From assembly GCA_000934665.2 (NCBI GenBank), contig JYFJ02000684.1, forward strand, positions 1 through 64,000: DNA of 64,000 nucleotides, given 5' to 3'. Positions 1 through 64,000 of the stretch are shown in pieces (positions within the stretch are counted from its first letter, which is position 1; each line of letters starts with the position of its first letter). The notes beneath the pieces were generated by a model. The model was not told the DNA's origin, ran no database searches, and was given only the letters and a program-made list of their open reading frames with translations. Source of the DNA: Catajapyx aquilonaris (taxonomy: Eukaryota). Made by a program: the position numbers and the translations under genes.

Positions 1-169
1 CCTAGTGCGGACTTAGTGCGATCCTGTTAAAGCGGTGCACTAAGGCAAAACTTAGTGAAGGGGACCCCCTTCTTTTGCGTCGAACTAACATCGAACTATA
101 GGCAGTGGCGGTAGTTTGAAAATAACTTGGCAGCTTTTTAAACTGCTGCTAAGCGATTTTTGGCTCTCA

Positions 170-210
170 ATCTTCATTTGTTTCCCCAGCCTGGGGAAAC
201 AAATGAAGAT
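170..210. repeat. Perfect 20-bp inverted repeat with 1-nt spacer, probably inside a decayed inverted-repeat element spanning about 1-600
   Basis: ATCTTCATTTGTTTCCCCAG-C-CTGGGGAAACAAATGAAGAT; 22-45 is also an imperfect reverse complement of ~484-507. Confidence 0.8.
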
Positions 211-2269
211 CGTCGCCCTGGGGATTAAATCAAGATGAAATGAATCACGAGTGTGGCGTCAACGTAGATCGTCGCCCGCCGACCCCAGCTCCGATTTTCT
301 TTTCGTAAATTCGTCATTACTAATTATTTAATCATCTAAAATGTGTTTACAGGTCTATAAAATGTATTAAAATCGAAAAGGCCATGCATCAATATTTAAA
401 AGCCCATTTATCGCCCAGACGGTGTCCGAAAACCTGACTGTGAAATCGTGGCAACACCGCGTCTCGCTAGTGCAGTGTTCGAACCTAGTGCACCCCTCTA
501 AGCAGGCAGTGAGGCGACTCTGAATGGGAGCAACTAGTGTGGCGCTAATGCGGACCTTGAGTCGCACTAGTTAGTGTGGACTTTTGCGCTGCATTAGTGC
601 ATAGCCTACAGGTGATGACAATATTACGCAACGCGGGCGGATTCCGTCGAGCAATGATACGTACAGAATACATACACGACAGTCATGACCACTACAGTCG
701 TCAGGAGACTCTTAGGATGCGTAGTGTCTCTATATGGAACTACCATTTTTCTTGATGCATTTATAGTATTATCGCATGTTATCGCATATTATCGTTATTA
801 TCATTTCCCCAACTATTAGACAATTGGTTGAACCCCAAGGAAAATTATACGGCGACTCAACAATGAGCTTCGATGACAATATTAATAAAGGTACAAGGCA
901 TTCAGAAAAATTTTATCGTATATCATCGTGTCATTATCGTTATTACCCTTTTCCAACTTATGGTTGAATTTTCAGAAAAATCCGTAAAAATCATACATCT
1001 ACGCAACAATGGTCTTCGATCACAGTTCCTAAAGGTATACAAGGCATTCATGCGGGATGCAAAGCCTGGCTGATTCGATGTTGAACGGAACTCTATTCGT
1101 CCAACTTTATATTCCAACAATGCTAAAGGGCTACACACCCGGTACGTCAGATGGCCATCCCGACAACTTCCAGGACCTTACTGCACAAACTTTATCCATG
1201 GAAATGGACGGTAATTGACAGGTAATTGATTTTCAGGGCTCCAAGTTTTGACCAGATGTGACACAACTGCAGGTAATAATAATATTCATCTCATCGCTTG
1301 AGGGAAAGCAATATAGGTCTTGACAATGGTTGCATTTTACACATTTTCTTCCGATCGCCATAATATTGTTATCTCCTCTAATTGCAGAGGCAGTCTCTTC
1401 GCTCCAGGACCTTCGTATATATAGTAGGCCTAACTGACAAGTATTGTCATACTATATGTTGCCATATCAATAAGTGAGAGACACTGGAATATATACGATT
1501 ACGACACATTACAGCTGGACTATAGTTCTGCATTTAACATGTATAGGAAATAAGATAGAATGACAGCCAGATGACGGGCAAGAGAAGAACAATAGCACCA
1601 AGGCATTTCTTCAAACAGCCATAATAAGACCCACCAATTTGGCAAACCCCTGACCTGCTGATTCCAAGTCCCGCATCTGTCGCAAGGATTGATGAGAACG
1701 AAAGCAGGGGCGAACAAGATGGTACGAGTAACCAATATTCAGCAAAACAGCAGCCTTGCTTTGACTGCAACATCTGATAAAGGCCGAATGTGTCGCTAGC
1801 TTCGAAGCATTAATAGTTTATACGGACGGTATAGTATATGTATTTCCAAGAAAGGCGGATTCGTGCACAGAATGATGTAGACTCGTGTAGACTCAACAGT
1901 TCAATAACTAACTGCATAGCTTTCGACAAACTCTCATTATTTCTACTTGTATGCACAACCGTGTGGTGCATGTATATATCCTGCTACATCCTCACTAACA
2001 TTCACGTGACATGCACAATTAGCGTGCCTTATTCATAATACAACTTGTAGCACTATTATTCTCGCCTCAAGGATTTATGAGGGCTTTCACGCAACCTAGA
2101 GCCTACCCCAGAAAAACAACACCAGCCGACATTAGCAGCTGTCTAAAACAAGGCAGACCTTGCCAGAAAGAATACTAATATATACAGAAACAACCCATCT
2201 GACATTATTACCATGCGACGATACCTGCGATTACGACTATAATTTGGATTACCATAAGGAGAGCCTCAC

Positions 2270-2950
2270 CTTTGAAAGAATTCAATGAAGCGACTAACAG
2301 CATATCAGAAATAATGGACACCAGCAGATCACCACCATCTATAGCCTGCTCTCTCGCCGACTGACCAGCCGATTATTATTTATTGTTCCTTATTCCATTG
2401 CGTTCCAAGCACTCCCCAGTCCCCATGGTTACTCCATGAACACGACAGCAACAACAACAATAGGGTATAGGAAACAGCACAACAAGTTGACCTGTATTAT
2501 TTTTGTCTTCACTTTTTGAAGCGAGAACATTCAAGGGAAGCCAATTTGACAACAGTGCACTGGAATAATTGGCAAGTTAATCCAGCAAGAGTATTTGCTG
2601 TTATGTCTAAATGGCTCCCCGGAGGATGAAACAATCATCTTATTAAGTGAATCTCCCCTTCTCTCAAAAAATCTGCCTAGTTCGAATTCACCAGTTTTAG
2701 TTTCTGAAGAGGATATAGGACTGGTTCCCAAGTAGTATTTACCTTGAACGCAAGCAGAACTCGCGTCTCCGTACAGTATAATGCCATGGTATGACAAAGA
2801 ATAATATTTCTCTCCGTCAACAGCAGCCTGCTGCGCTTCGACACCTGACCCCTTCGAACGACAACACCCGACTGTTGACATTCTGTGGTTGACACCAACA
2901 CTGTCACCCTCGCGACGCGAATCTAAACAGTGTTGCCAAGGAAACTGTCG
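2270..2950 (-). other. Probable 5' non-coding exons (~2950-2743 and 2491-2270) of a gene running off the left edge
   Basis: Donor AAG|gtaaat at 2742, acceptor tacag at 2492-2494, donor AAG|gtgag at 2269; only short ORFs; TSS position is a guess. Confidence 0.35.
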
Positions 2951-4459
2951 CGAAAGCAATCCGAGTGCAGTGGAGTAATCACAGAAAAAAAAAGGAATGC
3001 ATTTTTCTGCCACATTGTGTCGTATGAACTGTAGAAAACTACCCGGCTCAATTTATTGACGAGTACGGGACTTTGTTAACGGGACAGGCTTGGGTCAAAG
3101 GTCAGCTGTTATTCAAGTTGTTACACATAACAATTAAAACACATAATAATTGTGGCAGACTCCAAGCGCTATTTAAAAAAAATATATATTCATAACAAGT
3201 GTTTTTGACGAATTTTCGAGGCAGAAACAATCAAAAGTAATCACATATTATTGGGTATGAACTTCTTACGTATTACGGGTAAGAGCACACCCCAAATCAA
3301 ATTCCGGTGCCCAATGATTATGTCTGCTGCAATTGGGCTAGTGCCACATGATCATAATCTGAGCTAAAATGATTGTGCAATATATTGGACGTCACCATTT
3401 GTTGCAGAGGCATGAACTTCATTGCATATTAAGGAACCATGTCAGTTATGTGCAAAAAAATTACCAGCAAGAACTTTTAACATATACAGATCCCCGACAT
3501 ATAGCTTTCTGTTATTGAACGTTGGTTGGTTAGGTGGTCTTTTACTGGAGCCTCCTATACAGCCTGGTGTTTATGGAAAAAAATATTTTCAATTTATGTA
3601 TTGTGGAATACAGCAACGGATTTGAAACCAGTAATTTTAATGAGGGATTCCTGCAATTAAAATTGAGCAGATGATCAATTTTTCGCACATTTTTACCTGG
3701 ACATATTCATAACCATGTCTGGTGCACTTTCATATGCATGAACTTACCAGCACTTGAGCTGTGACCAATAATAGGCTACACATTTTTTTAAAAATGCTAT
3801 GCAAAATGCTAGCATACAACTAGTCTGCACTTGAATAGCACAACGTAGGCATTACTTCATGTAGAAGCAGATGTATGGAATCAGCAACCAGGCAGAATAA
3901 TAACACAAGACAATCAAAGTTTCCTCTTAGGCCAAAAATCCACCAGACAAATCAAGCAGAAGGAGGAGCTCATTTGTCCAATGGCTTGACCTTTCCTTTA
4001 TTCAGGGTTACTATCTGTTCGGTACATGGCATGTTCCAACATCGCTAAGGGCTGGTTGTATGACTGCATATTAAAGAAGCAATATCAAATTTTATCAGAT
4101 TACCTACCATGAAAAATTGGCTGTGATAGGAAATTTTCACTAATTTGCTTCCATACAAGGCTCTAACCGCACAGAGGCAGTGTTGTTACATTGACACACA
4201 GGTTGTCCTAAAAGGCACTTTAATCAGTTATTTTCCCGGAATGCAAAACATGCTAAAGGAACTACTTCTCAGATTGGCATTTTTTCCTTGCTTCAGTTTT
4301 AGAGTAATGATTGTATGCCAAAAGCTAATGCTTCAGCACTTAACTTGTGACACAACTGTCTTGGCATGAAATTCTGGATTTTATGATAACTGGTTGAAAT
4401 GACTTTCACAACATCTAAAGTACTCGACAGAAAGTCTTCCTGATTCCTTCATCCAAGTC

Positions 4460-7400
4460 CTACCCGGGAAATTTGCCTCCTCCAACAGCTTCCATTAGAT
4501 CTATTAAAAGAGAAATAAAGTGGTGTAATTAACAATATCGGCTGTGGTCAAGAGCATTTGCTTACAATATTACTTTCTACATTAAAACCTGTCTGTATTG
4601 GAGTTGCCATTTCAAATAAAAATTAGATCATAATGAACATGTTTCATTACGATTACATAATTATGACAGAATGACATGAAACAGCCTCTGCCACTGTCAT
4701 ACAATGTAATGTTCTGTAATATGTAAGTTCCCACTATCCAGATCCTGCCGATGACAGGTTTCAATGCGTTGTCAGTTACGTGGCACATACTCGTGTAGGT
4801 ATATATTATACTTACAGCATTAATAAGAGTAAAAGCAAATTATCCCAGACATGTCTGACTTTGATCATTTTATTTTATGTAAGTTCAAAAATGGCATACC
4901 TTCTTCCTCATCATCTTCGTTATCAGACTCAAACGTGTCTTCCGGAATGCTGTACAGCCTGATCAGTGGCTGAAATTTGTTCAGAAATGTAACAATTTAT
5001 TAACATATAATACAGTTCACAGCAGTGTAATCAATAGTTCCAAAAATTGACTCAGGTATGCTGATCCCATGGCCCATTGTAAGACTTATAAAAGCCATAT
5101 AATTTTTGGCACTGAGACTAATACATTAATTACAGAAGAGGCAGTTAAGTTTTTTTTCCTCCTGTTACTTTACAACAAAATAGTAATGTAGGACATTAGA
5201 CCTATGGAAGTTCAACTTACAGAAGAGCAGTATAACTCATATGAGACTATAATGTCCCAGCTTGATGCAGAAATATATCCAGCAGGGCATTCCCTACACT
5301 TCTAATGAAAACACAATTAAAACTTAAATAATGCTAGATATCGTCAAAATTACACTATGAAGCCAAAAATTTCGTGCACAACACTTTGGTCTTACGATGG
5401 GCTAACATCACCATACCTGAAGTGACACTAGGAGTGACTATAGCCATCATGTATAATTAATTTCAAGTGAAAGGGCATAAAACTCAAACCTTGTTTGGAT
5501 CCTTCATGATGAGGTACTTCCCATCGGTCTGCTGCATGCACAAGTCCAAAATGCACCTGAGTATCCCCCAGGCATTGTCCATGTTGAGGTTAATCTGGGC
5601 TGCAAACTCTCCTGGACAAAACTGCTGCGTGCCCAGGATCACATGCTTTGTGGAATCACGCACATTTGCTCTTGACACATACCTGCGAATGCACAATCGA
5701 AATCACAGGAGACTTAGCCTGCCAACATTTTACCGCAGCATCTAGCTCATACGACCTGAGAAAATTCTCATAATTAGGGCAGGAAGCACCTAACAAGTCA
5801 GTGAAACTAACCAGGCCGAATTGCACTTTTTATTAATCACTGGTTAGTTTTTGTCAACAATATTAGCTAGATTAATTGGCTGGATATGTTACACACTGAC
5901 TGTGAGTTCAGTGCTCCCTGTCCGTAGTAGAGTAAACAAGAACAAGAGACTCTGAATGCAATACCCAAACTTTATCTGTTGAGATCCAGCAAGCAGTGCC
6001 TGCACAGTCCACATGGCCAGCTTGAATGTGTTGTTGCGGAGTTCCGTTGCTAGCACTGCTCCTCGCTGCTTGTCCAGCTTCTCACGCCAGTCCACTCCAG
6101 TGCTCTGATTGTTTGGGAGGCAATAATTACAAGTCATGAAACATTGAAAAAAAAAATGCATGTATCACTTCAGGTGTAAATGAAAAGCCACTCGTGAAAT
6201 AACTGTCAAAAAAAAAAACAATAGGGCTGACCTTTGATGAGTCCCACTCATTGAGAGCCTTAATGGTGATAAACTGCACGTCATTCTCCTTAAGGCCACC
6301 TGTCCCCTTGAGGACAGCATCATGCTCGCACCTGGCCACTAAGTTGATTCCATTTCCAAGATCCCAGCTGCGATACCGGTACGCAATAGATGCTAGCTCG
6401 GACTCAGTCAGATCATATGCAAATGGGTTTGGCTCTTCAAATGAGAAACGTTCCTCACCCTGTAAAAAAAAAGGTTTTTAAAGCCACACATATCCAGATA
6501 TCTACAGGGTGTGAAAATTTAATGCACTAAAACTTTGGGGAATGGTAAAGGGAGGGGCTCAGTTAATTCAGCGATAACAGCAAAATAAATTATTAATAGG
6601 ATTACCATCTTGAGAACTTGCTGAGAGAAGTTGTGATTGATGAAAGTAGCCTCAAGAGCCAAGTTTCTTGGAGCATTCGGGGAGTTTCCCTCTTCATAAG
6701 GAGGATCGTTTGCAGTCTCATTGACAGTCAGTAGATCTGGGAATAGATGGTATGGATATCATATAGTGCAGCAGAGATCATTTGGAGGGCTGGGAAATAT
6801 ACAACTATCGTCGTGTCAAGAATCAAACAAACAAACAAAAAACCAATCATAAGGAAAAATTATGACACTTGGGATAAACATAAATTCCTCACCAAACTCT
6901 GAGTTGTCCCGTTTGTCCAGGAACAACCTGTCACCAAGCTTTGTCACAACAATGTCCCAGGAGTAATTAGAGCGGGTGCAGCACATCAGGGTACACAGTA
7001 TTGTATCTGTAGTATACACAGTGCCCGTAGTTTTAGTCAGCTGAAAATATGGAAAAGTCAGAGCAATGCATGAGTAAAATAACGTTCAGGTCAAACATCT
7101 CTAAACCATGGTCCTGATAGTTGACATTCGGTTGACTGCGGCTCAAAAAGAGTTAAAACTTTAAAAAATACTATGGCAAACATAGGCGCAGAGAAAAGTA
7201 TCAATGACATAACCAAGCACTGCCAGCAGTCATGCAAGTATTTAAAAAGTAACATGCTAAATGTACGCCATGACAAAATATACCTTGCGAATGATGGGAT
7301 CATCAGTGGTGGTTACAGTGTGGAAGATGCGATCTACTCGCTGCAACGTCCTCTCATTCTTCACATTGATCCGATCATAAGACTTGTCATAATACTCCAG

Positions 7401-8500
7401 AGAGCCGCAGCACATGCTGTAAGTCAAGAATATTAATTAAAGAAAATTGTCTTGCGATTGGTAATAATGGCACTGCCACAATTAAACTAACATGTCCTTT
7501 CCAGGCCCAACAGAAGGAAGGGACAGCTTGGAGAGCCTCTGGAAGTCCATCTCCTCAATGACGATCCAATCAGACTGCACTTGAGCTGAGGCGTCCCTCT
7601 CCCTGCGCTGCGACTGCTGCTGGTGCATGTAACCTCTGTCGTACCTCCCACCACGAGCACCATGTTTGGGCCACTTGCTACGAGTCATCCTGGAAGAGCA
7701 AACATATTTTTTCAATGACAACCAAAATATTGGTTGCCACTTCCTGCGCTATACTTACACTCTCCCTCCTCTGGTTCCTCCCATTGTTTGGAAGTTCTGA
7801 CGTCCATGGAAAAACCTGCTTCCTCTAGCACCCCTGTTGCCCATGCGGAACCTCCCCCTTTGAAAAGAGCCACGGTGAATCCTGGAGGTGTCAATCAGTC
7901 GGAAAGAATCCGATTCCTCCTCGTGGAAGTATGCGTACGGGTTCTCTCCACTCAGCGGTATTACCATATTTTTGCCTGAAAACGCACAGGTTTTTAAGGA
8001 CATCCCAGGAGCATACAAATGCCAAGGTAACTCACCAACGTTGGTAAACCTTCGGTCTTGATAGGGCTGCATCCAATCAGCAACCTGTCAAGAATAATTG
8101 TGGACATTATCACCTGGACCATTAATTTTTTAATGTGGACATCTGCATAGGCACGGCAGCGCACCGCTCAAGTCCCCCAGTTCAAGGAATCTCCCGAACC
8201 AATATAAAAAGGAGAAACCATCTGTATTCAGAAACAATGATGGCCACATTCCCTTGCGGCTTCTTTTACACTTGTTTTTTGGGTGATACGCAAGATTTGA
8301 GCGGTGCATCACCTCGTAGTGTACATGCAGTGCATATATGCCACAGGACGTACCTTTCCCAAGCGTTCAGCCTTGGAGAAAGGCTGGTAGGGCATGGTGA
8401 CAACTTTGTGGGTCAGATCCTTTCCGAGATCCCTGCAGTCCATGAACGGACCCCATCCGGTCGGATTGTACTGGATGTCTGGAAGCTCAAAGTGGGCCAT
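4460..8500 (-). CDS. EIF3D: Eukaryotic translation initiation factor 3 subunit D (multi-exon)
   Basis: Exons encode [116 protein letters not shown] and an acidic tail; GT-AG junctions; inferred stop TAG at 4460-4462. Confidence 0.96.
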
Positions 8501-8659
8501 ATCCTCCACACCTTTCTGTCGCTGGAATTAAAACTTTGGCTTTAGCACAGTTCATGGGTGAATTAAAATGATGATAATAATTCCAATCGTTCCACTCTGA
8601 AGCAAATGTGCTCCTTTTTCCCCTGGCCCCAGAAGCCAAAAATGGACGCCAAACTTTAC

Positions 8660-8785
8660 CTCTCAGCGTGGATAAGTTCCCCCGGTGCAAGCTGACAGGT
8701 AGGGGCGGACACAAGGGCGGCCCTCGAGGCGAAAGAAGGGCAGCCACGCGAGATTCGAATGGCACCAAGATGGCGGCCAGGCGTC
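8660..8785 (-). promoter_or_regulatory. EIF3D GC-rich 5'UTR exon / promoter with YY1-type motif
   Basis: CAAGATGGCGGCC at 8767-8779; donor AG|gtaaa near 8659; acceptor at 8522-8524 just upstream of the ATG. Confidence 0.55.
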
Positions 8786-9095
8786 GGTTATTTAACAAGC
8801 AGCTATGGCTATAATCAGCTTACATAGCGGCTATAAGCTGCTTCCTGCAATGATGGGGTCGTGAAGCATAGCTGTTATTGCATGAAAGAAAGAGAGAGAG
8901 AGAGAAAATGGGATGGATTCGAAATAAAGATGATGTCTTCCTAAATTCAATGCATTTTTATTCCAACAGGTCCAAACCCAACGTATGAACTTACCGTACA
9001 TGACAGTAAGGATGAGTAAATACGAGAATGGAATGTGTGAAAGCGAACGGCGGAAAAATAACATGAACAAAGAACGGGAAAACATCTTCGGAATT

Positions 9096-12000
9096 TCACA
9101 AGTACGCTTCCTGGATGACGGAGCATCCCCTGTACAAGGAACGAAAGGAATATATTATAAGCCGACTGTTGCTGTAAAAGAACATACAACGAGTCGAGTC
9201 GGTAATGCTCACTTTGAATCCCTGGACACTTCGTAATACTTGTCCAGCGACTGTCCCTCGGAGAGGGCTTGGACAAATGCTTTATCGTGGGTGATGATTA
9301 TAAGCTGGAACGTCTTTCTCAGCCTGTGCCTCTGGACCAGTCTTCGCAATGCCTCTGCCAAGCTGGTCACATTTTGCTTGTCCAGGTTGGTAGTGGGTTC
9401 GTCCAAAGCAAGGATGCCGCACCTGGTGCTGAAGGCTTCAGCAAGGGCAATGCGAACAAGGAGGGAGGCAAGTACACGTTGGCCGGCTGAGCAACGGCCA
9501 CGCATGTCCATTTCAGTCTTATTCTTCACCATCACCAGACGGTAGCTGTATGCGCGACGTTTACCTGTGGCTGCTGGAAATTCATACAGAGAAGAGTCAT
9601 GACAAACTTGAAAGCAAAACATTTATTGCTGCACTCACTGGTCTTTGGAGCATCTTCATTCTCACAGGCAACCCTAATCATCTCAATGTCGTTCCCCCGG
9701 TAAACTAGGCACCAGAGTTCATGCAGCACTTCGTTGATGACAGCCATTTGCTGCTCATGGTACTTCAAGATGGAAGCCTCAAGTGCGTCACGGAAATTCT
9801 TCACATCAAATGCACCCATTTTCAGGGTCTGACAGGGAAAGGAAACCACATGAAACCCCACCAAAATAGATTCTTGCATCTAACGTTGGATTGGACATTG
9901 CAACCAATCTCCATTACCTGACAACGTGCTGCGCAATGAAAATGACAGCTACGCCTCTCACCTTGAGATAAACCATGGCCTTGTAATAGTTTCTTTCCGC
10001 ATTCTTCAAATTGTCCTGCTGGAGTACTCTCTCCACCTCTTTGACAGTCTTCTCAAGTTCTCCCTGACGACCTTTTGTTTCGTGCAGCTGAATCAGAAAC
10101 ATTACAACAATGATAGTAACAATCCTCTTACAGCGTAAGTGACAATCAGCCGTAAGCAATGCAACAGACCTGCTCCTTAATCTGGTTGATCTGCCTGACG
10201 ACGCTGCTCCTTTCTCGCAACAGTTCCTCTGGCTTCATCTCCCCAACCTTTTCCCGGATGTCTCTGATCTTGTCCTTGAGTTGCTGGATCTCTCTCCCCT
10301 TCTTGATCACAGCGAGAGAGTCCTCCAGCTCACGCTTGTGCAGCTGGGCCCCGCCTACTGCCTGCTTCAGCTTCCCAACCTCTTTCCGCCGCGCATCCAC
10401 CTCTCTTCCAACTTCGACCTTGTTCTGCTCCACCGTTGCAAGCTTCTCCCTCAATTCAATCAGCTTCTCGTCTCCACCTCTCTTCTTATAAGAGGACACC
10501 AAGTCCTGCAGTGCTTGGACTTCCTGCTTCTTCAACTGAAGATCTTTCATCTACCAGAAATGGACCAGCATTGTATAGGCACATCACAAAAGGCAACAAA
10601 GACACTCCAACCTTCTTCTGAACGTCTGCAATCCTCTTGTCTCCAGCCTCCTTTCCCTGCTCTTTCTCTTGTACAGCTCTGCCCAGGGCAACTCCCAAGG
10701 GGTGAAGAGCATCCCTGCACGACTCGGCTTCCTCCTGAAGGTTTGCGATCTGTCCCTGCAGCTCTTCCCTTTTCACTTCCAGCTGCTTTTTCTCCTGCAT
10801 CAGAGACTCTGCCCGTAACTTCTCCTGGGTCACGTCATTCACCTCAGACCGCAGCTTCTGGACCTTTTCTTGGTGCTCCGACAGCTGGGACTGGCGCCGC
10901 TCAATGGACTCACGCAAAGCTGACAACTGATTGGACACCTCTTCATGTTCCTTGCGAACCTGTTGCAGGCTGCGATTTGAATCTAGAATCAGACACATGT
11001 GGATTGCCGGTGAGTAAATTCTCATGGACCACCATCTGAAACGATAGATACTCTATAAATGTTAAAAACATGAGGCCACTCACTCCTGAGGGAAGGGGCA
11101 AGTCTGATCTCAAGGCTTTCGATCTTCTGCTTGAGCTTCCTGCTTTCCTGCTGTTGCTGCTCCAAGACACTCACTTCCCCTTGGATGCTCGAGGCCTCCT
11201 TCTGGCTACTGCTCTTGGCCTCAAACTTATCCTTCAAGTCATTCACTTCTACATTCTTCTCCCTCACCAAGGCTTCACTCGTTTTCAAGCTTTGCCTGGA
11301 AATCAAAGGGCAGAGTGACATGTCTACCGTGAGGGTTAGCAACAATCGCAACGCAATTCATAGGCAGGCATTAATCTACAATTATGCATCCATGGCAAAG
11401 AGTGAGGTCGACCCAAGGGTTTTTCAACATATTAAAATCTCTCCTTTGCTGACCTCATTTGCTGAAGTTCTTGAATTTCCAATTTGGCCATCCTCTCTGC
11501 CTCAGGTCGCATTTGCAGCAGCTTATCGTACCGCTTTTGCTGTTCTAACAGTCTCTTTTCACATTCCTCCAGTTTCTCAGGAACATCCCTCAATTTGCTT
11601 AACAACTGGAAGAAAACACAGGGCCGATTATCCTCTGTAACTAATTATTTGGTGCAACAGGCTAACACATACAATAAAATCACAAGTTCCACATACCTCA
11701 GCAACGAGGTCCTCAGCATCGTCCTTGACCTCAAAGTTCCTGTGACAAAGAGGGCAGCTTGGACAGGACTCCTTCAGCCTTTCTATGTACTTTTGATACA
11801 AAAATCTTGATGAGCTTAATATTCCTTTCTGGTCCTGGGAGCTTTCCATCTTCTTCGACAGTGATTCCAGCTCCTCCTCCAAACTCTCACTCCCACACAC
11901 TTCATACATATTGTCTCGCCAAACTGCAAATTATCACCATAATCAGTGGGGAAGCTAACACAACAAGTACGGTGTATTTAAGCTTTGGTCACCACCCAAG

Positions 12001-15000
12001 TGAGTATAACAGCAATGACTTCACATTTGTACTGGATAAAATTTAGTCGACACTTGACCTTGTGAATTCATGTTCAAGTACGAGTACACTACCACACTTG
12101 AAGGTGAAGCCTCAGGGTTACATGGACGTTATGGTACACAAATTTTTAGCTAAAAGGCACATAAGATTACTTTTGTTACACATGGTATATACTCGTATGT
12201 CAAAACTACGCAAAAGCAACACATTAAAGTAACAATCAAAGACTATGCCTCTCAATTCATCTTCTTTTTTCTTCAATAGTTCCCTCTCCATTTTGAACTG
12301 AATTTCTGTAGTGGAATGCGACTTCTGCTTCTGTACAAGGTCCTTCTGCAGAGTGGACATCTCCTTGTTCTATGCAAAAGGTGGAAAAAAGGTGGTGCAT
12401 TGACTGAGCCCAGTTTCGTTCTTTACATTCCTTACCAATTTCTCCATACACATTTGGACTTCCAGCTTCAGGTTCCTCTCCGGAATTGTTGTTAACAGTT
12501 TCTGAAGCACTTCCTCGTTCTTATTCAGACTAGAAACATTGGAAGTTAGAAGGGATGGAATTATGATGTGTTAGACAAAATACTTGGAACAAAACCTAAA
12601 TCAAAAGACGGATGAGCACATCCCCTCCCACTTCCATTGTTACATTTCAAAAACCAAAAAAAATAAATCAAACAGTACTAACATCCTCCTAGCAGCTTCC
12701 TCCTTTGCATTGCACTCTTGGAGAAGCGTATCAATCTGAGTCTGCAGATGAGCATTCTCCTGCATGGAATTGACCTCCTTCTTGAGGGCCTGCTCCTTGA
12801 CCTCCAGCGTAGCTTTTTTCGCCTGGTCGGCAACAACCTCACCCTTGACCTTGTTAACGTCCATCTCCTTCTCAACCTGTCTCAGCTGATTCTCCAGCTC
12901 CTCCTTCTGCACTTCCAGATGCTCCACCTGGCTCCCCATCCCTTCAGCCTCACTAAGCCTCTCCCTAACCTTTCTCACTTCTTCTACAAGAGCCTGGATG
13001 GTGGACTCCTTCGAGGAGAGATCTTGTTCCACCTTAGCCTTCTTGCACCTGGCCTCAATCACGTCTTCCTCCAGGCGCTTCATCTCTTGGTCAAAATCAG
13101 CCCTTTCTCCAGCAAGATTCATTTCTGCTGACTCAATACGAGCTTCCAGCACTGCAGAGGCCCTCCGTACATGGTCATCCTCCAGCACGCCACTTGAGGG
13201 GAGGCCAGCTGGAAAGACGAAGATATTTAGTATACTGTACGTATCATTGAATTCAGAAGTATTCCTAATGGGGCATAATTGTAGTGACTTGTTTCCTATG
13301 TTTCAATGCCTCTGCACATGAATTAGAGTTAGAGTAGGTGTGAGAAATTATTGGGAGTTTGGACGATAAAATTGGGAGAGCAGCGTTCCTCCCTCACCAT
13401 CGTCCAGCTTAAGACTCCTCAGCAACTGGTCCCTTACTCCCACGTGCTTCTGTTGCTGCTCAGATTCATTCCTCAGCTTCCCCATCTCAACTGACATACG
13501 AGTTATTTTCATTGACAGTGACTGCTGGTCAGCCTCTCCCTTGGAAATCTGATCATCCAGCTAAAGATGAGAGAAATCTCACGTTAATCACAAGAGTATG
13601 CTAAATGTCAAGAATACGAAGAATTTCAGAACGCACATTTGGAGCAACGTCGTTTCCAGCATTTCCAAATCTGCCTCTCTTACCTTCTTAATATCCTTCT
13701 CCTTCTCTCTGATCTCCTCGTCAAAATTCCGAAGGCTCCTGGTAAGTGCGGTCTCATCAGTTGGTGTGTCCTCCTTCAGTCTTTTCTGCAGTACTTCCAC
13801 CTCTTTATCAAGGTGTTGAAGCATTTCCTCCTTCCTTGCTGCAAACACAAAATACGCTACTGTAACATGTCGTTAAGCCATACGGTTCTATGCTGTTTTA
13901 AAAACTAGTAGTCAAGATGATGCTGTGGAACCTAACCAAAAAAAAAACAACAACTGTATTTATCTTCTCAGCCGGGATTTCCTTCATCCACACCAACATG
14001 CATTGATTAATTAGAACTTTAAAACACTAACCCATTTCCTGCTGCAGACCAAAAAGATTTTGTTCCAGTCCCATGAGTTCTTCCAGCTTAGTAGTCAATG
14101 GCATCAGCTTGCTTTCCAGAATCTCTGAATCATTCACTGTAGAATCCAAGCGACTTCTCTTGACTTTCAGTTCTTCGTTTGTGCGATGAAATATTTGCTT
14201 TCGCTCAGCATACAGCTTCAAACCAACCTCTCTTTTGCCAATATCTGCAATGTTGTTTCCATACTGTAGATATATCATTTTCATTTTAAGAATTCAATAT
14301 CAAATATTTACAACTCAAATAACATTGTGGGTAAAAGAAATCTGATTATTTTTTTAAAAACCGTGCCAAAAAACCTAGAGTAGCTCAGATATCATTAGCC
14401 ACAATGTTCACTAAAAGGCAACAAAATCAATCGTGCAACATTCATTTCACAACCAACAAGCAAGATTTATCCTCAAGCCAGAATAAATAAATAAGCTGGG
14501 GGAGGTGTGGTGGCCGAGATGGTAACGTCTCGGCTTGCTGTGTGAAAGGTCCCAGGTTCGATCCCCGCCTGGGGAACTTTCCTTTCACCTGCGTCAGGAG
14601 GGTCTCTGACCTGCACCAAGGAGGTGTCTGGCAACCTAACCTCCTGGGGAAGAGCACACGACCCTTTTACAGACCTTGCACTTGCACCCGTGTCCCCTCC
14701 CCGAAAATTCCTATCCTTACCCAATTTCCTTGATTCCTTGCACCGAAGTTGAGTTGAGAAACTTGTACAAAAATAAATAAAGGTTCATGCGATATACCCC
14801 CAGTTGGGGGTGAAAGCATTACCCACAATTAATTAATAATAATAATAATAAATAAATAAATAAATAAATAAATAAGCTATAAATTCTTGGCTACCAAAAA
14901 AATTTCCAAAATATAACCAAAACTATGCACTGTATCTTAATATATATTTTAGTTTGTTTGGATGTTTGTCCCTTATAGAAATCCAGGGGAAGGCCCCTAC

Positions 15001-18000
15001 ACCGCCTTAAATGAGCATATCGGGGGTTACATTTTCCAAGGAATCTAACGCCGCATGTTTCAGCTTCCGAAAATGAACCTAACTCCCACAACACGCATAT
15101 TCCCAAATCTTCTCACTTCTCGGGCCTAACAATTAACTTACATCAATAATGTTCAATATATCCATTTGCATTCCCATGGAAATGCCTTTTTAAAAATATG
15201 CCTATTTACCTCCCTGCATCGTACCGCAGGGAGGGAACGTTTATTTCGTCTTGATGGAACCTTTTTGACGTAGCGCCCGGGCCCACGGGCAGGGTGACTA
15301 AGGTGCAAGTGCAATTCTCAAAGGGTACATTTTGTGAACTCCCCCGGGTGGATTCGTCTGAGGAGATTCCACCCGAAACGAAGCCAGAGACGACCCAACT
15401 CTGCACGAGATGAAGGACCCGGGACCTTAACATCCGTGGGCGCATTTCCGCAGCTCCACTTTGTCTCCCCTAGGAAATGCCCTTATGCCACAATACCTAG
15501 CAAATTAAACCATCTCCGTAAATTCAGCGCATCCACCAATTACGCTAATTGGCCACCTCACGTGAGTTCGTATCGGCTGAAGTCAAGTATACGGGACATT
15601 CCCCGAATCAATTTGGAAACAGTACCTGCGGCTTGCTGACCCTTTGAATCGCTGGGGTTGAAGTCCGGGAAGTGACCAGGGACCCCGCAATTAATTCCTC
15701 AAGTTGGACCAGAATACAGATGGTGTCATTGTTTCTCTCAGTCAGTTCGAATCGTAAGTTGCTAGGTTACGGAGAAAAACTCCAGCTCAAGAAAGCGTAC
15801 AATCCTCTGGCCCCTCCCAACAATACTGAGGCGCAAACGCTGCAGCTACCTGCCACCAGCCCTCAGCATACCGATGATGAAGATGATGATGATGATGATG
15901 ATGATACATACATCTTGTAAATCAGTCATATTTAGAAGCCTTCTCGGCTAATGCACAGTCTAACTGAATTCCAATTTGATTTGAGGTGATTAAAGCATGG
16001 AATAGCCCTTTGTCTAGGTGATGCTGTATGGCTTTTTGTATCCGCAACAGTACTGTCCATTGTTGTGGCCCTGCCAGGCACTGTACGTCGCCCGTGCGTG
16101 ATATTTTTAGCTTTTGCGGAGCGATAGCGGAGCTGGGCGCTTATTGTGGGTTTCTGTATCCGCCTACAATGCGGTCCTCATTGTGTGCCGCAGGCCAACG
16201 AACGTTATTGTGGCTTTGTCGAGTGCAAAATTTACCTCCACAGAGTCTGTTAAACCAACTAATGACAAGCGACGTCACAATCCGCCCGCATCCACCCTAC
16301 TCTCCCCTCCAATCATGTCCACGACTCACTCTGCAGACATACTACTGCTCATGCTCAGAAAACACGGCTGGTGTGACCTCATGTCGTTCTGCAGCAACCA
16401 TCATAGCATTTAAATTTGCCACCTCTTGCCCAGCACTCCCAACCCCGCCGCGCCGCGTCTCTAGATGCGGATAAACAATAAACTCTTCAGATTTTCATTG
16501 TTGCCTAACGCTTTCTTGAGCTGGAGTGTTTCTCCGTAACCTAGCAACTTATGATTCGAACCGAGAGAAACAATGACACCATCTGTATTCTGGTTCAACT
16601 TGAGGAATTAATTGGGTGGTTACAAACAAAATTTTCCACCATGCATCTGTACGTACAGTACATTTCTAAACTTCTTTAGAGCAAACATATGGAACGAGGT
16701 GGGGGTGTGATTGCATCTTATAAGGCCCATTTTAAGACATTTCGAGTTTCGAGTGTATGGAAGGGAAATTTTTACAAACACATCTCCTAATATACTGTAT
16801 AGTGTATATGGACCCCTACATTTACCAGCACCCCAACATACCCGGGCAACGCCGGGTAACCTGCTAGTTTAGTTTAATGGGGAAAATGCATCTATGCTTC
16901 CCAGTGGAAAACATATGTGCTTTCCTTGGGAAGCATTGGTATTTCAACATTTCGTAAATAAGAGCTCACCCGTATTCATTTCCTTAAACAGCTTGTGAAG
17001 ATTATCCATGCACTTGATGTACTTTGTGGCACTGAAAATGGCATCAAATCGTTCCTTCACTTTCTTGCCCTCGTCCAAAGGCCTGAGAAATGAAAAAAAA
17101 AATACATTTTCAAAATAGTAGCAGCAAACGGATGTCAATAGACATCGGAATTCCTTTTCTGCGAAACATAAACCGAGTGTCTTACCAGTTGGATTCCTCC
17201 TGATGGCAGAATATGACGCTGTCCAGAATGGCTCTTGAAACCCCCAGTGAGTTTGACATCTCCACATTGACTTCCAAGCACTTGCTGCTTATGTCCGATA
17301 CCTGTATCAAAAGACAAATATGATCACCTGAAATCATGAACAGGAGCAAAAAGCAAGTTATATTGATACACAAATGTGCCATCATTGCCGTTTACCTCCC
17401 TCCCCGATCCTCATTTTAACAATTAAAGTATTGCACATCAATAATATTCCGTCTGACAGTAGGAAACAACCAACAACCAACATTTCAACTCTAATGTAGT
17501 CCATTATCACACAATTTTTAGTGCCACTCACAGTAGTCCTCATTCGTAACTATCACCAGATCTTGCTCAGTGACACACTTACATTATAATTATGTGGCTC
17601 ATTACACAAGCACAAAAAAAAAAAAAAAATCGCTGCCGTAGCAAACCAATTCTGGCCGCAGATTGTTTACGTAATGTGACCTCACCACTCCAGTGTCCAG
17701 GTTTCTCCTCCTGAGTGTGGAGTCGAGGGTTCGCATGTTGCTATTAGTTCCTTTGTATGTGGACACGATGGAACGAGTGATAATCACCTTGTCGCGGCCA
17801 TTACAATCATTGAAGCTGAGTTTCACCTGGGCCTTCACCTGAAAAATATGACAAGAGTTTGCCTCTGGTCAAGTACAACATAATTTCTATTGTGCTCCTA
17901 AACTTTAGATTAACCCAAAAATTATGCAGGACCCAAAAAATCTGAAATTTCCTCCATTTTGCCAATTATATACCAGAAAAAGCATATTTTCCCTTCAAGG

Positions 18001-18545
18001 GGCCAAGAAAGGGTCTGTTACAGCCGACATTAGGTGAAATGAGTCTGTTATATCAGGAGTGAAAATACGCAGGGCCTTTTGCTGGGATTGGCCTTTCGAG
18101 CCAGTTATAACTGAAAGTCCGTTATAGCCCGTCATATCTGGATTCAACTGTGTAAAAATTTGAATACATATTCGTTTTAATTGGCTCTCTTGACATGATA
18201 TTCCCGCAGAACATTGGCTTAAAGTCGAGTTAAGCGACTTACCTCCGGAACCTTGGCTATCTTCGGATCGTGGATAAACGCGCTTCCTCTTCCAGTGTTG
18301 GGAGGCATGTCTCCTGTCGTCACATACTTCAGGCACTCGATTATGGTCTGAAAATTTAAAAAAGCGTCACGTTAGACCCATGACCACACCGCAAGCAGCA
18401 GAGGTGCAATACGCACGGTCTTCCCGCATCCATTGTCGCCCAGGATGACAGTCATGGGTGAGAGGAAGGCCAGCTCCTGCCTGTTCACATCCCGCGGGCC
18501 GAAGCTCCTGATGCCCAGGATGCTCATCTTGTCCAGGGTCGCCAT
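9096..18545 (-). CDS. RAD50: DNA repair protein RAD50 (multi-exon)
   Basis: [17 protein letters not shown], Walker [24 protein letters not shown], long coiled coils, zinc hook CPLC (~11745-11756), signature MRGRCSAGQ, Walker [13 protein letters not shown]-loop IITHD; last exon [17 protein letters not shown] on minus strand at 8957-8962. Confidence 0.97.
14498..14862 (+). mobile_element. tRNA-derived SINE in a RAD50 intron
   Basis: A box TGGCCGAGATGG and B box GGTTCGATCCC in a tRNA-like head; (TAA)n/(TAAA)n tail; direct repeat AATAAATAAATAAGCT at 14482-14497 and 14863-14878. Confidence 0.85.
14935..16867 (+). mobile_element. Non-autonomous Helitron-like element
   Basis: 3' hairpin ACCCGGGCAACGCCGGGT (16840-16857) then CTAG (16864-16867) and T; candidate 5' end A|TCTTAATATATATTTTAGTTTGTTTG; 5' boundary less certain. 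Confidence 0.6.
15688..16614. mobile_element. Nested non-autonomous TIR element with ~110-bp TIRs
   Basis: 15688-15799 CAATTAATTCCTCAAGTTGG...CTCAAGAAAGCGT is a near-perfect reverse complement of ~16508-16614; internal (GAT)n at ~15873-15905; superfamily not assigned. Confidence 0.75.
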
Positions 18546-18581
18546 CTCCCACGCTTCTTGCTGCATGAGGAACCCAAAGAG

Positions 18582-18677
18582 GCAACAATGTACACCAACA
18601 ATGTAAAAGCAACGGCAACAATGTAAAAGCAACCATGTACAGCAACAATGTAAAGCAACAATGGGTAAAGCAACAAT
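18582..18677. repeat. Degenerate minisatellite (~GCAACAATGTAAA, about 7 units) in the RAD50 5'UTR intron
   Basis: Repeated CAACAATG(TA) units between the acceptor (~18561) and donor (~18706). Confidence 0.75.
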
Positions 18678-18834
18678 TAAGTCTGGAATGTAGGATCGGG
18701 CCTCACCAAACGGCCAGAAATCCGGTGTTGGAAGAATCCGGGCAGACTGGAGAACACACGGTGGCGGACGGAGAACAAATTGGAACAAAAGCGGCCGGCG
18801 GAATCAGAGAAAGAACCGTTTCAGATTCAGAGAA

Positions 18835-18865
18835 CACGCGCCATTTTAGTCGGCCATCTTTGATT
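18835..18865 (-). promoter_or_regulatory. RAD50 promoter/TSS region with two YY1-like motifs
   Basis: Minus strand reads AAGATGGCCG and AAAATGGCGC, upstream of the 5'UTR donor at ~18706. Confidence 0.45.
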
Positions 18866-19112
18866 TAGGCCCACCAGTGTTTCTTCATGAGGCCGCCAGA
18901 TAAAAAAAAAACAGCGCTTCCGATCAGCTTCAGTATATTGCCGTATACAGCGCTGAAAGACTAGTAAACTAGGGAAACATGGAGATATAAAGGCTGCATT
19001 TTTCTTACATACAAACGTTCATTTTCACGTTACAACAAAAATAATTATGGGGATGACTTGACATTGAGGCAAACTCTGTTCGCAATTTATGGTTGGACAC
19101 TGCCGATGAGAG

Positions 19113-22100
19113 TCATTTCTCTGCGAGTAGTGCCCACGATTCGTCATGTCCGTCCTTATTCCCACGATGGCTGCGTGATGGCCTCCATTGGTGCCACCAA
19201 GTAAAGAACGTCACGGAGATCGCAAACTGGCAAAGATAATATTGTGCCGAATTGTATATCCAGGAAGAATATTAATACAGGGTGGTCCAAGTTCAAGTGT
19301 CGTTTTTATAACGGCGATTAATAGCAGCTCTTGATAGCAGTGATTTTGCGATGACGTAGCAGCGACGCGTAAAATGTCCCACTTCGGCGCATCTTCGGCG
19401 CAATCGAAGTGGGCAATTTTACACGTCGCTGCTACGTCATAGTTAAGCGCTTCTATTAATCGCCGTTATAAAACGACACTTGAACTTGGACCACCCTGTA
19501 TATCGAGCAATTTTTTTTTGCTTCTCGAGCGACTGGGCTGCAGCATCTTTTGGTTCAGATATGCTTCCCTTGAGCAGACCAAAGCGATGATGGACACCAA
19601 TCATTCGACAAGAAAAATATGCTGCAGTGCTTGACATGCGCCTTATTCACTCTATATCATAATTAACAAACTCACCAATGACAAATTGGCGAAAGCGATT
19701 ATGGTTGTGGACATTCCGAAGCCACAAAATTCCGTCAGAATTCCGCTGATAGAGGGACCTACGGTGTCTCTGCAATTAATTTTAGTACATGTTACATATG
19801 TGTTTACATGCAAATTGGCAAAATAGGCCCGAGATAGTGAACGGAACGGATTGGTCGTTTTTCCGCGCGCCATTAATAATTTTTCCCATGGATTTGACAA
19901 TTACGCAGATTCATCAAGGTTGCGCAGAAAAATGTTGACCCAGACATTCCGGAAAATTCAAACTCATGGCCCAGATTGTCTGTGGCCCTAATTAGTTGGA
20001 ATTAATACATTACCCAAGGCAGTACATTGAGCCCCAGAGACCTCCAACGATACTGCACGTCCCCATGTCATACTTCATACCTCCGTCCCTGCATTTCATA
20101 AATGGAAGAGTTTTTATTTGTATGGACAAATTAATATACATTCACATTTTTAATTATTTTCTTATATTAAAAAGGGTGGAACATTGCGTGTTTTTTTTTT
20201 TGGCAAATCAATTCCTTGGTGTTCACCCGGACATTACGATACTCAAAGAAAGACATCATTATTCAGGGTTTGATCAGGAAGACATATATTCATCTACGAG
20301 CATGGTAGGATGATCACCACCTGCATTTGCCTTTACAACAATGCAACTTACGTAATGTAGTCAATCAAGGCTGAATAGGTCGGGACCACAACAACAGCGC
20401 AGGAGACTCCAATAATGGACAAGGACACCAGATTCAGCCACATGGCCCTGTAATTGCGAAACTGATGATTAGCGCGTGTGAGTATAATAATAATACACGT
20501 GACACATATGCATATACTTTGGCAGGAAAGGAAGGAATGGCGAAGGTCCGATGAGGAGAAAGCCCACTGCCGAGAAGACCAGTCCAGTAGACATGAGTCG
20601 CCATGGTCGATTCACTCTGTCTCCAAATGCTCCGACCACTGGACAAGATACTGCGTATATTCCGGACAGAAAAAGGAAGAACAGGCCCACCGTTTGAGGG
20701 GTCAGATCGAACTGAAAATGTGCAAAGGTCGTGATTGATTTTTTTAAATCACTTGATTGACTGAAACTGATGCGACTTGGACATCACCCTGTATTCATTT
20801 CGAAATTCACAGTACCTGCTGAAGATGTACGGCAAAGATTGGGTTCAGGTAGGTCCAGAGTACTGAAGCAAACATGGTCATGAGGGCCACCATGACTGTC
20901 GGTGGGTGTTGCAATACTTTTATAATGTCGCTACTCTTTGGAGGAGAGCAGCACCCTGTAGTATATACACAAGGAATTCAAAACGATGTTGCTGTGGGAA
21001 TCGTGTAATGTAATCGACAAACCTTGTACCGACTGCATAATGCACGACAAGAACGAGACGTTGACAACTGCAAACGCTCCGAGAGCCACGAAAGGCGTCG
21101 GATAACCTCCTAGCTGCAAATTTAAATAAGAATAATAAACACAATAGCGATATAAGACGACCGAGCATATACTTACTCCATACAAGAGTCCTCCGATTCC
21201 GGGACCCACGCTGTACCCGAAGCCCATAGCCATCTCTATTACACCCTGTGAGAGAACATACAGTCTTATACAGGTCAAGGTCAACCACCAGGGAGGCGGA
21301 CAATGACAATCATATTATGGTAATATAACCTACTAAGTATATGCCAAAAATATTTAAAGAAGCAACGCTCAAGCAAAAAGAATCTTCTAAATTATTTTTG
21401 GTGTGGTTACACTGATTGTCAGAAACCTCTTTTATGACATAAACTGTGCATTATTACCATGATAGTTCCCATGTTCTTCGGAAACAGGATGGCCATAGAC
21501 GTGATGGTTGCTGTTAGAAAGGCAGCGGCTCCCACAGCTTCCACTGCTCGAATCAGGAAGCAAAACACTGTGAACGTTGTCAAGTCTTCCACTTGGCCCA
21601 GAAAACTGCGAGATTAATATATTTTACGCATTTAAAAATTTAAGCATCTCCTTAGACATCATCGTTATAAAAATGCTATTATAGTGCTACGTTAGGTGCA
21701 AGAACGTGTCATTTTCCGCCCCCACATCATGCACAACTATAGCATCACAGATAATAAGGATCCCCAGCTGTGTACGACCGATCATTATTCCAGTATCGGT
21801 AAAAAAAAAAATTAGTCACCCAAAGAGGATGTAGCAGACTCCGGAAGTGGTCATTCCGCCCATCATAACCTTCTTCACGCCCAAATTCGGGGTCTGCAAC
21901 AAGAGGGGGAAAATATCATAACTTCAAGTGGGCATACACAGAAAGACAACTTTTTCTCGAAGGTCCAAAACCAACAGAGAAACGCACTGTGAACCACATA
22001 AACTATAACACGAAATTAATGTATAACCATTTGCATTATCATCTCTGCACTTTCATTACGTACAGCATCGCGGTACATGAGAAGCAGCATTGGACTTACA

Positions 22101-22427
22101 ATTTTCCCAAAGAGTGGACAGGCCAAGACGTTGAATAGAGCGAAGCATCCGAAGACAAGCCCGGTCACAGATGGACTCATCCCTTTCTGGGCAGCCTATA
22201 GAAATTGACCACACTTGTGCCATCAGGTTAAAAGGTTAATAAGGGACACGACGAACCTGTCCGGGGAAAAATGGTCCCTGAAGAGAAAGAGTGCTGCAGT
22301 TGACCAGGTTCAGCCATACCAGATACGCAACTGTCCGGGATTCGTATCCGGACAGTCCCCGGACAAGTGCGATGACCCCTTTTTTGGTGGTGACCTGAGC
22401 AGCTGACCCAGCACCACTCGCATCCAT
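19113..22427 (-). CDS. SLC18B1-like MFS transporter, copy A (12 coding exons, intact)
   Basis: Exons: MDASGAG...SLQGPFFPGQ; AAQKGMSPSVTGLVFGCFA; FLIRAVEAVGAAAFLTA; GFGYSVGPGIGGLLY; LGGYPTPF; WTYLNPIF; FLLIGPSPFLP; GDTVGPSISG; ends ...WALLAEK*; phases join in frame. Confidence 0.88.
19278..19498. mobile_element. Tc1/mariner-type MITE, almost fully palindromic, in the last intron of copy A
   Basis: TA|CAGGGTGGTCCAAGTTCAAGTGTCG...CGACACTTGAACTTGGACCACCCTG|TA; internal arms are also complementary. Confidence 0.9.
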
Positions 22428-23280
22428 CTTTCACTTGGGCGAGTCACGTCCCCAGCACGTCTGATTCCTATCCCTTCCTACGACGTGACTGATTATTATG
22501 CTTCCGACCCATGCTGATTATAATAATACAATCCCTATATCATACCATATGTATGTCCATCTACAGATTAACATGCAAATGACAAGTTCGCGTCCTACTT
22601 GGTTACAGTCATATTTGCATGGTAATACTAAATCTAAGTGCTGAGTTCGCTCATAACTTATACACAGTAATTTTTATTTTAATGAGAACATATATGGACA
22701 TATGTGGACATTTGCCAGGGTGAATCGCCTCTTTGGAAGCCATATGTGGCGAAATGCGAAATTTTTGCAATATGCTGGAAGTGCACATTGCTTGTCATAC
22801 ACTGTCCAATCCTCTGCTCCAGGGAATGAGTTGATTTTATTTAACTCATCAATAAATTGGTATATGAAAAGAAGGAGCCATTTCGAAAACACATGTATAT
22901 TAGGCCTATTATTTTATTGGTCGAGCTTGTTGCGTCATTTCAAACTGGTTTCTTGAATAAACAACTATCCAGAAATTCTTCACATATTTACATTTTTATA
23001 TTTGTATAATTCCCCCAAAAATGGTCAAACACTGAGAATTCGGTGATATGTACAATTAAAGAGGAATATGTCATTTTCAGAACTCATTGTACAGAATATT
23101 TAATCTATGATTAACAAATTATTGTGACAAAATAGGTCTTATGATAATATAATATCATGATATTATGCCCTAAAAATAATGCAAATTAGGATTTGAATTT
23201 TCAAACAAAACTTGAGGATCGACATCGTAGTTTTCTGGCAAGGAAACACGATTCTGATGAATATGATGACTGTGATGATG

Positions 23281-26245
23281 CTAAAGATGTCGATCAGTTT
23301 GCGCAGATGCACCCGATGAGTCAGTCTTCGTCCTTCCGGAGGCCACGAGGGGAGTGGACTCTCCGGGTCTGCTTCTCACGAGGCACCAACAACTCCTCCA
23401 GTGGTGCCAACAAGCGAAGAAAGTCGCCACAACCACAGACTGAAGCATGAAACAAAAAGTCATGAAATCATGAAAGCAAAAGCTGTCATATCCCATAGAA
23501 ACATACCATGAAAAAATTGAAGACACCAGCGATTGTGGTGGACATTTCAAATCCGTAGTGATCCACGAGGATACCACTTGTGGATGGACCAATCGTATCT
23601 CTGGAAGAGTGAAAAAAGCACGTCAAACTTGCCATTTCATGATGTCACCTCGCGTCACATTTACCCGAGGTAAAACATGGAGGACCACACACCCCCGATG
23701 ACGCTGTATGTCCCTATGCTGTCCTCCATGCCACCATCCCTGCAATAAGTTAAAATCACGTCTGTAGAATCTGATAATTTCTCCTTCGTTGACGTACTGT
23801 ATACTTGGCGTAATCTATGAAGGACTGGTAGGTCGGCACCAAAACCATGGCGCAGGTGACTGCAATGATGGCCAGGGACACCAGGTTCAGCCAGATGGTT
23901 CTGAGGAAACACAAGCTCTTGTAATTGGGTGGCCAGCTCCACATTGTTACGCCAACAATGCAACTGACTTGGGCAAGAAGTCCAGGAAACTCGAGGGTCC
24001 GATCAGGAGGAACCCAACAGATGAGAGTGCAAGTCCAACGGCCATGAGTGGCCAGGTACGATTCATGGCGTCTCCTATGGCGCCTACGATTGGGCATGAT
24101 ATGGCATAGATGCCTGCTGCCCACACGAAAAACAGTCCCAGGATTTGAGGTGACAGGTCAAACTGGAAGAATAAATTGGGCTTTGGGTCAACAGTACAAA
24201 GAGGTTGCCCGAAACTTCTTTTTCGACATAAGAACAAAAAGGACATGGTAACAAAAAGCACTGCGACAACCATGCTGAGCAATAGCATAATAAGATCTAA
24301 TGCAGCCATCTTTGATGCATATCAAAATGACATAAGTGTTTGGGAGGCTGCTCTATTTGCAGGTTTTCTGGCATTTGTTGCACATGACACAACTATACTC
24401 ACTTGCTGAAGATGTATGGCCAATGTAGGCTGCAGGTACGTCCAGATCAATGAGCCGAACATGGTCATGAACGCAATCACTACCGTGGGTGGGTGCTTGA
24501 AGAATGAAAATATGCTTCCACTCCTGGGGTGAGTTGCTTCAAATTGATAAAAAATATTACAAAATTGCACATGTAGATGCATCACAATCGAGGCATTGCA
24601 GTTTACTAACCATCACAGGCGTGTATTAAGCACGCCAGGCACGGGATATTTATCAGGATGATCGTTCCCAATGTAACAAACGGTGCTGGATATCCTCCCC
24701 ACTGGGAAGGACAGTCATGCATGTTTCATTGCGGCGCAATTAGTATCAGAGATTCTCAAGACAGTCTATACATACAGCGTACAGGAACCCTCCAATCCCA
24801 GGTCCTATGCTGAGACCCAAACCAATGGACATCTCCGTAACACCCTAAGGATTTAAAAGGGGCCGATTAATCGAGGATTCTGTTCGCTTTGCAGAGAAAT
24901 GTCTTACCATAATGGTTCCCATATTTTTGGGAAACATGGTGGCCATCAGCGTGATGGTCGATGTCAAAAAGGCGGCTGCTCCAAGCGCTTCCATGATTCG
25001 AACCAAAAAGCAAAACAATGTGAACAAAGTCAAGTTGTCCAGCTTGTCCAATAAACTAAGGAGAAAAAACTCAATGAGTAAGGGTGGAATTCAGAGGGAC
25101 CAACTTTTTAGGAAGAGTTTCAACTTCAGAGTGAAGAAGAAAGAAATGAAACGAAAAGAGTGGAAGCAGGTTATACCCAAAGAGAATGTTGCATACTCCA
25201 GAAAGGGCCAGTCCGGACATCATCACCCTCTTCAGTCCCAAATGAGGGGTCTGTGTATGTATAGCATATGATATCAGATTAATATGAATTTGAATAAGCA
25301 AATGTTACAGCCGTTCTCACCACTCACAATTTTGCCAAATATTGGGCAGGCCACGAAGTTGACCATCGCAAAACATCCGAACACCAGACCCGTCACTGAA
25401 GGACTCATTCCTTTCATCGCAGCCTGTTGATATTTTAGTGTCGTATAAGAGTTGCTGAGGTGTAATATCAGTATATGGCCTAATTAGGGAACTTATGGTC
25501 GACATTAGTAGATGAAAATAATTCATTTCTGTCGTATGTTAATCAAGATACACTTTACCACTTAACAGTATAGGGGAACAAAAGGATTATAGCTCTCAAA
25601 TAATTAGATATCCCGATCATTATAGCCTACTGTACGTGTAAAAACTGTTGGTGTACGCTCTCCATAATTATGTTACATTAATGCTGTATACTGTACAATC
25701 AGGTTCAGGAATGACCTTTCAATCCTTTCCACTCAGCAAAAAAAAATCGATGACTATGACTCAACACTTTTTGACACTCACTCTCTGATCTGAAATTGAA
25801 CTACCCTACACTATGATATCGTCATGTGGAAAGGATGTTCAGCTCCATATTTTTCAGGAAGAAAAATAATGAACTCCATCACCTTTCAAGTCAGACATGA
25901 CTGTCCATAGGAAAAACAATAATAATAACACTTCACTATGGAAAGATCCCGCCAAGTTGTGCAAATCCATATAGGTGACATCACATCATGTTAATGTTAT
26001 ACAGTGCGTGGGTGGTGGGGTGACGTCACTATAAAATGGATCAGACAGTGACAATAACACAAACTGACCTCCCCAGGGAAGAAGGGAGCCAGGACGGAGA
26101 GAGTGGCGAAGTTGAGGAAGTCCAGCCAGAGGATGGAGGCCACGGTGAGGACCTCCTTTCGAGAGAGGCTCCTCAGGAAGGAGATCACTCCGTTGCTCCT
26201 TGTCCTCTCGCCCGATCCGACATCATCGATGATGATGGCACCCAT
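23281..26245 (-). CDS. SLC18B1-like MFS transporter, copy B (12 coding exons, apparently intact)
   Basis: MGAIIIDDV...SVLAPFFPGE; FLVRIMEALGAAAF; GLGLSIGPGIGGFLY; WTYLQPTL; FLLIGPSSFL; GDTIGPSTSG; ends ...QTDRHL*; exon 7 needs an AAG acceptor. Confidence 0.88.
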
Positions 26246-26550
26246 CGCGTGCACCAACTGTGTCTGCTCACTATAAATAATATGACTGCTGCGAGACCTG
26301 GCTGGATTAGTCGATTCGTCCCCCAAACGGGTGATATCTACACGTTGACTTCCTGCCAGCAGCAATCATCAGCATGAGAATGTCAATATTTGCATCCAAA
26401 CCGCACATCTTCTGTACAATAATAAGAATTTATGACTCATTGTTGGATTGCATATACGTATCTTACAGGAAATCTTCCGGGACCATCATACCTTAGTATA
26501 ATTATAAACTTCAAATGTACCGGTATGTAATGCCAACACCAATTTCACTA

Positions 26551-26731
26551 CACTGTAAACCACAAAACATTAAAATAGCATCACTGGTGATCCTCGCATG
26601 GATCATCAATTTTTTGATGCTCTGTGATGCTTTTTAGAAACAAAAAAACATCCCATGAGCATTTGAAGAGCGTTAAAAATTGATGTTCCGACTCACTAGT
26701 GATGCTCACTAATGTTTTGCGGTTTACAGTG
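26551..26731. mobile_element. MITE with CACTG termini and TA flanks
   Basis: TA|CACTGTAAACCACAAAACATTA ... TAATGTTTTGCGGTTTACAGTG|TA. Confidence 0.8.
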
Positions 26732-26905
26732 TACTCTATTTTTTTCGCCTTAATCTACTTTTTGATAAGCAGTTACATTCAAAGCACAACGTAAGCATTA
26801 AATTCGAATAATTTATTGAAAGGGACATGAATGACACTTCGCCTCAACCTAATGTGATAGAAACTAATGACTTTAGAAGCCTCTGAAAGTTTATTATTAT
26901 TAGCG

Positions 26906-26971
<66 letters not shown>
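26906..26971. repeat. (TCA)n microsatellite
   Basis: About 22 TCA units. Confidence 0.95.
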
Positions 26972-27017
26972 CCATTACATCCAGTGCCATGTAACCCTCA
27001 AATTAATGAAAATCTAC

Positions 27018-27165
27018 CAGCACACATGTTGGAGTCCTCGACGGTCAGGTCCACAGAGATGTTTCCGCAGAGCAAAGAAGCGGAAGGCTTTTGAAATGTT
27101 TCCTGTAGCTCAACGAACTCTCTGGTATAGAACCGCGTGGAGTCGGCCCCAGTGTCGATCTTGAA
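27018..27165 (-). pseudogene. Isolated exon-like fragment, possibly from a trypsin-family serine protease
   Basis: Open frame IDTGADSTRFYTREFVELQETFQKPSASLLCGNISVDLTVEDSNMCA ending at a phase-1 donor G|gtag; no partner exons seen. Confidence 0.3.
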
Positions 27166-27418
27166 ACATCATAGGCATAGTAGACTAACCATACAACAAT
27201 AGGTCACTTTCGGAGATATATTAAAATATTGCTGAACATATTGACTGACAAAATACGTATTATGCGAATAATATCACGAATTGTAACAACGCAATTTTGG
27301 GGCGAAATTTTTAAATCAAGAGCTTCAGAGATTCAAAGTGGATGGTAGGCCTATACATGCTGATCAATTGTCCGGTTTTCTGGCACGGAAACAGACGATT
27401 CTGATGAATAACCTGTTG

Positions 27419-30400
27419 TCAATCAGTTTGCGTCAGTGTGCCCGAATCAGTCTTTGTTACTCCGGAGATCGCGATGGACGTGGATTCTCCGGGTTTGCTT
27501 CTCACGAGGCACCAACAAGACCTCCAGTGGTGCCAACAAGCGAAGAAAGTCGCCACAACCACAGACTGAAGCATGAAGAGATAAAAAATAAGAGTGCCAT
27601 AATTCAGTATAGCTGTGGCATTATCCTACATAGACACATACCATGAAAAGATTGAAAGCCCCAGCAATTGTGGTGGACATTTCAAATCCGTAGTGATCCA
27701 CTAGGATACCACTTGCAGACGGACCTATCGTATCTCTGGAAAAGAGAGAAAAAAAGCAAGTCATACTCGTCACGTCATTATGTCATCTCGCGTCACATTT
27801 ACCCGAGGTAATACATGGAGGTCCACAGACCCCCGATGACGCTGTATGTCCCTATGCTGTCATCCATGCCACCATCCCTGCAATAAGTTAAAACCACGTC
27901 TGTAAATCTGACAATTATTTACATCTTTAGTTTACGTACTTGGCGTAATCTATGAAGGACTGGTAGGTCGGTACCAAAACCATGGCGCAGGTGACTGCAA
28001 TGATGGTCAGGGACACCAGGTTCAGCCAGATGGTTCTGAGGAAACACAAGCTCTTGTAATTGGGCGGCCAGCTACACATTGTTACGCCAACAATGCAACT
28101 GACTTGGGCAAGAAGTACAGGAAACTCGAGGGTCCGATCAGGAGCATCCCAACCGATGAGAGTGCAAGTCCAACGGCCATGAGTGGCCAGGAACGATTCA
28201 TGGCGTCTCCTATGGCGCCTACGATTGGGCATGATATGGCGTAGATGCCTGCTAACCACACGAAAAACAATCCCAGGATTTGAGGAGACAGGTCAAACTG
28301 GAAGAATAAATGATCCATATCAAAATTACACAAGTGTTTGGGAGGCTGCTCTATTTGCAAGTTTTCTGGCATTTGTTGCACATGACACAACTATACTCAC
28401 TTGCTGAAGATGTATGGCCAATGTAGGCTGCAGGTACGTCCAGATCAATGAGCTGAACATGGTCATGAACGCAATCACTACCGTGGGTGGGTGCTTGAAG
28501 AATGAAAATATGCTTCCACTCCTGGGGTGAGTTGCTTCAAATTGATAAAAAATATTACAAAATTGCACATGTAGATGCATCACAATCGAGGCATTGCAGT
28601 TTACTAACCATCACAGGCGTGTATTAAGCACGCCAGGCACGGGATATTTATCAGGATGATCGTTCCCAATGTAACAAACGGTGCTGGATATCCTCCCCAC
28701 TGGGAAGGACAGTCATGCATGTTTCATTGCGGCGCAATTAGTATCAGAGATTCTCAAGACAGTCTATACATACAGCGTACAGGAACCCTCCAATCCCAGG
28801 TCCTATGCTGAGACCCAAACCAATGGACATCTCCGTAACACCCTAAGGATTTAAAAGGGGCCGATTAATCGAGGATTCTGTTCGCTTTGCAGAGAAATGT
28901 CTTACCATAATGGTTCCCATATTTTTGGGAAACATGGTGGCCATCAGCGTGATGGTCGATGTCACATAGGCGGCTGCTCCAAGAGCTTCCATGATTCGAA
29001 CCAAAAAGCAAAACAACGTGAACAAAGTCGAGTTGTCCAGCTTGTCCAATAAACTAAGGAGAAAAAAACACAATGAGTAAGGGTGGAATTCAGAGGGACC
29101 AACTTTTTAGGAAGAGTTTCAACTTCAGAGTGAAGAAGAAAGAAATTAAACGGAAAGAGTGGAAGCAGGTTATACCCAAAGAGAATGTTGCATACTCCAG
29201 AAAGGGCCAGTCCGGACATCATCACCCTCTTCAGTCCCAAATGAGGGATCTGTGTATGTATAGCATATGAAATCAGATTAATATGAATTTGAATAAGCAC
29301 ATCAGATGTTACAGCCGTTCTCACCACTCACAATTTTGCCAAATATTGGGCAGGCCACGAAGTTGACCATCGCAAAACATCCGAACACCAGACCCGTCAC
29401 TGAAGGACTCATTCCTTTCATCGCAGCCTGTTGATATTTTTTTTATGTGTTGTAAGAGTTAATGAGGTGTAATATTAATATAATGAGAGGAAACTTTGGT
29501 CGACATCAGAAGATAAAATCATTTCCATACGATGTTAATAAAGATTAAAGATGCACTTTATACAAACAGAAACAAACGGATTACAGCTCTCAAATAATAA
29601 TAATTATTAGATATCCTCATCATTATATCGTGTAAAACCTGTTGCCGTGTGCTCGCCGTAAAATAATGTTATAATAATTTTATTAGCAGGCTACTCTACA
29701 TACCGGTACTGTACTACATGCGTACATTACATTCAGGTTTACGAGGCCATCAGTGCCTTGCAATCCGAGGCCACAGCTGTCTGCTGAACTACTGTGCTCA
29801 TACAGAATGTTGCAATTGAGTCCCCATTTAGTTAGCAACCTTTTGCTTCAGAGCTGCTTATAGTAAGCAAGTAAGAAGTCATTTTTAGTATACCCTCAAA
29901 AGTATCAGCTACTAATGGGCAATTCCACGTGAACGTGGCCACCTTTTGCACGAAAAAATTTGCCCGTCGATGAGTGTGAGATATGTTTGAGTCCATGTCA
30001 AGTCATGACCTTTCCCATAGGGATTTGGTCCGCCGATGCGTGGTTGCCTATCTACAGGCGCTAATTGCACTTGGATCACAGTTAGAGGCGCCCCCCTATT
30101 ACATTTACATGACAACGTAAATGCATGATGTAATACATGTTTCATGTGTGAAATTGTCTCCTCTTTCCGATGAAAATAGTCACTTTCCGATAGCTGTGCA
30201 AATTCATGTCACAAAGCGAGATTTTTGCAAACAAATGACATTTTCAACAAAAGAGCCAAAGTCAAATGTCATCGCATTGATATCAAAATACACCTCCCAG
30301 TGTCCTCTATCAGTGGTACAAACGGAATTTTGGAATACGAAATGGTTACGGAGCTATAGGTACTGACGTGGAGCGCTGCGCTAGTGGCCACGCCGCTGAA

Positions 30401-32417
30401 TGAAAATGAGCGGCCCACCTAGGTCCGTCTTCATGTCTCAGGTAGTGTACGCTTGTCATTTGTGTTTAATTCAATTAATAATATAGTTAATGTAGTTATA
30501 GTTTTAATATATCTAGAAATAGTTCCAAATAAATTTGGTCCGCTACTGGGCAATTCCACGTGAACGTGATCACCTTTTGCACAAAAAAATCTGACCATCG
30601 ATAAGTGTCAAAGTGTGAGGAGATATGTTTAGGTCCATGTTAGAACCTTTCGCATAAGAACTTGGTCCGCTGATGCGTGGTTGCCTCTCTACAGGCGTAA
30701 ATTATTGTACTTTGATCACATTTACACGACAATGTAAATGCTTGATATGATACAAGTTTCATGTGTGAAATTGTCTCCTCTTTTCGACAAAAATGCTAAC
30801 TTCCTGACAGATGTGCAAATTCATGGCAAAAAGCGAGAATTTTGCAAACAAATGAAATTTTCGAAACGAGAGGCAAAGTTAAATAACATCAGTCATCACA
30901 TTGATATCAAAAAATTCCTCATAGTGTCCTCTATCAGCCATATACAAACGGAATTTTGGCATACGCAAGGGTTACGGAGCTATAATCACTGACGTGGAGG
31001 GGTGCAGGAGCGCAATATATTCCATTATAGTGAAAGCAAGGGGCCCGTATGGATCCGCAAGGAATTCCGTACAGGCCTCAACAGTGAACATTCATTTGGA
31101 CTGTGACTAGGAACGAATAGAGGAATGAATATAAATAAAAAGTATACATGTTTCTCTATTGTAAATAATAATCAAGCATATTTTAACACACACTTGACAC
31201 TTGTGAAAATTGAAACTGTGTTGAACATGACAAGGGAATTTTCATTTATTCTTACTATTCTATGGTAAATTTTTTTGAACTATATTATTAAGTGAATTAA
31301 ACACAAAGGACAAGCGTACACTACCTGAGACATGAAGACGGACCTAGGTGGGCCGCTCATTTTCATTCAGCGGCGTGGCCACTAGCGCAGCGCTCCACGT
31401 CAGTTCCTATAGCTCCGTAACCATTTCGTATTCCAAAATTCCGTTTGTACCACTGATAGAGGACACTGGGAGGTGTATTTTGATATCAATGCGATGACAT
31501 TTGACTTTGGCTCTTTTGTTGAAAATGTCATTTGTTTGCAAAAATCTCGCTTTGTGACATGAATTTGCACAGCTATCGGAAAGTGACTATTTTTGTCGGA
31601 AAGAGGAGACAATTTCACACATGAAACATGTATTACATCATGCATTTACGTTGTCATGTAAATGTAATAGGGGGGCGCCTCTAACTGTGATCCAAGTGCA
31701 ATTAGCGCCTGTAGATAGGCAACCACGCATCGGCGGACCAAATCCCTATGGGAAAGGTCATGACTTGACATGGACTCAAACATATCTCACACTCATCGAC
31801 GGGCAAATTTTTTCGTGCAAAAGGTGGCCACGTTCACGTGGAATTGCCCTAATATTGGTTAGATATTAATGACTTAATATACTTCTCTAAACTTGAGCTT
31901 TGGTAAACAGATGATCGTAACTCAAAATGAAGCGTATTTATAATATTAACATTGATCATGAAGTGATTAACAGTGGTCGTCCCGTATGACATTTCAGTTC
32001 TTGGCTATGAAAATTGCAATGACGATTGCGGACTCCCTTAGGAAATTAATTATGAAATTATGCAGGTGGGTATAGCCGGAGAGAGAACAACACATCTGGC
32101 AGGACATCATGATTGTGTAGCAAAAGTACCATCCATAATCAAATGACACACAGTCTGCGCTTGCACCTGGATTGCGATGCTATGTGCATTATAATCAGTA
32201 ATACACTATACATACATACATACATTCATACATTTCCTTCACGGCATATTCCCATCAAGATGGGGTTACCAGCGATGACCAGGTAGGCCTTACAGTCCAC
32301 CTGGTCATCTCGAACGACCAGTATAATGAATCCTCTGGTGACTGGTCAGGCCACGCAGAGGATATAATGAATATGATACACTATAATAATAATAATAATA
32401 ATAATTATGGTCCTGTG

Positions 32418-32448
<31 letters not shown>

Positions 32449-32974
32449 GGTTTAATGGCGCAACAGCAGCAATAGCTATACTGCGCCAAGCACCTGTGAC
32501 GTTGTAGGGCAGGGCAGGCAATACCACCCCAACCCCAACGTTAATGGTCCTGTGAAAAGGATGTTAAACTCCATATTTATCCTCTGATGCTCTGAAGCTC
32601 ACCCTCCAAGACTATAATAATTATATAGCGTGCATGAATCATTAAACAAAGAATTTTGTCTACATTGAGAGATGGTTCACTAGAAAGATCCGCCAAGTTG
32701 TGCAAACCCATAGGTGACATCACGTCATGTCATAGTGTGTGTGGTGACATCACCAAAATCACTAAAATGGATCCAACAGTGATAATAACAAACTGACCTC
32801 CCCAGGGAAGAAAGGAGCCAGGGAGGAGAGAGTGGCGAAGTTGAGGAAGTCCAGACAGAGGATGGAGGCCACGGTGAGGACCTCCTTTCGAGAGAGGCTC
32901 CTCAGGAAGGAGATCACTCCGTTGCTCCTTGTCCTCTCGCCCGATCCGACATCATCGATGATGATGGCACCCAT
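27419..32974 (-). CDS. SLC18B1-like MFS transporter, copy C (recent duplicate of B; intron 1 expanded by TEs)
   Basis: Same exon chain as B, near-identical DNA; ends ...GTLTQTD*; ATG at 32972-32974. Confidence 0.85.
29917..31849. mobile_element. Non-autonomous long-TIR DNA transposon, Sola2-like
   Basis: ~560-bp near-identical TIRs (29917-~30480 and ~31286-31849) beginning GGGCAATTCCACGTG; 4-bp TSD TAAT (29913-29916, 31850-31853); GRG termini, 4-bp TSD and very long TIRs fit Sola2; no transposase ORF. Confidence 0.85.
32208..32350 (-). mobile_element. Probable truncated LINE/SINE 3' tail
   Basis: Minus strand: stem-loop CCCATCTTGATGGG, then AATATGCCGTGAAGGAAATG and a (TATG)n tail; no TSD identified. 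Confidence 0.4.
32418..32543 (-). mobile_element. 5'-truncated non-LTR retroelement tail
   Basis: 11-bp TSD ATGGTCCTGTG (32407-32417, 32544-32554); stem-loop TGGCGCA...TGCGCCA, ATTAAA and (AATC)n tail on the minus strand. Confidence 0.8.
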
Positions 32975-33082
32975 CGCGTGCACCAACTGTGTCTGATGCT
33001 CACTATAAATAATATGACTGCTGTGAGACCTGGCTGGATTAGTCGATTCCTCCCCCAAACGGGTGATATCTACACGTACGTG

Positions 33083-33269
33083 ATGAAGGAATCTTTACGA
33101 CTTGCTTTGTTTTACTTGCAAGTGTCGCAATTTGTGTTCTAGTTGTTACAGCTACACACAACACATGCATGTTACATACTTCTGAAATATGTGGAAAAAC
33201 CTTCTTTCGCCCCGTGACCACTACGGGCCTCAGGATCCACCAATACCCAGGATTCTTCGACATGTATCT
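33083..33269 (-). pseudogene. Duplicated fragment (most of one exon plus the following intron) of the neighbouring TTLL9-like gene
   Basis: Near-identical to ~35240-35424 (TGAAGGAATCTTTACGACTTG...GACATGTATCT); encodes RYMSKNPGYWWILRPVVVTGRKKVF. Confidence 0.9.
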
Positions 33270-33862
33270 GATTATTTGGTATATTATTATTATCACTGTT
33301 GGATTATTTATTGAAAGGGACACAAATGACAATTCGCCTCAACCTAATATTATAGAAACTAATGACATTAGAAGCCTCGGAAAGTTTTCTGCCGTTAAAT
33401 TGAAAAGTCACCCTGCACCATATTATTCAGGGAGTTACATTGCCTAATATTTTATTACATCATCCATATTGCATTTGGCACCATATAACATGCCTATACT
33501 GTATTATTGTCATGGACACAGTCATCATGTAACTGCAAGGTTATTGATGATTATAATTATTAATAGTGTGGCGGGTGTAATAACTCGCGCAATAAAAAAA
33601 CAACATAAACGGCACTTGTGCTGTCGCTACATCACAACTCAGCATGACAGAATCCTGAAGAAACACACAGAAGACGTAATGCATGACATCGCAATATATT
33701 TTATTTCTTCCACACTGTTTCGACACACTTTTAAATTAATATATCGTCCATCGTTTTACGCATATATAAAAAAAAATGTTACATAATAAAATATGCTGTG
33801 GTGTACACTGCCGATTCTTTTCTTCCTCTTCCTACATGATTTGCCAAAATTCCATTCCATCG

Positions 33863-36800
33863 TCATCGCAGCCTGGCCTTGTGCTTGAGCAGCTTCAGAT
33901 TCATCACCCTGTCTTTGATCCCTTTGCCTGATCCCACCGAGAAAAGAGGAGACAAATAATTAATAGTATATGTAAAGTGCCACCAAACATTTTGCGTTCA
34001 GCAGTGCCCAATTGTGGTGCAGGATGAAAAGTTGTGGACTACTTTCTCCAGCAGTTTGCTGGAAGTGAGGATTTATTTTTAATCAGCAAGCGTCTCTCAC
34101 CAAGATGCGTAGGGGGCATGAAGTGCGTGCCTGTGAAGCAGCTGTAGTGCTGCTGCTTGGTCAGTACACAGGGCACGGGTCCATCCCTCCAGATCAGATC
34201 GAAACCACCAATGCGATTGGCCGACTTATTCGTCCTGCAAAGTAAAAACAAACTAAAGCACAATGCGCAACAAAAAACTGACCACTTGAAATGAGGTCGG
34301 TGACTCCCGTACTACTGTTTGACCTGCACCCACCTGTACTTTCGTTCCAAGTCCAGTATGTTGAAGCAGTCGTGCAGAATGGCTCTCTGGAGGAAGTTTT
34401 CTCCGAGCTGCAAGTTGTCGAACGTGGGGATCTTCATGCTCAAGAACCACCTGCCGAAGACAGAAAAAAATGCCTCGAAAAAAAAATGGTTATTAGAATA
34501 AACTCGGATGGCGGCGGCTCACGGTTTCTTGTCCTTGTCTAACATGACGTCGAATGTGTAGAGGGCGAAGGACTGCCTGGTCTTCTTGCTGGTGTCGGCC
34601 CTCAGGCTGAGGAGGACGTTCACCACGACGGCGTGCACCCGGTGCATCAGCTCGTCCACGTTCCAGGACTTGTCCGACATGTTGGTCAGGACCGTGCGGA
34701 TCTCGCTCAGAGACGACTGGAGTTTCTGACCGATCAAACAAAAAAAAAAGGGTCAGTCGGAAACGGAGTCTGAAAACAAACAAACAAACAAACAAGAAGC
34801 CAGACCTTTTTCTCCGACTCATCCAACCCTTCCTTCGGAAACTCCGGGTCTGTGATGTGTGCCTGTGGATACCTCAGGTTTCTCTGGGTGTACCTGGCAC
34901 CAGCGTAGTGCGCCAAGCCCTCTCGGTACACCCACACTTTCAGAGGGTAGTACTGTGGGTTTGGAAGGAAGGAAAAAATAAATAAATTTCGTACACAAAT
35001 CAGACAAAATTAATTTGAAATGACGAACCGACCGATTCGACCATGACGTAAAGGGTCATGTGGAACTTGCGCCTGCCAATCAGCATAGGGTTCTCGATAT
35101 ACCGTTGCACGATGTAACTCGGTTTCTTCCTCCGGACGTACCGGTCGTTGTGCGGCCTGCAGTCGGGACAGGAGCACGTCATCGTCTTCGGGATCCTCCT
35201 CACTTCTCCTGGACTGAATTATGAAGAAAGAAAAAAAAATGAAGGAATCTTTACGACTTGCTTTGTTTTACTTGCAAGTGTCGCAATTTGTGCTCTAGTT
35301 GTTACAGCTACACACAACACATGCATGTTACGTACTTCTGAAATATGTGGAAAATCTTCTTTCGCCCAGTGACCACTGCGGGCCTCAGGATCCACCAATA
35401 CCCAGGATTCTTCGACATGTATCTCATGAGTTGGCAGTACTCTTGCTGGAAACATTCATTGGTGACTGAATATACACCCACATTATGGCAATTACAAGTG
35501 TCCGTCCAGAAAGTCAGCTCAGAGCTCCTCTCGTCCTGACCTCAGATTTCTAACCGAGCTGCCGGATGCCGACCAGTGAGATGACTTTCTGGAGCAACTG
35601 TTGCAGAAGGAAAAAAATTACCGGAATTGCAAAAGTCGGCGGAAAGAAGTCCACCATATCCATCAGTAGCTTGGGCGACAGGTTATTCAGCTGCAACCTG
35701 TAAAAAAAAACACCACAAATTCTGTATGGTGGACATAAAACAGGAGTGTTAGCGTCCCTCATGTGTCGCTTACTGGTATTCCTTGAGGCACATCAGGAGG
35801 CTGAACTTGGAGAGGACCACGGAGTGCGTCTCGAAATGGGAAATGTGCTGCGACTGCTTCAACTGGTGGTTCTTCAGTATGTCCTTGGCTACGCTGTAAT
35901 CGTCCCAGTGAATGTTCCAGTCTTCGCTCGTCGCGTGGTACACCTGAAAACTTGCACAGTATACACCACAACCGCATGTTATGTATAACGTGTGACTGAC
36001 TTTTTCCCATCCTCTGTCCTCCAGCACTTCTGCGACCAAGGGAGACGCATCGCTGCAGATGTAGCACAGCCTGTTTGGAGCCTTCTTTCTCCTGAGCCGT
36101 CCCTCCTTCCTCCTCATCACTTCCTGGAGGTAATTCTCCAGGAAGTGCTTGTCCTCCGTGTCCTCATCCAGGTTCACGCTGTCCATGTCGCTCTCTTCTT
36201 ATGTATATACAGAACCAATATTAGTGGACATTTGTCATTTGTTTAGTCATTTATTTATTTACTTATTTATTTATGTATTTATTTATTTATTTTCAAATTG
36301 TGAATTGGTTAATATCTACATAAATTACTGTAAAATGGTAAAAGGGTAAGAGTTTGTGCTATGTAAACTTGTTTTGTAGGGGCAACTCCCCCTCGGCAAA
36401 AGGTATTGTACCTTAGAAAGGGTAATAAATAATAATAATAATATTAGTGGACAAAAATGGTCAGACTTATTGAGAGGATCTTACCGGACGAGGAATTGGG
36501 GACGTGACCCACTGTCTTTGACCTCTGACTGGACTTGTTTTGTTTCCCTCTGACCTGGTCGTGGCTGGTCTTGACCCGCCTCCTCGTGGGCCTCAACTCC
36601 TCGCACGTGTCCCTGAACTCGTCGCCCACGTTCTCGAACATCAGAGGCACGTGCTGTCCTGTGATGGTCAGTTTCGAGGTGTTTTGGGTCAAATGGAACT
36701 CCTCTACCAGTGTTTCGTACGACGTCGGATGCCTGACCGGCCAGACGTACAGAGACTGCCTTCCTGGTACTGGATACACGGGATTCGTCCTGTCGGTAAG

Positions 36801-38238
36801 ACGGTCCAAGCTGATGGCGATCGCAGTGGAATTGCAGAACTTCATGTGGGTCTTGGACTGCCTGAAGCTCAAAGGAATCCTCTGCTTCCCGGGTGACTTG
36901 ATCCGTCCGGGTGACCATCCTCTGCTGTCCACACCCTTATTATTATTTCTACTCTGAGTGACGAAACCTGGCGGGAAGTCCTCCCCCGGGATCAGGTCGG
37001 AGATGATCACGCACAGCCTCATCTTCTTCTGCTGGGGACAATATAATATTAGCAAGTGATTCGAGTCGACGTTTCAGGATACGTACCTTTTCTTCACTCA
37101 CGACGATTTCCGGCGGCGGCAGACACACATGCCGAACTGGACCAGGTTCCGCCACCTTCTTCGTCGGTTCCTGTTGTGGTACCTCCAGCACAGGAGTCTC
37201 GTCGTGCGATGGCCTGACCAGCAGCAGAGGTGCTGCTCTCTTCGGCGTGTCCTCCCAGCACTTGGAGTACAGGAAGTTGATCTCGGTCATCTTTCCCTTC
37301 AGGATCTCCAGAAAGTCCTCCCTGGTCCTGGACGTGGCCATGCACCTGAACCTCCTCAGAAGGTCGGTCAGATGCGAGCAGACGTTGATGCAGGTGACGG
37401 CTCCTTCCTTCCTTCTCTCCCAGATTATTCTCTTGATCTTCGCAGTCACAAGGTCCAGCAGCATGTGGTGCTCTTCCAGGTTCAACTCCTGATCGACTCG
37501 GACATCCGCTTCAAACAGGACGTCCAACACCTTCATAATGTCGGAGATCACAAAGGCGCGGGTGTCCACTCTGACGCAGCAGGGCAAATGAGCAATCTGC
37601 GGTGGTCCAACCGCAGCTTCCTCCTCTGGTTCTTCCATGTCTTGTACCTTGGTGATGGAGGCCTCAGAGTAGGACCTCATTTGACGTGGAGACATGATGA
37701 CGTGCGTGTTGCTCTTGACTGGCCTTCCTCTGGTCGGATACCTCTTCTGTCCATGGTCTCCTTCACTGCTGTGGGTAGCCCTTGAGATGGTCAGGTCGTG
37801 CTCCTTCCCTACCTTCATGGTCCGCACCATCAGCTCGGAGGAGTACGAGTTGCTCAGGAGCGACTCCAGGTCGCTCTGCATCATACGGTACTGCTTGGAG
37901 AACTTGGTCATGGACAACCAGTCTACTGATGGGGCATCTGGCTTCTTCGGAGGAGCTGGATCTGGAGGCGGCTCATCCCACTTCCCGTTATCCTGAGGAT
38001 TGGCTAGGCCGCTGCTTTGTCTCTGCAAGTTGCTCTTGTTGAACAGCGCACGGAACAGGGTGGCTGTCGTCTCAGACTGGTCGGGTATGGTCAGGATGAA
38101 GTTGGCCGAGAGAGGCTGCTTCGGGTTGAATCCGGACGATGCCCAGTCCACGGCGTCCCTCTTCCCCACCTGCGATGCCATGCCCCTCTCACAAGCATGT
38201 ATACAACAAGGCTGAGTGGCTGTGGAAACAAGCTTCAT
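33863..38238 (-). CDS. TTLL9-like tubulin-tyrosine-ligase-family protein with degenerate active site and long N-terminal extension
   Basis: Exons give RGWEK..EDWNIHW, HISHFETH, DFFPPTFAIP, KNPGYWWILRP, YIVQRYIENPMLIGRRKF, PLKVWVYREG, FDVMLDKDKKPW, and TTLL9-like RIGGFDLIWRDGPV and THLG; stop at 33863-33865. Start may be 38238 or ~38181; the join of upstream exons (38238-37087, 37031-36485) to the TTL domain is in frame but uses an AAG acceptor. Confidence 0.8.
36231..36439 (+). mobile_element. 5'-truncated non-LTR retroelement tail in a TTLL intron
   Basis: 14-bp TSD AATATTAGTGGACA (36217-36230, 36440-36453); ends in AATAAA and (TAA)n. Confidence 0.8.
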
Positions 38239-39303
38239 TGTTCCGGTAAATAATTATTGTTGACCGTCTCATAACAACATTGTAATGGGCTGTAAGAGAA
38301 TCATTATTACAAGACAAGAAGCACTGATGTCGCAAGTGTCAAACTGACCTGAAAAAGAAAATGCATGAGTAGGTACGGATGAATACTTAAAAAAAAAAGA
38401 CAAGTCCAGTCTACACGCATGTATTCGACATCCTGTTAATTTTTTAATCCATATAATAATTATGAACAGTTATCTGTTTTAAACACTACCAGAAACGTGA
38501 ATAATGGAAATCCAGCAAAAAGGTTACCATTGGAGATAAGTTCACAGAGAGTTTATTTACACAGACAAATTTATTTACGTCCTCCTCTTTTACACGTAAG
38601 TAAACTCCCCCTCCCTCCCACTCCCTCTTCCGATTGTCCAATCTTGGCTCCAGACAACTTATACGAACACTACTTGTACACGGGAAATGAAGCGTCGGTC
38701 GCAATGTTACACTAGCAGGTTTTTAAAAATTGCGACCACCTGTTTACCCCCGACAACGGGTTCTATGTACATACAATCCGGCTAATACGTGGCATTGACA
38801 CATTCTCTCTCTCGCTCTCTCTCACTGGTTCACACTTCACACACACACCATGATTGCTCGAACACTTCCAGCTATGACAGGTCCAAGAGCAGACGTATAG
38901 AAGCGTAAATGAAACCTTTGTACTGACCCCTTTATGCAATTGCACCGATGATGGTGGGAATAGGGAGGGAGGAAAAATATTTAATAAAAACTCAATACAC
39001 GTAAAAAAATGTATATGGTAGACACAAATTGCTACGTACGTTAACATCGGGTTGAAAAAAATGTTACGTAGTATTGCGTCCACTTGCAAAGCAAAAAAAA
39101 AAGTTCTTATGGCCATTGGAAGAGTAGGTGGGTTTGGGTTAAATCAGCAACAGGTTCAGACACGCACGTTTCCTAAACATTTACATATTTTTTTCTTTTT
39201 TCCCCCATCGATTTCCACATTATGAATGGTCGAGTGTTGAAATGTAACATGAACAAAATTGGGAGAAACAAAAAAAAAAAAGCACAACAATTGGTCTTTC
39301 ATC

Positions 39304-42300
39304 TCACTTCGGACTGGATGAGTCAGGCATTGGAATGTCCTCGATGGGTAAAGGAATTTCGTCCATTTTAGGGGCGACTGGCTCTTCCTTCTTTTCTTCC
39401 GCCGCAGCTTTGGTTTCTCCGTCCGAGGCCTTAGGTCCACTGTCAGAGCTGCCCGATTTGCCCTCAGCAGCCTCCTTGGATCTGGAGTCAGACCTGTCTG
39501 CCTTTGACTCCTTGGACCGCTGCGATGAGTGTGAACGTGACCTGGATCCAGACCGTGACCTTGACCGTGACCTTGACTTGGACTGAGATGGCGATCTGGA
39601 CCTGGATGCAGAACGTGATCTGGAGTGATCACGACGATATCCCCACACCCGCCTCTTGCGAGTGTCCCTGTTTCGGTCTCGATCTCGGTCTCGGTCTCTG
39701 TCCCGGTCTCGAGCTCCCCTGTCTCGATCCCGGTCCCGGTCTCGATCCCGCTCCCTATCCCGATCTCTGTCACCACGATCTCTGTCCCCTCTGTCCCACC
39801 TGTTGCCGCTCCGGCTGTTGCGTTCCCAGCGGCCGGAAGTACTGCCTCTCTCCCACCTCCTGCCTCGCCATGGAGCAGCTCCCTTGTTGCGGTCTCCGTC
39901 TCCATCGCGTCTCCACCTCCCGCGATACTCGTCCCTCCTGCCTGGAGGTGACCCCTGCGGAGGTACCACTGGGGGTGAGACGGTAGAGTAACCTTGTTGC
40001 TGTGGCTGTTGTGGTGGCCCCTGTGGCGGCGGCTGGGGTCCCCCTTGTTGCGAGTAGTTGAATCTGGTCTGATATGCGAAGACTGGTGGTGGTTGCGGAG
40101 GTGGCCCTTGGAACGGTGCTGGACCAGGTGGAGTACTACCAGTTGAGTATGGTGGGAAGTGACCTTGGGGTGGAGGCTGTTGCGGGGGAGGTGGGTATCG
40201 AGTTGAATAGGAGACGTATGAGGAGGGCGGGTACTGCACTGGGGGTCCTTGCGGAGGTACCATGGGTGGTGGGCCGTGTGGGCCCATGGGAGGTGCGCCA
40301 TGAGGTCCCATTGGTGGTACCCCGTGATGCGGAGGCACCATGGGCAGACCTATGGATGTGGAAGGCATGGGTGGGCCTCCATGAGGGACCATTGGTGGAA
40401 CAACTGGTGGGCCAGACATGGCTGGAACAGGTGGTGGCGCAACATCAGGCATTGATTCAGCTGGTTTTGATGGAAACTCCCGCTCCATCTCGGCAGCTTT
40501 CCGGATCAATTCCGCATCAGACAAGCTGCTCAGGCTGCGGCGAGCTTCAGCGGCTACTTTGGCAGCCTGGGTGCTGCTCGGAGCGGCCACTTTGGCTGCA
40601 GCTGCCCGCTGGCTCCTGGGATCACGCGAAACAGGCTTCGCAGGCTCCGGCTTCTCAGCCACCTGCTCGGTTGGGGCCGCAGCATTCCTCTCACTCTCCT
40701 TCTGCCTGATGCTGGCCAAAATTTCATGCAGGTTAGGCGGAAGAGATATTCCAGCAGCATCCAAGCTGAACTCCCCGGTAGGAGCCCCAGGCGCTGTGGT
40801 TGGTGGAGTGAACGACCTGGACGGGCTGTATATCTCATCCTGAGTGGGTGTGACTGTGCTCCCCGTCTCAGGATGAATGATCCTTGATATACTCTGCAAG
40901 AGATTACTCAGCTGCGGGGCTTCAGAAACTGGCGCAACTGTTGCTGGGGCCTTGGTTAGTGCGCCGGCCATGGTCTTGATTTGCTGCTTCTCCTTTTCAA
41001 TCTTACGGTTGAGTTCCTCCAACAAGCGCTTCTGCTCTGAGGCACCGTCACTGGTGCCCTCATCATGATCCAGGTGGACATCAATATCGCTGTCGGGAGC
41101 ATCGTCGTCACTGTCTCCAGGGCTGTACGGCTCATCTTCTTCACCCAACGATGGGGGAGAAGTGGCAGAGAGACCACTCAGTGGCAAAGGTGGCGGTGGC
41201 GGCGGAGGTTGTTTCCTCTTGCGTTCAATTGGTGGCGTTGTTGATCTGGTTTCGGACAACTGTGGTGGAGGTCGTGGGGGCGTGAAGCTTCGGGAAGACC
41301 TGTCACCCTCGGAGGTGCTACCTCCTGGCAATGGTGGCGTGTAGCTGCGTTCAGGCCGTTCTGCAAGAGATATTGGGATTACAGTGGAACAATTTGCGTT
41401 TGAACACACCTCACTATAAGGAAATACCAAACCGTCGACTGCCTCACCTGTCTCCATGTCCTTGGCCAGGGCTTGGTAGTCGATCATCTTTCTCCGGGTC
41501 TTGGTGGCTGGCTGGTAGGACAGTTTCCCCTTTGCTGCCCTTTTAGTGCCAGTGCTCCCACCCGGAACCCGACTTCTTATGACAATACCCAGCAGCATGT
41601 GCGGCCGGTAGTCCTCAAATCCTGGGCCATCGAGTGGAAGCAATATCTGTGGAATTGGGCTGTGGCTGGCCAGAGGGAGTATGTAGAAGTCCTTGACGGC
41701 AGATCCCAGACTACCCACAACTCCAAACCGATTGCGGCTGGACAAGTAGGTGTAGAAGGAGATGTAGGCGACCTTCTCCTCCTCATTTGCAGGCTGAAAT
41801 CGCACCACCAAGATCTCTTTGGTGCCAGACTTCTTCATCTTTCCGACATAGTCCCACACCGTCTCTGGATTTATTCGACCCACAACATCAATTACAGGTT
41901 GAAGCTCTTCGCCAAGAAACTCTGCTTGGCCTGACACCTCATGGGCAGTGACTCTGAATTTGGCCACGTCCGCCATGTTGATGTGACCATTCCACACCTC
42001 AGGTAGCGAAAAGTCTTGAGGGCTCTCTTCGGTAGTGTCTGGTGTTCTGGAACAGGGAAGAATTTTCAAAAAACATAACTTCGGCACCAAACACTATCCT
42101 CTCTTTCCCACCAAAGTAATGACATATCACATGCTTTTTACATTGTGTAGTCCGGAGACCAGCCAATGATCTCTGAAATGTTTCTAAAGAACATGCGATG
42201 CTTCATTCCTATTTAGTTCGGTAAGCTAAATAGTACTTACTTGATGATAACAGTTGACGATGGCTCCTTGTCGCATCCGTCACTGTCCTCGCTCATTCTC

Positions 42301-45300
42301 ACCTCTCCACCCGTCTCGACTAATCCAGCCTTTTCCGCGTTGGTCCCTCCTCCGCCTTCTTCGTCCTTTTCAGGCACCACTTGCGGCTTCTCAGTCTGAG
42401 GCTTTTCCCTTTTGTTGACCTCCACCGTCACTTTCGCTTTCCCTTTCTTATCCTTCTCCTTGCTGCTCTTCTTCTTTTCTTTGTTGTCTCTCTTCTCCTT
42501 TTTGTTTCCGTCCTCCTTGCGACTGCTGCTCTTGTGCTTCTCCTTCTTGCTGTCCTTCTGTCGCACGGACGTGGAAGAAAGGCCACAATTAAAACACACA
42601 ATTGCAGGGTCGAAGTAACAAACAGGGTGGGAAGCTCGTAATATTATTAACTTGAACAAATCTTGAAAACCACAGCTATGGCCAACTTTCAACAGACTTG
42701 CCTTGTCCTTGGTTCTCTCCTTCTTATCCTTCTCCGAGGCTGACCCAGAGCTGCTGCCACCCTTCACTCCCTTGCTGCTTGATCCCTTTTTCTTGGTGCA
42801 CACGGAGCAGTTAAGGTCAAAAAGGTGGTTGGCATGGTCACTCGTGGTGTCTTGAAGCAGCTCCGAGACTGCAGGAGGAAGTGCCACGGAGGATGACAAA
42901 TCAGCGCCTCCAACGGGCGGGAGAAGTTCAGGCTTGGCCTCAGGAGGGGCCACTCCTCCGTCCTTCCCATCCAGCAGCTTCAGGGAATCGTCCTTCTCGA
43001 TCACGTGCTCTCCCTTGTGGGTTTTCACCACTAAGGTGTTGCTCATTGCCAGCAGCTCCAGTTCGTTCTTCTGAATCATCTCCAGTTGCTGTTAACGAAT
43101 AAAATGTGATGAACTAAATGCAGGTGTGTCTCACACTACAGCAACACAGTATTTGACGGCATATAAGACGCCCCAAAAGTAGCTCAAAAAATCGCATGTA
43201 TGCCCATGTGTGTCATATGCCGTCATGAAAAGTGGACACTCACATGCTTGACCTCCCTCTGCCTCCACTCGGCCAGCTCCTTTGACGCCATCTCCTCTGG
43301 GCTCATCTTGACTAACTGATCAGGGGTCACATGCCCCTTGAGGATCTTCCTGAAGAGGCCAGGGTTTTTCTTGTCCTTGATGTTGAACACCAGGCTGCGG
43401 TGGCGGCTCTTGTACTTCCCACTAGTCCCTCCAAAGTGGGAGTAAAGGCTGTCCTCCACCGACTCCACAATCTTATCCACTTCTTCCTCCTCCATTGTCA
43501 GGTCCTCGCTCTCGGCAATTCTGTCAGAGTAACAAATGTTGGTTGGCTTAAACATTACAAAACCAATGGCGAATATGGTACCGAAGATTCAGTGAATACG
43601 ATGCAATCAAGTTAAACTGTGGTTCCACCTGGTGTAACAAGCACACAATAATGCTCATATTTTTCTCAACGTCATACTTGATACCACTTAGTAACATGAG
43701 CATACCAATCACAATGTAAGTTTACCAACAGGTTGCAACAGAGTTAAAAAAAAAACGAAACCTTTCCGAAAGGCCAGGTCCGGACCACTTCACGTAATGC
43801 TACACTTCATAACATCAAAAGTCTCATGTGGCTCCATACTATCATAATTTATAACTAGGCAATTATAGTGCACACATTCGAAATTTGTCTAGCCTCCATC
43901 TACGACAAAAAATGAAAGCAATTTGCCATTTGGACATATTATCTTCTGCATCAAATGTAACCTAGGCAGCAACGAAAAATTAAAGAGAAAAATAAAAATG
44001 CAACAAAAGAAAAATAGCCAGTACTTTATTAACACCTTTTATTGCTTACAGTAATTTTGTCGTCAGCGTAATATCACAACTTGTAAGTTCCATACCAGGA
44101 ATTCCACTGCAAAAAATTGCCTGCGTGCATCTCCGCCACATATGTCGAGTGAACTTGGAATCACCTTACTGTCTCAAATGGCACATTGCATAAGCATCTA
44201 TGTCAATGTGTGGCACATGTCTACATTTAAGTAAATCTGTCGCCTTAAACCGATAAAGGAGCAAACACCAAGATTTCCACAAATCCATGCTAGCCATGCT
44301 TTCGTTGCAACCTGGAGTAAACTTACACTGCCTCAGGCACACATGTGAGTAAAAAGAGTTCAATTGCAACCTTGCAATAAGGGCATCCTTGAGCATCTTC
44401 TTGACGCCTGGCCTGACTCGTTCGGATCCCTCCCTCCCATCCTCGTCTGCATCGGAAGCGTCTGCGGAGCTGCTCCTCTGCATCGCAGCTCCTCCCTTGA
44501 CTGGAGATCCACCTACCTGAGGCTTGGACCCAGAAGACATGGTACGTCCTCTGGGTTTAGGTGGAGGTGGAGTGAAAGCAGGGGTGGTAGGGGTGGACAA
44601 AGGAGAAGAGGATGTTGCACCCTGTTTTACTGTCTGGACCGGTTGCGGTGGTGGTTTTGCTGGCACTGGTTGGGACAGCACTTTCAGCACTGTCGGTTTT
44701 GTTCCGGGTGGTTTCTTTGGACTTGAGTAGGCGGGGGAAAAAAAACTAGTGTTTACTTGCAGTCTTTCCACATTAATCAGTGATTCCCAAACTTTTTGAC
44801 CCAGACCCCTCAATTTACGTCTAAGATGTAGAGCTATTTCGTTAGGCAAGAAATGAAAAATATGGCTCACCCATAAAACTTGTTTGTAGGATGCAAGACG
44901 CTGGGTCCGAGAATTTCAAAGGTTGGATGCAACTTGAGCCACTTCTCAAGCGTATCCTGCGTGGGTGCCCTCGGACCACGCATCACTCGCCCACTTTTGC
45001 GCTCAAAGACCAAGACCCTGCGCTCCATTGGCGAAGTCGAGGCGGGAGATGGACGTGGGTTTTGTGCACCTTTTTTGGATGGATCAAGCGTCTTCCCGGA
45101 ATCCGTGGAAGGTGTCTTGGTAAGAATCTTGGAAGCCGGCTGGGCTGAGGAAACAGTGCGCAACACCGGGCGTCCTTGCTGGAGGCCTCCTCTGCCTTTC
45201 ATCCCAATGGGAGCGCCACCTTGACGAGTAGCCAATGTTATTTTGGTGCCAGGGGGGTGAGGCACTGGAGAAGAAGTCTGCAGCGTCCTCTTTGCGACAA

Positions 45301-48300
45301 TCTGCAATATAAATGTGTCAATAATAACGTGAATTGCTACTTGCACACCATCCCAAGACTACCAGTAAAATCATGCCATCACACATTCAATAAAGCTGCA
45401 GCTGTGCTCAGTTGAAGGAATTATAAAACGGCCTCACTTTATGGCAGTCTGCCGCAGAGTACTTCAAATAATTATGTGCCATGGCAGAACTTATATTGGA
45501 ACAGGTTTCCAACTGTCTTCACCAGAGAGAAGGCGAGAAAGTTCATCCCGTCATGTAAACGACAATGTGTAAAGCGCAATTATTAAGAATGAACAAGACG
45601 AGTCTTCATCGGGACCCGCAATACTGACCCTAGGGAAACGAGGAAACATACCTGGCCATATCTTACACTGGTTTCACATCTCAGCATATCCAAATGTGGC
45701 ATTCTAGCTGCCATTTTGAGGACACTATCTGATCTTTTATGCTGTGAGGCAATATCTGCAAGTTATTGCTCATTGTGTGCAGTCCCCCCTGATACATGAA
45801 GTAACTTATTCATGCATTGAACTGCAATGGGACAGGGAATAATGTACACAGTTTGCAGAGTGTGAAAAAACTGAAAGCAGTAGGGAGTGCGGGGATGTGG
45901 AATATTTGCAGGTAGACAGACGACTGATGCTCCGCAGATAAGCCACAAATTAAATGTGCTGCAAAATCAAGCTACATTTGACTACCCAGCCTGTTTTATG
46001 ATCAAATGGAGCGAGACGAGCCATGCTGCACATTGAAATGTGTGGCTTATTTTCTAGGAAGGCAGAGAGTAGCTTCTCAAGATGAGAATGAAGTTTGCTG
46101 AATTTTGTGAATCTGACAACAATGTCCTTAATCACTGACCTTCTCGTTGTGCAGAGCATCCCTCGCATGCTTCAATATGCATTTGTCACTGCAATAGATG
46201 CTGCTGGGCCTGGCTTCCTTCTTGCAGACTATGCAAGCGGAACTATCCTTGTCTAGCATTGGGTTTCCCTTCTTCTCTGCTGGAGCATTTCCCTTCTGTT
46301 CATCACCAACCTTCTTATCAGTGCCGCCCTTCTGCTTGGCCATCAGTCCTGAAGGGCCTGAGGGGTCCCTACGTCTGGCTAGTCCTTCTGCCCTCTTCGG
46401 TGCCGGTCGCTTTGGAGCCCCCATCACCTGCTGCGGGCCAGGCTGCTTTGCCTCCGATGCCGTCCCTGCCTTTCCCGCTCCGTTGACACAGTTGGGGCAC
46501 AGCCATTCCTGGCCCTTGTTTTCCAGGTCCTGGCCTAAAAGGAAAAACACACACTCAGACCCGGCAGACATCTTTGTTTTCCAACCAGGACCATTGATCT
46601 GTTTTAATGCCACAACTTCATGAATACCTGATGACCGAGGGTAAACAAAGCACTGGTCAATACTTGCGGTAACTGCAGTGTACGTCTGTCAATCTGGGAC
46701 ACATTTGGCACAAGACACAAGTCCGAGATTTACGTAGAGGTCATTCAACACCCATTTACACAATTCCAATTGCGTCGGCTTAAGTGGTTGGTGATATTTA
46801 TGCACTTAAAATAAATACCTTCCAATGGTTACTTCTGGAGATTATTGAAATATTAATTACTAATATTAGGCTGAATTGGAAAGATGTTTGACGGTCAGTG
46901 CAACTGGTTCCGAGAATGATTTCTTCCCGGGAAGGGCAGTATACCACCCACTTACTTCACCGTTAGTCGTCTCCTGTGATCTGATCAGGCAAATAGAGAT
47001 CACCAGTGCAAATACATTTGAAATGTACCCTACTACTACTACATGTTGGCATGTGAAGTATGAATTATCTGCCATCCCTTGACGTGCCCAACAAATATCC
47101 TGATGTGCTTCGGCACACTTCTCCGTCACAAGGTGATGACGGAAATATTAACGTTGTGCCTTCGGTCATTCTGGCATCCACAGATGGAATAATGTCCCAG
47201 AATGGACACTTCATGGTCCGAAATCCACTCTCTAGGGTTTGTCATTCCCTACTGCATGTGCCATTAGCATGGCACTGCTGGAAATCCTGACTTATCTTTC
47301 TGTTGGCCATAAATCCTTTCAAGAACACAAGCTATTCAAATAGTTAATTTTGATGTGCTTCAGGGCAGTGCCATTTAAGTACAGTAATTTTATTACCGTG
47401 TGGTCAATATCTACCTTTGAAGACCACTACATAAAAATCATGCCTCAAAGAAACTATGCTACTAAAAGCTTTCCAGTGACTGACCCATGGCTTTGGTGAT
47501 TCCAACACACTTTCCATGAAACCACTCCTCGCACTTGTCACAACAAATCATAAAGCGATTGTTGTGGGGCTTCTTGCAGATGCACCACAGTCTGTCAGGG
47601 TCGTCCTCAGAGTTCCAATCCTCGTCTTCTTCCTCTTCGTCATCATCTTCCTCTTCCTCCACTTCTTCCACCTCTTCCTTATCCTCATCATCATCTTCTT
47701 CATCGACCTGCATCGGTTCCTCTGGTTCAACACCATCTTCTTCCACGGCTGGCTCTGGAGTATCCTCCTTCTGCAACTCGGTCAAGGCAGCTTCAATTGC
47801 AGCATCTTCTTTTGAAGTGTCGGTTTCTTCCACCTTCACCTCTTCTGCCTGTGGTTCCTCCTTCACAGCTATCAATTTATGAAAAACAAATATTTATTTG
47901 CAACAGTAATTTAGCCGACATACTGGAAACTATTCGGTCCCAATCATGCCTTCAATTTATTATACTTTCTCATTATGCTTACATAGCAATATGACAAGAC
48001 TATTGTGATCTTACGAATCCCCACAGAATCTACGCAGTTGCACATTCCCACTGCTGTTTGGTGGAAAGCAAGAATCTTCGCACTTTCCCACGCAGAGTAT
48101 GAAATGCCATTAAAAAGTCACTGGTCGGTATGACTTACCCTTAGGGATGTCTTCCACTTTGGGTTCCACTTTCACGGCATCCTTCTTCTCACCTGCACTG
48201 CCTCCAACAGGGCTTGTTGTTGCTGGCTGAGCACTATTCCCTGTTCCTACTCTACGAAGTATGTCCGGGGAGGAGAACAGGGCAGGTTCAAAGGCCTCAG

Positions 48301-51300
48301 CAAGATGAGCTGGAGGCTTCCTATTTTCTCTCTTCGGATACACCTTCCGCTCCTTGGCTGGAGATGTGGGAGTCGGAGGAGTCCCAGGCACCTCTGGAGC
48401 TTTGGGGCTAATCTGAATTGGTGAAGGGGTCTGCTTCTTGCTGGTCTCCGATTCACTCTTGCTGCGTTCAGAAATCTTGGGAATGCGGGGAAGGGGAGGG
48501 TGGTCCTTAGTGGTACCAGGTCCTGACGCCGTGGCAGGAAGTGATGCACGGCGACCTCCCTCTGCACGTTGCGGGTTGGTTGCAGGGTGCCCACTCTTTG
48601 CAGGGGCAGCATTGCTGGACCGACGGGCCTTTGACTTCTTCACTGGCGACAAAGCTGAAATGACATTTGTTTCTATATGAATTCTCCACATGTACGGCAT
48701 GTATTTTGCATATTTGAATGTGCAAGTGCAGACTGGCACATCTATGTACAAATTTGGGGATGGACAAACTTACGAGTCTGCTTCTCCTCTCCTGCTTCCT
48801 CTCCACTGGAAGCAGATTCATCTGCCACACTTTTGGTGGGCTTCTTTTTCCCCTTTGCCTGCCCTTTTGTCCCTCCAGCAGGCCCAACAGGAGTAGTAGG
48901 AGGCGATGCTTGCTCAGCAGGTGCAGGGGCAGGGGCAACTGCTTTAGCCGCTCCTCCCACTTCCTTCTGCTTCTGCAGCAACTCCTTTTCTCTGGCCATC
49001 ATTTCCTCATTCTCCGCCCTGATCTTCTCCGCCTGCTCCCTCTCTGCTCGGTCAATTTGGCGTTGAGAGCGACGCACTGGGGATGGGTTTGAGGCATTTC
49101 CCTGAAGCGGAGGGGGAAAGAATTAGCACGGTGGTAAAGTACATGAGGAGAGATACCTAAGCAAAGTCAGACATAATTATAATTTGTGAATACTATGTCA
49201 GAATAGTCAGTTAGCTCTTGAAAATGGATTCTAGTCAATGGTACATGACAGCATGCTATTCATACAAAATCATAATTAAAATTCACTCAATAATGACTCA
49301 GTTTAAAGACAAAACAATTTTCTGCAGAAGCCATGCTTTTAACGTTGAATTCAACAATAAAATGAGACTTTTAACCTTGTTTCCTCCTCCTCCTCCTTTG
49401 CTGCTAGTAACGCTTGTGTCACTGTCACTATGGTCCATGCTGTCACTCGCAACAGCAGCAGACATGGCTGATGCACTCTTGGACGGCGAGGGCTGCTGGG
49501 CTCCACTGCGCTGACCCCCAGAATGGTGGCCATACGACATCCCAGGAAAAGTGGTGTAACAGTGGTCCATGAAAATGGAGTTGGTCAGAATGGATTGCTT
49601 TGATTGATCGGGAGGCGGCACCTCATTTGAGGCTGACTCTGTGGAAATAAAGAGTTTACTCATTAATTCAAATGGTTCAAGCTATTTGATGGAGCTTCAA
49701 AACCCATGCTCGAAAATACAGATAAATATACCTGTAGATTGAGTAAGTAGGTTGCCCGTGAAGAGTTCCTCGAGATTCTTGTCCAACTCAGAGGGTGCCT
49801 CCTGACCTGTATAATTGCAAACAGGATTATAATTACAGTTCACAGCATTTTAGACTTATTAATTAGCATGAGGTGACGTGGGGGAAGTGCATCCCCATTT
49901 TGTAATAGATCACTTTCAATCAACTGCAGCATTCGCCTTATTCCTTGTATTTGAATGAAATTTTTTCTGCGGCTACACTGGTATGGTACTAAAGCACTGC
50001 ATGACGAAAAATGATTCATAACTGACAAAATGCTTTTGAGGCAGCAACAATCAAACATAATCATGCATGGGGTGTTGGACATTAATCGAGTCATACTGAT
50101 CGCGACATGTTTCGAAGCGGCAGAGGAGTGCACTGCAGCTATCAAGTGGGGGCCGTGTGAGCACAGTGGCAGACCCTGCTCGTGACGTCTCAGGCTACAT
50201 GCAATCGTTCAAAACAAGTTGGAGGGAGCGGGTGATGTTACTAGCAGGGTCTATCACTTCTTACTCACCAGCCCTCACTTCATGGACACTTCGATGGACT
50301 CTTCTGCCACCGCCACATGTCCCTAGCAGTACGACGCGATTAATGTCCAATACTGTACTACCACCTCAGGTTTCTTTTCATTCAAACAACTGAAATGTCC
50401 TACTAACCCAAAATTGCAGCCACATTCTCTCCAAGTATCTGTTTGGCTTGTTCCGACTGAAGCACAGTCTCCAGCTTCTGAATCTGCTCTTGATCCAGCT
50501 CCAGAAAGGGGTCCACGCCTTCTCCCGACCCTGTCCCTGTCCCGCCTGACTCGGACGCGGCTGAAGCTGGCTTTCCCGCAGCCGGTGGTGCCTCTGTCCC
50601 TCCGTCGTCATCATCCCCACCAGAAGGAAACTCAGAATTGCTGTCATTGTTGTCACCTGAAGAAAAGACTTCAGGACTAGCCTCAATGGTGCCCCCTGCA
50701 GGGAAGATCCCCTCCACAGTCACACTGACATGGGGGCGGCTCCCCCTGCCACTGCCGCCTTCTCTCCCTCTGTCACTCCCACCCTCCTCACCACCACCAC
50801 TGCCTTCCTGGCTGTCACATGTACCTGTCGAGTCTTGACTGCTGTCGTCATTGGCACCAAGACGCACTACGCTCACCCTAGTTGGATCAACTGCAGAAAA
50901 AATGATGTAGCACGCCATACATACATTGTTCATTCAAATTCTAACCCATTCCCCCTCTTGTAAACTGACATAGCATAGGAGTTGTATTCCGTGCCAATAA
51001 TGCTTTAAATGAGGGGCTAGTCACCGATTTGGAATAGTCCAGTGGGAAGGACAGGGCAGTGGAAAGGACAGGGCAGTGGAAAGGAAGGGCAGGCGTTTCC
51101 CCTGTGTGGACACCTTTATGGTGAACCACTAGCCGAGATCCCAGCCGGAACACCTAAAGGACTACTCTCTTCACCCATCCTATGCCAGCCACACTAGCTA
51201 CTCCAGTTTTTATTGCGATACTCACCCATAAGTCGTTGGAGGGTCTGCTGGTCCATGGAAACTGTTCCATCGCTATTGAGGATAACCACAAAGGACTCAG

Positions 51301-53905
51301 ATGGACGGTTGTCACTCGAATCGGACACAAATGTGCTCGACATTGCTCCTGTAAGGAATGAAGGCAAGATGGTAGCTATACATATCAAAAATGAATGCAT
51401 TACACTAATTCTCAACGTACGGGAATTTTAAAAACCAATTCATTACTGGATCTCAACAGTGCGAATTCATCGCTCACAACAGAGGTATCTTGCCATCATT
51501 AATAATTCTGTTCAACTCTGTTGGCTGATTGAGTGACGCAAAAGGAACTAATGGCATGCTGTGCCAAAACAAGCATCAAGACTACAATTATACCCAAGCG
51601 ATTGCCTTCACTTTATATTATTTTCCCCCTTACATCATATCGAGTGTGGCCTCATACGACGTGATAAAAGTGCACTTAAAACGTCTCCGTCATTTAAGAT
51701 CCTCTGTAGCACACAAGTACAAGTCACGGTACAGAGCTTCTTTCAAATCATTAATCTGTTTCCGACATTATTACTGTCCCTGTGGACAAATATTTTAATT
51801 AATCTTTACATTGGCGGTAACATCCTTACAGCATAAGCTCCCTTGTCATATCTCAGCAGATTCTGATTTGCATCTATTGTGCAACAACTTCTGTTAATAT
51901 TTTGGGGGCACTTGCAGATCAACCAGAAGTGGACCAAGGCAGTTGGGCAGGGTGCCAAATGATTGAGGAAGACACAAAATGACTCGAACCATATTCGAGA
52001 TGACTTGGATAAGAAAAGAAAAAAATCAACACAAATATTCCACATTCAATTGAAAGAAAAATTTAATAGCCCTAACACGTTCAACTCACGGCAAGTAGCA
52101 CCAACAAAAAGAACCGCCTGACTATATTGGCTAGAAAAATTCCAGCCTGTTAACGGGGTCATGCAACATGCCCATGACAATAGGATGTACATTCCATCAG
52201 CTTCCTTCCTGGCCCAAAATAGCCTAACATATTCTGACTGGGTATTTTGTACAAGTTGTTACCATATAAGGAGATGCTCCTTTTCCAGCAGTCACAATAA
52301 GAAGCATAATCTCCACTGCTCTTATTTCCGCACAGGCTTGTGCATTAGATGTCAACGTAACTGTGCGTAACATTCTGTAATGGTTTGCATCATCAGGTAG
52401 CTCAACCCAAGGGGGTAGTCACTTTGGAGAGCCGGTGTACACCCTCACTGGAGAGCCGCAGAGAGCTTCGGAGAGCCGCGGAGTGCCGAGGAAAAACGAT
52501 GACATATTGACGTCATATCATCAACCCCGCGGGCTGTGAAGTAGTTGGCTCTCTGAAGCTCTCTGCAGCTCTCCAAGGCTCTTTGCGGCTCTCCGAGGCA
52601 TCGGTGAGCCCGTAAGACCGTAGGTGAGCCTGCTGGTGAGCCGAGGAGAGCCGCAACTCAAGAGAGTCGGTGTACACTTTTTTGAGGAGTGACTACTCCC
52701 TTGGCTCAACCACCATAACAAAACCATATTTTCGGTTGCACCTGACAGAATGCGACAAGGAATGCCACAGTCGTCGCTGGAGATGATGGATTCAATTAGC
52801 GCTTACTCCATAACTAGCTCAAGGAGGCAAACACACAAAATAAATCACCACACAAATGACGTCTCATCAGATAGTAGATGGCCCTCTGTAATTACCCGAA
52901 TGACACTACCACTGGCCAAATGCGCTGCTTCCTGTAAAGGCCCATTCACACAGGCCGTCGACGGTTTTGGTTTTGGTTTTGGACCAATCAGAGCGGGCCC
53001 TCAAGGTAACCATGACGCGTTGCTTACGTGAGGGCCCGCTCTGATTGGTCCGCGGAGTCGACGAGACCCAAAACCAAAACCGTCGACGGCCTGTGTGAAT
53101 GGGCCTTAAAGGCTGACTGACACCAGTTGCACGAACAAAAATAAAAAAAGGAACCGATCCTGCTTTTCAATGTTCATAATCAGAGCTCGACCCCCTCAAG
53201 TCGGCTAGAGACATATCAGATCATTCTTACCCGAGCTCTTGCGTGCACCGATTTGTTCCCAAGACCAGGTTATCCCTTCCGTATGTCGATGAGGTGCCTC
53301 GCTTTATGGCGCTTCACTAACGCAGTTTTCTAGTAGAATTATTTTTACGATTTCCTTGCCCTTAGGGAGGTGCACAAATCAGCCCGAGTCCTACCACTAC
53401 ATGTTCTAAACCTTTTTATATGTACTGGCAACATTCACTTTACGGTGGTCCGTACCTTCATGCAAGCAGCGACCTCGTCTATCAATCAGCGCACCTCATC
53501 GGAACCATGCCGCATTGTATTGGCTTTCTCATGTGTTATGGCACCACAATACCCCCTTCAAAAATACCCCATCCAGTTCAGTGGCCCTTGTTCCTTCCTT
53601 CCTTCCTTCCTTCCTTCCTTCCTCCCACCCACCCCCCCTGTTCCATCCGCCATGTTGGAATACGGTGGGGGAAAAAAAGACGCACCATCGATTTGCCCCC
53701 TTCTGTTTGGGACAAAGCCTCACCTTTGCTGGTTCGGACCCTGGGGTCTGCAGCGGGCAGGGGCCTGCCCCCAGTTGGGATGGAGTCTGTCCTGCGGGCA
53801 ACGGGGATAAAGGCGGCCCTATCTGTCCCGGGTGCCGGGCGTCGGACGCTGGGAGCCTCTTCTTCCACACCCACCGACTCGGAGCTGCGGCGCAGCTTCC
53901 GCCAT
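39304..53905 (-). CDS. DIDO1/PHF3 family protein (similar to Drosophila pps): PHD, BRK, TFIIS-M, SPOC, Pro-rich and RD/RS tail
   Basis: PHD WCICKKPHNNRFMICCDKCEEWFHGKC...WLCPNC; CIVC..IYCSDKC; BRK-like ERRVLVFERKSG..WLKLHPTFE; TFIIS-M KYKSRHRSLVFNIKDKKN; SPOC VWNGHINMADVAKF..VKDFYILPL; start either ATG 53905 (MAEAAPQLRV, in-frame splice 53875->51348) or ATG 51343 (MSSTFV). Confidence 0.93.
50073..50352 (-). other. Long imperfect pre-mRNA hairpin enclosing a candidate 54-nt cassette exon (50322-50269)
   Basis: 50073-~50189 is an imperfect reverse complement of ~50234-50352; exon has a tag acceptor and CTG|gtgagta donor and keeps phase 1-1. Confidence 0.7.
51040..51092. repeat. Short tandem repeat (~CAGTGGAAAGGACAGGG x3), probably within a repeat-element fragment
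   Basis: Direct repeats visible at 51040-51092. Confidence 0.6.
52408..52703. mobile_element. MITE with CAAGG termini and 8-bp TSD (P-element-like; hAT not excluded)
   Basis: TSD GCTCAACC (52400-52407, 52704-52711); 16-bp TIR CAAGGG(G/A)GTAGTCACT; internal GAGAGCCG-type repeats in both orientations. Confidence 0.85.
52938..53106. mobile_element. PIF/Harbinger (Tourist-like) palindromic MITE
   Basis: TAA|AGGCCCATTCACACAGGCCGTCGACGG...CCGTCGACGGCCTGTGTGAATGGGCCT|TAA. Confidence 0.9.
53591..53623. repeat. (TTCC)n microsatellite
   Basis: About 8 units. Confidence 0.9.
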
Positions 53906-54286
53906 CTTGATTCTTGGGCCTATCAGTATCGATATTGGGGGCCCACCAAACAAACGGAAATATCGATATGTCTCACACGGAGGTACGCGGGCAAGACGCG
54001 ACCGAGACGCGGGCATATGTACGGGGGATGTTGTACCGGGCATGATCTGGCTCTATTGCATTGTGGCTTGCATTGTGGATACAAATCAAACAGTCTTCAT
54101 ATTGCAATATCGGTTCTGCGGCCGTATCGATATTTTGTCTTTTAATCGTATTTAAAACGCAGTGCGTGGAATTTACGTGAGGTACATTAATTAGACGGTT
54201 GTAAACATTACCAGAATTTTGCCGTGGTGCTCAACGTGTGGGCTTCACGAGTGCAAACATGGCGCACCACTTCTGACGTCACGTGA
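53897..54286 (-). promoter_or_regulatory. Promoter of the DIDO1-like gene: YY1 motif, three DRE palindromes, overlapping CRE/E-box
   Basis: CAAGATGGCGG (minus strand, ~53899-53909); TATCGATA at 53927, 53961, 54125; TGACGTCACGTG at 54274-54285. Confidence 0.65.
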
Positions 54287-54408
54287 GCAGATTTATCACA
54301 AAGAGTTAAGAGGACAAGCATGGCCGTCAGGAGAGGGATGTTTGTACCCAGAAAATTGCAGGATTTCATGACGGAATTGCATGTATTTGTACACTGTACA
54401 TCAATAGC

Positions 54409-55193
54409 TTATGTGCAAGTGCTTGAATAGACGTCATAATATTCTTTTTTCTCCTTTTCATTGCCCTCATCAATAAGTCGATCTGAAGCTGCAGAGAGTG
54501 ACTTCTCGTCCGAACAATCTCGATGTAAAATGGCATCAAAATTAGCAACTGCAAAGAGCAGAAAAAAACATCAGAGGCAATTTATTCACGCTGTAAACAG
54601 CAGTAATAGGACTCACCCTCAATCATGAAGGAAGTACACACAACGTGCAGGAATAGAAATTTTTTGTCGTAGTCAACGTACAGCACTGCCACAGTCGCGT
54701 AGTATGGGATTGGAAATGAGAGCACTTTCGCAGTGCCAGCACCAGTGTACTCCCTGTCATTATTCGGACTCCTGGTCAGGGTCACCGATTGCTTGTTTTC
54801 TTCTTTTGTACTGAAAAATATATAACATTTCGTCGCGCATTCTGGAATAGTATAGTAGGCTAATTGTGTATCATATATACAGACGAATCATTTACTTTGG
54901 ATCGGCGTAAGTGGCTTCCACATCCATGGCATCATCTTTCTTCATTTTCAACTGGATAACAGGACAGCTGACATAATCGCTGTAGTCTTCAGAGCACTTC
55001 ATCACACACCATTTGCCTTCTACCTGAATGTGTGACGCACATACACTAAAAGTAATACACTGGCGTACTTCCAACCAAAATATTGGGCAACATACTGTAC
55101 CTTTGAAGGTTCGTATTTGTCTCCATCAGGATAGTTCCCAAACGTGCAGATCGTCAGACTGAACAGTACTACAATCTGATTGTGAGATTTCAT
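54409..55193 (-). CDS. Small secreted lipocalin-like protein (4 exons, ~185 aa)
   Basis: Exons 55193-55101, 55023-54896, ~54810-54618, ~54548-54409 join in frame: signal-like MKSHNQIVVLFSLTICTFG, GxW motif YEPSKVEGKW, VLYVDY (TDY-like), ILHR and a C-terminal Cys. Confidence 0.75.
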
Positions 55194-55790
55194 TTTAGCT
55201 GAAAAGAAGTGCAAACCAACAGACTAGTACACTTTCAATAGTGATTCACAAAATGATTTTTCCCTGCAGCAGCACGTACCGGTATATGCGCAGCTGGTGG
55301 GTATAATGTAATGTATAAAAAAATGCGCGTATGCATATATATGATTTATTCATATATGTGAGGCAAATTGCACAGTAGGCCTACACTGTATACAGTTGAC
55401 GTTTTATTCTGTATTAATTATGTTGTTAATGTTGAATGACTGGGCTGTTGGGCCTTATGGACATGGTCGGTCCAATAAATTCCGAATAAGTACACTGTAT
55501 ACAGTCGCAGAGAACAGAAATATGTGAAATAGTCGGAACCATACCTGACATTTAGGCCTATAATGATTATGAAACATGCAAATCGAAATTTTCCCCAGGG
55601 TGCAAAATAATAAATATATAGGCAAATGTGGTGCCACTCAGCTGTTCTCAAACCAGGTGTTTATTTTTCGATAACTCATGCTGCTCAACACAATATGAAT
55701 CACAAAATGAGGCATGTTGTAAGATCATATAATTATACGGAGACTTCTGCTCATTGCATCGCTTATTGAAAGTGGACTGGATGGATATAA

Positions 55791-58342
55791 TCACTGGATC
55801 TTGATCCCGACAGTCTTTGACTCAGTGTACAGCTCGAGAGAGTGCCTGGTACCTTCCCGGCCCATCCCGCTCTGCTTCATTCCTCCGAAGGGCATGTCCA
55901 AGCTGCGACTCAGCCAGGTGTTGATCCAAACCGTACCTGCCTGCAAGTATACACACGACGACCATGAGAAAGAAAGCCAGACATTTCTATACGATATACA
56001 AGGTGGTCCCTGAAAAAGAAATACTATATAGTGACCTTTATTTGATGGGCGACCCGATGGACCATTCCTACGTCTCCCCCAAAGACACTGGCACAGAGTC
56101 CGTAAGGGACGTCATTGGCCCTCCGAACCACCTCTTCCTCCGTGTCAAAGGGCACCAGGCACACCACAGGGCCGAAGATCTCTTCCTGCATGCATCGACT
56201 GCTGTCCGACAGACCCGACAACACCGTCGGCCACAGGAAGTAACCCTGCAGAAGTAACAGGTTGAAGAGTTGATTTTTGTGGTTTAGGGTGTAACATCGC
56301 ACAACTTATTAATATACTTCCACTAATTGCGCTTAATAATTCTAATAATAATAATCACCTATAATCTGCTCAGGATTGTGTGATCAAGTGAACACTTTTT
56401 ATGCTGGTTCAAAAGCTTTTACCTATATTCATCAGATACCGTTGACCAATTGATCACGAAAAACTATTGTTGTTGATTTGTTGCTTCTTTTTAAACTGAA
56501 CTTCTGAAGCAGGCTGTACACTGACCTCTTCGTATTGGCTGGGACGGCAAGGCTGGTTCACTGTTTCTCCGCAGTGAACTGTTGCTCCTTCGTTCTTGGC
56601 CAACCTGATGTAGCCCATCACCTTCTCGCGATGGTCGGAGCTGATCAAAGCTCCGACAAAGTTTGATTCGTCGTCCGGACCACCAACCTTCAATTTCCTG
56701 AAAATAGTGCGTATTTACTCAGTAATCAAGGTGGCCTGATTTTGTGTTAATTGTTTCCAGAAAGCCGCGACTAATCACTGAAGAGCCATCCCAAAATATT
56801 ATATGTTGAAATGAATCGTGCCTTGAATTAATGAATTTACGTAATTGTAATATTTGCTGGTGTCGGTATAGTTCGACCAATGCTTATTGGAACAGTGTTA
56901 CCGTACTTGACTTGCTCCACGAAATCGGTGAGAAATGTTTCCCAAATGTTCCTCTGGACATACAGCCTGGAGGTGCAGAGACAGACCTCCCCCTGATTGA
57001 GGAAGCATGACCTCATCAGAATCGGAAGAGCATTCGCCAGGTCCACGTCCCCGAACACTATCCCTGGGTTCTTCCCACCAAGCTTAAAGAAAAGCAACAA
57101 GTTTTCAGTCGTCACCAAAGAATTCTTAGAACATGTTGTATATGTATAGGAGAGCACACCTCGAGAGACACTTTCTTGAGCATGGGAGCAGCTATGGAGT
57201 TGATTCGCTTTCCAACGGCTGTGCTTCCGGTGAAGGATATGATCGGTACATCTGGATGTCTCACCAGGGCCTCTCCGACATTAGGACCGGTACCGAACAC
57301 CATGTTGATCACACCGCTTGGAAATTCTGTCAAAACTTATGTTCATCAAAAAAAAGTTTTGCCAAAAATGGCAGCTCCCTCCTCAACTTTCACCTTGCTA
57401 AAGTGCTGTCAGTTATTGTACAGCATCATACCATACCAATGTCGTGTAGCAGTTGGCAGAGCTTCCAGGCAGTGACCGAGGTCATCTCGCTGGGCTTGCA
57501 CACGACGGTGTTTCCTGTGACAATGGCAGGTGCGATCTTGAAGGTCAGAAGGTACAGGGGAAGGTTCCACGGGGATATGAGAGCAGCCACTCCGATTGGC
57601 TCGCGTCGGGTGTAGTTCACCAGGCCCAGGTCAGTCACGCTGTTCGAACTATATAGACGAGTATACAGGGTGGTCCTATATAATTTGATTCTTTCTGCTA
57701 CTTTTGGTGAACAATATTAGTGACATAGGCAAAACCGGATGGCTCCCTATTATTGTTGACATATTGATCTTACTCTTCCAAGTGATGCTGGTAGTACTCG
57801 GCGAAGGCCCGGAAGTTGTGTGAGACCCTGGGTATTTCGACATTTCTGGCCAACCAGAGAGGCTTTCCCTGGTCACGCGATTCCATCATGGCCAGCTCAT
57901 CCTTGTTGGCTTCGATGGACTCGGCGATTTTGATGGCCCATCCGCACCTCTCCTGCACGCTCAGAGACGACCAGCTGGGAAATGAACAGAATCATATTAG
58001 CCTAAGGGACCAAATAATTAATCGCCCCCAGTGCACAGCTTATATCTGTCTATTTTGTGCCCAAAATCACTGGACAGGCAGTGAAACACATGATTTTGGT
58101 AATATATTTTCCCGCAATAAAATCTTTTCATTCCCCACACATACAGTGTTTCACACCCAGCACCTTGGAAAGGCTTTTTTGGCAGCGTCCACAGCCGCGT
58201 CCACTTCCTCTCCCGAACTGTCCGGAACCAAAGCCCATGTCCGTCCAGTGGCGGGCTCCACACTCTGGATGAATTTTTGTCCAGGACGGAACTTCCCCCC
58301 TATAAAGTTCTCCAGCATATGATCCCAACCTCCGCCTTCCAT
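55791..58342 (-). CDS. ALDH8A1: 2-aminomuconic semialdehyde dehydrogenase (ALDH8A1)
   Basis: MLENFIGGKF, ESRDQGKPL, ISPWNLPLYLLTFKIAPA, KPSEMTSVTAW, ISFTGS, catalytic SLELGGKNP and NQGEVCLCTSR, EEIFGPV, PFGGMKQSG; stop at 55791-55793. Confidence 0.93.
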
Positions 58343-59264
58343 CTCTGTGCCACTATAATGCCACTGTCCTCTCTGCCTTGTATAGTCTGTTTGGAGGTCA
58401 GGCAGATGATAAGATAATCGCGCAAGTGGCCTCCCAAAGGATTTGCTTATCGCCTGACACTTTCCTAAGCATGCATATCGCATCTGTCGACCTGCCCTGG
58501 CAACACCGGATAGGCAGATTCATCTATTCAATCAGCAATCGTGGGCTTAATATCACGCTTAAGTACTACAACAAGCGACACGGTGGTCTATAGTCGCTTT
58601 AGTAGTGCTATACAATAACACTGGACTTGGCGAATTCAGCACTCTCTGCCACCTATACATGTTTGGACACTTTTGACAATAATTAAAATATAGTTCCATG
58701 GAGCAGTGGATTAATCAACTCATTTTCAATAGGGTCCCTCTGAGAGGTGACTGGGCAATCACGAGGTGTTTAATTAATTAATCATGCTTGGAAATGCAGA
58801 CACTGAAAAATAAAGCTATATAGATAAAATAAGAAATTCCCGTAACCCCCCCAAAAAACCTAATTACATTCGCAATCGCCGAAATATTCAGGACCACTGA
58901 CATGTTTACGCAGAATCTGCAATCAGCCAGGAAGCCATGAATACGATTAGTGATCGTTACGCAAGTAGTTTGTCATATTCTTGGCAAGCTGCGTCTCAGA
59001 GAGTCCATCACATAATATTAGGACATGATCTGCATTGCTGATAAGTAAGTTGCCGTCTTCCTGTACTATATTTACAAGATGTGTGTTCCTCCATGACCTT
59101 TTGGACTAAGGTGCACCTGATAGTGCTCGATATCTCTGTTGATTGGCCCATTGTTTGATTGCCGATAAACGCACATTTAGAAGAGAGAGCGAGTGAGCCA
59201 GAGAGAGATGTGTTAATCGGGCAGTTTCAACCCGGATTGTTACGGTGCCACAGTGCGCGAAAGG

Positions 59265-62200
59265 ATGAGCTCGGAAGCTGCTGGAGTCGATGGAGAGGAG
59301 GGTTCTTTAGAGCAGCAGGGGCGGCCCCTGGGCGAGAAAGGGTGCTTTTGCGGCGGAGAGGACAGCAGTGGTAAGCTGAAGTGGGCAGCGGAATATGTGG
59401 AGGTGGACTTGAATGCCTCCGATATGAAGAGGCCTGGGCCGAGGAGGGCCCTATCCGAATCTGCCGTAGTTCTCAGGAAAAAGCAGTGCAGCAACAGGGA
59501 CATCAGGCAGGTCAGTCCGTGTGACCTCTGTATACTCATAATCCGACCCAGACGCAAAAAGCAACCAGCTGATTTTTAAAACACTGAGTTCCAACTATAC
59601 ATCAGTTACACTTGTCAACTTTTAAACCCTATTCGTATAATTATGTGCTGGTGCTACCTAGTAGAAGCAACCAATTCTTTCAAAAGTAACTATTTAAAAA
59701 TTACCAGCCTCTAATGTGAAAAATATATCGCCAGGCTACACTGTAGGCTACTGTGCTCCTGGTAAAAAATGCTGACTGCTGGAAGCAGGTTTGATTGGGT
59801 TTGTTGGAGGAGCCGAAACAACTAATAATGAGGTAAAACTTGGTACAGCATGACGTGGGTTAGTGTCCCACTATACTGATATCTCCCAGCATTGCGGTGA
59901 ACTCATGATCTTTCAGAAAGCACGAGACCTGACCTTTCTCTCTTAGATTGTGCATGAGCATTTTAAAGTAATCATTCCTATATGGATATATGCACAAAAG
60001 AACGAAATCTGTCTGCTATAAAAAAGGGGGCAACCAACCCAGTGCTGTGGGAACCTTCCGACAGTAAGAATCTATAGATAAGAGGTGGGAGTTACCTACT
60101 TACACTTATTTGTACGTAATGTATACGTATATCGTGTAGATCTAATATCTTTCTGTACAACATCACCTTGGCAGCAGCCCAAAGCAATGAAATTTCCCCA
60201 TGGATCAGTGACTATAAACTACTATTGAACGTGAAAGTGGTCATACCTCAGCATTTCGGTGTTTAGGATGCCCTCTATTTCGATGGTATCACAAACTGAC
60301 CCTATCTATCTCTGCATATAAAAATAGCGGATGCATCAGTATTTCTGTTACAAGGTCCTCATAAAGTTGGATATTCGGCACAAAAAATATCGTGACAAAT
60401 TATGATAACCGCATAAAAGAAGTCACCCTCTATACAGAACTATATGAAACTTCAAACGTATGAACTCTCATATTTTGAAATAATATTCCAATGTGTGATA
60501 GTCATGTCATGCGTTAATTAATGTCATCTCTTTCGTTGCAGTTACGGGACAAATTGCTTCGTAACTACACCCAGTCCAGTTCGACAGGGTTTCTGCGGAG
60601 TCTATCCAGTCGGCAGCTATGGATGCTGTTTTCCATAGCCCTGATAGAGTTTACCAGCTCCTGCGCCATGTCCATCATGGCCCCATTCTTCCCTATAGAG
60701 GTCAGTAACTTGCTGATAAGAGTCTATCTATATACATCAGTAATAAATCTTATTGTAACCACGGATTAACCACATATATTTCCCTCCATTTTTTCCAGGC
60801 TGCCTCGAAAGGGATGTCTATATCAGTGTCCGGTTTCGTGTTTGCTTCTTACGCTCTAGTCATGGTCATATCCTGTCCATTCATGGGGAAAATTGTGAGT
60901 GCCCATTTCATGCCAGTATTTTAACACTAAGGCAACATTGTACGGTTCCTGAAACTTGTCACATGATCCCAATGAACAAATGGGATTGGATGAGAAATGT
61001 TTTAAAAATCCATCATTATCATAATTATTACAGTTTTATTATTTTTATTAATTTCAGCTCCCACGTGTTGGATGCAGGTTTATGCTCCTCATGGGGGTTC
61101 TCGTATGCGCTGTGTGCAACATAATTTTCGGGTAAGTGTCACGCAAACCAAGGTAACTCGGGGTCCAGTATTGTCCCTTGGTAATGTCTCATGTGAACGT
61201 GACCTTCTGTCCTTCCAGGATGCTGGACAAGTCGCCTCCAGGAGACACCTTCACTGCCCTGTGCTTCTCTGTCAGGATAATGGAAGCTCTAGGGGCGGCC
61301 GCCTTCTCCACTGCTTGCTTCACCCTGGTGGCAGACTTATACTCGGACAACATAGGGGCCGCCCTGGGGATCATGGAGACCTTCGTGGGGCTAGGGCTGA
61401 GCGTGGGGCCTGCCATCGGAGGCGCCCTGTACCAGCTGGGAGGCTACGGGCTGCCCTTCTTCTTCCTGGGGGTTGCCATGATCCTGTCCATGCCCTTCAA
61501 CTGGATCCTGCTTCCTTCGGTGGAGGAGTGTGGGTACGTCGAGGAGTCCAAGCCAGCAGGGATCACCACTCTGCTGACCGCTCCACCGGTCATCGTGGTC
61601 TCCTTGGTCGTGGTCGTCGCATCCAACACCTGGGGATTCCTCGATCCAACCCTCGAGCCACATCTCAGGCAGGTGCGTTTCGGTGATGAAGGTATGGTCT
61701 ACAATAATTGGTCCTGATTGTTGACATATTTGACCCGCAGTTCGACCTCCCTGTGGACCAGCTGGGACTGTTCTTCCTGCTGGTTTCGGCCATGTACGCC
61801 ATATTCAGTCCGATCTGGGGCTGGCTGGCAGACCAGATGATCGAGGCCTGGCCTATGATGGTGGCCGGACTCTTCGGATGCGCAGTCTCGCTTCTTCTCA
61901 TAGGGCCATCTCCTCTGCTGCCATTCCTTCCAGAGTATGCTAAACCATCTCCGTATAATGCTGGACTTGGAAATTATTATTTTCCCTTTACAGGGCCATA
62001 TGGCTAAACATAGTCTCGTTGATAATCCTGGGCATTTCCTGCGCGTTGGTGCTGCTGCCAACATTTGAAGCCATCTTGGATTACGCCATGTACGTGTGTT
62101 GATATGAGTATATACAGGAAGGTGCACAGTCCAACGTGGAGGAAGGGACGAATATTGTTCATTCCAACAACCAAACAACAATGCAGCAATGAAGGATGCA

Positions 62201-63210
62201 CTCATTAGTCGGGATTGTTTCTTCTTTTAAAACATGGTTGCTGGATTGGGTGCCTTCCCTTCTCTTTACGTGTTTTGGCAGTTCACTGTCCTACATTTTT
62301 GAATCGTGGTATGCGTGATCCAAATATCATTTATTTCCAGAGCCTCAGGTTGCTCCGACAGCTTGGGCACTTACAGCGTTGTTGCAGGACTCTGGTCGTG
62401 CATGTATTCTCTGGGGTAAGTTTAAATAACACATCAGGAGTATTAGGGACAATCTGTCACAGCAACACAGAGACTACAATAAATTCATAGTGCACAAAAA
62501 CTGGCTGTACCAGTGTGCTCCTATACACAGTGTTAGGAGTTAAATATATCAAAATAATGGAAGGCTGTGCACTACTACAACAATATTAACTAATTTCAGG
62601 GAAGTGGTTGGTCCATCTTTAGGAGGAGTATTACTGGACAACTATGGCTTTCCGGTGTGTTCAAGCGTGATGGCCGCCATGTGCATCGTTTTGGTAAGCA
62701 ATTGTTGGCTGGGAACAAACTGAGAACAGAATGAATAAAAGGCTCTAATAATACCGCACTTCAATTACGATCAGGCAACCGGTCCTAATATGAAATGCCA
62801 TTGCGGTAGAAAAATATCGTTGCTTATACTAATGTTGCCAGACCAGATCAATCCGTGTTCCAGTTGCAGTCCTGTACGTGTGATGTGGCAAGCGTGCTAA
62901 AAAATATCCCCCAATGATTCACATGCAGGCAGTTGGAGTTCAGCTGTTCTTCTGCTGGTGGGGCCCATTGGACTTGCCAGAGTCTGAAACCACTGATTCA
63001 GACAGTGCCCTGATGAACGACAGCTGCTCCTCTGTTCTGGAGAAGCTGTCCAGGTCTTCCTCCTTAACGGACGAAAGGAGTCCCCTCCTGTCCTCGCAAA
63101 ACGGGCACTCGGGACTAAGAAACCCGGGACACATCCTGTCCATGCAGTTCAAAGACCACAAACCGGTCAAGACGGTCATGATTTCAAGCTCTGGCGCCTG
63201 CGAGGTCTGA
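59265..63210 (+). CDS. SLC18B1: MFS-type transporter SLC18B1 (canonical-looking copy, ~10 exons)
   Basis: SIMAPFFPIE|AASKG, VRIMEALGAAAFST, METFVGLGLSVGPAIGGALYQLGGYGLPF, WGFLDPTLEPH, LLIGPSPLLP, YSVVAGLWSCMYSLGEVVGP, C-terminal ERSPLL dileucine-type motif. Confidence 0.9.
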
Positions 63211-64000
63211 ACGTCACCCTCCTTATGCTCTGTGATATACGTAAAATAATATTGTTACCTTACACCAATTGTTATTTCACTCTTGTTACTCACGACTGCT
63301 CATTTACGTTTCATTAAAAGAACCATCGTGTTTTTACAAAATTGTTTGATTGTTTGTATACTGTACAACCACACATCCCTTCCATTGCATTGCTCCTATA
63401 ATGGACTCCATACCCTGTAATTGGTGCTCCACTATTGTGGGTGTGACACAATCGATTAAAACTGAATTAAAATGCGCACCCGATTAAATCATCCAGGGGA
63501 AAATGTGCTGCCGTCATTCAGCCCACACGGGTTGGGGTCAATCTTAAGGTCATGGTTCGTCGGGGAATTTAGCTTCCGTGCTGTGTTTCCATCAATCGCA
63601 ATAATTCTAAGCCAATTTTCTGCAGATATCTCTTCTGCCCTTTGCGAAATGCGCAGTATAGTGTATCCGGAAACTGCCCAATTTGCATTATTCATGCAAC
63701 AATTGAGTCGACCATACTCAGCTATCACTTTGGGCTATTTGCTGCGATTTGCATTGGAAATTTCACTCGAATCATGTCTGACATGTAATAATGGTATTCC
63801 TGCATATACCGACGTGGTTTCTAAAGCCAGCCTGCTAATGGTCACCTTGACCTGCTATTGTCGAGAGCGAGTTTGGCCAAGAGATACACGTGAAAATGGT
63901 CTCTCTGCAGCTGATTGTTTGCTACTTTCTTCTCTCGCAAACTGTCCAGCAAGAGTTACCAACAGTGGCCGATTTACTAGGAGGCATCGTGTCACAGCTG

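Follow-up and report, generated by a model that had tools for sequence, protein, structure and literature searches.

A TTLL9-derived gene of Catajapyx aquilonaris with a degenerate ligase active site: a candidate pseudoenzyme

Overview

A gene related to TTLL9 was characterized in a window of Catajapyx aquilonaris DNA (the whole stretch analysed, 64,000 nucleotides). It probably encodes a TTLL9-derived pseudoenzyme, i.e. a non-catalytic derivative of TTLL9, as this is what best fits a frame, splice sites, a codon bias and a hydrophobic core that are all kept while residues that do not vary among the compared TTLL9s are replaced. The ancestor would be the axonemal tubulin polyglutamylase TTLL9, and selection would long have acted on the gene to preserve a folded TTL-like protein, not catalysis. 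Non-catalytic relatives of modifying enzymes are often regulators, decoys or readers; among TTLLs, TTLL12 alone is usually considered in such terms. A dead derivative of TTLL9, which is the glutamylase dedicated to motile axonemes, would help to understand how levels of polyglutamylation are adjusted and could reveal which parts of TTLL proteins bind tubulin tails or partners independently of catalysis.

Gene structure

The gene comprises ten exons on the minus strand (36186–33863), which were located with the help of splice signals, homology and open reading frames. Its CDS (1389 nt) consists of 462 codons followed by TGA and is interrupted by nine introns of 57–176 nt, which all (9/9) show GT-AG borders. 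Exon 1 (36001..36186, ATG at 36186–36184) encodes residues 1–62, the start of the N-terminal domain, to which the TTLL9 N-terminus aligns; its donor is AAA/GTCAGT. Exon 2 (35774..35943) encodes residues 63–119, including K108 (codon 35808–35806). Exon 3 (35622..35697; residues 119–144), drawn from the gene model and the TTLL9 alignment, carries DFFPPTFAIP. The degenerate phosphate-binding strand and loop (R165, G171, R172 and K174) are encoded by exon 4 (35336..35445; residues 145–181). Exon 5 (35033..35213; residues 181–241) is the best-kept one (VQRYIENPMLIG), even though KFDxR is replaced there by KFHMT (H232 and T234). Exon 6 (34806..34952; residues 242–290) encodes GLAH (H256) and HITD (H273, T275 and D276), and exon 7 (34523..34725; residues 291–358) encodes Q293 and D349. 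The motif PWFLSMKI, with S362 and K364, lies in exon 8 (34334..34450; residues 358–397) together with Q379. Exon 9 (34101..34234; residues 397–442) keeps the TTLL9-type C-terminal motif GGFDLIWRDGPV, and exon 10 (33863..33927; residues 442–462) ends with the stop codon TGA (33865–33863). An AATAAA hexamer read from the sequence on the same strand (33700..33705), 158 nt past the stop, is a candidate polyadenylation signal.

An earlier note on this DNA had described an intact spliced frame spanning 33863..36198. The frame holds, since no stop occurs within the 462 codons and all nine introns are of the GT-AG type. Of the two ends, 33863 is indeed the last base of the stop codon, while 36198 is only the first codon past the upstream stop, the ATG being located at 36186. 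Several donors are weak (GTCGGT, GTCTGG and the AA/GT of exon 4), so that single exon borders were inferred from homology and frame alone. A 43-nt micro-exon in intron 3 (near 35550–35600) was considered and rejected as unneeded, because the junction of exons 3 and 4 preserves the frame and the joined exons align to TTLL9 without any gap.

Affiliation with the TTLL9 subfamily

The TTL domain of Pfam (PF03133) matches three of the nine ORF pieces, the six others having no match. Exons 5 (40.4 bits) and 7 (22.6 bits) exceed the cut-off (20.1 bits) and exon 6 (19.6 bits) falls just under it; exon 4 shows neither a Pfam TTL match nor a TTL match in PDB. The spliced model gives a best E value of 1.4e-60 by BLASTP against TTLL9s, with a highest identity of 34%.

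Two sets of proteins were assembled for a comparison in which TTLL1 is the only outgroup. P0011, a canonical TTLL9 fragment from the exhaustive exon 5 search described below, retrieved 120 TTLL9s, many of them so named by their source, and a TTLL1-like fragment retrieved 120 TTLL1s. The TTLL9 set includes 104 of 119 proteins, named or unnamed, of 420–475 aa and the TTLL1 set includes 57 proteins of 400–460 aa; P0246 was left out of the sets since its source names it TTLL9. Among the matches listed, the closest named relatives of P0011 are choanoflagellate proteins and canonical members share 49–73% identity with it, compared with at most 34% between the model and TTLL9s.

The model scores 245.9 bits on the TTLL9 profile (n=104) versus 139.3 bits on the TTLL1 profile (n=57), i.e. 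a difference of 107 bits. TTLL1, the catalytic subunit of the neuronal polyglutamylase complex, represents the sister subfamily, which likewise consists of short single-domain TTLLs working in complexes. In the tree built from the model with 16 TTLL9s and 15 TTLL1s, the branch that separates the two subfamilies is fully supported (SH-aLRT 100) and has the model on its TTLL9 side. The descent from TTLL9 that had been proposed from the sequence is thus upheld by both the profiles and the tree, and the alignment to TTLL1, TTLL9 and Pfam TTL that had been suggested as a check favours TTLL9, with PF03133 matched in exons 5 and 7. The model (462 aa) is also of the same length class as TTLL9 (Chlamydomonas TPG1 and animal TTLL9; 420–475 aa), with which it has VQRYIENPxLIG and the C-terminal GGFDLxWxDGPV in common. 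The motif GGFDLIWRDGPV of the model aligns to the TTLL9 consensus GGFDLMWNDGPV. This C-terminal motif is not known from TTLL1.

The terminal branch of the model is extremely long (8–10 changes per column versus medians of 0.18–0.22), and TTLL1 proteins reach a median of 420 bits on the TTLL9 profile, above the 246 bits of the model. Its placement on the TTLL9 side and its score under the TTLL1 median indicate that the predicted protein is a TTLL9 by descent, yet more altered than an ancient paralogue. This acceleration is specific to the TTLL9-like gene, as the neighbours (genes for eIF3d, RAD50, a PHF3-like PHD/TFIIS/SPOC protein, an aldehyde dehydrogenase and MFS transporters) show an ordinary conservation (155 bits to human PHF3 for the SPOC domain and 96 bits for eIF3d).

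How this derivative arose is a separate question. The trees do not settle its position inside the TTLL9 clade and a second TTL-family gene was not found in the 64-kb window, two points that speak for the model being the sole TTLL9 orthologue of its lineage, degenerated in place (for example if motile cilia were reduced), and not an extra paralogue. Such an origin would be compatible with a pseudoenzyme; we nevertheless regard it as somewhat unlikely. The 104 proteins compared, from choanoflagellates up to vertebrates, show a high conservation of TTLL9, the neighbouring genes have undergone no general acceleration and the local duplications indicate that copying on the scale of genes occurs here, none of these three objections being decisive.

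Coding capacity and conservation of the fold

By its frame, its splice sites and its GC3, the TTLL9-like locus is best read as a real protein-coding gene. None of 20000 mononucleotide shuffles of the CDS remains open, and 462 open codons have a probability of about 1.6e-8 at the stop rate of the gene's own introns; the chance origin of so long an open frame is very unlikely. The GC3 of the CDS (0.78) is far above the GC content of its introns (0.41), in a window with 45% GC, and is comparable to the GC3 of eight Pfam-confirmed coding stretches of neighbour genes from the same window (0.51–0.80, pooled 0.67). The gene therefore codes like the real genes that surround it.

The predicted protein matches the TTLL9 profile in a single piece (positions 19–428 of 434); its insertions are short, and just two deletions affect well-filled columns. 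Of the 141 columns with hydrophobic residues in at least 90% of TTLL9s, 117 are hydrophobic in the model as well (minimum 113 and median 140 in canonical TTLL9s), the overall proportion of hydrophobic residues in the model being 41%. The retention of the fold that had been proposed earlier is supported by this core and by the full-length profile match, and the segments cited in its favour, VQRYIENPxLIG and the C-terminal motif of exon 9, are both present. The replacements at conserved columns are also milder than random ones (mean BLOSUM62 score of -0.40 versus -1.44, sd 0.18; 0 of 5000 draws as high), in a control that takes no account of the structure of the genetic code. The pI of the model (9.43) is above that of all 104 TTLL9s (median 8.53, maximum 9.14).

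These features bear on the possibility that the locus is an unexpressed or recently silenced pseudogene, i.e. that a long-diverged TTLL9-like protein lost its expression or function too lately for stops or frameshifts to have accumulated. This seems unlikely for a gene with a frame of 462 open codons, nine intact pairs of splice sites out of nine, a GC3 at the top of the range of the real genes in the window and a hydrophobic pattern held at 117/141 columns. Judged on such sequence features, the simple long-term decay of a TTLL9-like gene can be considered as excluded, a very recent silencing being possible. What speaks for the latter comes from the surroundings of the gene and from the searches for orthologues. 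A broken copy of the 3' part of exon 4 and of intron 4 (33083..33279, minus strand, 197 bp, 95% identical) lies 600 bp downstream; a 1-nt insertion breaks its frame and its donor GT is lost. As this copy lies amid segmental duplications, the locus appears to be in flux. A comparison of exon and intron differences in this copy was rejected as a test of selection, the differences being too few. Furthermore, no more than about 260 bp separate the ATG from the point where the upstream ORF ends, a narrow space for a promoter.

Exon 5 retrieved no orthologue from the libraries searched with it (representatives and metagenome contigs). A word-index search for homologues of this exon gave five candidates, none at E ≤ 0.001. 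An exhaustive HMMER search of 1.84 billion representatives gave 15 matches, 13 of which belong to the TTL family according to Pfam; the degenerate motifs are absent from the matches that were examined by sequence, all of which are canonical. Likewise, the scan of metagenome contigs detected 24 loci, all (24/24) of canonical types. None of these 24 loci combines the D-to-H and R-to-T changes of the KFDxR motif, and one of them (L011) carries D-to-H alone.

Degeneration of the active site

The alignment with 104 full-length TTLL9s contains every motif change that had been listed when the gene was first described. WIMKP of TTLL9s is replaced by WILRP in the model, SQGKGIF by TGRKKIF, KFDIRVY by KFHMTLY, GFARFS by GLAHYA, HLTNVA by HITDPE and PWLIEVNASPS by PWFLSMKI-PT. 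Sixteen active-site columns were considered, each of which shows no variation among the 103–104 TTLL9s without a gap at that position (a single row is gapped, at three columns). The model keeps only four of them (K108, H273, T275 and D349), the 12 others being changed (R165, G171, R172, K174, H232, T234, H256, D276, Q293, S362, K364 and Q379). Some of these changes are conservative ones (K to R and N to D).

The roles of these residues are known from active enzymes. Equivalences with TTLL6 residues were deduced from the alignment of P0133, a canonical TTLL9, to TTLL6 structures (E value of 1e-43). D314 and E327 of P0133 were equated with residues 318 and 331 of TTL from the end-point of the alignment (335 to chain position 339), assuming that there is no gap. 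In TTL, Asp318 and Glu331 hold two Mg ions and the E331Q mutant is reported to be catalytically dead (PMC3563685). The model keeps the first of these Mg ligands (D349) and has S362 in place of the glutamate and K364 in place of the next asparagine, Glu and Asn being found in 103 of the 104 TTLL9s (the other row is gapped); the strand that should carry the Mg glutamate (FLSMKI) contains no acidic residue.

According to the study of TTLL6, K174 binds the alpha-phosphate, K125 the gamma-phosphate and T263 the ribose, and the beta-phosphate is bound by N264 and, through their amides, by Q180 and G181; the transferred phosphate is held by two arginines, R219 and R241, the latter of which also holds the donor glutamate, and the side chain of this glutamate is held by K283 and K377. 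In the same study, the K174A, K125A, N264A, K283A and K377A mutants show background activity (bioRxiv 10.1101/2020.06.07.139295). The equivalents of K125 and T263 are kept in the model (K108 and T275). The rest of the phosphate-binding set is replaced (K174 by R165, Q180 by G171, G181 by R172, G183 by K174 and N264 by D276), R219 and R241 correspond to T234 and H256, in columns that are Arg in all 104 TTLL9s, and the two donor-glutamate lysines K283 and K377 correspond to Q293 and Q379. The assignment of Q293 to its column is the least certain one, because this residue is located at an exon junction beside three lysines (KKK).

Over the whole alignment, 135 columns show a conservation of at least 95%; the model keeps 67 of them, versus 107–135 for canonical members. 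It keeps 4/16 of the active-site columns and 63/119 of the others, which is a marginal excess of loss (Fisher p = 0.06). The catalytic residues are therefore unprotected and, if anything, are lost more often than others; as read from the alignment, this pattern is the opposite of that of an active enzyme. The claim that the ligase site is dismantled is thereby corroborated, by comparison with both the 104 TTLL9s and the TTLL6 residues that are needed for activity. An alternative source of the missing residues was also sought, as exons restoring the metal-binding ExN would speak against a dead enzyme. No alternative exon restoring the canonical motifs was found in the 64-kb window by tblastn with seven canonical TTLL9s, which matched the modelled exons and the broken copy of exon 4, everything else having E ≥ 0.85.

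That the protein is still an active, highly diverged ligase, with substitute residues for ATP and metal or with another substrate, is very improbable: K108, H273, T275, D349 and the adenine-side strand VQRYIENP are kept, R165 might stand in for the alpha-phosphate lysine, D276 might touch the metal and the high pI would suit acidic tails, but 12 of the 16 columns that do not vary among the canonical TTLL9s examined are changed, the Mg glutamate is a Ser in a strand devoid of acidic residues, both transferred-phosphate arginines are Thr and His, two phosphate-loop glycines are Arg and Lys, and, as reported, single Ala changes at five such positions abolish TTLL6 activity (bioRxiv 10.1101/2020.06.07.139295) and E331Q kills TTL (PMC3563685).

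Possible role of the proposed pseudoenzyme and comparison with known systems

If the gene encodes a TTLL9-derived pseudoenzyme, its mode of action can be viewed as follows. Devoid of the glutamate and asparagine at the sites of S362 and K364, of the two arginines, of the phosphate loop, of the beta-phosphate asparagine and of the two lysines, the protein would form no acyl-phosphate and would carry out no ligation. Since the adenine-side strand VQRYIENP, K108, T275 and D349 are kept and the protein is basic, it may still bind the acidic tails of tubulin as well as a nucleotide moiety. Its most likely role, which is speculative, would be that of a partner or competitor, devoid of catalysis, within the system of ciliary or flagellar polyglutamylation, where it could occupy tubulin tails or the TTLL9 partner FAP234/LRRC9 and leave tubulin unmodified. 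Canonical TTLL9 works as part of a complex; its partner there, FAP234, is reported to stabilize it and to carry it into flagella (PMC3873882). A more detailed scenario, which we put forward as speculation and consider rather doubtful, would be that of a writer of the tubulin code turned into a non-catalytic binder. With its adenine pocket kept and its surface more basic, it would attach to tubulin tails or to FAP234/LRRC9, in motile cilia or the flagella of sperm, and thereby set the amount of polyglutamylation that the true enzyme can carry out; it might be co-transcribed with the upstream gene, operon-like, or fused to it.

The ATP-grasp TTL fold would be common to the model and to the active glutamylases TTLL6 and TTLL7 (PDB 6vzt and 4ylr) and to TTL (4i4t). 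Canonical TTLL9 matches the structures of TTLL6, TTLL7 and TTL with E values of 1e-43 to 1e-21, whereas the single short exons of the model reach at best 0.052 (exon 5) and 0.3 (exon 6) in PDB, and the TTLL6 catalytic set is mostly missing from the model. TTLL12 represents another subfamily, an ancient one that has an additional domain at the N-terminus, while the model is a single-domain TTLL9 derivative. The likeness between them, compared by description alone, is that of non-catalytic TTLLs, as proposed here for the model. TTLL12 has been proposed to be a TTLL pseudoenzyme, since in the description given by its source it has a TTL fold and no detectable glutamylase or glycylase activity but still has cellular roles (PMC10883266). 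The structural sperm pseudoenzymes of insects, to which the gene had been likened at first, provide an analogy only. A limited literature search on TTLL9 pseudoenzymes and inactive TTLL paralogues returned no description of a TTLL9-type pseudoenzyme.

Other features of the window

The 434-aa ORF located upstream of the gene has no match in Pfam, Atlas or PDB, and a search of the whole window with Rfam gave no match. The X-box (RFX consensus) was rejected as a sign of ciliary regulation, as 12 matches with at most one mismatch were found for 10.8 expected; none of them is located upstream of the ATG, one being situated in intron 4. The best PDB match of the neighbouring eIF3d gene is 5k4b, which we take to be an insect protein and which comes ahead of the human one.

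Junction between the upstream ORF and the TTLL9-like gene

The TTLL9-like gene is preceded on the same (minus) strand by a gene located at 36447-39143, whose large ORFs encode 434 aa and 209 aa and which has no match in Pfam, PDB or Atlas. The upstream ORF terminates at 36447, leaving a gap of only ~260 bp to the ATG of the TTLL9-like gene. A GTAAG donor-like site (36484-36480) lies upstream of this ATG, and an AG is present at 36199-36198; splicing between them would fuse the upstream frame in phase with the TTLL frame. The upstream ORF and the TTLL9-like gene could conceivably be linked by co-transcription, trans-splicing or fusion. Several AATAAA motifs are found at ~36240-36300 on the coding strand of the TTLL9-like gene, and an AT-rich block is bracketed by two copies of a 14-nt direct repeat (AATATTAGTGGACA, + strand reading; 36217-36230 and 36440-36453).

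Partial exon-4 copy and segmental duplications

A partial copy of the TTLL9-like gene, in the same orientation, is located ~600 bp downstream of its stop codon (33083-33279; 197 bp, 95% identity). It spans the 3' part of exon 4 and most of intron 4, its frame is broken by a 1-nt insertion and the donor GT is gone. The surrounding region (23288-33387) harbors a tandem segmental duplication with a unit of ~4 kb, whose duplicated blocks are 23288-25604 and 27417-29598 (89-94% identity), 25932-26345 and 32676-33077 (90%), and 26808-26892 and 33303-33387 (91%). The exon-4 fragment is found only in the second unit, between its last two blocks. An inverted pair (29917-30488 and 31849-31278) shows 99% identity, and a third copy of its sequence lies at 30543-31005 (78%). 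A weak MFS_1 signal was detected inside the duplicated region, at 23950-24321.

Library matches to exon 5

The best library matches to exon 5, the best-kept exon of the TTLL9-like gene, include four very long proteins (P0002, P0005, P0007 and P0010; 745-1515 aa) that each carry two to five tandem TTL domains. One of them also carries a fused DEAD-box helicase and another a fused GNAT acetyltransferase.

Genomic context

The neighboring genes encode eIF3 subunit D (6130-6477), RAD50 (9212-18803), a PHF3-like protein with PHD, BRK, TFIIS_M and SPOC domains (39307-47893), an aldehyde dehydrogenase (56840-58519) and an MFS transporter (61157-61714). The genes are tightly packed, which, together with introns of 57-176 nt in the TTLL9-like gene, is indicative of an invertebrate with a compact genome. 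The closest solved structure to the eIF3d of the window is entry 5k4b, the human protein ranking behind.
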